A DNA stretch of 64,000 nucleotides from Patescibacteria group bacterium (GCA_035510735.1 DATKGN010000006.1:65429-129428), one strand, 5' to 3'. Shown: positions 1 to 64,000, counted from the stretch's first letter. A program made the numbers and translations. The notes: generated from the letters alone by a model not told the origin.

Positions 1-788
1 CCAAGAAATATTTGACGTCTGGAATTATCAACTGCTATAGAATGAATTTCACCCACTTGTGTGCTGATCTTCCTTTCTGATAATAATTTCCCATCAAATG
101 ATATTACTTTAATTGAAGCTGGAATATGAAATTTTTCACCCCATTCAACACCGCTCTTCACTGCGACTATTGAATCTCCAAATATAGCAATATCGTGATG
201 CCCATTAAAAGCTACTTTTCCATCTGGTTTAAGACTTTCATGTCCTGCCTCTTCAAAGGTCATTGGTAAAAATTCACCAATGCTATTCATTTCTTCGCCA
301 GTAAATTTATCGTATATTCTTATTTTTGATTTCGCTGTATCAAATGCGACGAGGTAATTATCATCGACAGCTAACGAACCAATCCTTCGTGTGTGAAGTC
401 TCTGGTCTTCTTGATTAACAATCCATTGAGGCGTGTGAAGATCACGGGATATTTTGACAATCGTACCAGTCGCATCATCGGTAATATACACAGCATCGCT
501 GTCAGTTGTAATTGCTGACGCCTGATCAAAATTCGAGTTAAAAAAATTGCCGAGATACTCACCATTTGTGCCGAATATTTGTAGTGTTTTTTCTGTATAC
601 CAACAATTTGAAACTAGAATTGCAGGGTCACCACTATCTGTTTGTATATAGGCAGCAGCTATGGGCATGGATAATTTATTTTGTTCTGGTCCATAGCCAG
701 GGTTAATAATCGATATTTCACCACGAGATATGAGCTGTTCAACAATAGGCGTTATATTCGGAATTTCACCAAAATCTGCACCAGTCAT
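1..788 (-). CDS. Hypothetical protein, C-terminal end off-window; repeat-containing, beta-propeller-like composition
   Basis: Manual minus-strand translation (codons at 3k..3k+2) gives an uninterrupted ORF from an in-frame stop at 888-890 down past position 1. First ATG is at 786-788 (MTGADFGEIPN...). Absent from the ORF track because its stop lies beyond the window edge. Confidence 0.5.
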   Translation of the reverse strand, partial: MTGADFGEIPNITPIVEQLISRGEISIINPGYGPEQNKLSMPIAAAYIQTDSGDPAILVSNCWYTEKTLQIFGTNGEYLGNFFNSNFDQASAITTDSDAVYITDDATGTIVKISRDLHTPQWIVNQEDQRLHTRRIGSLAVDDNYLVAFDTAKSKIRIYDKFTGEEMNSIGEFLPMTFEEAGHESLKPDGKVAFNGHHDIAIFGDSIVAVKSGVEWGEKFHIPASIKVISFDGKLLSERKISTQVGEIHSIAVDNSRRQIFL

Positions 789-919
789 AATGCGATAGTA
801 CCAAATTACACAAAAATATTCATGAAAACGGGTCACATTTATACTCCGCAAGCGTTTCCATGCGCGCAATGAGGCAAAAAATAGATCTCAATGAGAAAAC
901 GCTTAGGGTATGATTATAG

Positions 920-2248
920 TTAAACAGTAAGACTCTTTTGAAGTATCTCCATTACCTTCTTTTTATCGCCTTTCCCTTTTAGGGTTTTAAGCACGTTGCC
1001 GAAGAGAAACATTTTGACTTGTTCCTTGCCCGCTTTGAAATCAGCGACGGCTTTGGGATTGGCGGCAAGGACGTCTGAAATTGCCTTTTGGATTTCCTCA
1101 TCCGGTATAGAAACAACTTTTCTAGACTGAATTAACTCCTCCGCAATTTTATTTGGATTAGCGGTTTCAATATCTATTGGACGATTAAATAACCAATCTC
1201 CAAATGTTTTTGGATTTATCGTTGGGTCTTTCTTAACGGTAAGATTGTAAGCAGTTTCTACGAAAACAACTGAACTTGGGGATACCGATGATAAACTTGC
1301 ATATGAAGTTGGAAAACCCATAGTTACAAACTCCTGGAATTTATCATCTGGTAGTTTAGGGAGTTGTTTCTTTAAACCATCAATATATCCTTGTTCCCAC
1401 ACGATAGGAGGTATATCAGGGTCCGGGAAATAGCGGTAATCCTCGGCGTTTTCCTTAGATCGTTGTGGGAACGAAACGCCTTTATCCTCGTTCCATCCGC
1501 GTGTCTCTTGAGGCGGCTTTTCGCCTTTTTCCAGGAAGGTAATGTGACGCTCGGTTTCGTACTCAATTGCTTTTTTGACGAATGCAAAAGAGTTGATGTT
1601 TTTCACTTCCACTTTGTAGGCCGGAAGGTGCGTGTCACCGACAGGACGGACCGAAATATTGGGCTCCAGGCGCATCGTGCCTTTTTCCATATCTGCATCG
1701 GAAACGTCGAGATACCGGATAATCTGGTAGAGTTTCTTTAAGAATTCCCGTGCCTGCTCAGCTGAATGGATATCAGCCTCCGTTACAATTTCCATAAGCG
1801 GTACGCCGCAGCGGTTAAAGTCGATGAGTGATACTTTTTTGCCGTTGACGGTTTTATGAAGCAACTTACCCGTGTCCTCTTCCAGATGCACGCGGTGGAT
1901 GCGTACGTCGCCCGAGGGAAGGTGGACGCGGCCATTCACACAGAACGGCTCATCGTATTGTGAAATTTGATAGCCCTTTGCCAAGTCGGGATAGAAATAG
2001 TTTTTCCTGTCGAATTTGCTGTGAAGCGGGATTTCGCACCCCAAAGCAAGCCCGAGCATGATCGTCCACTCGACTGCTTTTTTATTCGGCACAGGGAGTC
2101 CACCCGGCATCCCGAGACAGACCGGACACGTATAGATGTTGGGCTTGGGCGCGTGGAACGGGTCGTTTTTGCATCCGCAGAACATTTTGCTTTTGGTCTT
2201 AAGCTCTACATGTATCTCCATCCCGACAACCGGCTCCCACTCACTCAT
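920..2248 (-). CDS. gatB: Asp/Glu-tRNA amidotransferase subunit B
   Basis: [26 protein letters not shown]... is a typical GatB N-terminus. Start moved to the ATG at 2246-2248, which has an AAGGAGG SD and overlaps the gatA stop by 8 nt. Confidence 0.9.
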
Positions 2249-3668
2249 GCGCCTCCTTCGTCCACGGATTGAAGTCCGTTTCCTGTTCATAGAGATATGC
2301 AGCCCGAAGTACCGTTTCCTCCTGCCAGTGATTTGCCATGATGGAAAGTCCTAAGGGAAGTCCCGTTTTTTTATCCCAATAGCATGGGACACTTATGCCC
2401 GTGAGTCCGGATAATGAACTGGGCTCGTTGAGTAAGTCAGTAAGCTCTCCAAAAAGAGGATTCCCTTCGCTCTCACCGAATTTGAGTGCCGGACCGGGTG
2501 TTGCGGTAGAAATGAGCAGATCATATTTTGAAAACAGCTGGGCAAAGTTTTTTATGTAGAGATTGCGTACTTTTTCCGCCAAAACGTAGTATTTATCCGC
2601 ATAACCCTTCGACAACGTAAAGGTGCCAAGCATAATCCTCCGTTTGGCTTCCGCACCGAACGTGCTTCTATTATGACCGTAACGGATGCCGTCATAGCGG
2701 GCTAAGTTGCTACTAACTTCGCTCCGTTGGACGACGGTATAGACGCCGACTGCATAATCGGGATTGAGTATGGTGTTGTCTTCTAATTGATCTGAAAGGG
2801 CAACCTTCTCTACTGTTGCACCATTCTTTTCAAACAGTTTTCCCGCTTCTTCAACGGATTTCTCGGTTTGTGTACCTTTCAACTGCGGGTGGTCCATGTA
2901 GCAGATGCCGATCTTCAGTCCCTTCACTCCTTTTTTGAGATTTGAGGCGTAATCGGGCACCGGCAATTCTCCGGTCGTTGCGTCATACGGATCTTTCCCT
3001 GCGATGACAGATAGAAGTATTGCCGCATCCTCGACCGTTTTAGTCATGGGGCCCGGTGAATCCAGGGAGCTTCCCATTGCCACAACCCCCGTGCGGGGCA
3101 CGCGGCCATAGGTGGGCTTCAACCCCACCGTCCCGCACCATGCGGATGGGATGCGGATAGAGCCTGCGGTTTCGCTTCCCAATGCCGTGATGCACATGTT
3201 AGCGGCAACAGCTGCTGCGCTTCCACCGGATGAACCTCCGGGCACGTGAGCTAAATTATTCGGATTTTTTGTCGGGCCGAAATCAGAGGTTTCGGTACTG
3301 CTGCCATGCGCCCAAGCATCCATGTTGGTTTTGCCAACGACCACGCCACCTGCCTTCTTAAGCCGTGACGTGACGGTCGATTCGTACGGCGGGTTGAAGC
3401 CTCTGAGAACATTCGAGGATGCCGTGGTTTCCAACCCAACCGTCAGAAAATTATCTTTGACCGCAACCGGCACACCCGCAAGCGGCGTATCCAATAGTTT
3501 CTCAGCTTGACTAACCGCTTCAGTATTGAGAGCGAGGTACGCATTAAGCTCTTTATTTTTGCCGGCAATCGCCTCCGACACATCAGCATAAAGCTCCTTA
3601 TGGGAAATCTCTTTGGATTTGAGTTTTTTAACGGCAGACGCAAGTGTAAGCGTGTTCAATTTTTTCAT
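2241..3668 (-). CDS. gatA: Glu-tRNA(Gln) amidotransferase subunit A (amidase signature family)
   Basis: 475 aa with a Gly/Ser-rich amidase signature ([13 protein letters not shown]). Ordered gatC-gatA-gatB. Confidence 0.9.
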
Positions 3669-3676
3669 AGGGAGTC

Positions 3677-3982
3677 TTAGTCATCCTGTTCGATGAGCTG
3701 GTCTACAACAAAATAGCCGTTATGGGTATTGGGCGCATTGGCGAGGGCTTGCTCTTGGGTAAACATGCGCTTCTTATCAACCTCATCCTCGCGAAGCACG
3801 TTTGATAGCCCCGTCATATGGACAGCAGTAACGACGGAAACGTCGAGTTTGTTCAGTTCCTCGACAACGCCGATTGTTTTGGTAAACCCATCGGCGAGGC
3901 TCTTCTTCTCCCCGTCCGTGACGGGAATGTTCGCGAGGGACGCGATATGCGTCACATCGTCTGTTGTGAATTTCGTTGCCAT
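3677..3982 (-). CDS. gatC: Asp/Glu-tRNA amidotransferase subunit C
   Basis: 101 aa, MATKFTTDDVTHIASLANI..., immediately upstream of gatA. Confidence 0.85.
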   Translation of the reverse strand: MATKFTTDDVTHIASLANIPVTDGEKKSLADGFTKTIGVVEELNKLDVSVVTAVHMTGLSNVLREDEVDKKRMFTQEQALANAPNTHNGYFVVDQLIEQDD

Positions 3983-4005
3983 TAGAACATATTATATACC
4001 CAACG

Positions 4006-5352
4006 TTACATGTCGACGAGATACCGCGACAGTTCCCAGTCCGTCACCCAACGCCTAAAGCTGTTCCATTCCTCGCCTTTGGCTTCCAGATACCGCTTCC
4101 ACGTATATTCACCGAATGTTGAGCGGACAATTGTGCCTTTCTCTATTTCGGTAAGTGCCTCGCCCAGACTCGCAGGGAGTTTGGTGATGTAGTGTTTGGC
4201 TAGCTTCGCATCGTCAAACTCAAACAGGTTTTCCTCAACCGGCGCGGGCGCTTTCATTTTCCGTTTTATGCCCTCAAGCCCGGCCTTAAGCAAAACTGCG
4301 AAGGTGAGATATGGGCTTGCCGACGGATCAGGACAGCGTATCTCAAAGCGTGTCGCTTTGTTTTCCGTTCCTTTGGAAATCTTGGGGACACGGATGAGAG
4401 CTGACCTGTTAATTCTCGCCCATGATACGTACGCCGGCGCTTCAAAGCCCGGAGTTAACCGTTTGTACGAATTGACAATCGGCGCAAATACTCCGGCCAA
4501 TTCTTTCGCGTACTTTAATTGTCCCGCTAAAAACTGATATGCCACCTGCGACAATCCGTAAGCATCCTTGGGGTCGTACATGGCGTTTTTAGACCCAATC
4601 CACAGACTCTGGTGGGTATGCATGCCGCTGCCGTTTATGCCGTAAAACGGTTTGGGCATGAATGTCGCGTGCCACCCGTGCTGGTAGGCTATAAAGCGGG
4701 CTGCCATTTTGAGAGTCACCGTGTTGTCCGCGGTTTTCAGGGCCTCACCGTAGCGGATATCAATCTCATGCTGGTTATCGGCAACCTCATGGGTACTGGT
4801 TTCGGAAACTATCCCCATGCTGTCTAAACCTTCCATAATCTTCCTCTTTATGGTGTATGCCTCATCCATGATAAGGGTGAAGTAATACCCATTTCCGCGC
4901 GATTCGCGTCGGATAGTGCCGTCCTCATTTTTCGGAAGCAGGAAAAATTCACACTCAGGGCCGGTGTAGTAGTCGAGACCCATTTTCTTGGCTTCGGCAA
5001 GAACCCTCTTTAATATATTTCTCGGATCACCCTCAAACGGCTCGTGGTTCGGCGTATAGACGTCACAGATAAGCCTCGCGACTCTACCGGTGGCTACTTC
5101 ATTGCGCCATGGAAGAAGTGCATAAGTCGAGACGTCCGGTACCAAATACATATCCGACTCGTGGATACGTGCAAAGCCCTCGATTGAAGATCCGTCTATC
5201 CAGACGCCGCTTGTGAGAGCCCCCTCCAGGTTATAAATAGGGATGGTCGAACTTTTGACGTTGCCCATGAAGTCGTTAAACTGTAGATCCACAAATGCTA
5301 CTTTGTCTTTTTTTGCTTTCGCAAGTAATTCTTTCACTTCATCTTTTGCCAT
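4006..5352 (-). CDS. glnA: Glutamine synthetase type I
   Basis: 448 aa GS-I-like sequence with a GGGGG SD upstream of the ATG at 5350-5352. Confidence 0.9.
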   Translation of the reverse strand: MAKDEVKELLAKAKKDKVAFVDLQFNDFMGNVKSSTIPIYNLEGALTSGVWIDGSSIEGFARIHESDMYLVPDVSTYALLPWRNEVATGRVARLICDVYTPNHEPFEGDPRNILKRVLAEAKKMGLDYYTGPECEFFLLPKNEDGTIRRESRGNGYYFTLIMDEAYTIKRKIMEGLDSMGIVSETSTHEVADNQHEIDIRYGEALKTADNTVTLKMAARFIAYQHGWHATFMPKPFYGINGSGMHTHQSLWIGSKNAMYDPKDAYGLSQVAYQFLAGQLKYAKELAGVFAPIVNSYKRLTPGFEAPAYVSWARINRSALIRVPKISKGTENKATRFEIRCPDPSASPYLTFAVLLKAGLEGIKRKMKAPAPVEENLFEFDDAKLAKHYITKLPASLGEALTEIEKGTIVRSTFGEYTWKRYLEAKGEEWNSFRRWVTDWELSRYLVDM

Positions 5353-5445
5353 AGAAACCCCCTTTTAAATGTTTTTATATGACTCCAGCGTTGCTGGATT
5401 GTGGTTAGTTCATTCGTCTCGATGACTCGACTTACGAACTAACCA

Positions 5446-5469
5446 CTAAAAATCCCGCCACTTGGCGGG
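5446..5469 (-). terminator. Intrinsic terminator-like hairpin in the glnA 5' leader (minus-strand sense: cccgcc-aagt-ggcggg then AUUUUUA)
   Basis: 6-bp GC stem, tetraloop and a U-tract, read directly from the sequence. Its 5' arm overlaps the 3' arm of the preceding hexaloop hairpin. Confidence 0.5.
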
Positions 5470-5508
5470 ACATCGTTGTCTCCCTATATGTAACCCTCGT
5501 CGTTGAGG
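5467..5508 (-). promoter_or_regulatory. Dual small hairpins with hexaloops AACGAC and AACGAU (A at loop position 1, G at 4), resembling an ANTAR antiterminator target
   Basis: Minus strand reads cctc-AACGAC-gagg, a 10-nt linker, then gggagac-AACGAU-gtccc, which overlaps the terminator. This matches the ANTAR RNA target architecture described in established knowledge. Confidence 0.5.
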
Positions 5509-5519
5509 ATATTATATCT

Positions 5520-5548
5520 ATCCTAAAAAAAATAACTCATAATGTCAA
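5520..5548 (-). promoter_or_regulatory. Candidate sigma70-like promoter for the glnA leader (TTGACA-N17-TAGGAT)
   Basis: Consensus -35 hexamer and a weak -10. A perfect TATAAT at 5511-5516 has poor spacing to it. Confidence 0.3.
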
Positions 5549-5565
5549 CACTCGATTTTATGGGA

Positions 5566-6279
5566 TTAATGGGTAACGCTCAATTGTTCAGCGATGATGA
5601 TGGCGTCGGCCATCTCTTTGAGCGACTTCCGCAGGTCCATGCTTTTTTTCTGCAAAACTTTATATGCTGCTTCCTCGGAGAGTCCTTTCCGTTTCATGAG
5701 AATTCCTTTGGCCTTTTCAACGAGTTTCCGCAGTTCCAACGACTCTTTAAGAGATAGTGTCTCTTCAATAAGAAGCGCGTTTTCAACAGCTCCGCCGACC
5801 AGTTTTCCTACGGCTGTTAATAGATTTATCTCCATCTGAGAATGGGCATGGGGCGCTTTATGCTGGATGTTGATGACGCCGACAACTCCGCGTTTCGTTA
5901 TAATAGGCACTGATAAAAATGCCTCATAGGTATCCTCAGGTAAATTTCTGAAATATTTAAATCGCGAGTCCTTCGAGGCGCCCTCTGCAATTGCAACCGG
6001 CTGCTTTTGACGGGCAACCCATCCCGTTATCCCCTCGCCCATTTTCATCGTAATATTTTGAAGTAAGGCCGCATGAGGATTCTTGGAGGCACGGAGAATG
6101 AGTTCTGATTTTTTTGGATCAAGAACGTAAATTAAGACGGAATCCGCATGGGATACCTCAATGACGACGGAAACGATCTCCCTGAGGACGTCCTTAAGTT
6201 CCAGACTATGGACCGTTTGCGCGACACGATATAAGAGGCTTACTTCTTTCTGCAATTTCGCAACTTCGTTATCGGTCAT
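5566..6279 (-). CDS. GAF-ANTAR RNA-binding antitermination regulator
   Basis: N-terminal GAF-like region, then a C-terminal ANTAR signature ...EKAKGILMKRKGLSEEAAYKVLQKKSMDLRKSLKEMADAIIIAE. Confidence 0.85.
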   Translation of the reverse strand: MTDNEVAKLQKEVSLLYRVAQTVHSLELKDVLREIVSVVIEVSHADSVLIYVLDPKKSELILRASKNPHAALLQNITMKMGEGITGWVARQKQPVAIAEGASKDSRFKYFRNLPEDTYEAFLSVPIITKRGVVGVINIQHKAPHAHSQMEINLLTAVGKLVGGAVENALLIEETLSLKESLELRKLVEKAKGILMKRKGLSEEAAYKVLQKKSMDLRKSLKEMADAIIIAEQLSVTH

Positions 6280-6308
6280 ATGGGGTATTATACGCCACTC
6301 TTGCGTAA

Positions 6309-6629
6309 ATGCGTGATATTTCGTACGCTAATTGTATGAGACAGTATCAAAAATTTTATGAACAGATGATTGCGGACAATCAGGAGCTGTTTGATACATT
6401 CAAGGGAATACATGATGCATACGTCCTTAACCCCGAGCTCAACCAGGCAAAATTCAACGATATCGGACGCGAAGTGGTTGATGTAATCCGCGAATACGAG
6501 CGAAAACTCTGCGGCAACATGAACTCGGGCGCATACGGCGCATTCTCACAGAACCTGTCGCAGAAATTCTGGGATGAGATACGGAAAGTCTACAAAAAAA
6601 TCGACTTCGTGGGTGCTACTGTTGGATAA
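6309..6629 (+). CDS. Hypothetical protein (106 aa; start may be the downstream Met at 6336)
   Basis: Non-repetitive ORF, convergent with the methyltransferase gene. Only 29 nt separate it from the divergent regulator gene. Confidence 0.4.
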   Translation: MRDISYANCMRQYQKFYEQMIADNQELFDTFKGIHDAYVLNPELNQAKFNDIGREVVDVIREYERKLCGNMNSGAYGAFSQNLSQKFWDEIRKVYKKIDFVGATVG

Positions 6630-6631
6630 CG

Positions 6632-7255
6632 TTATTTCTTCGCAAATATATACAGATTCGTATCCGACATATTGTACTTATCGTCACAGTGCTCTGACTG
6701 TATGGTGATTGACGAAAATCCGACCTCTTTAAGTTTCTCTGTGATCCGTTTCTTGGTAAAGAAATTGAAAAATGTTTTCTTACCCGGCGCAAACGGCTCG
6801 TCTACATAATGATCAGGCTTTCCCTGCTGAGCGAATATCGCAACCCAGCCTCCGGATTTCAGTATTCGGTAAAAATCCGACAATACTCCCGAAACCTTTG
6901 TGTCAGATATATGAATAAGAGAATACGAGGAGAGGATCCCATTAAATTTATTAGGCGGGAACTGGAGCCTGCGAATATCCATATAAACAAATGTGCAGTT
7001 TGAATAATGATTCTTTGCAATGGCAAGCATATTCCTTGATAAATCAACGCCGGTCACCCGGAATCCCTTTTTGGCCATATGATATGCGTTTTGTCCTGCA
7101 CCACAGCCGGCGTCCAGTATTTCGGCTTTATACGGAAGTTTTTTTAATAGCAAATTAACGTGCGACTTATCGGTGGAATCTTCCCCATACTTCGCCACAT
7201 ACGCATCGGCGATTGTGTCATACACCTCAATTATTGAATCGGTTGGATCAATCAT
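6632..7255 (-). CDS. Class I SAM-dependent methyltransferase
   Basis: Motif I ILDAGCGAGQNA. 207 aa. Confidence 0.8.
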   Translation of the reverse strand: MIDPTDSIIEVYDTIADAYVAKYGEDSTDKSHVNLLLKKLPYKAEILDAGCGAGQNAYHMAKKGFRVTGVDLSRNMLAIAKNHYSNCTFVYMDIRRLQFPPNKFNGILSSYSLIHISDTKVSGVLSDFYRILKSGGWVAIFAQQGKPDHYVDEPFAPGKKTFFNFFTKKRITEKLKEVGFSSITIQSEHCDDKYNMSDTNLYIFAKK

Positions 7256-7264
7256 AGGTGAGCG

Positions 7265-8017
7265 TCAGATCTTGTGAAGGATTACTTCGCGGGCGCGGGT
7301 TGCAAGGGTGTCATCAAGAGATCTCAGTGTTACATGTTTGTCATATTTCATCTCCAACGCCTTCCCAATAAGCCAGTCGGCGATCATCGGGTTTTTAGGC
7401 AGGAGCGGTCCGTGAAAATACGATCCCACCGAATTTTTATACACCGCGCCTTCGTACCCATCTTCGCCATTATTACCGTAACCCTTGATCACTTTCGCAA
7501 GCGGCTTCATTTTAGGTCCGAGCGTCGTCCGCCCCCCGTGATTTTCAAATCCGACAATCGTCTTCCCTTCAAACCCCGGTAAGTTGATAATTTTGGCGGC
7601 GACATTGCCGATACACCGTTTTGCTTGATCGCCGGGGTGGATGGTCACAAGATCAAAAATACCAGCGCCGGGGATATCCTTTCCCTGATACGGGCGGTAA
7701 TAATGACCGACAAACTGGTAGGCAGCACAGACAAATAGCGCAGGGATCCAGCTCTCTACCATCTTGGCAACGACAGGGCCTTTATTGCCTAAGAAATCTT
7801 CGGATGCGAGTTTCTGCTGCCGGTCCTGAGCACCTCCCATGAACAAAAGGTCACAGGATTTGAGTTTACCGATCTTTGTCTCGAGTGTGACCGGTACAAT
7901 GGTCACATCGATACTCCGCCACTGGCACCGGCGCTCAAGGACAATAATATTCCCCCGGTCTCCGTACGTACTCATGAGGTCAGGATAGAGCCACGCGATG
8001 TTTAATTTATAATCCAT
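7265..8017 (-). CDS. gatD: Lipid II isoglutaminyl synthase glutaminase subunit (CobQ-type GATase)
   Basis: MDYKLNIAWLYPDLMSTYGDRGN... is a typical GatD N-terminus, with the catalytic Cys context FVCAAYQ. Paired with murT. Start trimmed to the internal Met. Confidence 0.8.
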   Translation of the reverse strand: MDYKLNIAWLYPDLMSTYGDRGNIIVLERRCQWRSIDVTIVPVTLETKIGKLKSCDLLFMGGAQDRQQKLASEDFLGNKGPVVAKMVESWIPALFVCAAYQFVGHYYRPYQGKDIPGAGIFDLVTIHPGDQAKRCIGNVAAKIINLPGFEGKTIVGFENHGGRTTLGPKMKPLAKVIKGYGNNGEDGYEGAVYKNSVGSYFHGPLLPKNPMIADWLIGKALEMKYDKHVTLRSLDDTLATRAREVILHKI

Positions 8018-8030
8018 AATTTTATTCTTG

Positions 8031-8123
8031 TCATTGCGAGTCGAGTCTTCGAGACGCGGCAATCTCTTCAATTAATTCAGATTGCTTCGCCCCGTCAGCT
8101 GACGGGGTCTCGCAATGACATTA
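8031..8123. repeat. 11-bp perfect long-range inverted repeat (gtcattgcgag / ctcgcaatgac) enclosing an 18-bp palindrome (ccccgtcagctgacgggg) and the motif tcgagtcttcgagacg
   Basis: Read directly from the sequence, in the murT-gatD intergenic region. Confidence 0.5.
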
Positions 8124-8128
8124 TTGTA

Positions 8129-9424
8129 TTACAGTATTTTTCTCCCCCCTACAATTTTCCTCACTTCGAGCATTGCCGAATAGGTCGATAAAACATATAA
8201 GATGCCGCCCTGCGGCGTAAGTTGCAGGCCCTGTTTTATAGCGTGCCGCAGGTCCGGTTCCACATGCGGTTTCCTCATTTCGCCGGCTGAATATTGTACA
8301 CGGATCGCCATATCATATACGCGGTCGCCCGTTACAACAACTTCCACATTTTTCGGAACCGTTTCAAAATCCACGTCCCAAATCCAACTCACGTCGCGTC
8401 CGTCAGGTATCCGGTCGTTAAGGGCGAAAAGTATTGCCGCGGGCTTACTTTCAAGCACCGTCCGCAAGGACGCATTAAACCCGGCAGGATTTTTCGAAAG
8501 AAATACTTTGATTTTTTTGTCGGCGACGGCAAATTCTTCCTGACGCCCGAATGCGGGCGCAAATCCGGTTAACGCAGTCGTAATGTGATCGTCGGTGATA
8601 TGACACTCGCGGGCAGTAAGGACGGCAGCGAGCGTATTGTAGCGGTTGTAGAGACCCGGGAGCGGTGACTGCCATGACGAGAGATCCAATTTTGGCCTCG
8701 TCTCACCGCAGACGCTGCAAAACCATTCTCCGATATGGGAAAAATAATTTACTTTGTAGGAAAGCCGTGCGCCGCAAAAGAGACAAAATGTCGAATCCGT
8801 CGCATGCTCCATTTTGGGGGCAGCAAGCGATGGGTCGTCAAGACCGAAATACTTCACCTTCGCCTTCACATCTTTTGCAAGAGAACTAACCAGCGGATCA
8901 TCGGCGTTCAGAATAAGCGTGGTTCTCTCATCAATAGTGCGTAGAGCTTTTTGCCATTTTTCCGCAATCACGTCGACCTCGCCATAACGGTCCAACTGAT
9001 CACGGAAAAGATTAAGGATGACGATGAATTTTGGCGCAATGTAGCGCATTACAATGGGGAGCGAGTTTTCATCGATCTCAAAAACCCCGAAGTCTCCGTT
9101 CACACGTCCACCACGGGTCGTATGTTCAATACAGGCCGATACGACACCATTGAGGAGATTAGCTCCACTTTTATTATGGACGACGGATTTTCCCTCTTTC
9201 TCTAAAATCGTTTTTATCATGAGGGACGTTGTCGTCTTGCCGTTTGTGCCGGCAACGAGAATTATCCCGTCTGTAATATGCGTTCCGAATTCACCAAGAA
9301 TGTGAGGCGACATCATGAGGGCAATCTCTCCGGGCCAGGTCGCACCGGCACCCAGATGAAAGGTTTTACTTGTCCACGAAACGAATTTACCTGCCGCTAC
9401 AGTCAGCCGATGCTTGAAGCTCAT
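8129..9424 (-). CDS. murT: Lipid II isoglutaminyl synthase, Mur-ligase-like subunit
   Basis: Mur ligase P-loop AGTNGKTTT plus a Cys4 ribbon CLFCG...CSVCG. 431 aa, adjacent to gatD. Confidence 0.85.
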   Translation of the reverse strand: MSFKHRLTVAAGKFVSWTSKTFHLGAGATWPGEIALMMSPHILGEFGTHITDGIILVAGTNGKTTTSLMIKTILEKEGKSVVHNKSGANLLNGVVSACIEHTTRGGRVNGDFGVFEIDENSLPIVMRYIAPKFIVILNLFRDQLDRYGEVDVIAEKWQKALRTIDERTTLILNADDPLVSSLAKDVKAKVKYFGLDDPSLAAPKMEHATDSTFCLFCGARLSYKVNYFSHIGEWFCSVCGETRPKLDLSSWQSPLPGLYNRYNTLAAVLTARECHITDDHITTALTGFAPAFGRQEEFAVADKKIKVFLSKNPAGFNASLRTVLESKPAAILFALNDRIPDGRDVSWIWDVDFETVPKNVEVVVTGDRVYDMAIRVQYSAGEMRKPHVEPDLRHAIKQGLQLTPQGGILYVLSTYSAMLEVRKIVGGRKIL

Positions 9425-9508
9425 ACTCCTATTATCGCACAGTCGGGAAAGTTTACTTACAGTAAACCTCTCTGGCGCTCTATGATGAAGAATGCTAGTT
9501 CCGTTGAT

Positions 9509-9973
9509 TTACGGCTCCATCTCAAAGTCGATATCGGCCGGTTGTAATCCCTGCCGTTTATAAAACGAGATCGCTTTAGTATTCTTACAGTACGCATTCA
9601 CGAGTAATTTTTGATACCCGTTTTCACGACACCACTGCCTCAACCTTGTAACAAGCAGAGCACCGATTCCCGATGAACGGTGGGTCGGAGTCACTCCGAT
9701 TTCCACAATTTCCGCCATTTTGACCGTCCGGTAACTAATTTCTTTCGGAGCTCCCACAATAAGTCCAACGGGATTGGTTCCTTCAAACGCGATGAACGCT
9801 ATAAAAGTCGGGTCGGTGACATATTTTTTATAACGCTCTATTCCATCTTCAGAGAATGGCCATGTGAGGTCCAGATGAGGATCATGCTGTGCGTCACTTA
9901 TAAAAACCTCATGTATCAATTTCTGAACAATCTGCCATTCACGAGGATTAGCTCTGCGGATCGTGATATTCAT
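9509..9973 (-). CDS. GNAT family N-acetyltransferase
   Basis: GNAT-like core (...VGLIVGAP..., ...IGALLV...). Start trimmed to MNITIRR to avoid overlap with htpX. Confidence 0.7.
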   Translation of the reverse strand: MNITIRRANPREWQIVQKLIHEVFISDAQHDPHLDLTWPFSEDGIERYKKYVTDPTFIAFIAFEGTNPVGLIVGAPKEISYRTVKMAEIVEIGVTPTHRSSGIGALLVTRLRQWCRENGYQKLLVNAYCKNTKAISFYKRQGLQPADIDFEMEP

Positions 9974-9974
9974 A

Positions 9975-10877
9975 TTACATCGACCGGAGAATTTTAATCC
10001 GCTCCTCAATCGGCGGATGCGTGTCAAACAGTCCGGAAAACCAGGTGCCGAAGGCTTTTCCTTTGAAAGGATTGGTGATAAAAAGATGAGCGGTTGCATT
10101 GGTAGCTTCCTGTAAAACAGCCGTATCCTTTTTTAACTCTTCCAGGGCGCTTGCAAGCCCTTCCGGATTTCTGGTGAGAAGCGCGCCTGACGCGTCTGCC
10201 AAATATTCACGTTTCCGGGAAATTGCTAGCTGTATAAGCGTCGCGACAATCGGAGAAAGAATAGCAAGCACAATACCAACGATCATTAATATCCCCTGCA
10301 GTTGACCGCCCTCACTGTTGCGGCTTCGTCGTCCGCCGCCCCACCACAGCGTCCGCAAAAACATATCCGCCAAAAAAGCAACGGTTCCGGCAAGAACTGC
10401 AACAACCGCCATTAGCCGTATATCGTAATTTTTCACATGCGATAATTCGTGAGCAATGACGCCCTCAAGCTCTTCACGATCCATGCGAGCAAGTAATCCG
10501 CTCGTCGCACAGACAACCGCATGCTGCGGATCACGGCCCGTAGAAAATGCGTTCATGGCATCATCATCAATAACGTACAGTTTCGGCTTGGGTAACCCCG
10601 AAGCTATGCAAAGATTTTCTGTCACGGTATAAAAATCAAAATCCCGCCGCCGGTCTGCAGGCCTGGCTTTAGACATCGCAAGAACTATCGTTGATCCCCA
10701 GTAATAACTGACAAACGAAGATATGACGGCAAATGCAACGGCAATAAACACAAACGAATCACCGTAACCCAAGGCATTGCCCATCACATAGCCTGCAAAA
10801 ACCACAAATATGATGAATCCCGTCATGAAGGCGTATGACTTAAGAATATTGGACTGAATTTGTGAGCGAATGGACAT
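9975..10877 (-). CDS. htpX: M48 family zinc metalloprotease HtpX
   Basis: HELSH zinc motif with flanking TM helices. 300 aa. Confidence 0.85.
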   Translation of the reverse strand: MSIRSQIQSNILKSYAFMTGFIIFVVFAGYVMGNALGYGDSFVFIAVAFAVISSFVSYYWGSTIVLAMSKARPADRRRDFDFYTVTENLCIASGLPKPKLYVIDDDAMNAFSTGRDPQHAVVCATSGLLARMDREELEGVIAHELSHVKNYDIRLMAVVAVLAGTVAFLADMFLRTLWWGGGRRSRNSEGGQLQGILMIVGIVLAILSPIVATLIQLAISRKREYLADASGALLTRNPEGLASALEELKKDTAVLQEATNATAHLFITNPFKGKAFGTWFSGLFDTHPPIEERIKILRSM

Positions 10878-11013
10878 ATATCGTTATTGTCGCGGGGAGG
10901 CGCACAATTTTGAGCACTGCCACGCCCTTAATTAACGTAAATTCCCTGGAAAGTTTACCTTTTGGGCTTGGCGGATGCGCAACAAATTGCGCGACGACCA
11001 AAGCGACTGGGAT

Positions 11014-11568
11014 TTATGAAAAATTGACTTTGACCGGTTCTGCGTCTGACCCCTCAACTTTGAAAAATTCCTTTACCTTAAATCCAAACGCTCCGGCGAG
11101 GATTACATTCGGAAACGTTTTCACCTTCAGGTTATATTCCATAAGCTGAGTGTTGTAGAATTGTCTCGCGTATGCAACCTTATCCTCGGTGTCGGATAAT
11201 TCTCTCTGGAGCTGCAGAAAATTTTCATTCGCTTTAAGCTGCGGGTAATTTTCCGCTATCGCAAAAAGACTCTTGAGCGTTCCGCTTAACATATCATTGG
11301 CTTTCGCTTTATCTCCCGGAGTCGTTGCCCCCATAAGTGCACTTCGGGCTTTCGTGACATCGGTAAAAACCGACTTTTCGTGTTTCGCGTATCCCTTCAC
11401 GCTTTCAACGATATTGGGAATAAGATCCGTACGCCGTTTCAGCTGCACATCAATCTGCGCCCATGCTTCATCAACCTCCGTTGATACGGTAACAAGACCA
11501 TTATAAAGCGCCCAAACATAAAGAACGAGAAGAACGATAACGCCAATCAATATAAACATCGGATTCAT
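11014..11568 (-). CDS. lemA: LemA family protein
   Basis: N-terminal TM helix then a LemA-like region; the lemA-htpX pairing is typical. Start trimmed to MNPMFILIG. Confidence 0.75.
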   Translation of the reverse strand: MNPMFILIGVIVLLVLYVWALYNGLVTVSTEVDEAWAQIDVQLKRRTDLIPNIVESVKGYAKHEKSVFTDVTKARSALMGATTPGDKAKANDMLSGTLKSLFAIAENYPQLKANENFLQLQRELSDTEDKVAYARQFYNTQLMEYNLKVKTFPNVILAGAFGFKVKEFFKVEGSDAEPVKVNFS

Positions 11569-13382
11569 GGTTTTGCTCCTTTCACAAGCCAATCTTTAAA
11601 GTCATTATACTCCTGACTGTTTACAATGTCATGTTTTGTGGCCCACCCCCGCCTCGCGACTGATACGCCGTATTTCATGAGGATCATTTGATCAACTGCA
11701 TGTGCATCGGTGTCAATTGAAAACCGCAAATTTTGCTTTTTTGCATCGTAGACAATGTTGTCCGGCAAATCGAGGCGTGATGGATGAGCATTGATTTCAA
11801 GAGCGATATTCTGTTTTTTACATGCCTCAAATATCAAATCCCAGTCGTATTCAACCCCCTCGCGTTTGCCTAAAAGTCGTGTCGTTGGATGTCCGAAAAT
11901 GCGCACTTTTTCGTGAGACGTAAGAGCGGTAACGACTCTGCGGGTCATAACTTCGCGGCTTTGGTTAAAACTCGAGTGCACGGAAACGACAACCGCGTCT
12001 ACATAATCGAACGCGCTATCGGGTAGTGCTAATTTCCCATCAGGTAGTATATCTACTTCACACATGAGGAACATTTGCGGCAGCCCCGCCGAAGCCTTGC
12101 GAAGGGGGGTACGAGTTTTGAGCACTTTTTGTACCCATGAGTAATATTTATGTTCATAATCATCCTTTCGTCTTTTCATTATCTCAACTATTTGTTCCTC
12201 AGTGTGATTTCCCACACTCGGATTATGATCGCTAAAGCCAACATAGTCGTATCCTAACCGCGCCGCTTCCGATAAGTAGAGATCAGCACTTTGTGCGCCC
12301 ACGTCATGGGATGATTCAAGATCATAACTAGAGTGAATATGGAGGTCACCGCGAATATCCGGAAGTTCTACAAGATGCGGCAGTTTGCCGTGGATAGCAG
12401 CCTCAATTTCCCCACGATCCTCACGAAGTTCAGGCGGTATCCACGGCAACTTAATTGCCTCATAGAAGGCTTTCTCCGTCGGATATTCTGATAGTTTATT
12501 GGTTTTCGTATTTTTAATACCGTATTCATTGAGCGATTTCCCCTGATTTAGAGCGAGGGATCGTAATTTGATATTATGATTTTTCGAACCCGTAAAGTAC
12601 TGAAGCATGGCGCCGTACGCTTCCGGCTTCTGCACGCGAAGATCAACTTGTTTCCCGTTATGTAGAAGCAGCGATGCACCTGTCGGACCTTTTTCGATCA
12701 ATTTTTGATGTGGGTAGGTGATGAAACGTTCAATAACAGTCTCGGGTTCAGTTGTAGCAACGGAAATATCGATATCGCCGATCGTTGAAACCTGCCGCCG
12801 CAAGCTCCCTAAGGTATCGATATGTTTAACCCCGCCCCCGGCTTTGACAAAATTGATAACATCGAGTGCCACCTGATCGGCTTCCGAGAGCACCATGCGG
12901 TTTTCTTTAATAGCGCCTTTTTTATACGTTTCGATATTAGCGAGGATGTCAGCCTCGGATTTCTCTCCGAACCCCTCCATTGGAGCAATTTTGTGGCCCA
13001 CGGCCGCCTTCTCCAGATCCTCTATAACCGTTTGCGCCTTATTGAGTTTTAATTCACTGACAAGTTTATATGCCTTTTTCGGTCCGATCCCCGGCACTAA
13101 GAGAAGCGGGTAAATAGATGCCGGTAATTTTCCCAAAACCTCTTCAAAATGGCGTACATGACCGGTCCTGAAAAGCTCATCAAGATGTTTTTGCAGCGTC
13201 TCACCAACCCCCGGAATCTCTTTTAATTTTCCGTCATTCCACAAATCCTTCACCTCACTCGTCAGGTGTTCAACGCTGTCGGCCGCGCGTTCATAGGCAA
13301 TGATCTTAAATCGATTTTCATTCAAAATCAGATAAGCGGCGGCAACTTTCCGGAGAAGCTCTGCAATTTCTAAATTTGTCAT
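11565..13382 (-). CDS. polX: Family X DNA polymerase with C-terminal PHP domain (PolX)
   Basis: N-terminal HhH/polymerase-beta-like region (GIGPKKAYKL, GSLRR) and a C-terminal PHP His cluster (HIHSSYDL..., SDHNP...). 605 aa. Confidence 0.85.
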   Translation of the reverse strand: MTNLEIAELLRKVAAAYLILNENRFKIIAYERAADSVEHLTSEVKDLWNDGKLKEIPGVGETLQKHLDELFRTGHVRHFEEVLGKLPASIYPLLLVPGIGPKKAYKLVSELKLNKAQTVIEDLEKAAVGHKIAPMEGFGEKSEADILANIETYKKGAIKENRMVLSEADQVALDVINFVKAGGGVKHIDTLGSLRRQVSTIGDIDISVATTEPETVIERFITYPHQKLIEKGPTGASLLLHNGKQVDLRVQKPEAYGAMLQYFTGSKNHNIKLRSLALNQGKSLNEYGIKNTKTNKLSEYPTEKAFYEAIKLPWIPPELREDRGEIEAAIHGKLPHLVELPDIRGDLHIHSSYDLESSHDVGAQSADLYLSEAARLGYDYVGFSDHNPSVGNHTEEQIVEIMKRRKDDYEHKYYSWVQKVLKTRTPLRKASAGLPQMFLMCEVDILPDGKLALPDSAFDYVDAVVVSVHSSFNQSREVMTRRVVTALTSHEKVRIFGHPTTRLLGKREGVEYDWDLIFEACKKQNIALEINAHPSRLDLPDNIVYDAKKQNLRFSIDTDAHAVDQMILMKYGVSVARRGWATKHDIVNSQEYNDFKDWLVKGAKP

Positions 13383-13416
13383 AGGATATTACTGTAGGCC
13401 AATCGTAGCACAATCA

Positions 13417-13445
13417 TTGTGTGCTCCTCAAATTTGATTTATAAT
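13417..13445 (+). promoter_or_regulatory. Candidate promoter TTGTGT-N17-TATAAT, 11 nt upstream of tRNA-Asp
   Basis: Hexamers read from the sequence. Confidence 0.3.
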
Positions 13446-13456
13446 CTTTTAGCCGT

Positions 13457-13531
13457 GGGGTTGTAGCTCAGCCTGGTTAGAGCGCTTCCCTGTCAAGGAA
13501 GAGGTCACGGGTTCGAACCCCGTCAGCCCCG
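13457..13531 (+). tRNA. tRNA-Asp (anticodon GUC), CCA not encoded
   Basis: Cloverleaf folded by hand: acceptor GGGGTTG/CAGCCCC, anticodon loop CTGTCAA, T-loop TTCGAAC, discriminator G. Confidence 0.9.
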
Positions 13532-13720
13532 CATAGATAATTTTTAGCGATCCTGATCCGCAAACTGACGGAGAAGGAGAGTTTAGAAATTTCTATGTCC
13601 TCCTCGCGATCGCTCCACGAGCCGTCCCGCCATCTGGCGGATGTAAAGGCGAGTGGCAAGACGCGGGGGACTTTAAACTGCTTTCAATATCTCTGCCTGG
13701 AACGGAGGAACCTTTCTACA

Positions 13721-14275
13721 ATGTGGAAGTCACTAAAACAAATCTTTAATTCACCGGATTCTTACGTATCACTCGCACTCGGGCTCGCAGTTGTGTTAAT
13801 TATCGGAATGATATCCTTTAATTATTTTAAGACAAAGTCACAGATAGCTGAGTCTGAAAAAGTCAAACAGCAGAATCAGGAAATGGTAAAGGCCAATTCA
13901 ACTCCCGGCAATTATATGGTTAAAGACGGAGATACACTCTGGTCAATCGCCCAAACAATTTATAAAAGCGGGTACAATTGGGTTGACATTCAAAAGGCCA
14001 ATAATCTCGTCAATGCTGACTATATTATGACCGGCCAATCACTGACACTACCGAAGATCAGCCCGACGCCGACGCCGCAGGGGGAAATTTCAGCAGCCTC
14101 AACGGAAATTCCGTATACCGAAAAACACTATACGGTCGTAGCGGGAGATGATCTTTGGTCTATTTCGCAAAAAGAGTATAACGGCAATGGATATCGATGG
14201 GTAGATATCGCAAAAGCGAATAATCTAACCAACCCGGATATCATAAACGCAGGAAACGTCCTCGTTTTACCGTAA
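13721..14275 (+). CDS. LysM-domain protein with N-terminal TM anchor (two LysM repeats)
   Basis: Two DGDTLWSIAQ-type LysM repeats. GGAGG RBS 11 nt upstream of the ATG at 13721. The upstream in-frame extension was rejected. Confidence 0.8.
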   Translation: MWKSLKQIFNSPDSYVSLALGLAVVLIIGMISFNYFKTKSQIAESEKVKQQNQEMVKANSTPGNYMVKDGDTLWSIAQTIYKSGYNWVDIQKANNLVNADYIMTGQSLTLPKISPTPTPQGEISAASTEIPYTEKHYTVVAGDDLWSISQKEYNGNGYRWVDIAKANNLTNPDIINAGNVLVLP

Positions 14276-14277
14276 GT

Positions 14278-14297
14278 ATATTTGTTGCAACAAATAT
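14278..14297. repeat. 20-bp perfect palindrome atatttgttgcaacaaatat, 3 nt after the LysM stop
   Basis: Read directly; possible terminator or binding site. Confidence 0.5.
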
Positions 14298-14498
14298 TCA
14301 TTTTTAAGTTCATTCATATAACGTATAATAGTGATAATCGTACCTGACGGAAGCTTTCGTCAGGGGCGGTATCGTTACGGTAGGGTTATTTTAATTAATT
14401 AAAATACGTCGTGAAGGTGTAACATTCGATCTCAAACCCTTCACGACACACCAGTAGGAAAGATCGTTGGGAAGGAAACTCAGGTTTCCGTCCCAGAA

Positions 14499-14571
14499 GC
14501 GGGCGTAGTTCAGCGGTAGAATGTCTCCTTCCCAAGGAGAAGGTCGTGGGTTCAAATCCCATCGCCCGCTC
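14499..14571 (+). tRNA. tRNA-Gly (anticodon CCC), CCA not encoded
   Basis: Acceptor GCGGGCG/CGCCCGC, anticodon loop TTCCCAA, T-loop TTCAAAT, discriminator U. Confidence 0.9.
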
Positions 14572-14580
14572 AAAATACAT

Positions 14581-14838
14581 ATGGCATTAAAAGAAGCATT
14601 ACAAGAAGTATTAAAGGGAGCATGCTCGGATCCATACAGTGTATGGCACCGAGTTGTAAATGATCCTGATGGTTATCAGGCTAATGAGTTAAACGCGGTA
14701 CAACAGGCACTGGCACTATTAAATTCTGAACTCGTAGACGGAGGGGATGGGTCAATCACATTGAATCTTTTAAGGGATAAAAATTTTGTTGAAGAATTGG
14801 CAATCGCATATACTAGAGACTATGTGCCGGGGATGTAA
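14581..14838 (+). CDS. Small hypothetical protein (85 aa); weak call
   Basis: ORF starts at the ATG directly after tRNA-Gly. No SD. Confidence 0.25.
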   Translation: MALKEALQEVLKGACSDPYSVWHRVVNDPDGYQANELNAVQQALALLNSELVDGGDGSITLNLLRDKNFVEELAIAYTRDYVPGM

Positions 14839-14854
14839 ATACTTATCAATCTTG

Positions 14855-16372
14855 TCACCCCAGGCTTTTCCTAAGAAGTGCCGCCTGCGTCAAAAGTTCG
14901 CTCGTTACATTGCCACGAAGGAGCCGTGTAACAATCTCATCAACCACCTCTGCGTGTTCCCGCTCTTCGGACGTTGTCGGACCAAGTGATTCATGAAGAT
15001 AGTCCTCAATATATTTGATATCGATGACGACATCCGCAAGTGCCGGCACGGTTTTTGACAACTTAGCGAGTGCCCGCTTATTGAGAAATTTTCCCGCCTC
15101 CTTGAGTTCTCGCCGTAAACCGATGTAATGCTTTTCGATGAGCGGCAATAGTTTCTTACCTAAGGCGTTATGAAGCCCTCGGCCGGTTCCTACTAATTCC
15201 GGCGGAATGCCCATAGAATACATGGCAGCGGTAAATCCGATTGCACGGGGTAAATGAACGTTACCTACTCCGCGCGAGTACCCGAAAAGACCCGTGTGCT
15301 GAACTCGCTCGCGACGTCTGGGCAAAAGCGATGCAATATCATTTATGAGAGGCGCCAATATTTCTATGCTTGACTGGTAAGGTTTTTCAAATGACGGCAG
15401 AAGCCCGATAATCTCACGTTTCTCGCTAATCGACACCGGAATAACTTTTGATTTTGGTAATAGCTCTTCCAGTGTGGCAATACCCTTCACAACGTCGCCA
15501 AACGGATAATCATACCGGAACGCGCTTTGGATAAGAGCGGTCCGTACGCCGGCATATTCCTCGGCAAAGTGTTTGACCGTGTATGGCGTTAATCCGCCGC
15601 GAAAAGGAAGCGACGCTGATCCGATAATCGGACTTAACGGAAATTTCTGCCGATTAGCAAGTTCATCAAACTGCGACAAAGCTATTTTTATCGCAAGGAC
15701 CGTCGGGATAATACCGGAGTTAAGCGCCGGATCGGAACGTGCAACATACGGCCTGAGATATTTTGGCCGAAACCCGAATATATCTTCGTGTTTCTTGATG
15801 TATTCTAGAACGATTTTATCTGACCGCATGATTGTGCTGACACTCTCAAAAAGCGGAATAACCTCAATATGCTTAATTGTCTCATCGGTAAAGTTATATA
15901 ACTGATGCTTGAGAGAGGCAATTTCTGCAAACGCCTCCTGGATAGCGATCATCTCACCTGCCGACTCTGTCATGGGCAAAATGACTTCAAAAAGAGGGAT
16001 GCTATGGAGTCCGACATGTTTTGCAAGACCTGCGGCCGCCAGAATTCCCATAAATGCCCGCCCCAGCCGGAATTCAGTCTCGACTTTCGGATTTGGCAGG
16101 CGGAATGTGATAAATTTGTCTTTCCCTATCGGATGTTGGAGAAAATATTCATAATGCTCACCCAGAAGCTTTTCCACTACCGATTCGTCAACGAATTTTC
16201 CTTCCCAATCCCACTTATACTCAGAAATCCCAAGATCCGAAAACGTGAGAAAACACTCTTTCACTTCCTGTCGCGTGCTGATAAACTCTTTGGTATACCA
16301 ATAGGGCTTCGCTGCATGGTCGGGATGCTGAGAGGCCATCGTACTTGGAATTTTTCTGTCAATCGAAATCAT
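14855..16372 (-). CDS. ppcA: Archaeal-type phosphoenolpyruvate carboxylase
   Basis: N-terminus MISIDRKIPSTMASQHPDHAAKP matches the archaeal-type PEPC hallmark (IPR.MSTQHPDN). About 505 aa from the trimmed start. Confidence 0.8.
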   Translation of the reverse strand: MISIDRKIPSTMASQHPDHAAKPYWYTKEFISTRQEVKECFLTFSDLGISEYKWDWEGKFVDESVVEKLLGEHYEYFLQHPIGKDKFITFRLPNPKVETEFRLGRAFMGILAAAGLAKHVGLHSIPLFEVILPMTESAGEMIAIQEAFAEIASLKHQLYNFTDETIKHIEVIPLFESVSTIMRSDKIVLEYIKKHEDIFGFRPKYLRPYVARSDPALNSGIIPTVLAIKIALSQFDELANRQKFPLSPIIGSASLPFRGGLTPYTVKHFAEEYAGVRTALIQSAFRYDYPFGDVVKGIATLEELLPKSKVIPVSISEKREIIGLLPSFEKPYQSSIEILAPLINDIASLLPRRRERVQHTGLFGYSRGVGNVHLPRAIGFTAAMYSMGIPPELVGTGRGLHNALGKKLLPLIEKHYIGLRRELKEAGKFLNKRALAKLSKTVPALADVVIDIKYIEDYLHESLGPTTSEEREHAEVVDEIVTRLLRGNVTSELLTQAALLRKSLG

Positions 16373-16460
16373 AGGAGCATTGTACCAATTTTCACGACGC
16401 ACGGAAACCAATCAACTGTTTGATATGGATTTAAGAGGATATTTGATACAATAAGGGCAC

Positions 16461-16537
16461 GCCGACATAGCTCAGTTGGTAGAGCGGCGCTTTCGTAAAG
16501 CGTAGGTCGTCGGTTCGATCCCGACTGTCGGCTCCAA
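16461..16537 (+). tRNA. tRNA-Thr (anticodon CGU), 3' CCA encoded
   Basis: Acceptor GCCGACA/TGTCGGC, anticodon loop TTCGTAA, discriminator U, followed by CCA. Confidence 0.9.
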
Positions 16538-16545
16538 GGTACATT

Positions 16546-17256
16546 ATGGCGTATTCACGGTACAGCAGAATTGAAGATAAAAAACAGCGGAGGCGGCTTC
16601 TACTTGCGGTCGTCGGAAGCATTACCATAGTCGCCCTCTTAGTGATATTCGGCGTAAAGTTAATTGTCGGGTTTAGCATTCTCGTTGAAAACCTAAAAGG
16701 ATCTTCGCCTGCACCCATCCCGCAATCGCAAGCCCTTGTCCTCCCGCCGACGCTCGATCCGCTTCCGATGGCAACTAATAGCGGGGAACTCGCGTTGACC
16801 GGCATGGGAAAACAGGGACTTACGGCAATTATCTACGTGAACGCGGTTGAAGTTGATCGATTAACGGTCGCAAAAAACGGAACATTTTCTACACCTCTCT
16901 CACTTCAGGATGGTACTAATTCTATAAGCGCAAAATTAACGGACAATAAAGGAAATACGAGTGATCTATCCAATTTTTTAACAACCCTTATCAAAAAAAG
17001 TGCACCGACGCTCACGATCAATACGCCCGATGATAACGCAACAGTAACCGGTGACAGCAACCTCGTGACGGTCTCCGGAAAAACAGATGATAATACAACG
17101 GTAACGATTAACGGCAGGCTCGCTGTTGTTGAAAGCGATAACAGCTTCAGCTATCAATATCCGCTAAACGACGGGGATAATACGCTCGCGATTACCGCAA
17201 CCGATCAGGCCGGTAATTCAACAAAAACTGAGCGCAAAGTTACCTATCACAAGTAA
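16546..17256 (+). CDS. Membrane-anchored protein with bacterial Ig-like repeats
   Basis: N-terminal TM helix then Thr/Asn-rich beta repeats (TINTPDDNATVTGDSNLVTVSGKTDDNTTVTING). Confidence 0.6.
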   Translation: MAYSRYSRIEDKKQRRRLLLAVVGSITIVALLVIFGVKLIVGFSILVENLKGSSPAPIPQSQALVLPPTLDPLPMATNSGELALTGMGKQGLTAIIYVNAVEVDRLTVAKNGTFSTPLSLQDGTNSISAKLTDNKGNTSDLSNFLTTLIKKSAPTLTINTPDDNATVTGDSNLVTVSGKTDDNTTVTINGRLAVVESDNSFSYQYPLNDGDNTLAITATDQAGNSTKTERKVTYHK

Positions 17257-17257
17257 T

Positions 17258-18424
17258 TTACTTCCTTTTCTCAGGAATAGTCAATTTCTCAGAACTTGCT
17301 ATAAAAATCCACAACCAGATCATAACCCACGCATAAAAAAGGCTGTTATTAAACAAACTATGGATACCGACTGCAAGAACGATACACCAATAAAGGAGCG
17401 ACATATCTGATTGACCAAAATTACGTAAGAAAAATGCTGACACTCTCCAAACTATCCAACCAAATGAAATGAATCCGATTAACCCGGTCGTTGCAAGAAG
17501 GAAGAGAATGCTGCTATCAATGCCAGAGGCAGCATGAGATGGTTGACTGGTTAATGTAGGTTTTGCATTTTGAACCCGAGGTAGCGTGTTAAAACCGTAT
17601 CCGATAAGCGGCGATTTACTGATAAGACCAAATGCTTCCTGCCAATTCCCTAAACGGGCAACTGTTGAATCAGTGCGCGTTAAACGAAGAGTCTTCCCGC
17701 CCGGAGTCGGCAATGAAATCAAAAATCCGATAACGAGCGCGATGATGAATCCGGCAAGCCACTTTTTTTTCCAAATAATCCAAAGAATGACACCCATAGC
17801 AAATGCGAGGTAGCTGCTTCTCGAATACGTTAGGAATAAAGCGACACCGCTGACAATTTGCAATAACGTAAGCCACATACGCTTCTCTTTAACCATCAGA
17901 TAAAATCCTAAGAAAAGAGTCAGCACAATAACTATGCCTGCGAAATTAGGATCAAGAAATGTGGAAAACAGGCGGTAATAATGAGGATCCCACCCGAGAT
18001 AAGTTAAATTCCTAAGATCCGGATATAAAAAATATTGTACTAATCCTAAAACCGAAAACGCCGACCCGAAACCGTAGAGCCCCCAAAGCAAAAATGCTGG
18101 TGTGACCGCACTTTCAACGAGAATAAAATACAAACAGCTGTAAAACGCGAAGCGGATAAGATACAGTGACGATATGCCGATGACTGTCCAAGTGAACCGG
18201 TATACATTCAATAATAATGTTAGGGCACCGATGCCGACGAATGTGAGAATCGGAATCAATAGAACCGGGGTAGTCCATTTTCTTGGGTGTCGGACAATAT
18301 AAAAACTAAGTATAAGGAAGAGGATAATATCATGGACGTAGAGTGTGACTCCGGGTAAAACGCTCACGGCACCCAGTTGTCCCAACAATAGGCTGACAAA
18401 AAAAATTATGAGCCAAATGATCAT
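17258..18424 (-). CDS. O-antigen ligase / polymerase-like polytopic membrane protein
   Basis: About 10 TM helices and a Wzy_C-like loop (LTYSRSSYLAF). Start trimmed to abut the GT2 gene. Confidence 0.65.
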   Translation of the reverse strand: MIIWLIIFFVSLLLGQLGAVSVLPGVTLYVHDIILFLILSFYIVRHPRKWTTPVLLIPILTFVGIGALTLLLNVYRFTWTVIGISSLYLIRFAFYSCLYFILVESAVTPAFLLWGLYGFGSAFSVLGLVQYFLYPDLRNLTYLGWDPHYYRLFSTFLDPNFAGIVIVLTLFLGFYLMVKEKRMWLTLLQIVSGVALFLTYSRSSYLAFAMGVILWIIWKKKWLAGFIIALVIGFLISLPTPGGKTLRLTRTDSTVARLGNWQEAFGLISKSPLIGYGFNTLPRVQNAKPTLTSQPSHAASGIDSSILFLLATTGLIGFISFGWIVWRVSAFFLRNFGQSDMSLLYWCIVLAVGIHSLFNNSLFYAWVMIWLWIFIASSEKLTIPEKRK

Positions 18425-19194
18425 ACAGCCGCCTGCTCTTCTGGTTTTGACGCCATGTGCCACAACTGATAGAGCTTCGCGCGGGTGAGAAATGAGTGAA
18501 AGCTCATCATGAGAGCCATAATTGCCCCGGGGGTGCCGTCTAAAAATCCCGCTCGAAGAATATAGTTAACGAAAAACTTAGCGACCGGATAACAAACGAT
18601 TTGCAGCCGGTTGACGTGTATGCCTTGATCATACATAAACTTTGCATTCAGCGTTGAATAATAATTAATTTCATCTAAAAATTGTGCGACGTTAGGGTGG
18701 GGAAAATGCTGGAGTGGTGAATTGATAGAACCGACAGGTCCTTTTATATCCCATACTTCATGAACAGAGCGCCGCCAAATCCCAGCGTCTTTCTTCCCCA
18801 ACCGAAGGAGTCGCACGCTCCCCGTTTCCCCGTGGGTGAGTTTTTGTCCGTACATGAAGTCATCGCGCTTAAGAAAATATCCTGCAAATTCTTTTCGTTC
18901 GATCGCCCCCTGAATCTCGTGCTCAAGATCGGTTGATACAGTTTCATCGCTGTCGATAAATAATACCCAATCGCTATTTGTTTTTGATAATCCAAAATTT
19001 CTCTGAGATGCGAAGTCTCCGTTGACATTGTGCTTAAAAACACGTGAAGTAAACGGTTTAACTTTTTCAATGGTATCATCCGTTGAATCGTCATCGACAA
19101 CGATAAGTTCGTCACACCACATTAACTTGGAAAGAGTCTTCTCTATACCGTTTCCATCATTATGGGTGAGAATAATAGCACAAATCATTTGCAA
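18421..19194 (-). CDS. Family 2 glycosyltransferase
   Basis: GT-A-like with a DxD-type motif (FIDSDE). 257 aa. Confidence 0.8.
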   Translation of the reverse strand: MQMICAIILTHNDGNGIEKTLSKLMWCDELIVVDDDSTDDTIEKVKPFTSRVFKHNVNGDFASQRNFGLSKTNSDWVLFIDSDETVSTDLEHEIQGAIERKEFAGYFLKRDDFMYGQKLTHGETGSVRLLRLGKKDAGIWRRSVHEVWDIKGPVGSINSPLQHFPHPNVAQFLDEINYYSTLNAKFMYDQGIHVNRLQIVCYPVAKFFVNYILRAGFLDGTPGAIMALMMSFHSFLTRAKLYQLWHMASKPEEQAAV

Positions 19195-19250
19195 TTATTG
19201 TATCACGGCTTGAATGATGACGCTCCATTTCGTACACTGCAAGCGGACAT

Positions 19251-20369
19251 ATGACAAACAAAATACTAGTCGGTATATTTCTTCTTTATGTGATGGGTTA
19301 CGCAGCCCATGCACTGGTTCTTCACAAAACCGTCTATGGGGACGGCATATTTTATTATTCATGGCTGAGATCCGCCGTCATTGATCATGATGTCTCATTT
19401 AAAAGCGATTATGCGTATTTCCACACATCGCAGCCCGCGACTCCCCTTCATATACAGGGCAATAAATATACGGTCGGCCCGGCACTCCTTTGGGCACCGT
19501 GGTTTCTTTTAACCAACGAAATTGTGCGCGGCACGGGATATGAATTTCCCTACCAATTCATAGTCGGGCTATCGAGTGTCTTTTATGCGTTTATCGGGTT
19601 ACTCCTTTTATACCGGTTATTGGGTAACTATTTCGGAAAAACAGCAACAATGGCAACGCTTATCGGTATCGCACTCGCGACAAATCTATTTTTTTATGGA
19701 TCACTCGATGCGGTCAATTCCCACGCGGTATCGTTCTTTGCGGCATCATTTTTCATAACGCTTGTGTTGGCCAGTCGGAAAAACTGGTTCTTCATCGGAT
19801 GTGCACTCGGACTTATCGCCCTCATTCGGACACAGGACATTATTCTCGGACTCCTCGCTCTTCCCTATATTAAACCAAAAAATATCCTATATTTTCTAAG
19901 CGGCGCATTCGTATTGTTTCTGCCGCAGCTTGTCGGATGGCAGCTCGTTAACGGCAACTTCTGGCACAGCCCGTATTTAAGTTCGTTTGAAGGATTTGAT
20001 TTTATCCACCCTAACATTATTGGTGTGTTATTTTCTTTGCAAAATGGGTTACTGCTTTGGACTCCAATCATCATTCTGGGATTTATCGGTCTTCTGAAGA
20101 AAAAAACAGAATTGCCACTCAAACTCATGGCCGCAATCATACTGGTACAGCTCTACCTGGTCGCAAGCTGGAGCACATGGTGGCAGGGAGCCTCATATAG
20201 CGGCCGAATGTTCGTAAGCATCCTACCGCTTATTGCGTTCGGCCTTGCGAATTTCTTTTCCTTTTTTGAGAGTCCGCGTTTCAGATATACGACGGTAATG
20301 TACGCAATTACTCTGCCACTCTCTATCATCAATTTTCTTTTAATGTTCTATTTTTTACTTATCCACTAG
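19251..20369 (+). CDS. Polytopic membrane protein, possible GT-C-fold glycosyltransferase
   Basis: 372 aa with 10 or more hydrophobic helices, inside the glycosylation island. Confidence 0.55.
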   Translation: MTNKILVGIFLLYVMGYAAHALVLHKTVYGDGIFYYSWLRSAVIDHDVSFKSDYAYFHTSQPATPLHIQGNKYTVGPALLWAPWFLLTNEIVRGTGYEFPYQFIVGLSSVFYAFIGLLLLYRLLGNYFGKTATMATLIGIALATNLFFYGSLDAVNSHAVSFFAASFFITLVLASRKNWFFIGCALGLIALIRTQDIILGLLALPYIKPKNILYFLSGAFVLFLPQLVGWQLVNGNFWHSPYLSSFEGFDFIHPNIIGVLFSLQNGLLLWTPIIILGFIGLLKKKTELPLKLMAAIILVQLYLVASWSTWWQGASYSGRMFVSILPLIAFGLANFFSFFESPRFRYTTVMYAITLPLSIINFLLMFYFLLIH

Positions 20370-21997
20370 TGGCCGTGGAAGAGTAGAATCGTGTGTCCGA
20401 CTATTTCGAAAATATTTTTCTTTTGATATTGAGGTTTCAGATAATATCCACAGTAATACCAATTAGACAAATTGATCGCAGTTAACGTACTTCCGGTATT
20501 ACCGGAAAAATCTATTTTGTGAAATGCACAGATCTCCTCAAATTTATAGCTCCCGTACGGAGTGATGCTCGTTAACCCGTATGGCGCGGCATCATCTCTT
20601 CCGAAATATGAAAAATATAGTACCGCAGGACGAATGCCGTTCACGTACGTGGTTAACGATTCAAGCGACTGCCCCCAATCAATATTTGAATCAATAAATT
20701 GTAGCGAACTTTCTTTACTGCGTCCCGCCAACTCATTCGTATAGGAAAGATAATATGGATGAAACAATAACGTACCGGCCATGTACCAGATGCATAATAA
20801 GAATACAAACGACATGATGACGACATGTTTAAAACGAACAATTGTCGTAGCGGCGATAATAATAATGAAGGGATACATAGGCAACACATATCGAACAAGC
20901 GGCTGCATTTTCGAGAGTGATGAAACGATTACTATTGATATGATGGGAATCAAGAATAACCATTCATCACTATCAGAAGCGGTTTTAGGTATGAAGGCAG
21001 CGAGAGTGCCAGCAATAAATAAAATCAGAAGCGGTAATGGCATCTTATAGATAACATTGACGACCATAAAGTACCATCGGGATGTCGTATAAAAATTTCC
21101 CAGGAAAAAATATGAGGCCGGTCGGGTCGTACGAATTGCGGTATTCTTCAGGACCGCAATATAATTCCCCAGAGGAACAGGCGTATGCCGTAGAAAATTT
21201 AGTGAAGATGCAAGTAAAAAATTATGCTGCCTGAACGCAATCTGTGAAAGCGTCGTTGAAACTCTCCCCATGGCATTACCCGGTGCAACAATTACATCGG
21301 TCTTAAAAAAATACGTGGACCACATTGCAAGTAAAAAGACGATAACAGATAACGCGATTGAAACCTTATTGCGCAAAATCCATTGCAAATGTTTTATTCT
21401 AACAATGCTTACGAATGCAAACACTGCACTCACCGCATAGAACGGTACTGTCGTTATTTTTGAAGCAGCCATGAGACCGACAAATAATCCGTGAAGGATA
21501 AAATTTGTGACAGTTGGTTTTTTTAGCATCGTGAATAGCGATGTATATACTAAAAAGAAAAAGAGTGTAGCCCCCATATCGAGCGTCACATAATGACTGT
21601 TGCCAAGAATAGTTGGTTCAAACACATAGAGAAATAGCGCTAATAGTGCAACATCACTGCCGAAAAACGTAGAAGAAGTACAGAATATCAGAACACCCAA
21701 CGCAACTCCCATCCCGATAATTACCATTCTTGCCGGTAGTATTTGAATATTGGGCACTCGGGAATGAAAAATATCCGTGCCACCGATTAATAGCGGTATG
21801 ACAGCAAGCTCCCGGATAAGCGGCGGATTATTTGTATCAATAAGAAACTCATGTTTTAGCCATGCATTTTTTCCTTCCTGCACATGAACTATCTCATCAT
21901 ACGTTAACGACTCATGAAGAGCACTCGAGACAGACAAAACGGAAAAGAGAATAAGAAGAAGGGCAGCCCCAAACAATGCAAATCGTTTTGATATCAT
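20366..21997 (-). CDS. GT39 / ArnT-like (protein-O-mannosyltransferase-like) membrane glycosyltransferase
   Basis: 543 aa multi-TM protein with a PMT/ArnT-like N-terminal region. Confidence 0.6.
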   Translation of the reverse strand: MISKRFALFGAALLLILFSVLSVSSALHESLTYDEIVHVQEGKNAWLKHEFLIDTNNPPLIRELAVIPLLIGGTDIFHSRVPNIQILPARMVIIGMGVALGVLIFCTSSTFFGSDVALLALFLYVFEPTILGNSHYVTLDMGATLFFFLVYTSLFTMLKKPTVTNFILHGLFVGLMAASKITTVPFYAVSAVFAFVSIVRIKHLQWILRNKVSIALSVIVFLLAMWSTYFFKTDVIVAPGNAMGRVSTTLSQIAFRQHNFLLASSLNFLRHTPVPLGNYIAVLKNTAIRTTRPASYFFLGNFYTTSRWYFMVVNVIYKMPLPLLILFIAGTLAAFIPKTASDSDEWLFLIPIISIVIVSSLSKMQPLVRYVLPMYPFIIIIAATTIVRFKHVVIMSFVFLLCIWYMAGTLLFHPYYLSYTNELAGRSKESSLQFIDSNIDWGQSLESLTTYVNGIRPAVLYFSYFGRDDAAPYGLTSITPYGSYKFEEICAFHKIDFSGNTGSTLTAINLSNWYYCGYYLKPQYQKKNIFEIVGHTILLFHGH

Positions 21998-23139
21998 GAT
22001 AAGAGATGATGATATAAATCGCTCAATTTCCTGGCACCAATTGCTATATCATGAACCGTTTCCGCGCGTCTTCTTGCTTTTTTCCCGTAGGCCAACCGTT
22101 TTTTCGGATTTAGGATAAACGATTTTACCGCCTTGGTAATTGCGGAGACGTCACCCGGCTTTACTAAAATTCCAGCATCACCGATATTCTCTGGAATCCC
22201 CCCCGTTCTCGTTGTAACAATAGGTAATCCTGCAGCCTGTGCTTCAAGAAGCGCTGTGCAATATTGTTCATCGTACGTCGGTGTCGGCTTACTTGGCGCA
22301 ATAAAAATATCCGCGCGGTCATATTCATTAGGCATCTTTTCATAAGAAACAGCTGAATGAAATGTGATATCAGACAATCCCAGTCGTCGTTCCTCATCCA
22401 ACATTGATTGTTTTTCCGATCCGCCCCCGACAAACTTCAATCGGAGCGAATAATGTGACAACTCCGAGTCTTTCCGAAGAAGCGCCGCAGCGGCCAGAAT
22501 ATCAAAAACGCCTTTGTACTTTTCTAACCTGCCGCTAAACAAAATCGTAAATTCTCGTTTTTTATTCGAAAATCGCCGGCTGCTAGCCTCTCGTGTCGGG
22601 TTGAACCGGTGCGTATCTATAAAATGAGAAATAACGGTTATCTTATCGGGATCGGTACCCTCCTCAATGAGAACTGCTTTTGTCTTTTGCGTGAGAGCAA
22701 TAATATAATCAAGCTCCTGTCGCGCTCGCTTTTTGAACCCCTTTCTCCCCCGAATGCCTTCATTATTAAAGGGTATATTTTCCAACACGGTCGCAATGAC
22801 TTTCCTTACATATCCTTTCCTCTTCGCGTTTAGACATTGCTGGGTATAATGAAAATACGTTTCGGCAGTGTGAACGATATCAAATCCTTTGAGTTTTTCT
22901 TCAAGACCGTATAGGTAATGCACATCAATAAACATTCTGTTTAACAGCGGCATTTTATACGGGAAATCCGGAATATCCATAGGGCTCGGCAACTTCACAA
23001 CGGGGAATGCAAATGAATCGTGGTAGCTCGTCAGTGATCCGAAACCCGTCAAATCGAACTGTTTGACCAGCGGTTCGTAAAACTGCATTTCGTATTTATT
23101 AAGGAATTTACCTCGGACTATCGCAATTTTCGATTTCAT
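21994..23139 (-). CDS. Family 4 (GT-B) glycosyltransferase
   Basis: EAQAAGLPIVTTRTGGIPE matches the GT4 EX7E region. Start trimmed to MKSKIAIV. Confidence 0.8.
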   Translation of the reverse strand: MKSKIAIVRGKFLNKYEMQFYEPLVKQFDLTGFGSLTSYHDSFAFPVVKLPSPMDIPDFPYKMPLLNRMFIDVHYLYGLEEKLKGFDIVHTAETYFHYTQQCLNAKRKGYVRKVIATVLENIPFNNEGIRGRKGFKKRARQELDYIIALTQKTKAVLIEEGTDPDKITVISHFIDTHRFNPTREASSRRFSNKKREFTILFSGRLEKYKGVFDILAAAALLRKDSELSHYSLRLKFVGGGSEKQSMLDEERRLGLSDITFHSAVSYEKMPNEYDRADIFIAPSKPTPTYDEQYCTALLEAQAAGLPIVTTRTGGIPENIGDAGILVKPGDVSAITKAVKSFILNPKKRLAYGKKARRRAETVHDIAIGARKLSDLYHHLLS

Positions 23140-24725
23140 AATGATGGAATAATTGTCGGCGTATCTGTTCTCCAAACCTCAACATTTCCGCCTCCGAAAT
23201 ACAATTCGTATCCGTACTGCGTAAACGATTCGTTCTTGTCTGCAATTATATACGAAGGACGCATAACCGTTAACTCACGAAAATTATTTTTACCGGTTAT
23301 CGGATCGGCAAACCGTGGCGTGTAGGTAGGTGTCCAGCCGTAATAATAGTTAAGAATCGGGATGGATTCACGAAGTAAGAACGGCTGCATACAACAGACA
23401 AAATTAGCTACGAAGAAATTTGAACCATCCCGCCGCCTTAACTCATGGGCAATAGCGGATTCATTGCTGCGAAACGGCTCAAATGTACCTTTAATTGTGT
23501 TAAAGTTCATGACAAAAAGCCAAACGACGCTCCCGATTAAACATAGCACTAAATAGCGCTTCACAACGTTACTTCCTTTGACAATCATATAGTCCGCGCA
23601 AAATGTGATGACCATAACAACAGGAATCATGAGTGGCACAACGACCCGTTGAGGTACGCGGAACATACGAACCAATGTGATGTTGTGAAACAGCCAGTAA
23701 AACGGCGAATACGGATACCGAAGCGATATATAACAGGCCGCCGTAATAACAAATATGACAGCAAGGCGTACCGGATATGATTTCCAAACTTTTTGAATAT
23801 AAAGCAATGGTATTACTGCAAACGGAGTAATAAACGCATAATATTCATACCAATTGTAATGAAATCCGATAATCCGTTGAAGCGTCGGCCTGTCGTAGAA
23901 CTCCACCTGCCACGGGATTAAGAACGATAATGGTAACAGCCATGCGTGAATCGAGCCGGCATACGGATCTATCGTTTGCAAACGATTGATATGAGGTATC
24001 ACGTCGCGGATAAACGGTAGGAGTTTTGATAATGCAAACGCGACAAAAAAACCATAGATATACAATATCTCCTGAATGATTTCTTTAAGTTTACTGTTCT
24101 TGGTAATAATGCGATAAGCTGCCGAAACGACGTAAAATAAACTGAAAAACCAAAGACTGTAAAAATCCGCGGTGAGTAAAATACACGCGTAAATAATCCC
24201 CACTGTTGCAGCCTCAACGGGTTTCATCCGTTTACGGAAAAAATAGAGAAAAACGACCGGTCCGATCGCATATCCTGCAAACTTTTCCACATGACCGGCT
24301 GCTATCATTGCAGCGAGAGCTCCGGAAAATTCATACAGAATTGCACCCCACGCAATCGCCCACGGACGTAGTTTGAACGATGACAGAAAATACCACATCG
24401 AAAGACCGGACCCGATAATCGTGACGGCGATAAGCACCCGGAGTCCGTTATCAGGACCAAACAGGAAAAATAACGGCATATAAAACGGGCTCAGCATAAA
24501 TGACGAATCTCCGAGGGCTGGTATCCCCAAGCCAATGTTCGGATTCCAGCTGAGATACGGAAACGGATGCGTATACGCCCGAAGCGCAAATGTTGCCATC
24601 GGCAGGATGACGTTATAGTCCGTATCCAGACGGAAAGATAGGTGTCTCGTCACAACCCAGAGTGGAATAATAAGGAGTATCGCAACAAATAATACCGGCA
24701 AATAACTTCGATTCGTTAAACGCAT
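23136..24725 (-). CDS. Large polytopic membrane protein (YfhO/GT-C-like)
   Basis: 529 aa with many TM helices, inside the island. Confidence 0.55.
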   Translation of the reverse strand: MRLTNRSYLPVLFVAILLIIPLWVVTRHLSFRLDTDYNVILPMATFALRAYTHPFPYLSWNPNIGLGIPALGDSSFMLSPFYMPLFFLFGPDNGLRVLIAVTIIGSGLSMWYFLSSFKLRPWAIAWGAILYEFSGALAAMIAAGHVEKFAGYAIGPVVFLYFFRKRMKPVEAATVGIIYACILLTADFYSLWFFSLFYVVSAAYRIITKNSKLKEIIQEILYIYGFFVAFALSKLLPFIRDVIPHINRLQTIDPYAGSIHAWLLPLSFLIPWQVEFYDRPTLQRIIGFHYNWYEYYAFITPFAVIPLLYIQKVWKSYPVRLAVIFVITAACYISLRYPYSPFYWLFHNITLVRMFRVPQRVVVPLMIPVVMVITFCADYMIVKGSNVVKRYLVLCLIGSVVWLFVMNFNTIKGTFEPFRSNESAIAHELRRRDGSNFFVANFVCCMQPFLLRESIPILNYYYGWTPTYTPRFADPITGKNNFRELTVMRPSYIIADKNESFTQYGYELYFGGGNVEVWRTDTPTIIPSL

Positions 24726-24785
24726 TATTAATGGTAATAAGCAGTTTACCTCTTGGGCGGTTACGAAACCGTATTATATAGCACC

Positions 24786-25669
24786 TCAATACCCTTGTGT
24801 TATTTGCTTTTTAGAAAGAAGTACCGGAATGGTTTTGTTGGTAACCGGAAAATGATTGCCGCAATTGCTGCATTTCACATTGGTTCCGTTTACGTAAATC
24901 AACGGATTTGCAAAACACAACGGACAACGAAGTATCGTTAGTAATCGCGCAATAATCCGGCTCGGGGCGACATTGATTTGAACATTCCAGAGCAACAATC
25001 TAAGTGTCTTTATACATTTCCGCTTCACCCGCCGCATCATCCAATAGATATAGAATGTTGCGTCAGGAATAAAATCCGGCTTCGCTTGTTGCAGTAATTT
25101 CCATGCGCTTCGGTCAAGGTTTTCAACCCATGTTTTTGAAGCTTCATGGGTATCCACACATAAATTAACACTTCCGTTCCATTCATATCGCACGTACATT
25201 TCATGTTCATATTTCTCGAAAAATCGCCGGAACCAAATCGTCTGGGCAATCAACCTATGGAAAAAACCCTTAAATTGTTCGCCTTCCGTTTTTCTGCGAA
25301 GCATGAGGACTCCGGATTCAACCGAACAATACCAATGGTGAAAATTCCAACCAAAAACCCGCTCCGATAATGCGGAGGGAACTTCTATATATCCGCTCTT
25401 GGCCACCCTGACGACCTCCGCGATAAATCTCTTCGGATCATCCATATGTTCCAGAATATGCGAACAAATAACATAATCGAATGCCTTATCGTCAAACGGT
25501 AAATGGTAACCATCGGCAACTACCATCGACCGGTCAATAACGATCGAAAATTCACCAGCGCGTTCCCCATCGTCGCTGAGATACCGGTCGCAAAGGATGT
25601 CCGACCGGGGATTCGGATTATTACCGCTTCCGATTTCCAAAACAATATCTGTCGGTTTAATGTTCATAG
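24786..25669 (-). CDS. SAM-dependent methyltransferase with C-terminal Cys4 zinc ribbon
   Basis: Motif I VLEIGSGNNP and a C-terminal CPLC...CSNCG ribbon. Start trimmed to MNIKPTD to remove the overlap with the GT4 gene. Confidence 0.7.
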
Positions 25670-26745
25670 TACGCAAGAAGGTTATATATTTGGGAGGCAA
25701 ATGTCTTCCATCGAAACTTTCTTGACCGTTCAATAGCGCGGACCCTAATTTTTTTTTGCAAAGCATCATCGGAAAGAAACTGATAAAGCGTATTTGCAAT
25801 GTCCACTTCTTGCGCATTTCTTGACACAAGACCTCCGCCACCAACTATTTCTTTCATTGCTCCCCGGTCAACAGAAATAACCGGAGTCCCGCACGCCATA
25901 CTCTCAACTGCCGGTAGACAAAACCCTTCATGCAATGGTGTTGTAAACAAAGCGGTCGCGCCGCGATAGTATTTGGGCAATTCACTATCTGAGATAAGGC
26001 CTATTTTTTTAACCCGACGTTCAAGTCCTAGTTCCTGAATCGTTTTATCGATGCGCGAATCGGGCCAATAATCGCCGCCGACAAGTAAAAAGTCGTATGG
26101 CTTTTTTACCCGTTTCATGGCAAGCGAAAATGCACGTATGGCCAGTGACAAATCTTTCGCCTTATTCAGACTCCCGACGAAAAGTACATACGGATTTGTT
26201 GATTGAAATGCCACTCCGATTGGAGAAAATAGCGAGTCAACCCCAGGGTACGCCACCGTAACTTTCGATTGGTCAACCGTATATTCCCGAAGTATATCTT
26301 TTTTTGAGGTGTTGGAAATAGTTACTATGGAATCCGCACGTTCAACGAGCGACTGCGTTTGTGTTTTCAGTTTTTGTGCTGCGTTTCCATACGCATCCGG
26401 GTTAAATAAAAACCCGAGATCATAAATGAACCCTATATTGTGCGACGTAGAGCGGGGGATGGCCTGAGAGACCCCCAAAAAGACATCGACGGGATGGATC
26501 GTTAATTCAATGGGTAAACGGACGGTAAACCATCCTCTTGCAGGAGTTATCACAACATTCGTCATTCGATCGCCCAATTCGCTTATCACTCCCCGATCAA
26601 TCGGACTGAAACTGTACAACCGGTAGGTATTTTTCATATCCATTCGGGCGAGTTCTCGGAGTAAATGAAGTGTGACCCTATACACCCCAACTTTTAGCCG
26701 GTCATCGGTGATCGATAGTGCTCCCGCATCAACACCGATAATCAT
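25657..26745 (-). CDS. Family 4 (GT-B) glycosyltransferase
   Basis: GT-B fold signature. 362 aa. Confidence 0.8.
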   Translation of the reverse strand: MIIGVDAGALSITDDRLKVGVYRVTLHLLRELARMDMKNTYRLYSFSPIDRGVISELGDRMTNVVITPARGWFTVRLPIELTIHPVDVFLGVSQAIPRSTSHNIGFIYDLGFLFNPDAYGNAAQKLKTQTQSLVERADSIVTISNTSKKDILREYTVDQSKVTVAYPGVDSLFSPIGVAFQSTNPYVLFVGSLNKAKDLSLAIRAFSLAMKRVKKPYDFLLVGGDYWPDSRIDKTIQELGLERRVKKIGLISDSELPKYYRGATALFTTPLHEGFCLPAVESMACGTPVISVDRGAMKEIVGGGGLVSRNAQEVDIANTLYQFLSDDALQKKIRVRAIERSRKFRWKTFASQIYNLLAYYEH

Positions 26746-27623
26746 AATTGCACCTCTCTGTATTTCCGAAACCCGTCTTTAATACCTAAAAATGGCGTTA
26801 TCATAGACCGTACACTAACCTCCCGTCCGAAACCGAACATGCATCGGAGTATCCAGTTCATTCTGGTAACTAAAAAGACAGGAAAATATAGTTTATTACA
26901 GTGTTTTAAGAAAAAATAGGTTTCGTTACTTAAAAAGTGATAGTACCATTGCATTCTGCCTTCTGTTTTGCGGCCGCCACCGCTGACTTCTCTCATGTGA
27001 GTCACAACGGCCGTCGGATCATATACCACCCGATACCCCAGTTTTTTGATTCTCAGGGCTAAATCCGATTCTTCCCGTATAGCCGCCGTGAATCTTTCAT
27101 CAAAACCCCCGGCTCTTAAAAAAATACGTTTAGGAAATGCCATATTACATCCAACCGGAGTATCAACCTCTTGTCGAATAGTTGATGAAAACCCATCTGA
27201 AAATGTTGACCATGGCGAAATCCGACCCGTATGCGTATTCTTTGGATCAATTTCTTGTCCATCGGTAATAATTCTGCCCGCGACACAACCGATTGTTGGG
27301 TCAGAAAAATTTTTCACGAGGTTATTAATGCAATCTCTATGGACGACGATGTCATCGTCAAAGAAGATATAAAACTTGCCCTTCGCTTTTTTTACTCCTA
27401 GGTTTTTTGCCCGGGCGGTATTATGTATATTTGAAAATATATAGAATAACGTAATTTTCAATTTCTTTGCGTCACGTAAATACTCATTTCCATTTTTATC
27501 GCCTTGTTCAACAACGATTATTTCCATACGTGCCGTAATTTGCGAACTAATACTATCAAGTAGTCTAAGCAGGCTTTTTTTCCTGTGAAGCGTTGGAATA
27601 ATAATGGAAATATTAATAGACAT
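26742..27623 (-). CDS. Family 2 glycosyltransferase
   Basis: N-terminal GT-A (SIIIPT), DD motif (FFDDD). Confidence 0.8.
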   Translation of the reverse strand: MSINISIIIPTLHRKKSLLRLLDSISSQITARMEIIVVEQGDKNGNEYLRDAKKLKITLFYIFSNIHNTARAKNLGVKKAKGKFYIFFDDDIVVHRDCINNLVKNFSDPTIGCVAGRIITDGQEIDPKNTHTGRISPWSTFSDGFSSTIRQEVDTPVGCNMAFPKRIFLRAGGFDERFTAAIREESDLALRIKKLGYRVVYDPTAVVTHMREVSGGGRKTEGRMQWYYHFLSNETYFFLKHCNKLYFPVFLVTRMNWILRCMFGFGREVSVRSMITPFLGIKDGFRKYREVQL

Positions 27624-27634
27624 AGGATATTGTT

Positions 27635-28444
27635 TTACGCATCTTTGGCGCTTTGAGCATTGCGTAAGACCGTCTCATTCAGCTTCTCCCGGAGGCTTCT
27701 GGGTGCAAATGAATGACTTTTCCTAAACACACCGTTTTCTTTAACGAAAACCATGTCAACTGAAGCAAGCGCGTAATCGATCGGTCGATTGTAACCACCG
27801 AATATGTCATACGCAACAAACCCGTATTTATTTAAAAAGTTTACAATATCAAAAAATTGGGGTGCATTTTTATAAAAATGGAAGAAATGGACTTCGAGAA
27901 TAATTACCTCTGTCTGCTTAAGTACATTCTTGGCCCCCTCAAGCACCAAAAGCTCGGCGCCTTGCACATCAATTTTAATAAGATAGGGTCCATCCATATG
28001 CTTTTTACGGCATTGTGCATCGATTGTGATGATGGGAATGTTTCTTGCGATTCCGTCAACATAACTTCCGTCAGTTTCTTTAAATACTGAGGACCCAAGC
28101 AAATCAGGGTGAACATTAATTTCCATAGTTCCTGATCGGGGGCCAGCCGCCGCTATAATATATTCCGCGCCGTACATAGCAGATATTTGCTTCAAATCGC
28201 TTTCAAATTCTCGTAGCGGCTCTATCAAAAAATGTCTTGCTTTGGGAAACGTCTTATACAACTCGTATGTGCCGGTTGCCACGCCCACATCTATAACTGT
28301 TTTTGGTCTGAATCCCAATCTCGAAATATTGGCAAGAACTTCGGAAAGCGTTGTTCTCCTGTCCTCTCCGTGTTTCCTCGTCCTTCGAACTTCTACGCCA
28401 AAACCTTTAAATATTTTCTTCACCGTTTTTTTGAATAATTTCAT
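27635..28444 (-). CDS. FkbM-family methyltransferase
   Basis: FkbM-like Rossmann motif VIDVGVATGTYE. 269 aa. Confidence 0.7.
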   Translation of the reverse strand: MKLFKKTVKKIFKGFGVEVRRTRKHGEDRRTTLSEVLANISRLGFRPKTVIDVGVATGTYELYKTFPKARHFLIEPLREFESDLKQISAMYGAEYIIAAAGPRSGTMEINVHPDLLGSSVFKETDGSYVDGIARNIPIITIDAQCRKKHMDGPYLIKIDVQGAELLVLEGAKNVLKQTEVIILEVHFFHFYKNAPQFFDIVNFLNKYGFVAYDIFGGYNRPIDYALASVDMVFVKENGVFRKSHSFAPRSLREKLNETVLRNAQSAKDA

Positions 28445-28454
28445 ACGTTTCCTA

Positions 28455-29720
28455 TCAAATCTTCGTATATAAATGTATTTCTCCCTTAAAATTACGAATA
28501 ACTATTACGATATAAAGCAGCGAGGTACATAGTTCCGTTATGACCGTCGTATAACTCGTTCCGATATATCCGTACTTCGGAATTACGTAGAGGTTCAGTA
28601 GAAAATTAACAACCAATGAAATAATAAGTGGCCGGATGAGATATTTCGTTTTTCCGAAAGAAAGAATGACATTAAAAAATATATTGTTAAGGAACAAAAG
28701 AGGCACTGCAAATAGTAATATTTTAAACGGCGCCATACTGGAAAAAAACTTACTTCCGCCGAGTATGCGCATTATAAGAAAAGAAAACGTATTACCTATA
28801 AAAATAATGCCGGCTGAAAGCACAACCAATACTATGACTGTTTTCGTCAATAGGTCCCGGTAATTATGAGTTTGACCTTTTCCATGATATTTCGATAGCA
28901 ATGGAAATACATTTGCCATATATAAACCCCAAAGCAAGAGACAGTTATCAATAATTTTATATGCTAATCCATAGATGCCGACATCCTGAGGCGACCGCAT
29001 GACAGAAAGCATCATCGTATCAACTTTAAAATAAAGGATAGACAGAAATGCAGTTATTCCGACAGGCAAACTAATCTTGATTATTTTTGAAACAAGTGCC
29101 CTATCAAACGCAAATTTGAATACCAATTGGTCTTTCACCAGAAGAAGTGTTGGCACGATCCCCACCAGATTACCAATAAGTACCGAACCGACGATCCAAT
29201 AAAAACTCTGTTTTGTAGCAACCACAATTGCTATCGCGATGACCGTAGCGACTTTCGTGGCGATATCAAGGTATGCCACAAAATCGAGTTTTAACTGCGC
29301 TTGTAATATCGATGTCCCGTATGAAGATAGATTACTTACAGCAACGGCAACGACACCGATGAGGATGGCAATCTTCAACATCATCGGATACGGAAAAAAC
29401 AACAATCCAATCGTTGATAATACAATGGAAACTCCGATGAGAATAAGTTTAAGATTCAGAAGTGTCGCATACGCCCGTTGCGATTGTTCCTCGTTCTGTG
29501 CAAATTCCCGTACGATTGTTTGATTTAATCCAACATCGGACAGGACGGTGAAAAATGATATGTAGGTAAATACCAACGTGTACCATCCGTATTTATCGGT
29601 ATTGAGATAGCGTGTCAGAAGGCCCACACTTATTAACGATAAAAGTACAGAAAATCCCTTCGAACCGAACTGAGTGAAGGTATTATAGATAATTTTTCGA
29701 TAGGGTAACCCGCTCGCCAT
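28455..29720 (-). CDS. MOP-superfamily polysaccharide flippase (Wzx-like)
   Basis: 421 aa with about 12 TM helices, in Wzx-like position at the end of the island. Confidence 0.8.
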   Translation of the reverse strand: MASGLPYRKIIYNTFTQFGSKGFSVLLSLISVGLLTRYLNTDKYGWYTLVFTYISFFTVLSDVGLNQTIVREFAQNEEQSQRAYATLLNLKLILIGVSIVLSTIGLLFFPYPMMLKIAILIGVVAVAVSNLSSYGTSILQAQLKLDFVAYLDIATKVATVIAIAIVVATKQSFYWIVGSVLIGNLVGIVPTLLLVKDQLVFKFAFDRALVSKIIKISLPVGITAFLSILYFKVDTMMLSVMRSPQDVGIYGLAYKIIDNCLLLWGLYMANVFPLLSKYHGKGQTHNYRDLLTKTVIVLVVLSAGIIFIGNTFSFLIMRILGGSKFFSSMAPFKILLFAVPLLFLNNIFFNVILSFGKTKYLIRPLIISLVVNFLLNLYVIPKYGYIGTSYTTVITELCTSLLYIVIVIRNFKGEIHLYTKI

Positions 29721-29968
29721 GTACGGCTAAGGGTAACATGGAAATTCATATTTGACAATCAAAATGGTTTACCCTGATGCAAATCTATTTTCCTCTGGGT
29801 CTAACATTATAATTAACAATATTCTAGTCTAATTATTCAAACGAATTGTTGATAATATTCAAATTGGAATAATCTCCTGAAGTATATTCGTAATTGTTAG
29901 ATATAACTCCCTAATTTTGTTATTTTCAATACTGAAATTAATTAATAATATTACTATTATTTAAAGTA

Positions 29969-32326
29969 GTGAAGAAAATTCTCCCATTTATTACTCTTAT
30001 ACTGTCATATTTAATAACTGTTTCTCCAGTTTTTGCTATTTCAACATTTACTAGATACCCTCAAAATCCAATTCTCCAATCTATCGGATTAAACCCCGTA
30101 ATCATAAATAAAGACGGTCAATATAAAATGTGGTACAACGTAAATTATGGTCAAGGCTGGAGAATAAACTACGCTTATTCAGAAAATGGAATTAACAATT
30201 GGACAATACCATATCAACAAATTATACCCGTTGGGTCCCCAGATGGGTTTGAAAAAGACATGGCGGATTTTTATGTACTATTTAACACTTCACTCAACGA
30301 ATATCAAATGTGGTATTCCGCTATTAGTCAAAACTGGCAAAGCGGACCAGATCGTTTTAGGTTGGGTTATGCAACATCGATTGACGGAATAAATTGGACT
30401 AAAAGTGCTGATTGGGCTTTAAAAGGAACTTTAGGTTCATGGGATAGCGGAGGGATGGCGAGAGGTGTTTCAGTTGTTTTTAAAGATAATAAATACCAAA
30501 TGTGGTATTCAGCCACAGATGACGGCTTTAATTGGAAAATAGGCTATGCAACCTCGTCTGATGGTGCAAGCTGGACAAAACAAAATACACTTAATCCAAT
30601 AATAATCCCAAGTGAACCTTGGGAACTAAACGGCGTTAGCTATCCAAACGTAATTTACAATAGCGGATTATATGAAATGTTCTATGCAGCAAGTCCAACT
30701 GAAATGCCTTCCCAACTTATTTATGCCACATCTATTGATGGTATAAATTGGAATAAGTCTTACAATAATCCAATTGTTAAAGGAATAGATACCTATGACA
30801 ATACTTTTATAAGTACACCATTCGCAATGCGATTAGAAAATGGCACTACTCTATTATGGTACACCGGAAACGGATATTATATTTTGCTCGATACCGACGG
30901 TCCGATACCCACCGCCATCCCCACTCCCACCCCTACTCCCACTCCCACCTCTCCCCCCAATCCCACACCATCCCCATCACCCACACCGACTCCAACCCCC
31001 ACGCCAACGCCGACGCCAATCCCACAAACGACAAAACAAGTTATTGTCATCCCGGGAATGACAGCGGGTTGGAATGCAAAAGATATAGTCTTTTGTACAG
31101 CCACACCGAATGCATCATGGTCTCTCATTGATCCGGCTAATGACGTTTATAACCCTATTCTTCAACGATTAAAAAACGACGGCTGGCAGGCAACATTATT
31201 TCCGTACGACTGGCGAAAGCGCGTTTCAGATAACGCTAGTCTTTTGAAATCGTTCATCGATTCTCATGTAAAACCCGGAGAAAAAGTCGACGTTGTTGCC
31301 CACAGTATGGGCGGGCTCGTCGCAAGAAGTTATTTGGAACAGGAAACAACAAATAATAAGATTGACAAACTCATAACCGTGGGGACGCCACACAAGGGAT
31401 CTGTAGATTCATATCCCACATGGTCAGCTGGAGTACCCCCAGAAGACGGCGGTCCGCTATGGAAATTCTATGTATTAGCGATTGAAAAGTTGTGCTGGAC
31501 AAAAACACGAAATGACCGGATTGCCATCCAAACATATTTTCCTTCAATTCAGGATTTACTCCCGACATTTGATTATTTAATAGATAATCAAACCAACAAA
31601 TCAAAACCAGTACAATTAATGACAGCCAAAAACCAGTGGTTATTAAATTCGACGTTCGCTCCTCCATATTATGGCACCACAATGGGTACACTTTCAGGCA
31701 CCGGTCAAAATACGGAGCAGACATTCAGGGTTGAACCTCCAAGCCAAACAGACAAGCAATTAGGCAATTGGCAGGACGGCAAACCGGTTAAAATCATAAC
31801 AACAACAAATGGTGACAACAGGGTTCTCCTAGCAAGCAGTACGCTACCTCAAGCCAATAACTTGGGACCAATTGACGAGGATCACACAAATCTTATATCG
31901 TCCCGCGATAGCATAAACATAATTATGGACTTTCTAAGAGGCCCCAAAATGGCGCAGGCAATGATGCTTACGACTCCGCTGACCCAAACCACTCCGAAGT
32001 CGCACAAACAAGAGTCTACATCTCCTACTTCAGGACTCTTTATAGTTGGCTATCCGGCAACACTTTGGGTTATCGATCCTCACGGCAAATTTTACAAAGA
32101 CACGGACGGTTTGGTTTCGATCATGGACCCCAAAGCCGGCCTTTATAAACTTATTTTCTGGCCGAAAGAAAAGGAAACTAAATTAATTGTCGCCCAGATG
32201 CTTGCTGATAACAAAAATTATTGGAAGGAATATGATTTCACGACACGCTTCCCACAATTCCATGCGCCACAAATTCATTTTTTGATGTTCGACAACAAGC
32301 ATCCGAAAGAAGATATCCTCCATTAA
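29969..32326 (+). CDS. Secreted multidomain protein: signal peptide, beta-propeller (glycoside-hydrolase-like repeats), Pro/Thr linker, alpha/beta-hydrolase lipase/esterase domain
   Basis: Signal peptide MKKILPFITLILSYLITVSPVFA. Four repeats of the form (Q/Y)MWY(S/N)...IGYATS.DG.NWTK. A PTPTPT linker. A GxSxG nucleophile elbow VVAHSMGGLVARSYL of the PGAP1/LCAT-like type. Confidence 0.8.
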   Translation: MKKILPFITLILSYLITVSPVFAISTFTRYPQNPILQSIGLNPVIINKDGQYKMWYNVNYGQGWRINYAYSENGINNWTIPYQQIIPVGSPDGFEKDMADFYVLFNTSLNEYQMWYSAISQNWQSGPDRFRLGYATSIDGINWTKSADWALKGTLGSWDSGGMARGVSVVFKDNKYQMWYSATDDGFNWKIGYATSSDGASWTKQNTLNPIIIPSEPWELNGVSYPNVIYNSGLYEMFYAASPTEMPSQLIYATSIDGINWNKSYNNPIVKGIDTYDNTFISTPFAMRLENGTTLLWYTGNGYYILLDTDGPIPTAIPTPTPTPTPTSPPNPTPSPSPTPTPTPTPTPTPIPQTTKQVIVIPGMTAGWNAKDIVFCTATPNASWSLIDPANDVYNPILQRLKNDGWQATLFPYDWRKRVSDNASLLKSFIDSHVKPGEKVDVVAHSMGGLVARSYLEQETTNNKIDKLITVGTPHKGSVDSYPTWSAGVPPEDGGPLWKFYVLAIEKLCWTKTRNDRIAIQTYFPSIQDLLPTFDYLIDNQTNKSKPVQLMTAKNQWLLNSTFAPPYYGTTMGTLSGTGQNTEQTFRVEPPSQTDKQLGNWQDGKPVKIITTTNGDNRVLLASSTLPQANNLGPIDEDHTNLISSRDSINIIMDFLRGPKMAQAMMLTTPLTQTTPKSHKQESTSPTSGLFIVGYPATLWVIDPHGKFYKDTDGLVSIMDPKAGLYKLIFWPKEKETKLIVAQMLADNKNYWKEYDFTTRFPQFHAPQIHFLMFDNKHPKEDILH
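30898..31030 (+). repeat. Low-complexity CCN/ACN codon repeat encoding the (PT)n linker
   Basis: cccactcccacccctactcccactccc..., read directly. Confidence 0.8.
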
Positions 32327-32331
32327 ATTCT

Positions 32332-32682
32332 CTATTCTCCTGGATTTCCTATAATAGTTAACATAAATTGAGGAATATTATTTGTTATAGAAAATATAGT
32401 AACAGACAAAAACGATAATACTAGTGATAGTGGACCCATAAAAATAAAAACCCAATAGTTTAACTTACGTTGAAGTATAAAACAAAATATTACATATAGT
32501 AGCAACAGTAAAACATAATAAACAGCAGAAATTTTTGCATACATGTAAGAATATACTGCAATCAAAATGACCAATGAAACTAAAATATTGTCTGATTCGA
32601 AATAATTAGGATAATGGAAAATAAACCATGGAGTTTTTATTAATAAAAATATTATGATCGGCCAGACAAACAGTTTCCACAT
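32332..32682 (-). CDS. Small hypothetical membrane protein (116 aa, 3-4 TM)
   Basis: Hydrophobic ORF; no other support. Confidence 0.4.
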   Translation of the reverse strand: MWKLFVWPIIIFLLIKTPWFIFHYPNYFESDNILVSLVILIAVYSYMYAKISAVYYVLLLLLYVIFCFILQRKLNYWVFIFMGPLSLVLSFLSVTIFSITNNIPQFMLTIIGNPGE

Positions 32683-32791
32683 AAATAACCGAACTTATGG
32701 ACGTTTCAATGTCTATTATATGCCCTTTTTGTTGTCAAGGTGAAAAACTGGGATCGCATCTCTGAAGACATATTGCATTAACACAAATCTA

Positions 32792-32812
32792 TGAGCGGTA
32801 TAGGAATCGGAC
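32792..32812 (-). repeat. Copy of the 3'-terminal 21 nt of tRNA-Val (20/21 identical to 33898-33918)
   Basis: gcggtataggaatcggac is identical at 32795-32812 and 33901-33918. Flanking bases diverge. Confidence 0.7.
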
Positions 32813-32818
32813 TCAGGT

Positions 32819-33778
32819 TTAAAACATAAATGCCGCTACCTCTTGTTCGTTTAATGGCCCCTGCATAGCATCAGGACTATCTGTTCCGGGGACCACATCA
32901 TAGGCATCTAACTTTATATGTATAGGTACGGCATACCGAAGTTCATCTGTTGCCGATGAATAATGCACAAATACGGGTTTTGGTTCCAAACATAATGTCG
33001 TGACCTCAACATGTCCGTCATCTCGTTTCGCTACTTTCCTCATTACCAATGAGTTTACATCGTTTGATACATCTCTATCATATAAAACAAGATAAGAAAC
33101 CGATGGTAATACAAGCTCAGTATGATAATGACTTTCCGTTACCTGAAAATGACCGTAGCTGTTGTAAAATCCCCTATCGCTACCGCGAAATACGAAATTT
33201 GGATGTAAGATTAAGTAGCTTTCTTTCCCTGGGTTTTCTTCTACAAACGGAATTTCATTTCGCAAACCTACACACGCGTTGTTAGGATATTTTTTTCGCA
33301 ACTTCTTTTCCTCGGACGAATCGTTATAACGTGCCTTCAGATACTTAATGGTTCCCGTGTCAACAAATATTGCGCGTAATGCTGACATCCGCAGCCTTTT
33401 GGCATCAGGATGGTCAAATTTCGAATACCGGTTTTCTCTATCAACTTTATACACAGAAGGGCTTGCAATATGCCAAAAAATCTGGTCTATGAGAATCGAC
33501 TGTGTGACGGGAATAATTTCCGCGTTCGTAAGCATTTCCCTGCCACTCACTAAACCGAGATTATCGCGCACAAATGCGTCAGCGTTTTCAAATATCTCAA
33601 GCCATTGGTTTCCTTTTTCCAGATATTCACCAATATCGCGTTTGTCTAAGTGTCGTGGCAAAAATCCGGACGTAACCATTCGGAATATCTCTTTCGTGAG
33701 CCTCCCCCGATCAAATCCGGCAGATAATGAGTCTATAAACTCTCCTTGTTCTTTTCCAGACGGCAATCCAGTATACAT
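32819..33778 (-). CDS. Hypothetical protein (319 aa), no recognisable motifs
   Basis: Long non-repetitive ORF bounded exactly by tRNA-Val and the tRNA 3'-fragment copy. Confidence 0.55.
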   Translation of the reverse strand: MYTGLPSGKEQGEFIDSLSAGFDRGRLTKEIFRMVTSGFLPRHLDKRDIGEYLEKGNQWLEIFENADAFVRDNLGLVSGREMLTNAEIIPVTQSILIDQIFWHIASPSVYKVDRENRYSKFDHPDAKRLRMSALRAIFVDTGTIKYLKARYNDSSEEKKLRKKYPNNACVGLRNEIPFVEENPGKESYLILHPNFVFRGSDRGFYNSYGHFQVTESHYHTELVLPSVSYLVLYDRDVSNDVNSLVMRKVAKRDDGHVEVTTLCLEPKPVFVHYSSATDELRYAVPIHIKLDAYDVVPGTDSPDAMQGPLNEQEVAAFMF

Positions 33779-33897
33779 AGAGATCGTATTATATCCTATA
33801 GGTCATAATTTATCTAATGTACGTTCCTGGTAAATCGTATGATCTGAAGCGAATGCGGCGTGAGAGTGGTAGGACAATAATATTCTTAGACGTATTG

Positions 33898-33970
33898 TGG
33901 GCGGTATAGGAATCGGACCTATGACCTTTTCAATGTCAATGAAACGCTCTACCAGCTGAGCTAACCGCCC
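33898..33970 (-). tRNA. tRNA-Val (anticodon GAC), CCA not encoded
   Basis: Reverse complement folds as GGGCGGT-TA-GCTCAGCTGGTAGAGC-G-TTTCA-TTGACAT-TGAAA-AGGTC-ATAGGTCCGATTCCTAT-ACCGCCC-A. Confidence 0.9.
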
Positions 33971-33973
33971 TAT
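33958..33973. repeat. 16-bp direct repeat copy 1 (gagctaaccgccctat), spanning the tRNA-Val 5' end and the GIY-YIG stop codon
   Basis: Identical 16-mer at 34288-34303. Confidence 0.7.
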
Positions 33974-34209
33974 ATTCTATTTTTCAAAAATCCTCTACCA
34001 AAACCCGTCTTAAAGTATTTTTCCCTAAGCTGAGCCTTCTTTTTAGTCACACATGCTTCGTAATATACAAGCTCTAAAGGTTTTCTATGTTTGGTAGCTT
34101 CAACATCTCCAGAATTATGTTCTTTTAATCGTCTCTTCAAGTCCGATGTTGAACCAACGTATAATCTCTTATTCTTAGTACTCTTTAAAACATACGTATA
34201 ATAAAACAT
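33970..34209 (-). CDS. Small GIY-YIG nuclease-family protein (UPF0213/YhbQ-like, 79 aa)
   Basis: YTYVLKS...RLYVGSTSDLKRRLKEHN matches the GIY-YIG core. The TAG stop overlaps G1 of tRNA-Val. Confidence 0.75.
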   Translation of the reverse strand: MFYYTYVLKSTKNKRLYVGSTSDLKRRLKEHNSGDVEATKHRKPLELVYYEACVTKKKAQLREKYFKTGFGRGFLKNRI

Positions 34210-34287
34210 TAATAAATACGAGCTAGCTGCTCGACGTATAGCTTCGCAATACGCCGAGCCCGACAGTCGTGTATAGCTCGACGTCGG

Positions 34288-34303
34288 GAGCTAACCGCCC
34301 TAT
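34288..34303. repeat. 16-bp direct repeat copy 2 (gagctaaccgccctat), a duplicate of tRNA-Val 5' nt 1-13 plus 3 flanking nt
   Basis: Read directly. Followed by a dyad-symmetric element cgacgtatagc...gtatagctcgacg. Confidence 0.7.
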
Positions 34304-34367
34304 TGGATGTCCTTGACGATACATATTATATCACCTACACTGGTTTTAAAGGTATATTATATTTTCT

Positions 34368-34934
34368 ATGGATGGCCTCAAACGAATAGTCGCGGCTATT
34401 TTTGATTTTTTACAGGGAATTGTTGTCGTCCTCGCTGTTCTCGTGATGATTTACCTCTTCATCATGTCTCCGCAGGAAGTCAATGGAGCCTCAATGGAGC
34501 CGAATTTTCATAACGGCGAATATATTCTCACCAATAAAATTGAGTATAAATTCCGTGAACCCCATCGCGGCGATGTCATTATTTTCAAATCATGGTCGGA
34601 TAAAAATGTGGATTATATTAAACGGGTCATCGGTCTCCCGGGCGATACCGTACAGCTTAATAACAATGCAATGTATGTAAACGGAGAAAAATTGGATGAG
34701 AACTATCTCGCATCGGATGTCATCATATTCGGCGGATCGTTTTTGCAGGAAGGACAAACCATAACTGTGCCGCCTGATATGTATTTTGTCTGCGGAGATA
34801 ACCGTCCGCACAGCTCAGATTCTAGGGAATTCGGACCCGTCGCAAAGGATGATATCGTGGGAACCGTTATATTCCGGTACTGGCCGTTCTCACAGTTCGG
34901 GACGCTCACCCATCCGGTCTACAACATCAATTAA
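34368..34934 (+). CDS. lepB: Signal peptidase I
   Basis: Boxes SMEP, KRVIGLPGD and GDNRPHSSDSR. 188 aa. Confidence 0.85.
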   Translation: MDGLKRIVAAIFDFLQGIVVVLAVLVMIYLFIMSPQEVNGASMEPNFHNGEYILTNKIEYKFREPHRGDVIIFKSWSDKNVDYIKRVIGLPGDTVQLNNNAMYVNGEKLDENYLASDVIIFGGSFLQEGQTITVPPDMYFVCGDNRPHSSDSREFGPVAKDDIVGTVIFRYWPFSQFGTLTHPVYNIN

Positions 34935-35743
34935 TTCTTTCCCATTTTTTCGTGGATTGATTTGAGGATTTTGCTCGTGGTTTCAAGGTTACCGCGGATA
35001 ACGAATACAAGACGCGCTTCCACCTTCGATTGAGTGATTTTTACTAATCCGTTCACGGATGTCGCCAGATCCTTCGCCATGTTATCCAGCTCTTCACTAT
35101 GGATCCGTTCTACCCGGTGGATCGGTTTTTTATCGTATTGAGCCTTAAGCCTTCTCGCTAAATCCTCGGCACGCCGTACTGACGCGCTTTCTGAAAGAAT
35201 CGTCTTATAGGCCTCTACCATGAGGCGCACTTCACCAAGTCCGGCAATCGCCCGTGCGTGTCCTTCAGTAATGGCACCGGAAATCAGCCCATCTTTTATC
35301 GCATCAGGAAGAGCCAAAAGACGCGTAGTATTGGATACATAGGATTCGCTTTTCCCGACACGCTTAGCTATCTCAGAGACCGGCAATCCAAACTCTTCTA
35401 CAAGGCGCTGAAATGCCTGTGCGCGTTCAATTGGGTTCAAATCCTCCCGTTGCACGTTTTCGACAATTGCCATCTCTAGCATGCCTTTCGCGGTCGTTTC
35501 TTTGACGATAACAGGCACGGTCGTGAGTCCGGCGAGTTTCGAAGCCCTCCATCTGCGCTCTCCCGCGATAAGCTGATAACCTGCAGGTGTTTTGGCTACA
35601 ACTAAAGGCTCGATAATGCCGTGTTCTTTGATGGAATTAACGAGTTCTCCGAGACTCTCCGGTGAGATGAGCCCACGGGGCTGCAACGGATTAGCCTGGA
35701 CAACGTCAATGTCGAGATGGAGTACCTGTTGCGTATCAGCCAT
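34931..35743 (-). CDS. parB: ParB/Spo0J-family partition protein
   Basis: ParB box GERRWRAS plus an HTH. Start trimmed to MADTQQV so it does not overlap rpmA. Confidence 0.75.
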   Translation of the reverse strand: MADTQQVLHLDIDVVQANPLQPRGLISPESLGELVNSIKEHGIIEPLVVAKTPAGYQLIAGERRWRASKLAGLTTVPVIVKETTAKGMLEMAIVENVQREDLNPIERAQAFQRLVEEFGLPVSEIAKRVGKSESYVSNTTRLLALPDAIKDGLISGAITEGHARAIAGLGEVRLMVEAYKTILSESASVRRAEDLARRLKAQYDKKPIHRVERIHSEELDNMAKDLATSVNGLVKITQSKVEARLVFVIRGNLETTSKILKSIHEKMGKN

Positions 35744-35747
35744 GGAT

Positions 35748-36023
35748 TTAGGTTGTTGCGGGCAAGCCTGTCTGCGCAGGTAGAACGGATACAAACTGTT
35801 TTCCTCTGGTTATGCTGAATTTTACTTTCCCTGAAACGGTTGCAAATATCGTATAGTCACGACCCATATTCACTCCGTCGCCGGGAAATACTTTTGTCCC
35901 TTTTTGACGAACAATAATATTACCCGGAATCGCGTACTGGCCGCCATAAATTTTAATGCCCAGCCGTTTGGATACTGAATCTTTATTTCCTGCTGCTGTT
36001 CCGCCTGCCTTTACGTGTGCCAT
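35748..36023 (-). CDS. rpmA: 50S ribosomal protein L27
   Basis: MAHVKAGGTAAGNKDSVSKRLGIKIYGGQ... Confidence 0.9.
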   Translation of the reverse strand: MAHVKAGGTAAGNKDSVSKRLGIKIYGGQYAIPGNIIVRQKGTKVFPGDGVNMGRDYTIFATVSGKVKFSITRGKQFVSVLPAQTGLPATT

Positions 36024-36024
36024 A

Positions 36025-37197
36025 TTAGTTTTTCTTTTGCAAAATATAAAACTGACGTTTTACGATTGCCTGCGGCCGACTGTATTCTATCGGTCCATCC
36101 ACGATAGTATATCCGAGGTTTTCACACATGTCAACAACTTTTTTCACGAAGTACACTCTGCCCAAAACAGCATATGCGGGCAGCGCAATAACGATCCTGC
36201 CATTTTCCTTCAAAATTTTATGCCAATCACGAAGGCAGCCTATATACAGTTTTTCTAAGCCTTTGATAATATTTTTTATCTTTTGACTGTCCAACGTCTT
36301 TTGATTCGCGATGCTTGTAGCACCCATGAATGGTTCTGTAACGATGGCATCAACGGAATTTGCGACGATATGCTCCGATATATGAACGGCATCCGCCGTA
36401 ACACAAGCGCCGATTGAGCCTCTGGTGCCAGGGAATAGTTGTACCAACCAATCCAAATTCTTCTTGGCGCGGTCAACAATATCGGCTGATACATCCGACC
36501 CCATAACACTCCATGAGGTCATATATGCTTCCGCAAGGATCGTTCCCATCCCGCAAAACGGATCAAGAAGCACCGGGTGAAAATCTTGGTTTAGTGACTT
36601 CGTGTTCGTTGGGTGCGGATACGCAATATTCACAATCATCCGTGCCACCTTCGGCGGCAGCATCCCGGCTTTGGCATCTGCATAGGGCCGTCCGTAATCG
36701 CGAGTATTCCATTCTTCAAATGGCTGTACAGCCAATGTAGTCCCAACAATATAGGATTCATTGTGTTTGACCACAACGACCTCCTGTACATTTCCTTTAT
36801 CAATAACGACCGTCGAGAGCGCATTTCCATGAGCGGGCGTAACGTAGCGCGTTCGGACAGCCTGCTGTTCAAGCAACTCTTTTGTGCGCGCTGTCAGCGT
36901 TTTTACGGAGAGGTCAAAACCGTAAATGCTAAAGCCGAATGTCACTGATTTAACCCGCGTATCAATAAAAGATATAACGGACTCGGGAGTCACTTCGGAA
37001 ACCTGACCAACAACGCGTGCTATTTTAACTGCTCCGCCTAATTTACCCATCAATTGACCGGCATCGATTTTTTCCTCCGATTCTATTTGAGCAATTTCTT
37101 CGGTCAATACGTTCACATCGGGAAAAAAAGTCTGAAGCTCTCGGAGTGCCAACTGCGGCGTTCGTCCGAAGATGACAATATAGCGTTCTCTCGCCAT
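36025..37197 (-). CDS. THUMP-domain RNA methyltransferase (Trm14/RlmL-like)
   Basis: Motif I LLDPFCGMGTILAEA and motif IV-like VTEPFMG. N-terminal THUMP-like region. 390 aa. Confidence 0.7.
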   Translation of the reverse strand: MARERYIVIFGRTPQLALRELQTFFPDVNVLTEEIAQIESEEKIDAGQLMGKLGGAVKIARVVGQVSEVTPESVISFIDTRVKSVTFGFSIYGFDLSVKTLTARTKELLEQQAVRTRYVTPAHGNALSTVVIDKGNVQEVVVVKHNESYIVGTTLAVQPFEEWNTRDYGRPYADAKAGMLPPKVARMIVNIAYPHPTNTKSLNQDFHPVLLDPFCGMGTILAEAYMTSWSVMGSDVSADIVDRAKKNLDWLVQLFPGTRGSIGACVTADAVHISEHIVANSVDAIVTEPFMGATSIANQKTLDSQKIKNIIKGLEKLYIGCLRDWHKILKENGRIVIALPAYAVLGRVYFVKKVVDMCENLGYTIVDGPIEYSRPQAIVKRQFYILQKKN

Positions 37198-37200
37198 GAA

Positions 37201-37509
37201 TTAAACAATCGCAACAATTTCAAGCCGAGTAAGCTGTGCACGAAAACCCATCTGACGACGGTAGCGTACCTTCTGCTTATAACGTCGGATTTCAATTTTA
37301 TCTCCCTGTTCCTGGGCGAGAATTTTGGCCTTAACCGTTGATCCCTTCACGAGCGGTGTCCCGATATGGGTTTTTGTGCCTTCACTTGTCAATAAAACAT
37401 GGTCAAAATCTACCGTTTCGCCGGCCGATCCGTCGATTTTATCGACAAGGATAACGTCGCCAACTGTAACTTTATATTGCTTCCCTGAAATCGTAACTAT
37501 CGCTAACAT
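37201..37509 (-). CDS. rplU: 50S ribosomal protein L21
   Basis: MLAIVTISGKQYKVTVGDVILVDKIDG... Confidence 0.9.
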   Translation of the reverse strand: MLAIVTISGKQYKVTVGDVILVDKIDGSAGETVDFDHVLLTSEGTKTHIGTPLVKGSTVKAKILAQEQGDKIEIRRYKQKVRYRRQMGFRAQLTRLEIVAIV

Positions 37510-37533
37510 ATGCTCCGTATTGTATCAAGAGAT

Positions 37534-38616
37534 TTACCCGATTGCAATGGTGGACTCATCCGTTCTCCCCCGTTCCAGTGCCCATAAAAATCCGAATGCA
37601 ATCGATGAAGAAAGTATTGAACTGCCGCCGTATGAGATAAACGGCAGAGTAATACCCGTAATCGGAATAAGCCCCATATTCATGCCGGTGTTTATAAAAA
37701 TCTGAGAGAGGAGCATGGAAAAAAGCCCGAGTGAATAGACAAAAATTCCGGCCTCCTGACGGATTCCGCGAAAATACGGCTGGATAATACGGAACAGAAG
37801 CGCGATATAGCCAGCAAATACCATAATACCGCCCGCAAACCCCAACTCTTCAATAAGTGAGGCAAAAATAAAATCGGTATGATACTCCGGTAAAAACCGT
37901 AAATGACTCTGAGTCCCGCGCCCCAGACCGCGGCCGAACAACTGCCCGCTCCCGACGGCGATCATCGCCTGAAGCGCATTGTATCCCGCTCCTTTGGGAT
38001 CGATAGCGGGATTAAGGAACGTCAAAATGCGTTGTTTTTGGTATGGTAAGAGCACAAACCACGCGCCGGGGAGAAGAAGTGCCATACACAATATAACGGT
38101 TAACAAAATGGACATCGGCAACCCTCCCGCCAAAAGCATCGCCAGCCAAAAACAACTATAGACAATACTGCTGCCTAAGTCTGGTTGCTTAAAAACCAAT
38201 ATAAATGGTATGAGGAATAAAATAATATGGAGGGGTAAATTCTGAAGCTTCCTGGGGCTGTAACGAATGATAAAATAGGTAAATGCCAAGAGGAATAACG
38301 GTTTTGCAAGTTCCGACGGCTGAAATTGTGCACTCCCGAGGGCGATCCACCGAGTTGCGCCGCGGATATTCGGTCCGATATACGATAATGCCAGAAATAA
38401 TATTCCGATTACATATCCAATCGGCGCAAACCATCTGATCACGAGCGCATCAATTCGGGAACAAAGAAAAAGAAAAAGAAATCCGACAAATAAATACGCT
38501 AATTGCTGGAAGAATAAGGCTTTACTTACCGTGAGAAGTAAGAATAATCCGAAACAACCCAAATATATCAGAAGGAGTACGATTACCCAGTCGATAGTTG
38601 CAAAGAATTTCCCCAT
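37534..38616 (-). CDS. SEDS-family peptidoglycan glycosyltransferase (RodA/FtsW-like)
   Basis: 360 aa, about 10 TM helices, SEDS C-terminal motifs. A second SEDS gene lies in the dcw cluster. Confidence 0.8.
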   Translation of the reverse strand: MGKFFATIDWVIVLLLIYLGCFGLFLLLTVSKALFFQQLAYLFVGFLFLFLCSRIDALVIRWFAPIGYVIGILFLALSYIGPNIRGATRWIALGSAQFQPSELAKPLFLLAFTYFIIRYSPRKLQNLPLHIILFLIPFILVFKQPDLGSSIVYSCFWLAMLLAGGLPMSILLTVILCMALLLPGAWFVLLPYQKQRILTFLNPAIDPKGAGYNALQAMIAVGSGQLFGRGLGRGTQSHLRFLPEYHTDFIFASLIEELGFAGGIMVFAGYIALLFRIIQPYFRGIRQEAGIFVYSLGLFSMLLSQIFINTGMNMGLIPITGITLPFISYGGSSILSSSIAFGFLWALERGRTDESTIAIG

Positions 38617-41552
38617 GTCAGTTTCGTCGCAAGCGTCTCTTTTTGTATATACGCCAGGAGCTCTTTTGTAAAGTCTTTATATTCACTCGGAAGCTCAATA
38701 ATCACGCGTTCATCTATTTTACACCCTTTTTCTTTCCGGAGCATTTGAATTTGACGGACCACGTCGCGTACCATTCCTATTTGTACGTCTTGATTTCCAA
38801 CATCTGACTGTCCACCAACGGAATAATAGTCCGTACTAACCTCATTTTTTCCTTCATAAATTAATTCATAAACATTTGCTTCAGATAATACAATTTTCTT
38901 TACAGCTTCAGTTAGCCCTCGAGGTCCCCGGTAATTGAGTTTTTTAAATGGAATTCTTACTTTCACGTTTGCTTGCTTACGAAATGCAAGTAAAAGTGAA
39001 GCAACCGTTCGACCGTCAGTCATCGCTTTCTCAAGTTCAGCATCGACTTTACCGTCTTCCGGCCAATCCGCAAGATGAACTGATTCCTCTCCTGTCAAAT
39101 TCATATACATTTCATCAGCAATAAATGGTGTAAAGGGAGCCAACAATTTAGTTAATGTAACCAACACTTCAAACATCGTTGCAAAACAAGCGTTCTTATC
39201 GACTGAATTATCGACGGTCGGGCCTACACGGTCACGAGATCTTCGAACGTACCATTGGGATAAATTGGTCACAAAAGTTTCAATTGCATTCGCTGCTGTC
39301 GCGGCATCATAGACTTCAAGAGATTTAGTCGTAAGCTTGATAAGCGCATGTAATTCACTCAATATCCAGATATCAAGGACATTTGATGATTTCGAGGTAA
39401 CGGCGCCTGGACTCCAGGAGTCAACGGTCGCATAGGTCACAAAGAAGTTATACACATTCCACAAAAGCAAATGAAACTTCCGCCTTGTCTCGTCGGCGAG
39501 TTTATACCCGAACAGTATATTTTGCTCCGGATTGTGCTTTACGAACATCCAACGCATTACGTCGGCTCCGATCTTATCCGCTCCTTCATTAAACTCGATC
39601 GCATTCCCCCATGATTTATGCATGGGTCTGCCGTCTTCGCCGAGCATCGAAGCATAACCTAATACCGTCTTAAAACAGGTTTTCTGCTCAAGGACTGTCG
39701 ACATTGCTATCATGGAATAGAACCAATTTTTAAATTGGCCGGGGAATGATTCCGTAATAAAATCTGCGGGGTACCACTGTCTCCAATATGCTTTATCCGA
39801 TGTGTAACTTAATTTGTTTGTCATGGGATCGATGAGCGTTGAAAACCCGACGATACCTGCATCCAACCAAACGTTTCCGACGTCATTAAGACGTGAAACC
39901 GTCTCCCCGCACTTTTCACAGCGGATTTTTACTTCATCAATAAAGGGTTTATGTGGGGAATGTCCGTCAAACTGATTCCAACCTGCAACTGCCTTTTCTT
40001 TTAACTCTTCCTTGCTGCCGATAACGGTAAAGTTCCCACATTTTTTACATTCATAGATCGGAAGCGCCAGCCCCCAATACCGATTCGGCTTACTGATAAG
40101 CCAGTCATGCATATTGGAGAGCCAATCCAATTCACGGTCAAGTCCGAAAGCAGGCTTCCAGGTGATTTGCCTGGCAGTATCCATCATCTGCTCTCGAAGC
40201 GTCTTGCCGCTCGACTTTTCCTTTGTGTCCATCGCGATGTACCATTCATCCGCAACTTTCCAGACAAGCTCGGTTTTACACCGCCAACAGGCCGGATACC
40301 GATGCATATAATTTTCTACTTTGAAAAGACATAAGTTACCCTTGGCATTTCGTTCGGTTAAATAATCGATAATAATCTCCGGATGCTTTTTTGCATTTTT
40401 CCCGGCCAGAAAACCGAGCGATGGTAAATAGTCAGCATTATCGGCAATAACGGGTATCATGGGGAGACCATACTTTTTCCCTAACTGAAAATCCTCCGAC
40501 CCCGCACTCACGGCCGTATGCACGAGTCCCGTCCCTTCAGTTGTCGTCACAGGAAGAAGAAGCGGGTCAGTCGCAACAACTGTATGGAATGTTTTAGGAT
40601 TATCTTTAGCTACTTTTGCAACTACTTCAAGATCGTCAAAAGGCCCGGTATAGAATAATCCAACTAATTCTTTTCCTTTCACGGTTTTTACAATTTGCTT
40701 ATATTCTTTACCGAACACTGCCTCAACCCGTTCCTTCACCATCCAGAATTTGTTGCCGGTCATCCCCTCAACCAGACTGTAATCAAGCGTTTTATCGACA
40801 GCGATTGCGATATTCGCCGGTATTGTCCATGGAGTCGTTGTCCAAACCAATAAGTATTCATTTTTTCTTTCGACGATGGGAAATGCAAGATAGACGGATT
40901 TATGCGAGACTTCCTTATAATCCTCAGTCAGCATTTCATGCTGGGAAATTGCCGTTTCGCATCGCGGACACCACGGCACACTTTCTCTTCCTTTATAAAT
41001 CCATCCTTTTTCAAAACAGGTTTTGAGAAAATGCCAAATCATGTAATTGTTCTCATCACTCATGGTAAAGTACGAATGATCCCAGTCGACGATGTATCCC
41101 AGGCGCTTGCTTTGTTCGGATTGAATGGAACTAAATTTCCGGACGCGCTCTTTACAGAGCTCGACAAATTTAGCGACGGATGCTTTTGGGTCACCCGAAA
41201 CGAGATTTTCTATGTCTTTCTTATTCCGTATTTGTAATTCCTTCTCGACCTCTACTTCAACCCACAACCCCTGGCAGTCAAATCCGTTTTGGAACCGCTC
41301 TTTTCGCCCGCGAAGTGTCCAAAACCGCTGCCATAAATCCTTATATGTCCGTCCCCACGCATGGTGAACGCCCATGGGGTTATTTGCCGTTATGGGGCCG
41401 TCAAGGAATGAAAACCGTTTATCTGAGCCATCGTTTCTATGAAGATACTTGGCAACGATTCCTTTTTCATACCACTCAGACAATAACCGTTTTTCCATTT
41501 CAGGAAAATTGTTATTCGGCGTTACCGGTTTAAATGTATGTTTCTTTGCCAT
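38583..41552 (-). CDS. ileS: Isoleucyl-tRNA synthetase
   Basis: 989 aa with a PMGVHHAWGR (HIGH-type) motif, a KMSKS-type region, and zinc-binding Cys clusters. Confidence 0.9.
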   Translation of the reverse strand: MAKKHTFKPVTPNNNFPEMEKRLLSEWYEKGIVAKYLHRNDGSDKRFSFLDGPITANNPMGVHHAWGRTYKDLWQRFWTLRGRKERFQNGFDCQGLWVEVEVEKELQIRNKKDIENLVSGDPKASVAKFVELCKERVRKFSSIQSEQSKRLGYIVDWDHSYFTMSDENNYMIWHFLKTCFEKGWIYKGRESVPWCPRCETAISQHEMLTEDYKEVSHKSVYLAFPIVERKNEYLLVWTTTPWTIPANIAIAVDKTLDYSLVEGMTGNKFWMVKERVEAVFGKEYKQIVKTVKGKELVGLFYTGPFDDLEVVAKVAKDNPKTFHTVVATDPLLLPVTTTEGTGLVHTAVSAGSEDFQLGKKYGLPMIPVIADNADYLPSLGFLAGKNAKKHPEIIIDYLTERNAKGNLCLFKVENYMHRYPACWRCKTELVWKVADEWYIAMDTKEKSSGKTLREQMMDTARQITWKPAFGLDRELDWLSNMHDWLISKPNRYWGLALPIYECKKCGNFTVIGSKEELKEKAVAGWNQFDGHSPHKPFIDEVKIRCEKCGETVSRLNDVGNVWLDAGIVGFSTLIDPMTNKLSYTSDKAYWRQWYPADFITESFPGQFKNWFYSMIAMSTVLEQKTCFKTVLGYASMLGEDGRPMHKSWGNAIEFNEGADKIGADVMRWMFVKHNPEQNILFGYKLADETRRKFHLLLWNVYNFFVTYATVDSWSPGAVTSKSSNVLDIWILSELHALIKLTTKSLEVYDAATAANAIETFVTNLSQWYVRRSRDRVGPTVDNSVDKNACFATMFEVLVTLTKLLAPFTPFIADEMYMNLTGEESVHLADWPEDGKVDAELEKAMTDGRTVASLLLAFRKQANVKVRIPFKKLNYRGPRGLTEAVKKIVLSEANVYELIYEGKNEVSTDYYSVGGQSDVGNQDVQIGMVRDVVRQIQMLRKEKGCKIDERVIIELPSEYKDFTKELLAYIQKETLATKLTWGNSLQLSTG

Positions 41553-41592
41553 AAAAAAACCATCCTTATTTCATTATACGTTAAGGATGGTT
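41553..41592 (-). terminator. Intrinsic terminator of the ileS T-box leader (AACCAUCCUUA...UAAGGAUGG then U7), immediately before the ileS ATG
   Basis: Stem of about 11 bp and a U-tract, read directly. Confidence 0.6.
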
Positions 41593-41856
41593 GTCAAGCT
41601 TGTGGTAAGCCTGTCGAACCATGGTACCACCTTATTTTAGGGTTTAGAGCTTAGAGTTTAAAGTTTAGTTATCCTAAACTCTAATGCCCTACACTCTAAC
41701 CCCTCTTATTATTGCTATTACGGGCATTCCCGGAACGGTCTACTCGCGCCCCTCGTAGCTTTAGCGAAGTGGGGCTTTCCACTTTCCAAATTACGTAAGT
41801 GCTTTTCTTCGTTCAGCTCGTCCGTTGATGATCGGACTCAATCGCATGTCTCATAA
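41553..41856 (-). promoter_or_regulatory. T-box riboswitch leader with Ile specifier (AUC)
   Basis: Specifier hairpin gtccg-AUCAUCAA-cggac at 41820-41837. T-box core GGUGGUACC at 41623-41631. Antiterminator helices UAAGG/CCUUA and AUGGUU/AACCAU flank a UGGUACC bulge. These are mutually exclusive with the downstream terminator. Confidence 0.65.
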
Positions 41857-41857
41857 A

Positions 41858-41886
41858 AGTATACAGGAATTGGATATAATTGACAA
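41858..41886 (-). promoter_or_regulatory. Candidate promoter TTGTCA-N17-TATACT for the ileS leader
   Basis: Hexamers read from the sequence. Confidence 0.4.
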
Positions 41887-41898
41887 ATTTTCACTCGC

Positions 41899-42240
41899 CT
41901 ACTCTTCAGATGTGGTTGCCGGCAAATTATTACTTCCGAAGAGTGGTGGTAAACCTAATATTCCTGGTAATACCTGGTCATCGTTCGTATACTCTGTTGG
42001 TAGCCGAACAACTGCAGCCGCGTGGGCTGCGATCTCCCGCAAGTAAACATCCTCGTCTTCAGGAGCTAACCCGTGCTTTTCCTGAACATGATGCGCAATC
42101 AGATCAAAGTATTTTTTATGATGCTCTCCCAGCGATGCGATAAACTGAACATCGAGTTTGATTAAATCCAGATCTGTTTCCGTCTTAACTTGTTCGTGAT
42201 GAGTCATGGTAGATTGTTGCCGCAGGAACGTAGGATCCAA
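41899..42240 (-). CDS. Hypothetical protein (113 aa, acidic)
   Basis: ORF between the ftsZ-downstream gene and the ileS promoter. Confidence 0.4.
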   Translation of the reverse strand: MDPTFLRQQSTMTHHEQVKTETDLDLIKLDVQFIASLGEHHKKYFDLIAHHVQEKHGLAPEDEDVYLREIAAHAAAVVRLPTEYTNDDQVLPGILGLPPLFGSNNLPATTSEE

Positions 42241-42278
42241 TTGGCTTGATCAATAAAAGAATCAACCTTCAGTATCTC

Positions 42279-42746
42279 TTATGCACTTTTTACAAACTCA
42301 AGAATTTGGCCTGCCCAAAATACAGCGGCTTCCGTATTTTTCCCGCGATATTGAACAAAACGACTGTCAACTCCTTCAATTGATATTTCTGAAACGTTAG
42401 GACGGTATTCATCATATAATATTCTTAGATCAGCTAATTTTCCGTCATACCCCTCTTTTGTAGAAAAACTCATTTCTAAATAATCTGATGAGCGATTCTG
42501 ATTATTGTTTACCGTGTAATAGATACCGTTTTTTGGAACCCAAACTGACCTTCTCTCTAATGGCATGTGAAATTCTGTCTTCTGAAGGTCTAAATACATC
42601 TCAACGACCTTTTCCTGAAATATTGGATCTGATCGAAAGGCAGCTAAATATCCGTCAATGAGCGGTTTTGCTTCATCACGGATGCGCTCTCCATCAAGCG
42701 GAACAATATTATCCTTATTTGGCGAAAGACGTAATAAATCACTCAC
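42279..42746 (-). CDS. Hypothetical protein downstream of ftsZ; N-terminus trimmed
   Basis: The 246-aa ORF in the track overlaps ftsZ by 242 nt. ftsZ ends with the conserved FtsZ tail DIPAFLR, so this gene probably starts at the GTG at 42744-42746. Confidence 0.4.
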   Translation of the reverse strand: MSDLLRLSPNKDNIVPLDGERIRDEAKPLIDGYLAAFRSDPIFQEKVVEMYLDLQKTEFHMPLERRSVWVPKNGIYYTVNNNQNRSSDYLEMSFSTKEGYDGKLADLRILYDEYRPNVSEISIEGVDSRFVQYRGKNTEAAVFWAGQILEFVKSA

Positions 42747-42777
42747 AGGAATATTATAGGGTATATTAGAGGAATTA

Positions 42778-43950
42778 TCAACTCTTCTGCCGCAGGAATG
42801 CGGGGATGTCGAATTCGTCCTCCTCAGGGGGAAGTTCGTCTTTCGGTGTCGGAGGCGTATACGTAGCAGGCGGTTGATTCGGTATATTTTGTTGCTGCGG
42901 CGTACCATATAACCCCTGCGGCTGCTGCGGCGCGGAAGGTCGTCCGGAAACTGCACCATAGGACGGTCTGCCCGATAATTCACGGAGGCGCCACTTTGTT
43001 TCATCAAAGCCAGTTGCAATAACAGTAATTTTTACCTGATCGACAAGGCTCTCGTCAATCGTTGCCCCGAAAATAATGTTCGCATCCGGGTCAACTGCCG
43101 CAGATATAAGCTTGGCGGCTTCATCGACTTCCGCCATGGTAAGGTCCGCTCCACCCGTTATATTGAAAAGGACACCTTTTGCACCGTCAACAGATATTTC
43201 AAGAAGCGGAGATGCAACCGCACTACGGGCAGCTGTCGTGGCTCTGTTTTCACCAACCCCAGTACCGATTCCCATCAGCGATGACCCGGCATTCGTCATG
43301 ATAGTCTTTACATCGGCAAAATCGACATTGATAAGACCCGGCATGGTGATAAGATCGGCAATCCCCTGCACTCCCTGCCCCAACACGGAATCGGTGACGC
43401 GAAATGCTTCAAGAAGCGTCATTTTCTTATCTATAACCTCAAGAAGCCGTTGATTCGGAATAACGATGAGCGTATCGACTTTATCTTTTAAATTACTAAT
43501 CCCCTCTTCCGCCGCAAGCATGCGCCGTGTTCCTTCAAACTGAAACGGTTTGGTCACGACCGCGACAGTGAGTGCCCCGAGTTCTTTGGCAATCTCGGCA
43601 ACAATCGGGGTTGCACCTGTTCCGGTCCCACCACCCTCACCACAGGTTAAAAACACCATATCTGTGTCACGCAGGAAGTCGTTTATTTTATCTTTGGATT
43701 CCTCTGCTGCCTGTTTGCCGATCTCAGGCTTCCCCCCCGCTCCTAAACCACGGGTTAAATTCTCCCCGATCTGTACTTTGGTTGTTGCCAAACAGGTGAG
43801 GAGTGCCTGCGCATCGGTGTTGATCCCTAAGAATTCAACTCCCGCGATTTGATTGAGGGAGATCATGGAATTGATCGCATTGCATCCGCCACCGCCTATA
43901 CCAATCACTTTAATTTTAGCGAATCGTGCAATATCCGGCTTAATAAGCAT
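42778..43950 (-). CDS. ftsZ: Cell division GTPase FtsZ
   Basis: [11 protein letters not shown], the tubulin signature GGGTGTG, and a C-terminal DIPAFLR peptide. Confidence 0.9.
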
Positions 43951-44004
43951 ACGTATACTCCGACAGGGGCAAGTCTGAAGGTCTTCTCATTACAAAACGA
44001 AACA

Positions 44005-45306
44005 TCAGGGCATGAATGACTTTACCAGATCTATAAGCTTTCCTGCAATACCCTTTATTTGTACTTTCTCTCCGATTTTACCAAAGTTGCTTAAAAATGC
44101 ACTACCCTCATACTTTTCTACCTTACTTCCGTAATGGAGAAGTCCAATACTTGTTCCATATGCGGGCCCAACTATCTCATCAATAAGCCCTGTTACGCGT
44201 TTCGGCATACCTATATGGACGGGCATTGCCAAATTTCGTCTCGCACTATCAACTGCTCCGACGGTCATCGCTCCGCCACCGGTTATAACGATACCTGACG
44301 GAGTCATCCCGCCGAATCCGCTCCGTTTGAGTTCAAGAGCAACCATAGTAAATATCTCGTTTAATCGTGGTTTTATAATACCCTCAACAAGCGTTTTCCT
44401 TGATAGTGTGCGCAGTTCTTCAGGAAGACCTAACGAAGAAACATCCAACTCGTCAGATTTATCGGATTTCGATGATTTTGTCCGTTCTTCTTCATCAGAT
44501 AACGTCGGAACTTTCGGCGTCTGGCCCAGTAACAGTTTAACTTTCTCCGCGCTTTCAAGCGATATGCGGAGTCCCGCTGCTAAGTCTTTTGTAATGTTAA
44601 TAGCGCCGATAGGAATTACCGATGAATACGATAACGCCCCTTCAACGAATATTGCAACATCTGTTGTCCCGCCGCCAATATCAATAAGAAGTACACCAAG
44701 CTCTTTTTCCGTATCTGATAGACTTGATTCAGCAGACGCCAGTCCTCCGAATACCATCCCGCTCACTTCTACTCCTAATTCCTCCACACATTTCCGTAAA
44801 TTCCGCATCGCGGTTGCACCGCCTGTTACGAGGTGAGTATCGACTTCAAGCCGTACTCCGGTCATACCGATTGGATCCTGAATGCCGTCCTGACTGTCAA
44901 CAATATACCCTCGTGGAAGCACATGAAGAATTTCCCGTGATGACGGCAAAGATACTGCTTTCGCCGCCTCAATAACCCGCCTGACATCCTGATCGGATAT
45001 TTCCTTTTCAGGTTCAGCAACGGCAACAACACCATGTGAGTTCTGAGATCCTATATGACTTCCACCGACGGAGATGTATGCCTTACCTACGGAAGCGCCA
45101 GCCATCCGTTCCGCAGCCTCAAGTGATTGGGAGATCGCGGCTGTGGCTTCATCTATATTGACGACCTGACCCTTGCGAAGTCCCTTACTTGGCACAGAGG
45201 AAACTCCGATAACCTGTGCGTCGCCCTCTTCAGAAAATGTGGCAATTAATGTAGTAATTTTTGAAGTACCGACATCAATCCCTGAAACGATATGGTCTCG
45301 CGCCAT
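44005..45306 (-). CDS. ftsA: Cell division protein FtsA (actin-like ATPase)
   Basis: 433 aa with N-terminal GIDVGTSK and a second GGGT motif. Confidence 0.9.
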   Translation of the reverse strand: MARDHIVSGIDVGTSKITTLIATFSEEGDAQVIGVSSVPSKGLRKGQVVNIDEATAAISQSLEAAERMAGASVGKAYISVGGSHIGSQNSHGVVAVAEPEKEISDQDVRRVIEAAKAVSLPSSREILHVLPRGYIVDSQDGIQDPIGMTGVRLEVDTHLVTGGATAMRNLRKCVEELGVEVSGMVFGGLASAESSLSDTEKELGVLLIDIGGGTTDVAIFVEGALSYSSVIPIGAINITKDLAAGLRISLESAEKVKLLLGQTPKVPTLSDEEERTKSSKSDKSDELDVSSLGLPEELRTLSRKTLVEGIIKPRLNEIFTMVALELKRSGFGGMTPSGIVITGGGAMTVGAVDSARRNLAMPVHIGMPKRVTGLIDEIVGPAYGTSIGLLHYGSKVEKYEGSAFLSNFGKIGEKVQIKGIAGKLIDLVKSFMP

Positions 45307-45310
45307 AAAT

Positions 45311-46003
45311 TTAGAATTTTATAATCGGTTTGTCGAAACGGAGATCAACAACCGTGGGCAGTGTACCTTTTATTCTAAACCCCGTCATTAATGTTTGTAA
45401 AGTAGCTATTGTCACATCAGCTGATTTATCTTGAGTAATATATATCGCTGTTGTTCCCGCTTTTACTTGATAGTACGTATCATCATACTCCGTTATCGAT
45501 TCAATCGGCAATACCGGATATATGGCATTCATAAATGTCAGTAAAAATGTCACGCGGGAGTCGCCAATACGCTCCCCCATGTGAAACGGAACTGCATCCA
45601 CTGAAAGAAGCGGTATGGTGAGACCCTGATCTCCATCCTGTAATACCATGCCACTGGCATCAACAAGAACAACTCTGTTATTCGATTTTAAACGGATATA
45701 TGGGGTACGTACGGTGGGTATAATTTTAAGCGTATGGGGATATGCTTTTTGAAACTGAACGTCTGAAAGCCACGGATTATCCGAGAGGACCTGTTCACGT
45801 ATTTTTTCGGTCGGGAAAAAAATCAAATTGTTCGGAAGCTTTTTATTGTCGATTAATACATGAATATTGTTTCCGACTACAACGATCGTCTCAAGCGCGA
45901 ATAATCTCCGTACAAGAATTGTAAACGATATACTCAATAAAATGACGACAAAACAGGCAAGAAAAAATTTGCCTACTTTACGCTTAAAAAAACCTGGTTT
46001 CAT
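45311..46003 (-). CDS. ftsQ: FtsQ/DivIB-like division protein (TM + POTRA)
   Basis: N-terminal TM helix, 230 aa, position between murG and ftsA. Confidence 0.65.
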   Translation of the reverse strand: MKPGFFKRKVGKFFLACFVVILLSISFTILVRRLFALETIVVVGNNIHVLIDNKKLPNNLIFFPTEKIREQVLSDNPWLSDVQFQKAYPHTLKIIPTVRTPYIRLKSNNRVVLVDASGMVLQDGDQGLTIPLLSVDAVPFHMGERIGDSRVTFLLTFMNAIYPVLPIESITEYDDTYYQVKAGTTAIYITQDKSADVTIATLQTLMTGFRIKGTLPTVVDLRFDKPIIKF

Positions 46004-46022
46004 AGCTTACTACCATGATAGC

Positions 46023-47126
46023 TTATAGAAGTAATTCCTGTATAAGTCGAACCATTTGTTTAGCTCCGTCTGTCACAATAGTATGAATAGACGTGTGTTT
46101 ATGTATGTCGGATTGACTCATTATTTTTGAAATTACTGCATGAAGATCTGTTGAGGTTAACTTTTTTTGATCCAGAACAACTCCATTTTCATTCTCCGTA
46201 AACCACAGAGCATTGTCGAGTTGCTCAGCGCCCCCTGACCACGGAAGCGGAATTAATATCGCTTTTTTATGAAGTAAGGAGAGTTCGGTAACGGTGTTCG
46301 CACCTGATCGGCTGATAACGAGCGAGGCATTATGCAAAATCCACCCTATGAATGACTCATCTATATAATCTCTGGTGATATATCTTTTCCGATCATCTGC
46401 CGGTAATTCACCCAGAATCGTTTTTGCTTTCATGAATGATGCTTTTCCGGTTTGATGGATTATCGTATATTTTTTGGCTAATGAAGAAATAAGCGGAAAA
46501 ACGAGATCATTCAACGATACTGACCCGGTACTTCCCCCCGTTATATATATAAGCGGAAACTGCGATAATTTCGAGGTTATGGGAACAGCTTTGAAAACGC
46601 AGAGTACGTTTTTACGAATCGGAAGACCGGTGACTATTGTCTTTTCTTTAGGAAATGTGTGCGTTGTATCAGGAAATGACAGACAAATTTTTTGGGCGAA
46701 ATAGGAAATAATTTTATTGGCGATCCCGGGTCTTCTGGTCTGCTCGTGTGTGATGATTGGTATGCCAAAAAAATAACCGGACACAACTATCGGAAGGGCA
46801 ATATATCCGCCGAACGATATAACGGCATCTGGTTTTTCGCGAAAAAAAAGGACAAACGCCTGAATAAACCCATACGGCACTTTCGCCAGTGAAACGATGG
46901 ATTGAAAGGTAAACATTCGCTGCAACCGCCCCGTAGTTAAGGATATAAAACGAATATGCCGGGTTTCTACGGTCAATTGCTCCTGCGATATCTCATATGA
47001 CCCTTCAAACGGATGCATTCTTCCCACAAAAACAATTTCCCATGGCAACTTCATCTCTGTTATCTCATCAATAACTGCGATTGCAGGAGTCAAATGACCG
47101 CCCGTGATAAAAAGTTTTTTAGACAT
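46023..47126 (-). CDS. murG: Undecaprenyldiphospho-muramoylpentapeptide beta-N-acetylglucosaminyltransferase
   Basis: GT28-like (ITGGHLTPAIAV, GGS.G). 367 aa. Confidence 0.8.
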   Translation of the reverse strand: MSKKLFITGGHLTPAIAVIDEITEMKLPWEIVFVGRMHPFEGSYEISQEQLTVETRHIRFISLTTGRLQRMFTFQSIVSLAKVPYGFIQAFVLFFREKPDAVISFGGYIALPIVVSGYFFGIPIITHEQTRRPGIANKIISYFAQKICLSFPDTTHTFPKEKTIVTGLPIRKNVLCVFKAVPITSKLSQFPLIYITGGSTGSVSLNDLVFPLISSLAKKYTIIHQTGKASFMKAKTILGELPADDRKRYITRDYIDESFIGWILHNASLVISRSGANTVTELSLLHKKAILIPLPWSGGAEQLDNALWFTENENGVVLDQKKLTSTDLHAVISKIMSQSDIHKHTSIHTIVTDGAKQMVRLIQELLL

Positions 47127-47129
47127 AAA

Positions 47130-48275
47130 CTATTTGTTATATTTACTGATGTTCAAAACTATACCCATTGCGGCAAATAAAATAATAAAACTGGAACCAC
47201 CGTACGATACAAACGGCAGCGGTACACCCGTTAAAGGAATAACCCGTACCATCGCCCCTAAATTAATAAGCGTCTGGACCGCGATCCATGACGATATCCC
47301 GAGCGTTAACAACCGGGAAAACGGATCCGGAGCATGAACTGCAATCCGAAAACCTCGCCATATAATAAAAAGAAACAATACTATTGTTGCTATTGCACCG
47401 ACGAACCCTGTTTCTTCACCTATGATGGCAAAAATGGAATCGGTATTTGCTTCCGGAAGATATTCATACTTTTGCCGGGATTTCCCTATCCCCACCCCCG
47501 TCCATCCGCCGGAGCCGAGTGCGATTAATACTTGCCGGATTTGATACGAAGAACCTAATGGGTCACTTTGCGGATTTAAGAATGTTGTAAGTCGGGCAAC
47601 CCGATACGGTGCAATAAGCGCCAACACCAAGACGCCCCCCGCAATAACGGGAAATAGTAGGGCGAGATGATGAATGGGTGACCCGGCAAAATAATACATA
47701 CAGATACCAATTAATAAAATAATAATGCTAGTACCCAAATCGGGTTCAATCAAAACAAGACCGACGGTCATGAGTAATAATAAAAGAAATGAAAAGAATC
47801 TATTATGTTCGGGATGAGAAAACCATGCGGATAAATATATAATTATCGCGAGCTTCGAAAGTTCAGCAGGCTGCAGTACAAACAAACCGAGATTAATCCA
47901 CCGGTGTGCTCCCAGCGCATGAACGCCTAATCCCGGCAAAAAAACTGCTAATAACAGAAACATTGTTCCAAAAAGAGCGGGAAGTGCAAATTGATACCAT
48001 ACTTTATAGTGAATTGTTGAACAAATGATAAAAACGATTGCACCGACAAACAACCATTTCAGTTGCTCATTTACATAATAATATTGATTGGAGAAGTCAC
48101 GAATCGCTATTGCAACCGATGAGTCATACACCATGAGAACTCCGAACAAAGACATAATGAGTATTCCCAAAATTAACAGTTTATCAGCGCCATGACCTGC
48201 CTTATGCTTCTGGTGTACGGCCAAATGTTTAAGCGTTGCGGCGACTGATGAAAATATCGATTTCATGCGTTTCAC
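47130..48275 (-). CDS. ftsW: SEDS-family lipid II flippase / glycosyltransferase FtsW
   Basis: 381 aa with about 10 TM helices, between murD and murG. Confidence 0.85.
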   Translation of the reverse strand: MKRMKSIFSSVAATLKHLAVHQKHKAGHGADKLLILGILIMSLFGVLMVYDSSVAIAIRDFSNQYYYVNEQLKWLFVGAIVFIICSTIHYKVWYQFALPALFGTMFLLLAVFLPGLGVHALGAHRWINLGLFVLQPAELSKLAIIIYLSAWFSHPEHNRFFSFLLLLLMTVGLVLIEPDLGTSIIILLIGICMYYFAGSPIHHLALLFPVIAGGVLVLALIAPYRVARLTTFLNPQSDPLGSSYQIRQVLIALGSGGWTGVGIGKSRQKYEYLPEANTDSIFAIIGEETGFVGAIATIVLFLFIIWRGFRIAVHAPDPFSRLLTLGISSWIAVQTLINLGAMVRVIPLTGVPLPFVSYGGSSFIILFAAMGIVLNISKYNK

Positions 48276-49501
48276 TTTCCTAAATTACGGGCATAGTGTT
48301 GGAACAGATTGCCTTTTTCTTCGAAATTTTTCCAAATGCTATAACTTGGTGAGGCGGTGGAAAGAAGACATGATGACCCTTGTGGCGTATGTTTATACGC
48401 GAAAGAAACCGCTTCTTCCATATTTGATGTTGAAAGTACGGTAAAATCTTCTTTAGGATACTCGTTCAATAATTTAAAGATAGTAATACCGCTGTCAGGA
48501 AACAATACTATATAACGTATCTCCCGTTCATGGATGAGCCGTATAAGTGATCGAAAATCATAGCCTCTGTCCTGGCCGCCCAAGAAAATTGTCTTCACGG
48601 AATCGATTGCAAGAATCGCACTTATCGTAGATTCAGGAGTGGTTGATATCGCATCGTCATAAAATGAAATCCCATGGAATATTCCGACAAGCTCCAGTCT
48701 GTGAGGCAAAGGGTGAAAGGCGCGAACGGCAGTTTGCATAATATCGGTTGGGATATCAAATATTTTTCCTACTGTAACCGCTGCACGGACATTATCATTA
48801 TTATGTTTTCCTAATAAGGGGATAACAGTATCACTGAAAGGCAATTTTTCTACATAGGGCACTGACTTTGCTTTTATTGATAACGATAATTGCTTTAACC
48901 GGTCAAACTTCGGATTAAATACGAAAAAATCTTTGGGTTTCGAAAAAGAAACGATCCTTTTTTTCGCCTCCCAATACGCCTCCACGGATCCGTGATAATT
49001 CATATGTTCGGGGAAAAAATCTATAAACACAGCTATGTGCGGTGAATAGGCAATATCATCCAGCTGATAACTTGAAAGCTCGCACACATACATGTCATCG
49101 CTTCCCTTTTCAGATAATAATTCAGTTAACATAGGCTTTCCGATATTTCCCACAAGATGAGAGCGTCGCCCCGATCCAAGCAATATGTCATGGATGAGTG
49201 AACTCGTTGTGCTTTTTCCTTTTGTTCCCGTTACGCCCACCGTAACACCCTTCGTGTTCGCAAAGAATATATTCGTTGCGGTTGTATAAGGAACATAAAT
49301 AAGTTCTTTCTTGATCCCTGGGGATTTAATTACTAAATCATATTTATCCTGCCCGGATAAATATTCCGGTCCGTCTTCTCTGTCAACAATGTCAACAGTT
49401 GCCGACGGGACTTTCTCACGTAAAAATTGTTCCGTCGATTTGCCCTCAATACCGAATCCCGCAATAAGAATTTTTTTATGTTCAAGGTCGTTCAGTTTCA
49501 T
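48272..49501 (-). CDS. murD: UDP-N-acetylmuramoylalanine--glutamate ligase
   Basis: N-terminal Rossmann GFGIEG, Mur P-loop GVTGTKGKSTT. 409 aa. Confidence 0.85.
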   Translation of the reverse strand: MKLNDLEHKKILIAGFGIEGKSTEQFLREKVPSATVDIVDREDGPEYLSGQDKYDLVIKSPGIKKELIYVPYTTATNIFFANTKGVTVGVTGTKGKSTTSSLIHDILLGSGRRSHLVGNIGKPMLTELLSEKGSDDMYVCELSSYQLDDIAYSPHIAVFIDFFPEHMNYHGSVEAYWEAKKRIVSFSKPKDFFVFNPKFDRLKQLSLSIKAKSVPYVEKLPFSDTVIPLLGKHNNDNVRAAVTVGKIFDIPTDIMQTAVRAFHPLPHRLELVGIFHGISFYDDAISTTPESTISAILAIDSVKTIFLGGQDRGYDFRSLIRLIHEREIRYIVLFPDSGITIFKLLNEYPKEDFTVLSTSNMEEAVSFAYKHTPQGSSCLLSTASPSYSIWKNFEEKGNLFQHYARNLGK

Positions 49502-50850
49502 ATCGCGGGTAGTAGAGATATAAATTCGCTAGGAATATTATGATGATCAGATGCTGACCTCGCGAACCCGGCAGATAATGGTTTTTGATTTAATAAGGTA
49601 GTGAGTGAAGGCAATAATGTTTTTATAACGATGTCGTCGTGAAACTCTCCTCGTTTCAAAATCATAGCAAACGCATACAACGACTCCTCGGGCGTTCCGA
49701 CGCATTCAAACGGTTTAAATCCCTCAACTCCTATCAGTTGTTTATACAGCCCTAAAAGACTAATGTCCGATAACAAATTTTTGTTAAAAATAGTAACGAC
49801 GGTCTCCTTTGGTAAAAAGGCAGCAAGGATGAGAAATACAAATGCACATTTTGGACAGACACCGCACCATTTTGTAGAAGGTTTTATACCGGCGATTTTA
49901 AAATTCGTATTACAACTCGTAAAAGCTTCAAAAAACTTTGGATAGTTACAAAAAATCTCAGCAACTCGAATTTCCTTAACGGGTCTCAGGAATGAAAAAC
50001 AATTCAAATCAGGAGAGATATATTTCTTTATATATTCCTGGAGTAACAGTTCAAATTCAAAAGATTTACTCCACTGATGATTAACCTCTTCCCCTAAATA
50101 TCTGACGTTTCCATAATTCGCGCTCTCTTCGTTAGAAGAAATCACATAGCGGTAATCAAACAGGACTGCTGAAAGGACACCAACCATCATATAGATGGCA
50201 GTAATAGGAATATGCCCATTATAAACCTGAGGTTCCTTATTCAACTGAAATAGTTGGGGATCAATTAATCTCCCCACAGTCATAGCAGGCTTACCTAGAA
50301 TTCCCGCCACGTCAGATTGAATCGCGTGTTTATTTAGAGTAAATAGTGAAAATTCTTTGTGAGATTTTGCCAGTAACTCTGACGTAACAATTGAATCCTT
50401 TCCTGCACCAAGCAGGACAAGTGATCTGTTCATGAATGATTTCCGGGGTAATTGAGGGCGAAGCCGATCGTCAAACGGGAACTGAAGCAACTTTCGAAAA
50501 TCGATGGAATTCTTATAATAAAATTCCCCGAGTCCCTTCGTATACAGAATATTCCAAAAATCAGCCTGTTTCCGCGTAAGACTGTATGTTTCTATAGATA
50601 TTTTTTTCGGGCTATACGTCTTCCAGTAGCTGATCCCTAAAACGAGATGAAGCATTTGCAGTACTCCCGAAAGAGTTTCCTTCTCCACATCCCGGAGAAC
50701 ATCTTTTGTAACATTTAGAATAGTGAGGCGTTCAGTAAAATTGTATGAATTCCGTGCAGTTTGAAGTGTATAGTGAAAATCAATTGTTCCTTCGGTTAAC
50801 CGCGCTTCATATCGGGTAAAAATAAAATGGGTATTAGTCTGTTGACCCAT
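49498..50850 (-). CDS. Uncharacterised ~450-aa protein with a PP-loop-like motif and a CxxCxxC motif, embedded between mraY and murD
   Basis: LLGAGKDSIVTSELLAK resembles the SGGxDS PP-loop context seen in ThiI/AsnB-type enzymes. C-terminal CGVCPKC. Start uncertain: 50850, 50898 or 50934. Confidence 0.55.
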   Translation of the reverse strand: MGQQTNTHFIFTRYEARLTEGTIDFHYTLQTARNSYNFTERLTILNVTKDVLRDVEKETLSGVLQMLHLVLGISYWKTYSPKKISIETYSLTRKQADFWNILYTKGLGEFYYKNSIDFRKLLQFPFDDRLRPQLPRKSFMNRSLVLLGAGKDSIVTSELLAKSHKEFSLFTLNKHAIQSDVAGILGKPAMTVGRLIDPQLFQLNKEPQVYNGHIPITAIYMMVGVLSAVLFDYRYVISSNEESANYGNVRYLGEEVNHQWSKSFEFELLLQEYIKKYISPDLNCFSFLRPVKEIRVAEIFCNYPKFFEAFTSCNTNFKIAGIKPSTKWCGVCPKCAFVFLILAAFLPKETVVTIFNKNLLSDISLLGLYKQLIGVEGFKPFECVGTPEESLYAFAMILKRGEFHDDIVIKTLLPSLTTLLNQKPLSAGFARSASDHHNIPSEFISLLPAI

Positions 50851-50861
50851 ATGCTTGGTAT

Positions 50862-51911
50862 CTAATACAGCGGCTGTTTCGTGATGAGAGACAGCCATAA
50901 TCCGAATACGGCAAATACGATGCTGATGATCCAAAACCGCATGACAATTTTAGGCTCCGGCCACCCGTTGTATTGAAGCCACAAGTGAAGCGGTGCCACA
51001 GAAAAAAGTTTTCTTCCGAAAAACTTTTTCCAAAATAATTGCAGAAATGATGATGAGACCTCAACAACGAATACAGCGCCTATGATAACGAGTGCGGGAG
51101 CTTTACCCAGAATTAACCCGACAACGGCGAGTGTTGCGCCGAATGATAACGCTCCAACGTCGCCGAGAAAAATTCTTGCCGGAAAAATATTGAAATACAA
51201 AAATGCGATAAGGCTTCCGAGCCAAATCGCGATAAATACGGAGAGTGGCGAATCAAGAATCGACGCGGAAATAATCCAAAATGCGGTAAGTGCGATAAGA
51301 AGAACTCCCGAAGCCATACCGTCTAATCCATCTGTAATATTAAATGCGTTCGCAAACGCGATAATGATAAACGAGGATATAAGAATATATATCCAACCTA
51401 TATGAATCGTACCGTAAAGCGGAACGTAAAATATATCAATTTTTAAATCGTGCACAAGCCAATAGCTGATGATGCCAGCTAAGATGATCTCTAATATTAA
51501 TTTGTGGCGAAGACGAAGCCCAAAAAAACCTGTGGACGCCCATAAAAACGTTTTTTTTGCATCATCAAGTAAACCCAATAGGCCAAATGAAACAAATGTA
51601 AAAAGAATAATTTTAATTTCGGACACCATGGGATACACTGAGGTTATCGGAATCCAAAAGTACCTCATGATGAGAAGGGCAAGCGGAACGATGATGGTCG
51701 TCAATAGAATGATCAGTACGCCTCCTCCAACCGGAGTGCCTGCCTTTTTCTGATGAAACCGGTCAAAAATAGGGGTCCGTTTATCAAACGCATCCAGCGT
51801 TTTTTGCCTTAGTCGCTGAAATCGCCATTTATACAACAGCCGGATAAACGGAACATAAAGCAAACTCGCACAAAACCAGGAAAATAATAATAAACCAAGT
51901 AAAAATCCCAT
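50862..51911 (-). CDS. mraY: Phospho-N-acetylmuramoyl-pentapeptide transferase
   Basis: About 10 TM helices, motifs NAFNITDGLDG and DVGALSFGA. Start trimmed to MGFLLGL. Confidence 0.85.
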   Translation of the reverse strand: MGFLLGLLLFSWFCASLLYVPFIRLLYKWRFQRLRQKTLDAFDKRTPIFDRFHQKKAGTPVGGGVLIILLTTIIVPLALLIMRYFWIPITSVYPMVSEIKIILFTFVSFGLLGLLDDAKKTFLWASTGFFGLRLRHKLILEIILAGIISYWLVHDLKIDIFYVPLYGTIHIGWIYILISSFIIIAFANAFNITDGLDGMASGVLLIALTAFWIISASILDSPLSVFIAIWLGSLIAFLYFNIFPARIFLGDVGALSFGATLAVVGLILGKAPALVIIGAVFVVEVSSSFLQLFWKKFFGRKLFSVAPLHLWLQYNGWPEPKIVMRFWIISIVFAVFGLWLSLITKQPLY

Positions 51912-51915
51912 AGCG

Positions 51916-52290
51916 TTATATTCCGAAACGGGGCGCCAGATAAGGCAGATATATTGTGCAAGCGACAATCACGGCACCCATTGCTATCATGAGCATCATA
52001 CCTGCAGATACGTCTTTTGCTATTCTCGCCTCCTCCCTCCATTCTTTCGTAATTAAATCTGTCATCGCCTCCAACGCGGTGTTAATCATCTCCCCTGCCA
52101 AACCCAACATAACCGTAAACACAATGATTGCCATTTCTACGGAGGTGATATGCAGATAAATACCTAGTAAAACGGCAAAACCAGCGAGAGTCAAATGAAC
52201 CCGGAAATTAGGTTGGGTCGTGAGTGCCCACATAAGACCCCGAAACGCGTTCTTAAATGAAATATGATGCTGTCGTAACGCCCTCATCAT
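51916..52290 (-). CDS. dgkA: Diacylglycerol/undecaprenol kinase family protein
   Basis: 124 aa, 3 TM helices, EMINTALEA motif. Confidence 0.7.
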   Translation of the reverse strand: MMRALRQHHISFKNAFRGLMWALTTQPNFRVHLTLAGFAVLLGIYLHITSVEMAIIVFTVMLGLAGEMINTALEAMTDLITKEWREEARIAKDVSAGMMLMIAMGAVIVACTIYLPYLAPRFGI

Positions 52291-52345
52291 AAAAGTTCCC
52301 TCTTTCTAAGTATAGAGTTTCAGGCAAAGAAACACAAACCGGGGA

Positions 52346-53356
52346 CTAGTATCCCCGAAGCTTGCGTCGTACGGCTTCAATGGATTTCGGAATCAAATAG
52401 AACGGGGAAAACGCATAGTCCTGAGCGTGAATATAGTTTATTTCACGTCCTCCGAATCCCTTTTTGAACAGTGTTATTCCCCGCCATGGGTGGTTTGGCT
52501 TATCATCAGGCGCTATTCCATAAAAATTGTATACTATAATTCCTCTTTTTTTAGCCTCACGAATCGCCTCCCATTGCACGAGATATGAAACCGGGGTTTT
52601 ACTCATGAGTGAGGCACCATGATGATAAATCGCCTGATTTCCGTAAAATAACAGTATTGTGCTAGCAATGAGATCCTTACCATCAAATCCAAGTAATAAC
52701 AACGCGTTATTCTCTTTGGCAAACAATTCAAATTCCTCAGAAATTGACGTATGAGCAACGAAACCATGCCTCCTTGATGTTTCCTCATATAGTTTGTAAA
52801 AATACCGTAAATCCTTCTTCTCTGTCGTCTTCACAACCCTGACGCCCAGCTTTTGCGCTTGACGGATCTCATATCGCGTCGTCTTGCGCATCCCCATAAG
52901 GAGTTCCTCTTCAGTTTTATTTAAATCCAGTACCCAACAACGCTCTGCGTCCACTTCATGTATAGAGGCCGGAATAAAGTGCAACTCCGACAAAAATTTG
53001 TGAGCTTCCGGCGTATTTATAATAAGCGGACTAACCCGCAAAAACCATGCGTGTTCTTTCAGGGCCAGCGGCTTCAACAGAGAAATAAATTCTCGCCAAA
53101 AGGCATTCGTTTGATCCCGCCAAATCGGTCCGTGACGCACATGCAGGAATGTCCCTCTTCGCGCACGGACAACAAAAATCTGCGCAATGCCGATTAATGT
53201 ATTGTTGTCAAAAATCCCAAGCCTATGGACGGTCTGACCGGTTTTTTTCTGCACTTCACCCCAAGTCCAACTCTGAAACAAAGCCTCAGGAGAATTTGTA
53301 AGGAGAAAATTTTCCCATTGTTTCATTGAATCAATTGATGTCAATCGCAAGTTCAT
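52346..53356 (-). CDS. FemAB-family peptidoglycan interpeptide-bridge aminoacyltransferase
   Basis: QSWTWGEV... N-terminus and a 336-aa two-GNAT-like fold typical of FemX/FemAB. Confidence 0.7.
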   Translation of the reverse strand: MNLRLTSIDSMKQWENFLLTNSPEALFQSWTWGEVQKKTGQTVHRLGIFDNNTLIGIAQIFVVRARRGTFLHVRHGPIWRDQTNAFWREFISLLKPLALKEHAWFLRVSPLIINTPEAHKFLSELHFIPASIHEVDAERCWVLDLNKTEEELLMGMRKTTRYEIRQAQKLGVRVVKTTEKKDLRYFYKLYEETSRRHGFVAHTSISEEFELFAKENNALLLLGFDGKDLIASTILLFYGNQAIYHHGASLMSKTPVSYLVQWEAIREAKKRGIIVYNFYGIAPDDKPNHPWRGITLFKKGFGGREINYIHAQDYAFSPFYLIPKSIEAVRRKLRGY

Positions 53357-53392
53357 GGTTGTATTGTACCTTAGACAGCCTAGTAATTGAAT

Positions 53393-53731
53393 CTATGAGC
53401 GCACGAGTGAATGAAGTATCGTCGAAATAATAGAAAGAAGTATTGAACCGATAAGCGCCGTTACAAAGCCGTCTACTTTAAATCCTGGAGTCAACGCGCT
53501 TGCTAAAAGCAGCATACATGCATTAATAACAAATGTAAAAAGCCCGAGCGTAATGATCGTAATCGGCAAAGTCAAAAGAAGGAAAACCGGCTTCACAAGA
53601 GCATTGACTAACCCGATAACTGCGGCAGCTATAAGCGCTGACCAAAAATCGTGTATATGGATCCCCTGTAGAATTCTAGAGACCAAATATAATGCGACAG
53701 CATTTAAAAACCAATTGGCGATGAATTTCAT
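53393..53731 (-). CDS. Four-TM phage holin superfamily IV-like membrane protein
   Basis: 112 aa with a GLVNALVKPVFLLLTLPITIITLGLF core. Confidence 0.6.
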   Translation of the reverse strand: MKFIANWFLNAVALYLVSRILQGIHIHDFWSALIAAAVIGLVNALVKPVFLLLTLPITIITLGLFTFVINACMLLLASALTPGFKVDGFVTALIGSILLSIISTILHSLVRS

Positions 53732-54390
53732 ATCACTATTCTATGATACACTTTTTCATCCTTCACCGTCGTTGTTTCACCATGACCCGGATAAAGAACG
53801 GTAGCACTCGGAAAACGCAAAATTCTATGGATTGAATGATCAATTTCAGCTTTACTCGAGTAAGAAAAATCAGTTCTCCCGATAGCTCCCTGCGCAAAGA
53901 TTGTATCCCCGACAAAAACAGAATTACTTGATGAAAGTGATAAACATACGCTCCCCGGAGTATGACCCGAAGTTGACAATACAGAAACGAAGCTTTGGCC
54001 AAACTGTATTTTATCCCCATTTGTCATAAGATGATCTACCTTCGGTGGAGCTTCTATGACAACATGTTCTAAGAAATACTCAGCGGTTTCCTTCATCCGT
54101 TTAACCAAAAATGCATCAGCTTCATGTATATAAAATGGAATATGATAAATCATTTGAAGCTCACTGACCCCCATAATGTGATCAAAATGGCCATGAGTTG
54201 CAATAATCCCCGTAGGGATACAGTGCAGTTGTTCTGCCTGTTCTGCTATATAATTCCCCTCGTCGCCCGGGTCAATAATAATTGTTTTGTCAGTTGAAGT
54301 ATCTGTGACAAGATAACAATTTTCTTCCATCTTACCTACTGTAAATGTACGTATCCGTACCGGTGATACGCTCATTTTTTTCATACGCAT
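53728..54390 (-). CDS. MBL-fold metallo-hydrolase
   Basis: ATHGHFDH (HxHxDH) motif. 220 aa. Confidence 0.75.
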   Translation of the reverse strand: MRMKKMSVSPVRIRTFTVGKMEENCYLVTDTSTDKTIIIDPGDEGNYIAEQAEQLHCIPTGIIATHGHFDHIMGVSELQMIYHIPFYIHEADAFLVKRMKETAEYFLEHVVIEAPPKVDHLMTNGDKIQFGQSFVSVLSTSGHTPGSVCLSLSSSNSVFVGDTIFAQGAIGRTDFSYSSKAEIDHSIHRILRFPSATVLYPGHGETTTVKDEKVYHRIVI

Positions 54391-55616
54391 TTCTTTATAA
54401 CAAAGTCAATCTGCCGGGAAGTTAAGAGCGTCGGGAAATTAAGAATGTGTTTGGCAACCGACTCCGCACGTGGACAGGAGCCGCGAACGTATGATACGGA
54501 CTTAAAATCAACCCCAACCGGATCAATAACATTATGGTACCAGTTTCCAAGTAATATTCCTTCATTCTTTGCATTACGTCGGAGGCGTTCCGGATCAACC
54601 GCCAAAACCGGAAATCTCAGATATATAGATTCCTTCGGATATGAAAGAAGCTCAAATCCTTTGGCCTTTTCCAAAACTGTAATGTATTTCGCCGCACGCT
54701 CTTTACGGATTGCATTGTACCTAGTCAATTTCGCAAGCTGTTTTGTGAGCAACAGCGCTAAACCGTTCGGATACTTAGCGGGGAAGTCTATTGGTTTCCT
54801 CCCTTGCTTTTCAATAGGATATACCGGAAATGACAAAAGTTTAATTCGTTGAGATAAAACAAGAATTACCTTTCCTAATCCGATATTGTAGATGGGCAAA
54901 ATTATAGAAAAAACAACCGGATGAATTAATTGCTGGAAAACCCAAAAACGTGATGGGTATAACAGGTGTTTGTGAAAGTTTTTTAATTTTGTCCATGTTT
55001 CACCGTGAGATTTAGAAATAATCGCCATGCCGCCAAAAACGCTTGATAGTACCTTATCGCGGCCGAAACTGAAAAATGCGGCATCTCCGAATGTACCAAC
55101 CTTCCTTCCTTGGAACGTTACCCCCAAACTATGCGCACAATCTTCTATAACAAATAAATGATGCTTCCGCGCAAATGTCATAACCGAATTCATATCTGCG
55201 GGGAGTCCCAATGTATGCTGCACAATAATAGCCCTGGTTCTTTTCGTTACTTTCTTTGCCGCATCGACAATATCAATGTTGAGCGTCGCGTCAATATCAA
55301 CATATACCGGCTTCGCTCCTGTCCACAAAACACTGTTCGGTACTGCAACACACGTAAATGCCTGAACTAACACTTCATCATTTCGACCGATGTTAAATGC
55401 ATCTAAAAGTGCATAGAGAGCGGACCTGCCGCTATTGAATGATAGTGCGTGATTACCTGAAAAATTCCTTTCAAACCATTCTTCCGTACGTCGCACCGCA
55501 CTTCCACGCATCCACCGCCACGGTGAAAGAAGTATCTGCAGGGTTAGCCACACATCATCAGACTCTGTGTTAGGGGATAATGATCCTGAAATTACTTTTC
55601 GAAAATATTTTAGCAT
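54381..55616 (-). CDS. DegT/DnrJ/EryC1/StrS-family PLP-dependent sugar aminotransferase
   Basis: FSFGRDKVL lysine motif and an AAT-fold N-terminus. 411 aa. Confidence 0.8.
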   Translation of the reverse strand: MLKYFRKVISGSLSPNTESDDVWLTLQILLSPWRWMRGSAVRRTEEWFERNFSGNHALSFNSGRSALYALLDAFNIGRNDEVLVQAFTCVAVPNSVLWTGAKPVYVDIDATLNIDIVDAAKKVTKRTRAIIVQHTLGLPADMNSVMTFARKHHLFVIEDCAHSLGVTFQGRKVGTFGDAAFFSFGRDKVLSSVFGGMAIISKSHGETWTKLKNFHKHLLYPSRFWVFQQLIHPVVFSIILPIYNIGLGKVILVLSQRIKLLSFPVYPIEKQGRKPIDFPAKYPNGLALLLTKQLAKLTRYNAIRKERAAKYITVLEKAKGFELLSYPKESIYLRFPVLAVDPERLRRNAKNEGILLGNWYHNVIDPVGVDFKSVSYVRGSCPRAESVAKHILNFPTLLTSRQIDFVIKKCV

Positions 55617-55628
55617 AGATCTACAAAG

Positions 55629-57089
55629 CTATTTTAGTGATAATCGTAATGCTTTCGCCGCCTCTCTCCCTTTAAATAAGACTGTGTCTCCGCTTGAAAC
55701 CGTACTTTCAATATATTTCGCGGTATCTACGGATGACATAACTGCTACTTTCATTTGTCTGTTTGATGACCTAGCCCCCGCCATAAACGACTTATTATAA
55801 TTTGCGTTTGTTAAAATAATACTATCGCATGTGTTTCCCGCATACGCCCCTATCTCACGATGACTCTCCTGCGCATATGAACCTAACTCAATCATAGGCT
55901 GAAAGACGAGAAATTTTTTACCTTTTCTTGTCGATAAAAAATCGATTGCAGCCTTTGCCGCATCAGGATTATTGTTAAATGTATCATCTATAAACAAAGA
56001 CCTGTTTATACCCTTTATTGGGGTCATTGTCTTATCGAAAGGATGAATCAAACGGCATGCCCGCGCCGCCTCATCTAGGGTCATACCACTCTCAATGGCA
56101 ACTGCAAGGGCAGCCAAAACATTGCTAGCCTGATGGAGGCCGTATAATGTTGCGACGATTTGCGTAGACGTTTTGCCGAAGTGATATATAAACTTAAGAC
56201 CTCTTTCTGAGGAGGTTATTTGATCAGCCCGATACTCAGCCTGTACTGATTGTGCAGATTTTTTTGTTGTATATAACCGTACACTTACTCCATCCTTTCT
56301 TGCCCATCCTGACATTGTCCGTGTGAATTCATTATCCGCATTAAAGAGTGCAACTCGCTTACCAGATAAACCGCGGATCAGTTCATACTTCGCTTTCATG
56401 GTCGTCTCAATACTGCCAAATAAATCCTGATGTTGTGCATTAATCGCAGTCACGACACCGATTTCGGGCCTTACTATTGAACACATCCGTTCGATTTCCC
56501 CCCGTTTGTATGCCCCCATCTCAACCACAAATACCTCATGCTCCGGACGTAATCTTTGTATGACTGTTTCGGCAATTGCAATAGGAGAATTTTTACTTGC
56601 TTCCGTCTTAAGAGTTCTATATTTCTGACTCAGAATGGTATATAAAACCTCTTTGGTTGATGTTTTACCGTAGCTGCCGGTTATACCAATAACGAGCATT
56701 TTTTTATGCGATCGGAGAATATTTGTGGCTTTCCGGATAAGATATTCGTGATACAGATATATCGGAATTTTTGAGAGAAACACCATGAATGCGCTAATCG
56801 GAAACGATAGCAAATCGACAATAAGTAATCTGATAAGAAAAGAAGGTGTTACCATCGACACAAATCCGCCAACGATAATACAGCTTCCGGTAAAAACGAA
56901 TAACGCCCTCGGACCAAACGGTGGTTTTCGAAAACGGGGAAATAAAATGTTTTTTCCTTCTCGGGTATGAAGATGAATAATCATCCGGTCAAAACGATAC
57001 TCTTTTACATACCAAAGAGCCGTATACGTTAATAAATTACAAATAATTCTTATAATCCAAACGATCGCTATTATATATATAAGTAACAT
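55629..57089 (-). CDS. murF: UDP-MurNAc-tripeptide--D-Ala-D-Ala ligase with three predicted N-terminal TM helices
   Basis: Mur P-loop GITGSYGKTSTKE and a MurF-like C-terminal MIELGSYAQESHREIG. The first ~125 aa are hydrophobic helices in place of the usual N-terminal domain. Confidence 0.75.
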   Translation of the reverse strand: MLLIYIIAIVWIIRIICNLLTYTALWYVKEYRFDRMIIHLHTREGKNILFPRFRKPPFGPRALFVFTGSCIIVGGFVSMVTPSFLIRLLIVDLLSFPISAFMVFLSKIPIYLYHEYLIRKATNILRSHKKMLVIGITGSYGKTSTKEVLYTILSQKYRTLKTEASKNSPIAIAETVIQRLRPEHEVFVVEMGAYKRGEIERMCSIVRPEIGVVTAINAQHQDLFGSIETTMKAKYELIRGLSGKRVALFNADNEFTRTMSGWARKDGVSVRLYTTKKSAQSVQAEYRADQITSSERGLKFIYHFGKTSTQIVATLYGLHQASNVLAALAVAIESGMTLDEAARACRLIHPFDKTMTPIKGINRSLFIDDTFNNNPDAAKAAIDFLSTRKGKKFLVFQPMIELGSYAQESHREIGAYAGNTCDSIILTNANYNKSFMAGARSSNRQMKVAVMSSVDTAKYIESTVSSGDTVLFKGREAAKALRLSLK

Positions 57090-57094
57090 AGAGA

Positions 57095-57808
57095 CTACAA
57101 AAATTTGCGGATCGCATTAAAAAAGATTTCCGGTTGTTTGTACGATACCCCATGATCCGCATCAGGTATGACGACAATATTAGCTTGAGGAATAATTTCT
57201 TTCATTTTTTTCGCAATCCACAAAGGCGTTATACGGTCATTTGCTCCCCACGCGAGCACGCAGGGCACCATAACTTTACGCAAACAGGGCATAAGATCCT
57301 CCTGAACAATAATTTTAAACGTTTCCCGCATGACGCCCTTTGCCCGATAAAAGTCGCGGGCGCCGACAACGTAGTAATACCAGGATCGTACCCGATCCTC
57401 AAAAAAACTGAACGGTGGGGCTGAGGAGATAAATTTTCCAATTTTCGCAATGGTTATAAAGAAAATGAGTCTTCTTCGCGGCACTGGTGTAAATCCGGGA
57501 GTTCCGGTTAAAACAAGCATCTTGGTTGCCCTCGGATACAACAGTTGATATTTCAAAGCAACTCTCCCACCGAATGAATGACCGATAAGTATGGGTTTAT
57601 CAATATGATTATTATTCACAAACACATAAAGAAAATCTGCGTAATCTTTTAATGCCAGAGCCTTTGTTGGCATTACTGATTTGCCGAAACCGGGCAAATC
57701 CGGCACAAATACTTTATATTTTTTCCTATCAAACAACTGCGCGAGTAGTTGAAATTTACCAGATGACAGCCCCCACCCGTGAAGTATGATAACTGGTTGT
57801 TTACCCAT
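57095..57808 (-). CDS. Alpha/beta-fold hydrolase
   Basis: GHSFGG nucleophile elbow. Start trimmed to MGKQPVIILHGWG. Confidence 0.7.
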   Translation of the reverse strand: MGKQPVIILHGWGLSSGKFQLLAQLFDRKKYKVFVPDLPGFGKSVMPTKALALKDYADFLYVFVNNNHIDKPILIGHSFGGRVALKYQLLYPRATKMLVLTGTPGFTPVPRRRLIFFITIAKIGKFISSAPPFSFFEDRVRSWYYYVVGARDFYRAKGVMRETFKIIVQEDLMPCLRKVMVPCVLAWGANDRITPLWIAKKMKEIIPQANIVVIPDADHGVSYKQPEIFFNAIRKFL

Positions 57809-57821
57809 ATGATTTGCCCGT

Positions 57822-59132
57822 TTACAGGTTTTTTTTAAACTCTTCCCGAGTGTTCGAGGCAACCGATCGATTATTCCGCACCACCACAAAGGGACTTTTT
57901 AGCATGCAATAGGTCTCCTCAGGAATATCTTTATCTATAACAACACCTGAACCGATAAATGACCCGCGTCCGATCTTAATGCCTGGCATTATACTCGCAT
58001 TTACGCCGATCCGTACGTCGCGACCGACCATTGCGCCCACTTTATTTTTTCCCGTGGATATCCGATCCTGTTTGACAGAAGACAGTATCTCCCCATCATC
58101 AAGCCTGAGATTGGCTAGAACTGCGCCGGACCCCATGCTGATATTTCTCTCGAGAACGCTGTCTCCGACATAATTACTGTGAAACCAACATCTCTCGCCC
58201 ACGTAACTCCGAGTAATATCTGTATTAAAACCGGTCACGCATCCCCCGCCGATATGGCTTTGGCGGATAATATTATTATTGCCGATGATCGTGCCCTTTC
58301 CGATATACGCCGGTCCTGTAATTTTCGTATGTTCAAAAATTCGTACGTCGTCGTCAATAAAAACGTCACCCTCAATAATGACATTTTGTTTTATTTCTAT
58401 ATTTTTTCCGCGGTGGGATCCCAAGCGTGAAAGCAGGACCTTCGTGACATCAAGCACGTTCCACGGATATTTAAGTGTGGTAAAGTCGCCTTTATATTCG
58501 TGAAGAACAAATCGATGCCGTTTCATAAGAATTGAAAGCGCCTTCTCATACACATCATCCTGGTCGCTTGCCGTATGATGCAACTCTTCTAAGAGAGCAT
58601 TACCATCCGATATAAAGTGGCCGAGCGTTGCAATGTAACGGCTAGGCTCATTGCCGGGTCCGGGTTTCTCCTCTATACCCATCACATCTTTTCCGTCGGT
58701 TATAAGATATCCAAGCGGCAAATAAGAATCCACTTCTTGTCCCGGGATCACACCAAATACCTTATCGCTAAAACCAATTGAAACCACTTTTTTGAGCATT
58801 TCGCCGTCTAGCAAATCATCACCATTTAAGATTAATAAAGAACTATTTTGTAGTTCTGACGCCGCCGAAAGAATAGCATCTCCCATTCCAAGAGCCCTCG
58901 GTTGAATCACGGTTGTTGAAGGAACGGAAAATTTAAGCGACGACAAGAGTGGATTATTCTCGCTATTCGTAACGATAACGATTCTCGTCACTTCTTTCGG
59001 CAGCACCGAACGAATTGAATAATCTATAAAAGGTTTTCCAAACCACGGGAACAATACTTTATCTGAAGAGAACGGCAAAAACCGGTTTCCTACTCCGCCC
59101 GCCAAAACGACGGCAACAAGATTATGTTTCAT
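57822..59132 (-). CDS. glmU: Sugar-1-phosphate nucleotidyltransferase fused to a left-handed beta-helix acyltransferase-like domain (GlmU-like)
   Basis: N-terminal LAGGVGNRF NTP-transferase motif, C-terminal hexapeptide repeats. 436 aa. Confidence 0.6.
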   Translation of the reverse strand: MKHNLVAVVLAGGVGNRFLPFSSDKVLFPWFGKPFIDYSIRSVLPKEVTRIVIVTNSENNPLLSSLKFSVPSTTVIQPRALGMGDAILSAASELQNSSLLILNGDDLLDGEMLKKVVSIGFSDKVFGVIPGQEVDSYLPLGYLITDGKDVMGIEEKPGPGNEPSRYIATLGHFISDGNALLEELHHTASDQDDVYEKALSILMKRHRFVLHEYKGDFTTLKYPWNVLDVTKVLLSRLGSHRGKNIEIKQNVIIEGDVFIDDDVRIFEHTKITGPAYIGKGTIIGNNNIIRQSHIGGGCVTGFNTDITRSYVGERCWFHSNYVGDSVLERNISMGSGAVLANLRLDDGEILSSVKQDRISTGKNKVGAMVGRDVRIGVNASIMPGIKIGRGSFIGSGVVIDKDIPEETYCMLKSPFVVVRNNRSVASNTREEFKKNL

Positions 59133-60463
59133 TGTTCCTCCGTAATTCTTTTTATGTTCGCACCTAGTTGACTGAGTCGCTCTTCAATCTTTTCATAGCC
59201 ACGGTCTACCTGTTCGACCCCGTGAATATAACTCTCCCCCCCCGCCACAAGAGCTGCTAAAATAAGCGTCGCACCTGCGCGAAGATCATCAATATGTAAA
59301 ACCGCATTATGCAGTTTCGCGGGACCAGTAATTCGGATCCCCTGATGATACCCGTTCACCCGATCCTTCCAATTAAAATTATAAAACGTTTTAGGGTCTT
59401 TGACGATAGGATCATAAAAATCAATTTCGGCGCCCATTTTCTTAAGTTCCGCCACATATGAGAATCTGCTCTCAAATATGGTTTCATGAATAGTTGATAT
59501 TCCTTTCGCTTGGGTCATATAAACAGCCCAAGGTGCCTGCCAATCGGTCATAAAACCCGGGAAAGGCGCCGTCACGATATCAGTCGCCTTAAATGATCCT
59601 TCGCCGAAATACTTGGTCGTATGAGCGTCAATTTGTTCAAATTTCATACCTGATTTCGTAAACATATCGATGAATGCACCAAGGGTCGATATCTGGGAAT
59701 TATGGATTGTTACATCCCCGCGTGTAATAGCGGCAGCGATAGCAAACGTCACTTCTTCGTTTCGGTCGGGCATAATGGTATATTCGACACCATGAAGAGA
59801 CGCTACGCCTTCAATAGTAATTTCGCGAAAACCGCTTCTCGTGATCTTTGCACCCATCGCATTCAATAGCGATATCAGTCCGTCAATCTCAACTTCCTCG
59901 GCGGCATTCTTGAGAACCGTGGTGCCTTCTGCCAACACCGCAGCAAGAAGCAATGTTTCAGTTCCGGTATGCGTATTTTTGGGAAACTCAATGGTTGCAC
60001 CATGAAGTTTTTTTGCCCGGAGATAAAAATATCCATCATCCGAATGATATTCCACATGAGCTCCCATGAGTTTAAGTGCCTCCATATGACGGTCAATGGG
60101 CCGTGCTCCGAGCCTGCAACCCCCGGGATTCGGAATGGTCGCTTCGCCCAGCCGTGCAAGCATAGGTCCCACAACCATTGAAGATGTTCGGAGCCTTGCC
60201 CCAACCTCAAGAGGAACAATAGTATTTTTTTGCTGAACATGCTGTATTACAACAGTATGATCGCGCATCGTGTGCGTAACGCCGAGGCTTTTGAGAACCT
60301 CTAACATAAATGTCACATCACGTAAGAGCGGAACATTGTGGATTATGAGCTCTTCATCAGTCAAAAGAGATGCGACCAAAACTTTTAGCGCAACGTTTTT
60401 TGCCCCGCCGATGGTCACTTCACCACAAAGCGGTATTCCGCCGGTAATAACGAATTTATCCAT
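59129..60463 (-). CDS. murA: UDP-N-acetylglucosamine 1-carboxyvinyltransferase
   Basis: 444 aa with an EPT-fold signature (MDKFVITGG...). Confidence 0.9.
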   Translation of the reverse strand: MDKFVITGGIPLCGEVTIGGAKNVALKVLVASLLTDEELIIHNVPLLRDVTFMLEVLKSLGVTHTMRDHTVVIQHVQQKNTIVPLEVGARLRTSSMVVGPMLARLGEATIPNPGGCRLGARPIDRHMEALKLMGAHVEYHSDDGYFYLRAKKLHGATIEFPKNTHTGTETLLLAAVLAEGTTVLKNAAEEVEIDGLISLLNAMGAKITRSGFREITIEGVASLHGVEYTIMPDRNEEVTFAIAAAITRGDVTIHNSQISTLGAFIDMFTKSGMKFEQIDAHTTKYFGEGSFKATDIVTAPFPGFMTDWQAPWAVYMTQAKGISTIHETIFESRFSYVAELKKMGAEIDFYDPIVKDPKTFYNFNWKDRVNGYHQGIRITGPAKLHNAVLHIDDLRAGATLILAALVAGGESYIHGVEQVDRGYEKIEERLSQLGANIKRITEEQ

Positions 60464-60466
60464 GAA

Positions 60467-61450
60467 TTAAAATTCCCCGATACGTTGTATTTCTTCTTCT
60501 AATAGGACTCCAAATTGCCTTTTAACTTGTTCTTTCGCTCTATCTATTAATTGTACCACATCGCTAGCGGTGGCATGGCCCCGGTTAATAATAAAATTTG
60601 CATGAACAGACGAAACCTCTGCGTCTCCGATGCACAAACCCTTCAACCCTGCGTGGTCAACCAAAAATCCCGCTGACGTCGCACCATCGGGGACATGACG
60701 GGTCATTGCCTGAGTTTTTGATATGTTTTTGAATGTGCATCCCGCAGAAAACACCCCTTGAGGCTGTGTTTGCCTTCTGTAGGCAATACTCTCGTTTGCG
60801 ATCGTCCACAGGCGTTCTTTTGTATCCCGGATAAGCGAAAAAACTACCCTTGTCACGATATCACGTGATTTTTGGACATAGCTCGTATCATATGCAAATT
60901 GGAAATATGAATGCGGGACCGTTTGAATTTTACCCTCAGGAGTGAGAATTTCCGCCTGATAAACCGTGTCACCGACGTAGCCGTCAGGGTGGGTCCATTT
61001 TGAATTCATATATACGGCGCCACCGACAGAGCCAGGAAGCCCAAGATGCATCTCAAGACCCGCGAGTCCCTCATCAACCGTCACCCGAACTAATTTATTC
61101 ATGAGTACGCCGGAATCTGCTTCCACATATACGCGACTATATGACTTGCCACCGATAACTTCACCTTTTGCCCCACGCGTCGCGATAGTCCCAGTATTAT
61201 TTTTAATGACCAACCCGCGAATCCCTTTATCACCGATAAGAATATTTGTTCCACCACCAAGGACAAACACGGGAAGGTGAATCTTTCTTGCCTCACGTAC
61301 AATATTTATCAATTCCCCATTTGTTCGTGCATCAAAAAATAAATCAGCCGGACCGCCTATTTTAAACGTAGTGTATCGTCCTAACGGTTCGTCAAGTGTA
61401 ATTTTACCCGGATATGTTTGTAAAAAAAACTTTTGAGTCTTTTGATCCAT
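60467..61450 (-). CDS. murB: UDP-N-acetylenolpyruvoylglucosamine reductase
   Basis: FAD-binding GGGTN motif. 327 aa. Confidence 0.85.
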   Translation of the reverse strand: MDQKTQKFFLQTYPGKITLDEPLGRYTTFKIGGPADLFFDARTNGELINIVREARKIHLPVFVLGGGTNILIGDKGIRGLVIKNNTGTIATRGAKGEVIGGKSYSRVYVEADSGVLMNKLVRVTVDEGLAGLEMHLGLPGSVGGAVYMNSKWTHPDGYVGDTVYQAEILTPEGKIQTVPHSYFQFAYDTSYVQKSRDIVTRVVFSLIRDTKERLWTIANESIAYRRQTQPQGVFSAGCTFKNISKTQAMTRHVPDGATSAGFLVDHAGLKGLCIGDAEVSSVHANFIINRGHATASDVVQLIDRAKEQVKRQFGVLLEEEIQRIGEF

Positions 61451-61454
61451 AGTA

Positions 61455-62912
61455 TTACGTAATTGATTTATAAATTTCCTTGCCCCACAAATAAATATTG
61501 CCGGCTCCCATAAAAATCACGATATCATCTTTTTTTATCATCGAAGCAAGCACTGCATATACCGCCTCAGAATTTTGTGCGTAACATACGACATTTTTGT
61601 GTTTTTTTACTTCATTCGCAAACACCTCACCGGTCATCCCAAGCGTTTCCGTTTCACGGGCCGACCCGTAAATATCGGTCGTCACGACGATATCTGCGTC
61701 TTTAAATGCCAGACCGAACTCGCTTAAAAGTGATTTTGTACGGGAGTATGTATGTGGTTGAAATACTGCAATTACACGGTCCTTGGGATACCATGATCTT
61801 ACTGCTGCCAGTGTTGCCGCAATTTCTTTAGGATGATGCGCATAGTCATCGAAGAACGTTACACCGTGTGCCTGCCCGATTTCTTCAAATCTGCGTTTCG
61901 CCCCACGGAATCGAGAAAGACCAAGCCGCACCTGTTCCCACGAAAGACCTGCCTCGTGAGACGCGACTGCTGCAGCAAGCGCATTTAACACATTGTGGAC
62001 CCCTGGTACATAAATAGTAAATATTCCGATCCCTCCTTTATCTCTGTATATTTCAAATGTTGTTTTGCCTCTCTCAAATGATATATGTTTCGCCTGATAC
62101 CGAGCTTTGTCCGAGCTGCCATAGGTGATGATTGTTGAGTTACCTGATTTTTTGAGTAGCCCATGACTAGCCGGGTCATCTATATTGACAATACATATTT
62201 TCCGGCCGATTTGACGTTGAAGCAGTTTTTGAAAAGCACGCTGTACCGCCGTAAGCGAACTATATGCATCAGGATGATCATAATCAACATTAGTTACAAC
62301 CAGAATCTCGGGAGTTTGCCAAAGAAACCGGGGCGTCGGGTCATGAGTCGGATCAGTTACATACTCATCCGCCTCAGCAATAAAATAATCTCCGCGACCA
62401 AAATGACCGGGCGGCCCAAGCCCCCGCACCTTACCGCACCCGATGGCATACGACGGATCAACGCCGGCAGAAATTAGAATAGTCGCAATAATTGCAGTTG
62501 TTGTTGTTTTTCCGTGGCTTCCTGCAACTGAAATCTGCCGCTTTCCACTCATCGCAAGTCCCAATGCTTTCCCATGAGGTAATGTCGGAATACCGAGTTT
62601 TCGCCCTTCAACAACTTCAGGATTATCTCTCCCGCCGTGGGCTCCTGTATAAATAATAAGATCAGGCTTTATATGTGAAGAAATGTTGTGAGCGTCAAAA
62701 CCTTTTAGCACCTGTATTCCTTTATCATGTAAGACAATATCACTCGGAAACTCGTCTCCGACATCCGAACCGATCACCTGACATCCTTTTTCTTTTGCCC
62801 ACACGGCCAATGACGCCATGGCGATTCCCTTAATACCTACAAAATAGAGAGAATGGAGATTCGAAAGCGATGTAATGTCACGATTTTTCACGCTATTCAT
62901 ATCGTACTCCAA
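61455..62912 (-). CDS. murC: UDP-N-acetylmuramate--L-alanine ligase
   Basis: N-terminal FVGIKGIAM and a Mur P-loop GSHGKTTTT. 485 aa. Confidence 0.9.
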   Translation of the reverse strand: MEYDMNSVKNRDITSLSNLHSLYFVGIKGIAMASLAVWAKEKGCQVIGSDVGDEFPSDIVLHDKGIQVLKGFDAHNISSHIKPDLIIYTGAHGGRDNPEVVEGRKLGIPTLPHGKALGLAMSGKRQISVAGSHGKTTTTAIIATILISAGVDPSYAIGCGKVRGLGPPGHFGRGDYFIAEADEYVTDPTHDPTPRFLWQTPEILVVTNVDYDHPDAYSSLTAVQRAFQKLLQRQIGRKICIVNIDDPASHGLLKKSGNSTIITYGSSDKARYQAKHISFERGKTTFEIYRDKGGIGIFTIYVPGVHNVLNALAAAVASHEAGLSWEQVRLGLSRFRGAKRRFEEIGQAHGVTFFDDYAHHPKEIAATLAAVRSWYPKDRVIAVFQPHTYSRTKSLLSEFGLAFKDADIVVTTDIYGSARETETLGMTGEVFANEVKKHKNVVCYAQNSEAVYAVLASMIKKDDIVIFMGAGNIYLWGKEIYKSIT

Positions 62913-63642
62913 TCACGCCTAACATTTCACCAAATGTTTCTTTGCTACCCTTGCGGAATGAGTAATACAGATTATGCTGACACGATGTGCAGGTCACTGC
63001 GGCATCGATATGCTCCCTCGATATTCCATCCCGCTCAAGCTGTAATAAATTGACATATCCGATATCCAAATGCCATAAACCTTCAATTTGTGAAGCAACG
63101 TTGGGATCATTTCCATATTCTTTTATAAACTGCTTCGCCCTGTCCTCTAGCACGCTATAACAACACATGCCGATATGAGGGCCTATTGATACATAAATAT
63201 CATCTGTCTTAACCCCAATGGAAACCAACGATGTAATAACATTATGAGTAATTTTTTTGCAAGTTCCCTTCCACCCGGCGTGCGCAACTGCTATCGCCTT
63301 ACCCTTTTTATCAGCGAATATGAGAGGAACGCAATCGGCTATACGCACACCGATGCTCAACGGTTTATGTGTGTTGTGGTCTAAACGGGCAACAATAGCA
63401 TCTGCCGACGACAACAACCGGCTGTTGGTGTTGTCAATAATTTCAACACGATCACCATGAATCTGTTCACTTAAAACCAATGAATCCGGTGAAAGGTTCA
63501 GAGTCTGAAGAAAACCCTTTCGATTATGCGTAAGACGCATATCACCGAGTGCGCGCGTCGAATACCCATGGGTAAATTTGGGAAATGACCCAATGAGACT
63601 CGATTGAACATACGATGAACCCATAATGAGAGGCATAATCAA
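62893..63642 (-). CDS. pgeF: YfiH/PgeF (DUF152) purine-nucleoside phosphorylase / peptidoglycan-editing-factor family
   Basis: ADCVPLIF...AHAGWKG motif. 249 aa. Confidence 0.7.
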   Translation of the reverse strand: MIMPLIMGSSYVQSSLIGSFPKFTHGYSTRALGDMRLTHNRKGFLQTLNLSPDSLVLSEQIHGDRVEIIDNTNSRLLSSADAIVARLDHNTHKPLSIGVRIADCVPLIFADKKGKAIAVAHAGWKGTCKKITHNVITSLVSIGVKTDDIYVSIGPHIGMCCYSVLEDRAKQFIKEYGNDPNVASQIEGLWHLDIGYVNLLQLERDGISREHIDAAVTCTSCQHNLYYSFRKGSKETFGEMLGVIGVRYE

Positions 63643-63645
63643 CAG

Positions 63646-64000
63646 TTACGACGCCTTTATATGTAATAATTTACGAACTTCCGCCTGATCACTCCAAGGA
63701 TATTCTTTTGTGCCCCGGCAAAGACTCCGCTCATGTCCCTTTCCGGTAATAATAACCAGATCCCCGGGTCTTGCAATAGAAAGTGCATAGGCAATCGCTT
63801 TCCCCCTGTTCGGATACCGATATACCGGAACGCTGGATTTTATACCTGTCTGAATAGCATCCATAATGACAGTAACGTCTTCGGTTCTGTAGTCCTCTTC
63901 GGTCAAGATAATTGTATGAGCATACTGGCTTGATGCTCGACCCATAAGCGGTCTTTTTGAATGATCCCTGAGACCCGCGCTGCCAAACACATGAATCACC
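63646..64000 (-). CDS. murE: Mur ligase C-terminal domain (probably MurE); N-terminus off-window
   Basis: PGDLVIITGKGHE C-terminal signature. The ORF continues past the window end. Confidence 0.65.
   Translation of the reverse strand, partial: VIHVFGSAGLRDHSKRPLMGRASSQYAHTIILTEEDYRTEDVTVIMDAIQTGIKSSVPVYRYPNRGKAIAYALSIARPGDLVIITGKGHERSLCRGTKEYPWSDQAEVRKLLHIKAS

What the first reader, a model, noticed from the sequence alone, without database searches (positions are those of the whole stretch)
41553..41890. Isoleucine T-box riboswitch controlling ileS
The minus-strand leader upstream of ileS contains every expected T-box element, in order. A promoter TTGTCA-N17-TATACT. A specifier hairpin gtccg-AUCAUCAA-cggac, with Ile codon AUC followed by a purine. 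A long imperfect stem III hairpin at 41640-41700. The T-box core UAAGGUGGUACCAUGGUU. Its antiterminator helices A1 (UAAGG/CCUUA) and A2 (AUGGUU/AACCAU) flank a UGGUACC bulge; UGGU would pair with the tRNA-Ile 3' ACCA. The 3' strand of the antiterminator doubles as the 5' strand of a terminator (AACCAUCCUUA...UAAGGAUGG then U7) that ends at the ileS start codon. It is a clean, fully readable example. T-boxes are lineage-restricted, so its presence constrains the phylogenetic placement of this organism.
Basis: seen in the sequence. Interest (0 to 1): 0.55.

Follow-up and report, generated by a model that had tools for sequence, protein, structure and literature searches.

The report
Short-stem isoleucine T-box before ileS
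The leader of the isoleucyl-tRNA synthetase gene is a real tRNA-sensing T-box switch, but a stripped-down type missed by the standard Rfam model, and it sits in a candidate-phyla-radiation bacterium, where I found no T-box described in the searchable literature.

Summary
That test is misleading here.

Two covariance models built from unrelated metagenomic leaders hit only this spot in the 64 kb:
- decoding module: 69.6 bits, E 4e-13
- antiterminator: 35 bits, E 1e-6

Across 56-79 homologous leaders the helices are 96-98% paired, with heavy compensatory change.

The architecture matches the "ultrashort Stem I" ileS T-boxes of Actinobacteria:
- a K-turn-like base
- an 18-nt hairpin with AUC-A in its apical loop
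- Stem II with an S-turn
- Stem IIA and F-box
- a purine string, a long Stem III, and a UGGUACC bulge between helices A1 and A2

The output element differs from the actinobacterial one. It is a hairpin followed by U7 that runs directly into the AUG, and its 3' arm contains an SD-like AAGGA. The host is a Patescibacteria (Microgenomates, Gottesmanbacteria-related) MAG.

The same family is common in Patescibacteria-like metagenome contigs. There it carries Ile, Val, Asp and Asn specifiers, often lacks Stem III, and none of 19 sampled members reached Rfam's threshold.

Verdict: a real T-box and a new variant of a known kind. No function was tested experimentally.

The parts
41858..41886 (-). Promoter: -35 TTGTCA (41881-41886), 17-nt spacer, -10 TATACT (41858-41863)
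   Evidence: 10 of 12 matches. TATACT is conserved at the same distance upstream of Stem I in L001-L004, L006 and L171-L173. The transcription start site was not mapped.
41838..41847 (-). 5' strand of a K-turn-like (GA) motif at the base of Stem I: AUGC-GAUU-GA
   Evidence: Aligned to the family consensus aggCaUuUGA. The GC pairs with the GC of GAGCU (41815-41819). This 3-bp helix is 87% paired across 77 distinct leaders, with double changes at all 3 pairs. In the window itself 2 of the 3 pairs form; the third is U-U.
41820..41837 (-). Ultrashort Stem I: GUCCG / CGGAC with apical loop AUCAUCAA
   Evidence: All 6 family Stem I pairs show compensatory changes and the helix is 95.6% paired.
41826..41829 (-). 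Specifier AUC (41827-41829, the second AUC of the loop) followed by the conserved purine A (41826)
   Evidence: The family model aligns the loop as UCAUCA against consensus uUAUCA. In correctly aligned family rows the loops are mostly YNAUCA. L173 has GUCCGA-CUAUCA-UCGGAU.
41815..41819 (-). 3' strand of the K-turn-like motif: GA + GCU
41733..41814 (-). Stem II: lower helix GAACG (41810-41814) / CGUUC (41733-41737), S-turn strands AAGAA (41805-41809) and AGUAGAC (41738-41744), and a lineage-specific distal insert of about 60 nt (41745-41805)
   Evidence: Lower helix is 97.9% paired, and 4 of its 5 pairs show double changes. The AAGAA...AGUAGAC strands are almost invariant. The insert is absent or different in L001, L171 and L172.
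41714..41732 (-). Stem IIA (CGGG-AAUG-CCCG, 41721-41732), F-box-like CGUAA (41718-41722) and invariant AGC (41714-41716), the presumed IIB pseudoknot partner
   Evidence: Invariant in all leaders. The M. tuberculosis F-box is CGUCA, with a 3-bp loop-linker pseudoknot (PMC11297988). The pseudoknot here is not resolved by covariation.
41703..41710 (-). Purine string AAUAAGAG (RAG / RRRxG motif) 5' of Stem III
   Evidence: The motif is described in PMC7583486 and PMC11297988.
41640..41703 (-). Stem III: long imperfect A+U-rich hairpin
   Evidence: -32.2 kcal/mol, z = -6.8. It occurs once in the window. It is absent in the closest relatives L001, L171 and L172.
41582..41634 (-). Discriminator (antiterminator): A1 UAAGG/CCUUA, 7-nt bulge UGGUACC (41623-41629), A2 AUGGUU/AACCAU with a capped extension
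   Evidence: Model R2 hit at 41579-41642, 35 bits, E 1e-6. A1 and A2 are 97.8% paired across 56 leaders; covariation score 0.707 against 0.249 when shuffled. Fold energy -14.9 kcal/mol.
41553..41592 (-). Terminator: AACCAUCCUUA, 13-nt loop, UAAGGAUGGUU, then the rest of the U7 run (41553-41559); the SD-like AAGGA lies at 41563-41567 in the 3' arm
   Evidence: The terminator state of the 3' region is -23.6 kcal/mol, against -17.5 with the antiterminator enforced. The element is almost identical in L171 and L172. A U-run follows the T-box in 67 of 72 family loci, against 28% of control windows.
38583..41552 (-). ileS (989 aa, type-2-like IleRS), the regulated gene. ftsW/rodA overlaps its end and rplU follows.
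   Evidence: TIGR00392, 648 bits. Pfam domains.

Best explanation
This is a tRNA-Ile-sensing T-box leader, about 300 nt long, transcribed from TTGTCA-N17-TATACT.

The decoding half is the ultrashort-Stem-I design. A K-turn-like base supports an 18-nt hairpin that presents AUC-A in its apical loop to the GAU anticodon. Stem II, with its S-turn, and the Stem IIA/F-box element would buttress the codon-anticodon helix, as in the solved actinobacterial ileS T-boxes.

The sensing half consists of the purine string, Stem III, and helices A1 and A2 around the UGGUACC bulge. UGGU would pair with the free 3' ACCA of uncharged tRNA-Ile and stabilise the antiterminator. Without that support, or with charged tRNA, the 3' strands of A2 and A1 re-pair downstream. 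This forms the more stable 11-bp hairpin followed by U7, and transcription stops just before the AUG.

The 3' arm of that hairpin contains the SD-like AAGGA, and the U-run abuts the AUG. The same helix could therefore also block initiation on full-length mRNA.

Shown: sequence elements, homology, covariation, relative fold energies, gene identity and host lineage.

Inferred: tRNA binding, termination, and any translational effect.
For: Family models built without the window hit only this locus in the 64 kb:
- R1: 69.6 bits, E 3.6e-13
- R2: 35 bits, E 1.1e-6

Covariation:
- Decoding module: 95.7% paired, score 0.632, against 0.153 shuffled and at most 0.128 slid.
- Antiterminator: 97.8% paired, score 0.707, against 0.249 shuffled and at most 0.168 slid.

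Specifier and gene identity:
- AUC sits in the apical loop of every ileS leader read by eye in the window's own clade, which gave 10 leaders, and in most correctly aligned family rows.
- Leaders with GUC precede ValRS. Leaders with GAC precede AspRS or PEP carboxylase.
- The downstream gene here is IleRS.

Output element:
- The terminator state is about 6 kcal/mol more stable than the antiterminator state.
- A run of at least 5 U follows the T-box in 67 of 72 family loci, against 28% of control windows. For runs of at least 6 U the figures are 58 of 72 against 11%.
- In relatives such as L001, L002 and L006 the AUG lies about 20 nt beyond the U-run. There the hairpin cannot act by masking the start site.

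Permissive Rfam filters also report RF00230 across the leader (model positions 1-219), with its well-aligned part in the 3' half (E 1.1e-4).
Against: - RF00230 is far below its gathering score.
- No tRNA-Ile gene is available to check the anticodon or base 73.
- Published ultrashort-Stem-I T-boxes are translational. The review PMC7583486 argues that transcriptional T-boxes need the long Stem I for fast tRNA capture.
- The terminator stem is only moderately G+C-rich and has a 13-nt loop.
- A loose hairpin-plus-T scan shows no general enrichment of intrinsic terminators in this window.
- SD use in this genome appears weak, because many genes look leaderless. The AAGGA may therefore not matter.
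Confidence: 0.78

Rival explanations
1. It is a purely translational T-box, like the actinobacterial ileS leaders. The hairpin at 41558-41592 would be an SD and start-site sequestrator. The U-run would be incidental, or a ribosome-standby or spacer element.
For: The decoding module has the architecture so far described only for translational T-boxes (PMC7583486, PMC12990946, PMC1262725). The SD-like AAGGA (41563-41567) lies in the 3' arm, and the AUG directly follows the hairpin and U-run. About 13 family members share the UUUUUUAUG junction.
Against: A U-run directly after the hairpin is conserved in 93% of family members, against 28% of control windows. Sequestration does not require such a run. 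In many members, including the 92%-identical relative L001, the start codon lies 15-130 nt beyond the hairpin and is not covered by it. Several 3' arms have no SD-like sequence, for example L088 and L121.
Confidence: 0.12
2. It is a canonical class I T-box, as the Rfam alignment implies. Stem I would be GAAG...CUUC (about 41766-41810), with the specifier position reading CCC-A (proline). The AUC hairpin would be irrelevant.
For: cmscan aligns the Stem I of RF00230 to that segment.
Against: That part of the alignment has low posterior probability, and the total is 30 bits against 93. The segment is a lineage-specific insert inside Stem II, and it is absent or different in L001, L171 and L172. 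The family model places Stem I on the AUC hairpin, with strong covariation. A Pro specifier would not fit an ileS gene.
Confidence: 0.02
3. It is a decaying relic that no longer regulates.
For: T-box loss does occur in this group. L045 and L054 keep only the 5' motif plus a terminator, and L031 and L040 have none. The closest relatives differ in Stem III and in Stem II inserts.
Against: Every conserved nucleotide and helix of the family is intact in the window. The discriminator and terminator are nearly identical in relatives whose IleRS is only 76-81% identical.
Confidence: 0.04

Closest known systems
Actinobacterial ileS T-boxes with ultrashort Stem I ('class II', translational; M. tuberculosis 6UFG, N. 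farcinica 6UFM, M. smegmatis)
   Same: - They regulate ileS, here a type-2-like IleRS.
- The specifier AUC plus a purine sits in the apical loop of a short Stem I that has no elbow-binding platform.
- A K-turn lies at the base.
- Stem II carries an S-turn.
- A Stem IIA/B element has an F-box (CGUAA here, CGUCA in M. tuberculosis).
- A RAG purine string, Stem III and a UGGN bulge between A1 and A2 are present.
- A2 and Stem III carry insertions.

Sources: PMC7583486 and PMC11297988.
   Different: - The host is Patescibacteria, not Actinobacteria.
- The competing helix is followed by a conserved U7 run, so it looks like an intrinsic terminator rather than only an SD sequestrator.
- Many family members lack Stem III.
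- No direct sequence or model comparison with an actinobacterial leader could be run.
Canonical class I T-box leaders (Rfam RF00230; B. subtilis tyrS, glyQS; S. aureus ileS)
   Same: - The order of domains is the same.
- The T-box sequence, A1-bulge-A2 antiterminator, competing terminator with a U-run, Stem II/IIA/F-box and GA motif are all present.
- The logic is the same: uncharged tRNA turns expression ON.
   Different: - There is no distal Stem I: no AG bulge, no distal loop, no interdigitated T-loops.
- The specifier is in a hairpin loop rather than an internal loop.
- A1 is UAAGG rather than the consensus AGGG.
- The terminal A2 pair is A-U rather than the G-U wobble.
- RF00230 scores 30 bits against a gathering score of 93.
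ileS T-boxes reported in Chloroflexi (Dehalococcoides) and Deinococcus (PMC2494555)
   Same: These are ileS-linked T-boxes in non-Firmicute lineages. It is from my own knowledge, and not tested here, that those lineages are usually grouped with Patescibacteria in Terrabacteria. This fits an old ileS T-box.
   Different: I could not obtain their sequences, so their Stem I type and expression platform were not compared.

Membership tests
T-box riboswitch (general) | T-box sequence forming a 7-nt UGGNACC bulge between helices A1 and A2 | tested here: met
   UAAGG-UGGUACC-AUGGUU...AACCAU-CCUUA. R2 hit of 35 bits. A1 and A2 are 97.8% paired, with covariation, in 56 leaders.
T-box riboswitch (general) | A mutually exclusive, more stable terminator or sequestrator that uses the 3' strand of the antiterminator | tested here: met
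   AACCAUCCUUA is shared by both structures. Energies are -23.6 against -17.5 kcal/mol. The U-run is conserved across the family.
T-box riboswitch (general) | Specifier codon that matches the amino acid of the regulated gene and is followed by a purine | tested here: met
   AUC-A and IleRS by TIGR00392. Family members with GUC precede ValRS; those with GAC precede AspRS or PEP carboxylase.
T-box riboswitch (general) | Binds cognate uncharged tRNA through the anticodon and the 3' NCCA end | not testable with these tools
   No tRNA-Ile gene is present in the window or in the fetched loci. AUC/GAU and UGGU/ACCA complementarity is assumed from general bacterial tRNA-Ile features.
T-box riboswitch (general) | Reaches the Rfam RF00230 gathering score (93 bits) | tested here: not met
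   No hit at gathering score. Permissive filters give 30 bits, E 1.1e-4. None of 19 homologous T-box loci reach it either.
Canonical class I T-box | Long Stem I with a distal platform (AG bulge plus distal loop) that stacks on the tRNA elbow, and the specifier in an internal loop | tested here: not met
   Stem I is an 18-nt hairpin (41820-41837) with the specifier in its apical loop.
Canonical class I T-box | K-turn (GA motif) at the base of Stem I | tested here: inconclusive
   GC-NNNN-GA ... GA-GC flanks Stem I. The closing helix covaries and is 87% paired. However, 4 nt rather than 3 separate the C-stem from the GA, and the 3D fold was not tested.
Canonical class I T-box | Intrinsic terminator as the expression platform | tested here: met
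   An 11-bp hairpin followed by U7. U-runs are enriched across the family. Termination itself was not measured.
Ultrashort-Stem-I ('class II') ileS T-box | Specifier in the apical loop of a short Stem I that lacks elbow-binding elements | tested here: met
   The feature is described in PMC7583486 and PMC12990946.
Ultrashort-Stem-I ('class II') ileS T-box | Stem II with an S-turn, followed by a Stem IIA/B pseudoknot with an F-box | tested here: inconclusive
   The Stem II helices covary, and AAGAA/AGUAGAC, Stem IIA, CGUAA and AGC are invariant. The IIB pairing cannot be proven: its GC/GC core never varies, and the third pair forms in about 17 of 28 sequences (my reading).
Ultrashort-Stem-I ('class II') ileS T-box | Regulates translation through an SD sequestrator, with no terminator | tested here: not met
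   The hairpin is followed by a conserved U7 run. An SD-like AAGGA does lie in its 3' arm, so a translational component is not excluded.
Ultrashort-Stem-I ('class II') ileS T-box | Match to the TBDB class II covariance model (translational_ILE.cm), or direct similarity to an actinobacterial leader | not tested
The 120 best IleRS homologues listed by the search that carry a source name are all Patescibacteria.

The most novel reading that the evidence does not exclude
The window holds one member of a large, so far unannotated family of Patescibacteria (CPR) T-boxes. These combine the elbow-less ultrashort Stem I with an intrinsic terminator. Many also lack Stem III. They control ileS, valS, aspS and even an archaeal-type PEP carboxylase.

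If they really act co-transcriptionally, two current generalisations fail. One is that transcriptional T-boxes need the long Stem I platform for fast tRNA capture. The other is that Stem III is indispensable for sensing the tRNA 3' end.

It would also place the ileS T-box in a further deep-branching lineage alongside Firmicutes, Actinobacteria, Chloroflexi and Deinococcus-Thermus.
Probability: 0.5. Interest if true: 0.75.

Novelty: new variant of a known kind. Interest (0 to 1): 0.6.

Why it matters
Riboswitch-type regulation has hardly been documented in the reduced genomes of the candidate phyla radiation. My full-text searches pairing T-box with CPR, Patescibacteria or Microgenomates returned nothing.

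Threshold-based Rfam annotation misses this whole family. TBDB searched for short-Stem-I T-boxes only in Actinobacteria (PMC7778990). tRNA-sensing control of aminoacyl-tRNA synthetases in CPR has therefore probably been overlooked.

Mechanistically, a minimal T-box that still ends in a terminator is a natural test case. It asks how much of the canonical RNA is really needed for a co-transcriptional decision. The Stem III-less relatives ask the same question about aminoacylation sensing.

For annotation, the two models built here, or equivalents, would recover these leaders.

Tried and rejected
1. Rfam at gathering score found only four tRNAs. Permissive filters gave a sub-threshold T-box hit plus spurious microRNA hits on the Stem III hairpin.

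2. I considered that the Stem II insert hairpin (41748-41775) or Stem III is a dispersed repeat or MITE. Each occurs once in the window. The hairpin recurs only inside related T-box leaders.

3. I considered that the A2 cap (GGCUUACCACAAGCU) is an internal mimic of the tRNA ACCA end that masks the T-box bulge in the OFF state, as the fold suggested. I rejected this because L171 and L172 have the same discriminator with an unrelated cap.

4. I tried to show that intrinsic terminators are used generally in this genome. The loose scan is not enriched over shuffles, so it is uninformative.

5. SD usage: many genes look leaderless, so the weight of the AAGGA is unclear.

6. The search for a tRNA-Ile partner found none in the window or in 45 loci.

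7. I could not fetch an actinobacterial ileS leader for a direct model comparison. Sherwood 2015 and Vitreschak 2008 are not in the library.

8. The first MAFFT alignments of whole leaders were not structure-consistent. I replaced them with equal-geometry seed sets and covariance-model re-alignment.

9. Pfam gave nothing for the two small ORFs between ftsZ and the leader.

Full report
**Observation.**
- TTGTCA-N17-TATACT at 41858-41886
- the hairpin GUCCG-AUCAUCAA-CGGAC at 41820-41837
- a long imperfect hairpin at 41640-41703, -32.2 kcal/mol, z = -6.8
- UAAGG-UGGUACC-AUGGUU at 41617-41634
- the complementary AACCAU-CCUUA at 41582-41592
- a second copy, UAAGGAUGGUU, at 41558-41568, which pairs with AACCAUCCUUA and is followed by a U7 run that ends at the ATG (41550-41552)

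The ORF is isoleucyl-tRNA synthetase. It scores 648 bits on TIGR00392 against a cut-off of 621, and its next-best matches are the type-2 enzymes MupA and MupB. Pfam finds tRNA-synt_1, Anticodon_1 and DUF5915.

At gathering thresholds Rfam reports only four tRNAs in the window. With permissive filters on 901 nt, RF00230 appears at 41580-41818 with 30 bits against a gathering score of 93 (E 1.1e-4).
- The 3' half aligns well: AGUAGAC, Stem IIA, the F-box region, Stem III, the T-box sequence and the 3' strand of the antiterminator.
- The long Stem I of the model is forced onto GAAG...CUUC (about 41766-41810). There the specifier position would read CCC. The AUC hairpin is left out.

The comparative evidence below shows that the criterion is inappropriate for this architecture.

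**Relatives and host.**
- The IleRS is identical to an NCBI protein annotated 'isoleucine--tRNA ligase [Patescibacteria group bacterium]' on a 134-kb MAG contig. Every one of the 120 best homologues listed that carries a source name is from Patescibacteria, namely Gottesmanbacteria, Woesebacteria or Levyibacteriota.
- Eighty genome loci with IleRS relatives were fetched. All informatively labelled ones are Microgenomates-group MAGs. Records titled 'uncultured Gammaproteobacteria' or 'Pseudomonadales' sit among them in the tree and look like placeholder labels.
- In an NJ tree of these proteins, every member of the window's clade has a homologous leader: L001 (92% aa identity), L002, L003, L004, L006, and L019, whose upstream region is truncated. 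Three further relatives fetched by exact protein look-up also have it: L171 (81%), L172 (76%) and L173 (76%).
- A Collierbacteria clade has it in part (L014, L018, L038, L049, L072). Within that clade, L045 and L054 keep only the -10 box, the 5' motif AAAAGCGUUUGU and a terminator, and L031 and L040 have none.
- This pattern indicates vertical inheritance with repeated loss.

**Architecture from comparison.** Read side by side, the leaders share these elements:
- a -10 TATACT
- a conserved GC-NNNN-GA before, and GA-GCU after, a short hairpin whose stem changes freely: GUCCG/CGGAC, GGGAG/CUCCU, UCCCG/CGGGA, CUUCCA/UGGGGG, UUCCG/CGGAA, CCCGG/CCGGG and GGAG/CUCC
- an apical loop on that hairpin that always holds AUC
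- a 5-bp helix that covaries (GAACG/CGUUC, GGAUG/CAUCC, GGGGG/CCCUC, GAAGG/CCUUC) and brackets AAGAA...AGUAGAC, which are the two strands of an S-turn
- an invariant CGGG-N4-CCCG hairpin followed by CGUAA-N-AGC
- a purine string AAUAAG
- an optional hairpin at the Stem III position
- the T-box sequence

This is the layout published for the 'ultrashort Stem I' ileS T-boxes of Actinobacteria. [quoted passage not shown] They also have a Stem II S-turn that clamps the codon-anticodon helix, a IIA/B pseudoknot with an F-box (CGUCA in M. tuberculosis), a conserved RAG, and RRRxG-Stem III-AA (PMC7583486, PMC11297988, PMC12990946).

**A wider family.** I scanned metagenome contigs for the decoding-core pattern TAGACC-N3-YY-GGG-N3-4-GCCCGTRAYAGC. 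The scan returned 89 loci.
- Most are followed by an IleRS gene, usually of another subtype that is about 30% identical to the window's enzyme.
- Most carry a YNAUCA loop in a short hairpin flanked by UUGA...GAGCU.
- A few carry other specifiers that match other genes:
  - GUC with ValRS: L111, L124, L135, L164
  - GAC with AspRS: L087, L093
  - GAC with an archaeal-type PEP carboxylase (TIGR02751): L090, L145
  - AAC with AspRS: L128
- The variable bulge base is C in L087 and L128, which would fit the G73 that I recall as usual for tRNA-Asp and tRNA-Asn (own knowledge, not tested here). It is U in nearly all Ile and Val leaders.
- The IleRS of one such contig (L141) has its nearest named relatives in Patescibacteria: Microgenomates CPR3, Saccharimonadia, Uhrbacteria and Parcubacteria. 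These members are therefore probably CPR too. I checked only that one.
- None of 19 T-box-bearing loci reaches the RF00230 gathering score.

**Statistical support.**
- Model R1 covers the K-turn-like helix, Stem I, the Stem II helices and Stem IIA. It was built from ten metagenomic leaders, none from the window's clade.
  - It hits the window once, at 41702-41849 (69.6 bits, E 3.6e-13), and nowhere else in 64 kb.
  - It aligns the loop as UCAUCA. The second AUC (41827-41829) is therefore the specifier, and A41826 is the following purine.
  - On 79 hits (77 distinct rows), 95.7% of cells pair. The covariation score is 0.632, against 0.153 in shuffles and at most 0.128 when partners are slid.
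  - All six Stem I pairs, four of five lower Stem II pairs and all three K-turn-helix pairs show changes on both sides.
- Model R2 covers A1, the bulge and A2. It was built from 12 equal-length leaders.
  - It hits the window at 41579-41642 (35 bits, E 1.1e-6).
  - On 56 leaders the helices are 97.8% paired. The score is 0.707, against 0.249 in shuffles and at most 0.168 when slid.
- These alignments are fitted to the models, which favours pairing. The slid controls and the number of distinct pair types argue that the signal is real.

**Expression platform.**
- In the window the antiterminator folds at -14.9 kcal/mol.
- The 3' region as a whole prefers the terminator state, at -23.6 kcal/mol against -17.5 with the antiterminator enforced. 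That is the usual default-OFF arrangement.
- L171 and L172 have almost the same discriminator and terminator sequence, including UUUUUUUAUGG, although their IleRS is only 76-81% identical.
- Across the family, a run of at least 5 U lies within 20-140 nt after the bulge in 67 of 72 loci, against 28% of control windows. For at least 6 U the figures are 58 of 72 against 11%. The run is preceded by a hairpin.
- In L001, L002, L006 and many others the start codon lies 15-130 nt beyond the U-run. There the hairpin cannot work by covering the ribosome-binding site.
- I therefore take transcription termination as the primary output.
- In the window, and in about a dozen other members, the U-run abuts the AUG. 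In the window, L003, L068 and a few others the 3' arm also holds an SD-like sequence, AAGGA at 41563-41567 in the window. An added translational block is plausible but unproven.
- Two caveats apply. Many genes in this window look leaderless, with a TAnAAT box 6-10 nt before the ATG. A loose terminator scan of the window is not enriched over shuffles.

**Peripheral elements evolve quickly.**
- The window's 64-nt Stem III is absent in its closest relatives L001, L171 and L172. There AAUAAGAAG runs straight into UAAGUAAGG. It is also absent in more than 20 metagenomic members.
- The roughly 60-nt insert in the window's Stem II is also lineage-specific.
- Close relatives use two different terminator designs.
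- The published view is that Stem III is indispensable for the discriminator (PMC7583486). The Stem III-less leaders are therefore worth testing, although the window itself has a Stem III.

**Comparison with what is known.**
- T-boxes are reported from Firmicutes, Actinobacteria, Chloroflexi, Deinococcus-Thermus and a few Proteobacteria (PMC2494555; bioRxiv 10.1101/2020.06.17.157016).
- Actinobacterial ileS T-boxes have sequestrators instead of terminators (PMC1262725). Reviews up to 2026 treat ultrashort-Stem-I T-boxes as translational (PMC7583486, PMC12990946).
- TBDB searched for that class only in Actinobacteria (PMC7778990).
- Full-text searches pairing T-box with CPR, Patescibacteria, Microgenomates or Parcubacteria found nothing.
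- The key papers Sherwood 2015 and Vitreschak 2008 could not be read. From memory, the Sherwood abstract says 'many', not all, actinobacterial leaders are translational. The combination of an ultrashort Stem I with a terminator may therefore not be wholly unprecedented.
- I could not obtain an actinobacterial leader for a direct model comparison.

**Verdict.** The element is a new variant of a known kind: an actinobacterial-type minimal decoding module joined to a terminator-type platform, in a candidate-phyla-radiation genome, and invisible to the curated Rfam threshold. Function rests on homology, covariation and thermodynamics. No binding or termination was measured.

Noticed in passing
window, minus-strand gene starts at 6279, 9424, 10877, 16372, 19188, 33778, 51911, 53356: A TAnAAT-like box ends 6-10 nt before the ATG and there is no SD sequence. 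This suggests that many genes of this genome are expressed from leaderless mRNAs.
   Followed up: no
L090 (about 8929-9180) and L145 (about 7275-7430): The same short-Stem-I T-box family, with a GAC (Asp) specifier in the apical loop, precedes an archaeal-type PEP carboxylase (TIGR02751). Here a T-box controls an anaplerotic enzyme that feeds aspartate synthesis.
   Followed up: partly
L001 854-919, L006 2904-2965, L068 2918-2971, L171 500-530, L172 505-535, and more than 20 metagenome loci: These T-boxes have no Stem III at all. The purine string AAUAAGAAG runs directly into the A1 strand. The literature describes Stem III as indispensable for the discriminator (PMC7583486).
   Followed up: partly
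window 41748-41775; L006 2846-2872 and a second copy; L141 about 11885-11915: A hairpin module, CCCCAC-UUCGCUAAAGCUACGA-GGGG, recurs at different positions (the Stem I-II linker or the distal part of Stem II) in related T-box leaders. It occurs nowhere else in the window. Its function is unknown.
   Followed up: partly
L045 and L054, about 100 nt upstream of ileS (locus position about 2900-3000): These are T-box remnants. The -10 box, the 5' motif AAAAGCGUUUGU and a terminator hairpin are kept, but the whole sensing core is deleted. Sister genomes L031 and L040 have no trace of a T-box.
   Followed up: partly
L128 2746-2906: An AAC (Asn) specifier and a UGGC bulge precede a bacterial-type AspRS. 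This could fit a non-discriminating AspRS that serves tRNA-Asn.
   Followed up: no
L147 10484-10801 (same sequence in L155): An Ile-specifier T-box terminator is followed 8 nt later by a tRNA-Val(CAC) gene. The IleRS gene lies about 1.2 kb further on.
   Followed up: no
L001 about 905-935, L002 about 295-315, L006 about 2960-2985: An alternative terminator design is used here. A downstream (GU)GGUACC pairs with the palindromic GGUACC of the T-box bulge itself, rather than with the 3' strands of A2 and A1. L001 is 92% identical to the window in IleRS but uses this other design.
   Followed up: partly
window 36025-45306: The gene order is ftsA, ftsZ, two small ORFs with no Pfam match, the T-box, ileS, ftsW/rodA (which overlaps the end of ileS), rplU, and a methyltransferase-like gene. 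ileS is thus embedded in a cell-division cluster.
   Followed up: partly
window 41637-41699: Sub-threshold Rfam 'microRNA' hits (mir-1245 and others) on both strands simply reflect the long A+U-rich Stem III hairpin.
   Followed up: yes

Follow-up and report, generated by a model that had tools for sequence, protein, structure and literature searches.

A probable MurL-family epimerase gene coupled to a MurD2-type ligase gene in a Patescibacteria cell-wall cluster

The canonical source of D-glutamate for position 2 of the stem peptide is the glutamate racemase MurI. The same physiological end is reached by MurL, a UDP-N-acetylmuramoyl-L-alanyl-L-glutamate epimerase (EC 5.1.1.23) which acts on the product of the ligase MurD2 (EC 6.3.2.53). 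Unlike MurL, MurI works on free glutamate, in a reversible reaction that requires no cofactor, and its fold is unrelated. The MurL family was described by Feng et al. in 2017, according to the summary of that work in PMC8788868; the enzyme converts the L into the D form in one direction only, with ATP turned into AMP (PMC8788868, PMC5808125), and the X. oryzae enzyme was found to form AMP and to require one equivalent of ATP. Activity has been demonstrated solely for the enzymes of X. oryzae, Micromonospora and Salinispora. A 2021 review of the pathway considered this route to be confined to relatively few genera and proposed it as a narrow-spectrum drug target, and MurL has been reviewed as a protein with no recognisable domains. 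In X. oryzae, XOO_1319 is MurL and XOO_1320 is MurD2 (PMC8788868), which corrects an earlier note on the present DNA, where XOO_1320 had been given as MurL.

We have analysed a 64-kb stretch of a Patescibacteria genome (the window), in which the earlier note had picked out an uncharacterised gene lying between mraY and murD. It is clear that the gene, called murL here, is a real and intact 450-aa ORF, and that mraY (TIGR00445), murL and murD (TIGR01087) follow one another on the minus strand (Table 1). Canonical clusters were said to have nothing at this junction, in keeping with E. coli, where mraY and murD are separated by 2 nt only. The longest minus-strand ORF around murL runs from 49498 to 50934 (478 aa from a TTG), which is the span first proposed; the ORF was thus correctly recognised, but its start probably was not, since the TTG start would overlap mraY by 73 nt. 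The ATG at 50850, which lies 11 nt beyond the mraY stop codon (50862–50864), is the likely start, and the N-terminus MG(Q/L)QT(N/D)THFIF is common to the window MurL and its closest relative (P0002). The 450-aa product is the same in length and sequence as NCBI's VMR81_04560, a hypothetical protein listed under ‘Patescibacteria group bacterium’. Its relatives number at least 7947 in 90%-identity clusters, and 2613 if the representatives of 50%-identity clusters are taken. The TTG-based coordinates that run into mraY might raise the suspicion of a chance ORF or of an artefact of assembly or frameshift; we have rejected this as having next to no likelihood, given the intact ORF with a sensible ATG, the identical NCBI protein, the thousands of full-length relatives and a confident single-chain structure model.

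Table 1. Positions of the genes and protein motifs discussed, counted from the first nucleotide of the window.
Feature	Position	Strand	Remarks
murL CDS	49498..50850	-	450 aa, ATG at 50850; NF041275 match, identical NCBI protein, AF2 model
mraY	50862..51968	-	TIGR00445, E 2.2e-50; maximal ORF, true start probably internal; immediately upstream of murL
murD, MurD2 type (by residues)	48272..49501	-	TIGR01087, 233 bits; key residues E165, I285, R312, P385, Y387
ATGA overlap, murL stop/murD start	49498..49501	-	Read directly from the sequence; probable translational coupling
MurL N-terminal domain, residues 1–130	50461..50850	-	Invariant LGISYWK and YTKGLGEF; presumed substrate-binding or catalytic
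PP-loop GAGKDS, residues 148–153	50392..50409	-	Predicted ATP pyrophosphate-binding loop
NHQWSK, residues 257–262	50065..50082	-	In PP-loop domain; invariant in 55 sequences
Cys cluster C313-x15-C329-G-x-C332-x2-C335	49846..49914	-	Predicted QueC-type metal (zinc) site
KPFECVG, residues 379–385	49696..49716	-	Invariant motif with fifth conserved cysteine, C383
MurT	8129-9424		Present in window
GatD	7265-8071		Present in window
FemAB-like gene	52346-53356		Present in window

The product matched the NCBIfam model of MurL, NF041275, from end to end (E 6e-111, 371 bits; residues 4–447 against positions 5–443 of a 447-position profile), and its length is close to that of MurL itself (450 versus 451 aa). 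The score stays below the curated equivalog cut-off of 700 bits, as expected since NF041275 takes its name from Xanthomonadales and was tuned to them, while the host here belongs to a distant phylum, and it restricts automatic naming, not homology. For the comparison with a Xanthomonas MurL that the earlier note had proposed, we have used the PGAP-annotated X. sacchari protein, which is 34.4% identical to the window MurL over 445 aligned positions. An alignment of the window MurL with 54 relatives (55 sequences, alignment A1) has 52 invariant positions; in 48 of them X. sacchari MurL has the identical residue, including those of the PP-loop, NHQWSK, the four clustered cysteines and KPFECVG. 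A Pfam-A profile search of the window MurL gave no match at E ≤ 10 with a library copy that evidently lacks PF26298 and PF26299, both of which are precomputed for its relatives.

The neighbouring MurD was compared with ligases of either specificity. The determinants of X. oryzae MurD2 are E197, R358, P433 and F435, and the double substitution E197D/R358K turns its specificity to D-Glu, while a K319T mutant of E. coli MurD accepts L-Glu (PMC8788868). In the window MurD, residues E165, R312, P385 and Y387 are aligned with D182, K348, A414 and L416 of E. coli MurD, and I285 occupies the position of K319; X. sacchari MurD2 has E206, I339, R367, P443 and F445 and the same ISTTP motif. The window protein therefore agrees with MurD2 at all four published positions (Glu, Arg, Pro and an aromatic residue), in the Ile that replaces K319, and in ISTTP, although it is only 32% identical to the X. 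sacchari enzyme, shorter (409 versus 478 aa) and has Tyr for Phe at the fourth position. At the K319 position, the five canonical MurDs checked (that of E. coli and four from the PDB) all have Lys, whereas not one of 75 MurL-linked MurDs does. The MurD2-type signature is common to these 75 proteins, but 21% of them have Asp at the D182 position. Judged by these residues, the window MurD looks like an L-Glu-adding (MurD2) type of ligase.

Conservation of the gene pair, which the earlier note had suggested checking, was surveyed in 80 related loci, almost every one of which carries the label Patescibacteria. In 77 of them the contig extends beyond murL, and in each of these 77 murD lies downstream on the same strand; they comprise 30 single fused murL-murD ORFs, 32 overlaps and 11 gaps of ≤30 nt, among others. 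The 4-nt overlap of the window recurs in 15 related loci, and one of the fusion proteins (P0131) was confirmed by BLASTP. The module was found in at least 593 species-level genomes, those behind the 80 loci examined being almost all labelled Patescibacteria. In X. sacchari, too, murL is followed by murD, with overlapping stop and start codons; in contrast to the X. sacchari pair, which is flanked by unrelated genes, the window pair is part of the division/cell-wall cluster (mraY-murL-murD-ftsW-murG), and many window-type relatives are natural MurL-MurD fusions, unlike the Xanthomonas protein.

Taken together, the full-length NF041275 match, the identity to Xanthomonas MurL, the retained invariant residues, the MurD2-type residues of the partner and the near-universal linkage or fusion of the two genes bear out the MurL-like epimerase that the earlier note had favoured. 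The gene very probably encodes a MurL-family UDP-N-acetylmuramoyl-L-alanyl-L-glutamate epimerase that makes up a two-step module together with the MurD2-type ligase of the gene directly downstream. Since a MurL relative and a neighbouring MurD of L-Glu-adding appearance occur together, D-glutamate for the cell wall most likely comes from the alternative ‘Xanthomonas’ route in this Patescibacteria genome.

It is unlikely, in our estimate, that the protein is instead a diverged MurL homologue with another role, acting on a different muropeptide or stem residue or in the recycling or proofreading of L-Glu precursors, with MurD adding D-Glu made by a racemase. An identity of only 34% with the clade that has been characterised, and a score below the equivalog cut-off, would be compatible with such divergence, and MurL-like paralogs with no murD neighbour do occur on Pseudonocardia plasmids. 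Yet the Pseudonocardia paralog has lost several family-invariant residues (S74I, N114W, K151R and R289G), whereas the window MurL keeps almost all of them, its family is strictly adjacent or fused to murD, and its partner has no K319 and carries E/R/P/Y as in the experimentally defined MurD2. As for a racemase, no relative of MurI was found in the window by tblastn or phmmer with E. coli MurI as the single query (best E ~1), the window being 64 kb of a genome of probably ~1 Mb, so that a racemase could be encoded beyond it. MurI is present in some Patescibacteria, at least one of which, Ca. Saccharimonas aalborgensis, is described as having an active enzyme (Penalver et al. 2024, as cited in PMC11974145).

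From the AlphaFold (AF2) model of the window MurL (pLDDT 92.6, pTM 0.92), it appears that GAGKDS sits directly after a strand formed by residues 140–146; the stretch LLGAGKDSIVTSELLAKS begins at residue 146, and residue 329 is the first of CGVCPKC. A fold search with this model returned QueC, Cap9 and QatC as the best matches, at 12–19% identity and over a ~180-residue core only, which upholds the PP-loop resemblance noticed earlier. The relatives have the consensus GGGKDS, with Gly at the first position where the SGGxDS pattern has Ser; in A1, G148, G150, K151 and S153 are invariant and D152 is conserved in at least 90%. In hhalign, GAGKDS was paired with SGGQDS of E. coli QueC at a probability of 6%, and since the PP-loop alone was aligned, it is the structure model and the motifs that speak for a MurL–QueC relationship. 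Among the latter, C313, C329, C332 and C335 are all invariant in A1 and kept in X. sacchari MurL, and their C-x15-CGxCxxC arrangement resembles the C-x8-CGxCxxC of E. coli QueC, meaning that CGVCPKC, previously seen as metal-binding-like, would correspond to a QueC-type metal site. NHQWSK is kept in Xanthomonas MurL and in the Pseudonocardia paralog. K379, P380, C383, V384 and G385 are invariant in A1 and kept in Xanthomonas MurL, and C383 is a candidate catalytic residue. For the N-terminal ~130 aa no fold could be assigned by structure comparison, much as the earlier note had called the first ~170 aa unassignable.

The modelled core of MurL thus fits a QueC-like PP-loop ATP-pyrophosphatase fold (adenine nucleotide alpha-hydrolase superfamily), in agreement with the mechanism by adenylation that has been put forward for MurL. 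The chemistry of QueC starts with adenylation of a carboxylate, AMP being released. QueC and the QueC-like proteins (Cap9, QatC and the nitrile synthetase ArtA) share with MurL the PP-loop after the first strand and the C…CGxCxxC motif, but MurL has no family-level sequence match to them at its 13–19% identity (the QueC models of NCBIfam and Pfam gave no hit at E ≤ 10), carries an extra ~130-aa N-terminal domain and a ~100-aa C-terminal helical region, and ends in epimerisation and hydrolysis rather than in amide or nitrile formation. The window MurL is like QueC in its fold and, probably, in its first step, yet it is not QueC itself. A nucleobase-modification or anti-phage enzyme of the QueC, QatC or Cap9 type that stands in the cell-wall cluster by chance would explain the top structural matches and the cysteine motif but is exceedingly improbable: the likeness, at 12–19% identity, is confined to the ~180-residue core, there are no defence or queuosine partner genes nearby, and the protein has a strong MurL family match and a conserved fusion to MurD.

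The fold matches of the core also include amide-forming PP-loop enzymes (QueC, NAD synthetases and asparagine synthetase), and adenylation of a precursor carboxylate would likewise be the first step of an amidotransferase or ligase that, after the manner of AsnB/LtsA, NAD synthetase or QueC, passed ammonia or a different nucleophile to that carboxylate. We consider this reading, an alternative raised in the earlier note, very unlikely. The AsnB/LtsA architecture of an N-terminal Ntn glutaminase and an asparagine-synthetase-type domain was not found in the window MurL with Pfam, NCBIfam or the fold search, nor was an AsnB, NadE or QueC family match by sequence (beyond the PP-loop alignment in hhalign), and the homology to MurL extends over the full length. 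Lipid II amidation is already provided for by MurT/GatD, which was found in the window together with the FemAB-like enzyme, as the note had said. Furthermore, with its L-Glu-type residues, MurD would leave an L-Glu precursor in need of an epimerase.

For the MurD2/MurL route in the window, we propose the following sequence of steps. MurD2, to go by its specificity residues, would extend UDP-MurNAc-L-Ala with L-Glu rather than D-Glu. MurL would bind this product and ATP, holding the beta- and gamma-phosphates on the GAGKDS PP-loop of its QueC-like domain, and would adenylate the alpha-carboxylate of the terminal L-Glu with release of PPi; because the fold matches, the same adenylation chemistry as in the X. 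oryzae enzyme is likely. Activation of the acyl group would make the C-alpha proton acidic and the stereocentre invertible, and the inversion may take place on the acyl-adenylate itself, by way of an oxazolone to which the carbonyl of the preceding Ala contributes, or through a Cys383 thioester. The reaction would run one way because ATP is consumed. MurE, MurF, MraY and MurG, encoded in the same cluster, would then take the precursor further, and the organism would therefore need neither a pool of free D-Glu nor a glutamate racemase.

Our literature search for MurL or MurD2 with Patescibacteria, CPR or QueC found neither the wide spread in Patescibacteria nor the natural fusions nor the QueC-like fold. 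The occurrence of the module in so many species-level genomes, often fused, suggests that many ultra-small, host-dependent bacteria make their walls from scavenged L-Glu with no free D-Glu pool. As a tentative generalisation, about which we are rather evenly divided but lean slightly towards doubt, MurD2/MurL may be a principal, perhaps ancestral, D-Glu route of the Patescibacteria (CPR) superphylum and no oddity of some few genera of proteobacteria and actinobacteria, many lineages handing on the L-Glu intermediate directly within one fusion, and MurL may be a QueC-derived PP-loop adenylating enzyme that inverts its substrate perhaps by way of a Cys383 thioester or an oxazolone. If true, either mode of inversion would be an epimerisation of a peptide C-terminus new to enzymology. 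At the level of annotation, the NCBI label ‘hypothetical protein’ and the appearance of MurD as an ordinary D-Glu ligase are both probably wrong functionally. The QueC-like PP-loop model, the QueC-type cysteine motif and the invariant residues offer concrete targets for mutagenesis, and the natural MurL-MurD fusions could be suitable constructs for structural work.

The product of the gene between mraY and murD has NF041275 (MurL_Xanthmoales; UDP-N-acetyl-alpha-D-muramoyl-L-alanyl-L-glutamate epimerase) as its sole NCBIfam match, with E 6e-111 and 371 bits over profile positions 5-443 of 447; the model is clade-specific, and the score does not reach its equivalog cut-off of 700 bits. Among plasmid records, tblastn brought up a 508-kb Xanthomonas sacchari record with a PGAP-annotated murL followed by an overlapping murD, and the window protein is 34.4% identical to this MurL over 445 aligned positions. 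When aligned with 54 of its closest relatives (55 sequences), it shares 52 invariant residues with them, 48 of which are identical in Xanthomonas MurL. The family is large: at least 7947 clusters were counted at 90% identity, and of the 2613 representatives at the 50% level, 1196 reach E ≤ 1e-30.

The partner ligase was checked against the known specificity residues. X. oryzae MurD2, which adds L-Glu, owes its specificity to E197 and R358, with P433 and F435 close by, the E. coli MurD equivalents being D182, K348, A414 and L416; with both residues exchanged (E197D/R358K) MurD2 prefers D-Glu instead, and the K319T mutant of E. coli MurD becomes able to use L-Glu (PMC8788868). Aligned to E. coli MurD (literature numbering is gene numbering minus 1), the window MurD has E165, R312, P385 and Y387 at these positions and I285 at that of K319; X. 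sacchari MurD2 has E206, R367, P443, F445 and I339. Both contain an ISTTP motif, for which E. coli has KATN, and Lys319 and Ala414 occur in five of five canonical D-Glu ligases (E. coli and four from the PDB). Since its determinants match MurD2 and not canonical MurD, the window MurD is of the MurD2 type by all published sequence criteria. Most of 75 MurL-linked MurDs show this pattern, with Arg at the E. coli 348 position in 72/73, Pro at 414 in 70/72, Tyr or Phe at 416 in 70/72, Ile at 319 in 69 (Lys in none), and Glu at 182 in 59 (Asp in 16). PGAP names the X. sacchari MurD2 a D-glutamate ligase.

Linkage was scanned in the GTDB set (one genome per species) using two MurL peptide patterns, and at least 593 of 600 pattern-matched stretches were confirmed as MurL relatives. 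The 80 loci retained, nearly all labelled Patescibacteria, cover Microgenomates, Parcubacteria, Peregrinibacteria/Peribacteria, Gracilibacteria and Saccharibacteria. The linkage to murD, which the earlier note had wanted checked in relatives, is found in all 77 loci whose contig extends beyond murL, always downstream on the same strand, and in 74 directly after murL (fused, overlapping or ≤42 nt apart); about eleven of the examined loci have the mraY-murL-murD-ftsW-murG order of the window. Thirty of the 77 junctions are single uninterrupted ORFs, 32 overlap (15 by ATGA) and 11 lie within 30 nt. The fused ORFs of ~780-900 aa, MurL N-terminal and MurD C-terminal (loci L013, L015, L019, L023, L026, L027, L029, L030 and 22 others), are from genomes mostly labelled Parcubacteria or Saccharibacteria. 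Proteins of 795-894 aa make up 19 of the best 150 representatives at 50% identity; one of them, P0131, is MurL then MurD, with a MurD 50% identical to that of the window and bearing the same signature. Fusions that arise independently, time and again, are a classic sign that the two enzymes catalyse consecutive steps, as MurL and MurD2 would do here. With the profile match, the X. sacchari alignment and the MurD2-type partner, this linkage upholds the MurL-like epimerase guessed earlier: judged from sequence, the gene and its neighbour are, with good confidence, MurL and MurD2 in function and family.

Nine bins titled 'Gammaproteobacteria', 'Weeksellaceae' or 'Bacillota' (L002, L004, L006, L013, L025, L027, L032, L060, L081) also carry MurL, 37-48% identical to that of the window, the same range as in Patescibacteria-labelled loci; their taxonomic labels are probably wrong.

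The AlphaFold model from the 55-sequence alignment (pLDDT 92.6, pTM 0.92) has a QueC-like core, and the invariant GxGKDS, directly after its first strand, is paired by hhalign with QueC SGGQDS, in agreement with the suspected PP-loop. The invariant C313-x15-C329-G-x-C332-x2-C335 parallels E. coli QueC C-x8-CGxCxxC, a zinc site in QueC structures. The two motifs noticed earlier lie at residues 146 and 329 of the 450-aa protein. Candidates for a part in the inversion are the invariant C383 (in KPFECVG), H213, H258, K262, and K77 and K105 of the N-domain; it may proceed through a putative Cys383 thioester, which is chemically reasonable, or a putative oxazolone, the classical racemisation route of activated peptide C-termini. 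MurL, said to lack 'known conserved domains', uses one ATP, yields AMP and works from L to D only, and alpha-carboxylate adenylation has been proposed for it (PMC8788868, PMC5808125). The QueC-like PP-loop core is the machinery expected for adenylation and would thus fit this first step.

The earlier extent of 49498-50934 is a real, maximal ORF, but its TTG start runs into mraY, and the ATG at 50850 is the sensible start; the TGA overlaps the murD ATG (ATGA). The product is identical to NCBI VMR81_04560 ('hypothetical protein', 'Patescibacteria group bacterium', 133,987-bp contig). ORF and neighbour calls confirm an uncharacterised same-strand gene between mraY and murD, where E. coli has none. 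The minus-strand run reads murE fragment, pgeF-like, murC, murB, murA, GlmU-like, hydrolase, murF, DegT-type aminotransferase, MBL hydrolase, small membrane protein, FemAB-like, dgkA-like, mraY, the target gene, murD, ftsW, murG, ftsQ-like, ftsA and probably ftsZ. The names ftsQ and ftsZ are putative, given from position and sequence; an NCBIfam scan gave no match for the ftsQ-like ORF. The five genes between murF and mraY suggest more tailoring of the wall precursor, and the predicted FemAB-like gene and MurT/GatD (lipid II D-Glu amidation; domain matches) are indeed present. The DegT family match covers the N-terminal half only. A ~115-aa hydrophobic N-terminal extension precedes the MurF match and is a possible membrane anchor for the enzyme in this organism.

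Coordinates of the window features and of related loci
Feature	Position	Strand	Remark
murL candidate	ATG at 50850, end 49498	-	450 aa; ATG 11 nt past mraY stop codon
murD	48272-49501	-	
Five added genes, murF to mraY	51916-55616	-	DegT-family aminotransferase, MBL-fold hydrolase, small membrane protein, FemAB-like transferase, DgkA-like kinase
murF ORF	55629-57089	-	MurF family match from residue 119
PgeF-like (Cu-oxidase_4) gene	62893-63642	-	between murE fragment and murC
MurT (MurT_C + Mur_ligase_M) and GatD (GATase_3) pair	7265-9424	-	~40 kb off cluster
X. sacchari murL-murD	L084 4803-7575		NZ_CP010410.1
MurL-like paralog	L085 5959-7359		Pseudonocardia alni plasmid pPaSha1; also hits H2, H4

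No MurI relative was detected in the 64-kb window with E. coli MurI (tblastn and phmmer). Active MurI is reported in at least one Saccharibacteria species (work cited in PMC11974145), so the MurL route is not universal in the superphylum. The Pseudonocardia plasmid paralogs (~30% identity) lie beside a WD40 protein and cell-wall hydrolases, lack a murD neighbour and have lost several MurL-invariant residues, all of which the window protein retains; the MurL family is therefore not functionally uniform.

The MurL/MurD2 pathway has been described since 2017 (PMC8788868). In the literature searched it is listed only for certain Gammaproteobacteria, Alphaproteobacteria and Micromonosporaceae, while cyanobacteria, one fungus and one amoeba are given as having relatives of 'low similarity' (PMC8788868, PMC5808125). 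Databases already recognise the family: some JGI entries are named as the epimerase, and relatives have precomputed matches to two Pfam accessions. In contrast to the characterised examples (~34% identity, another phylum), the window pair sits within the division/cell-wall cluster and belongs to a clade with frequent MurL-MurD2 fusion. The literature searched held no paper tying this route to Patescibacteria, or MurL to the QueC fold; the spread across the phylum, the fusions and the fold are broader points that merit a short follow-up. The X. sacchari record NZ_CP010410.1 (508 kb) is filed as a plasmid, yet murL, murD, aspartate kinase/DAP decarboxylase and ssb on it are essential genes of chromosomal type, and part of a chromosome, or a chromid, is the likelier identity.
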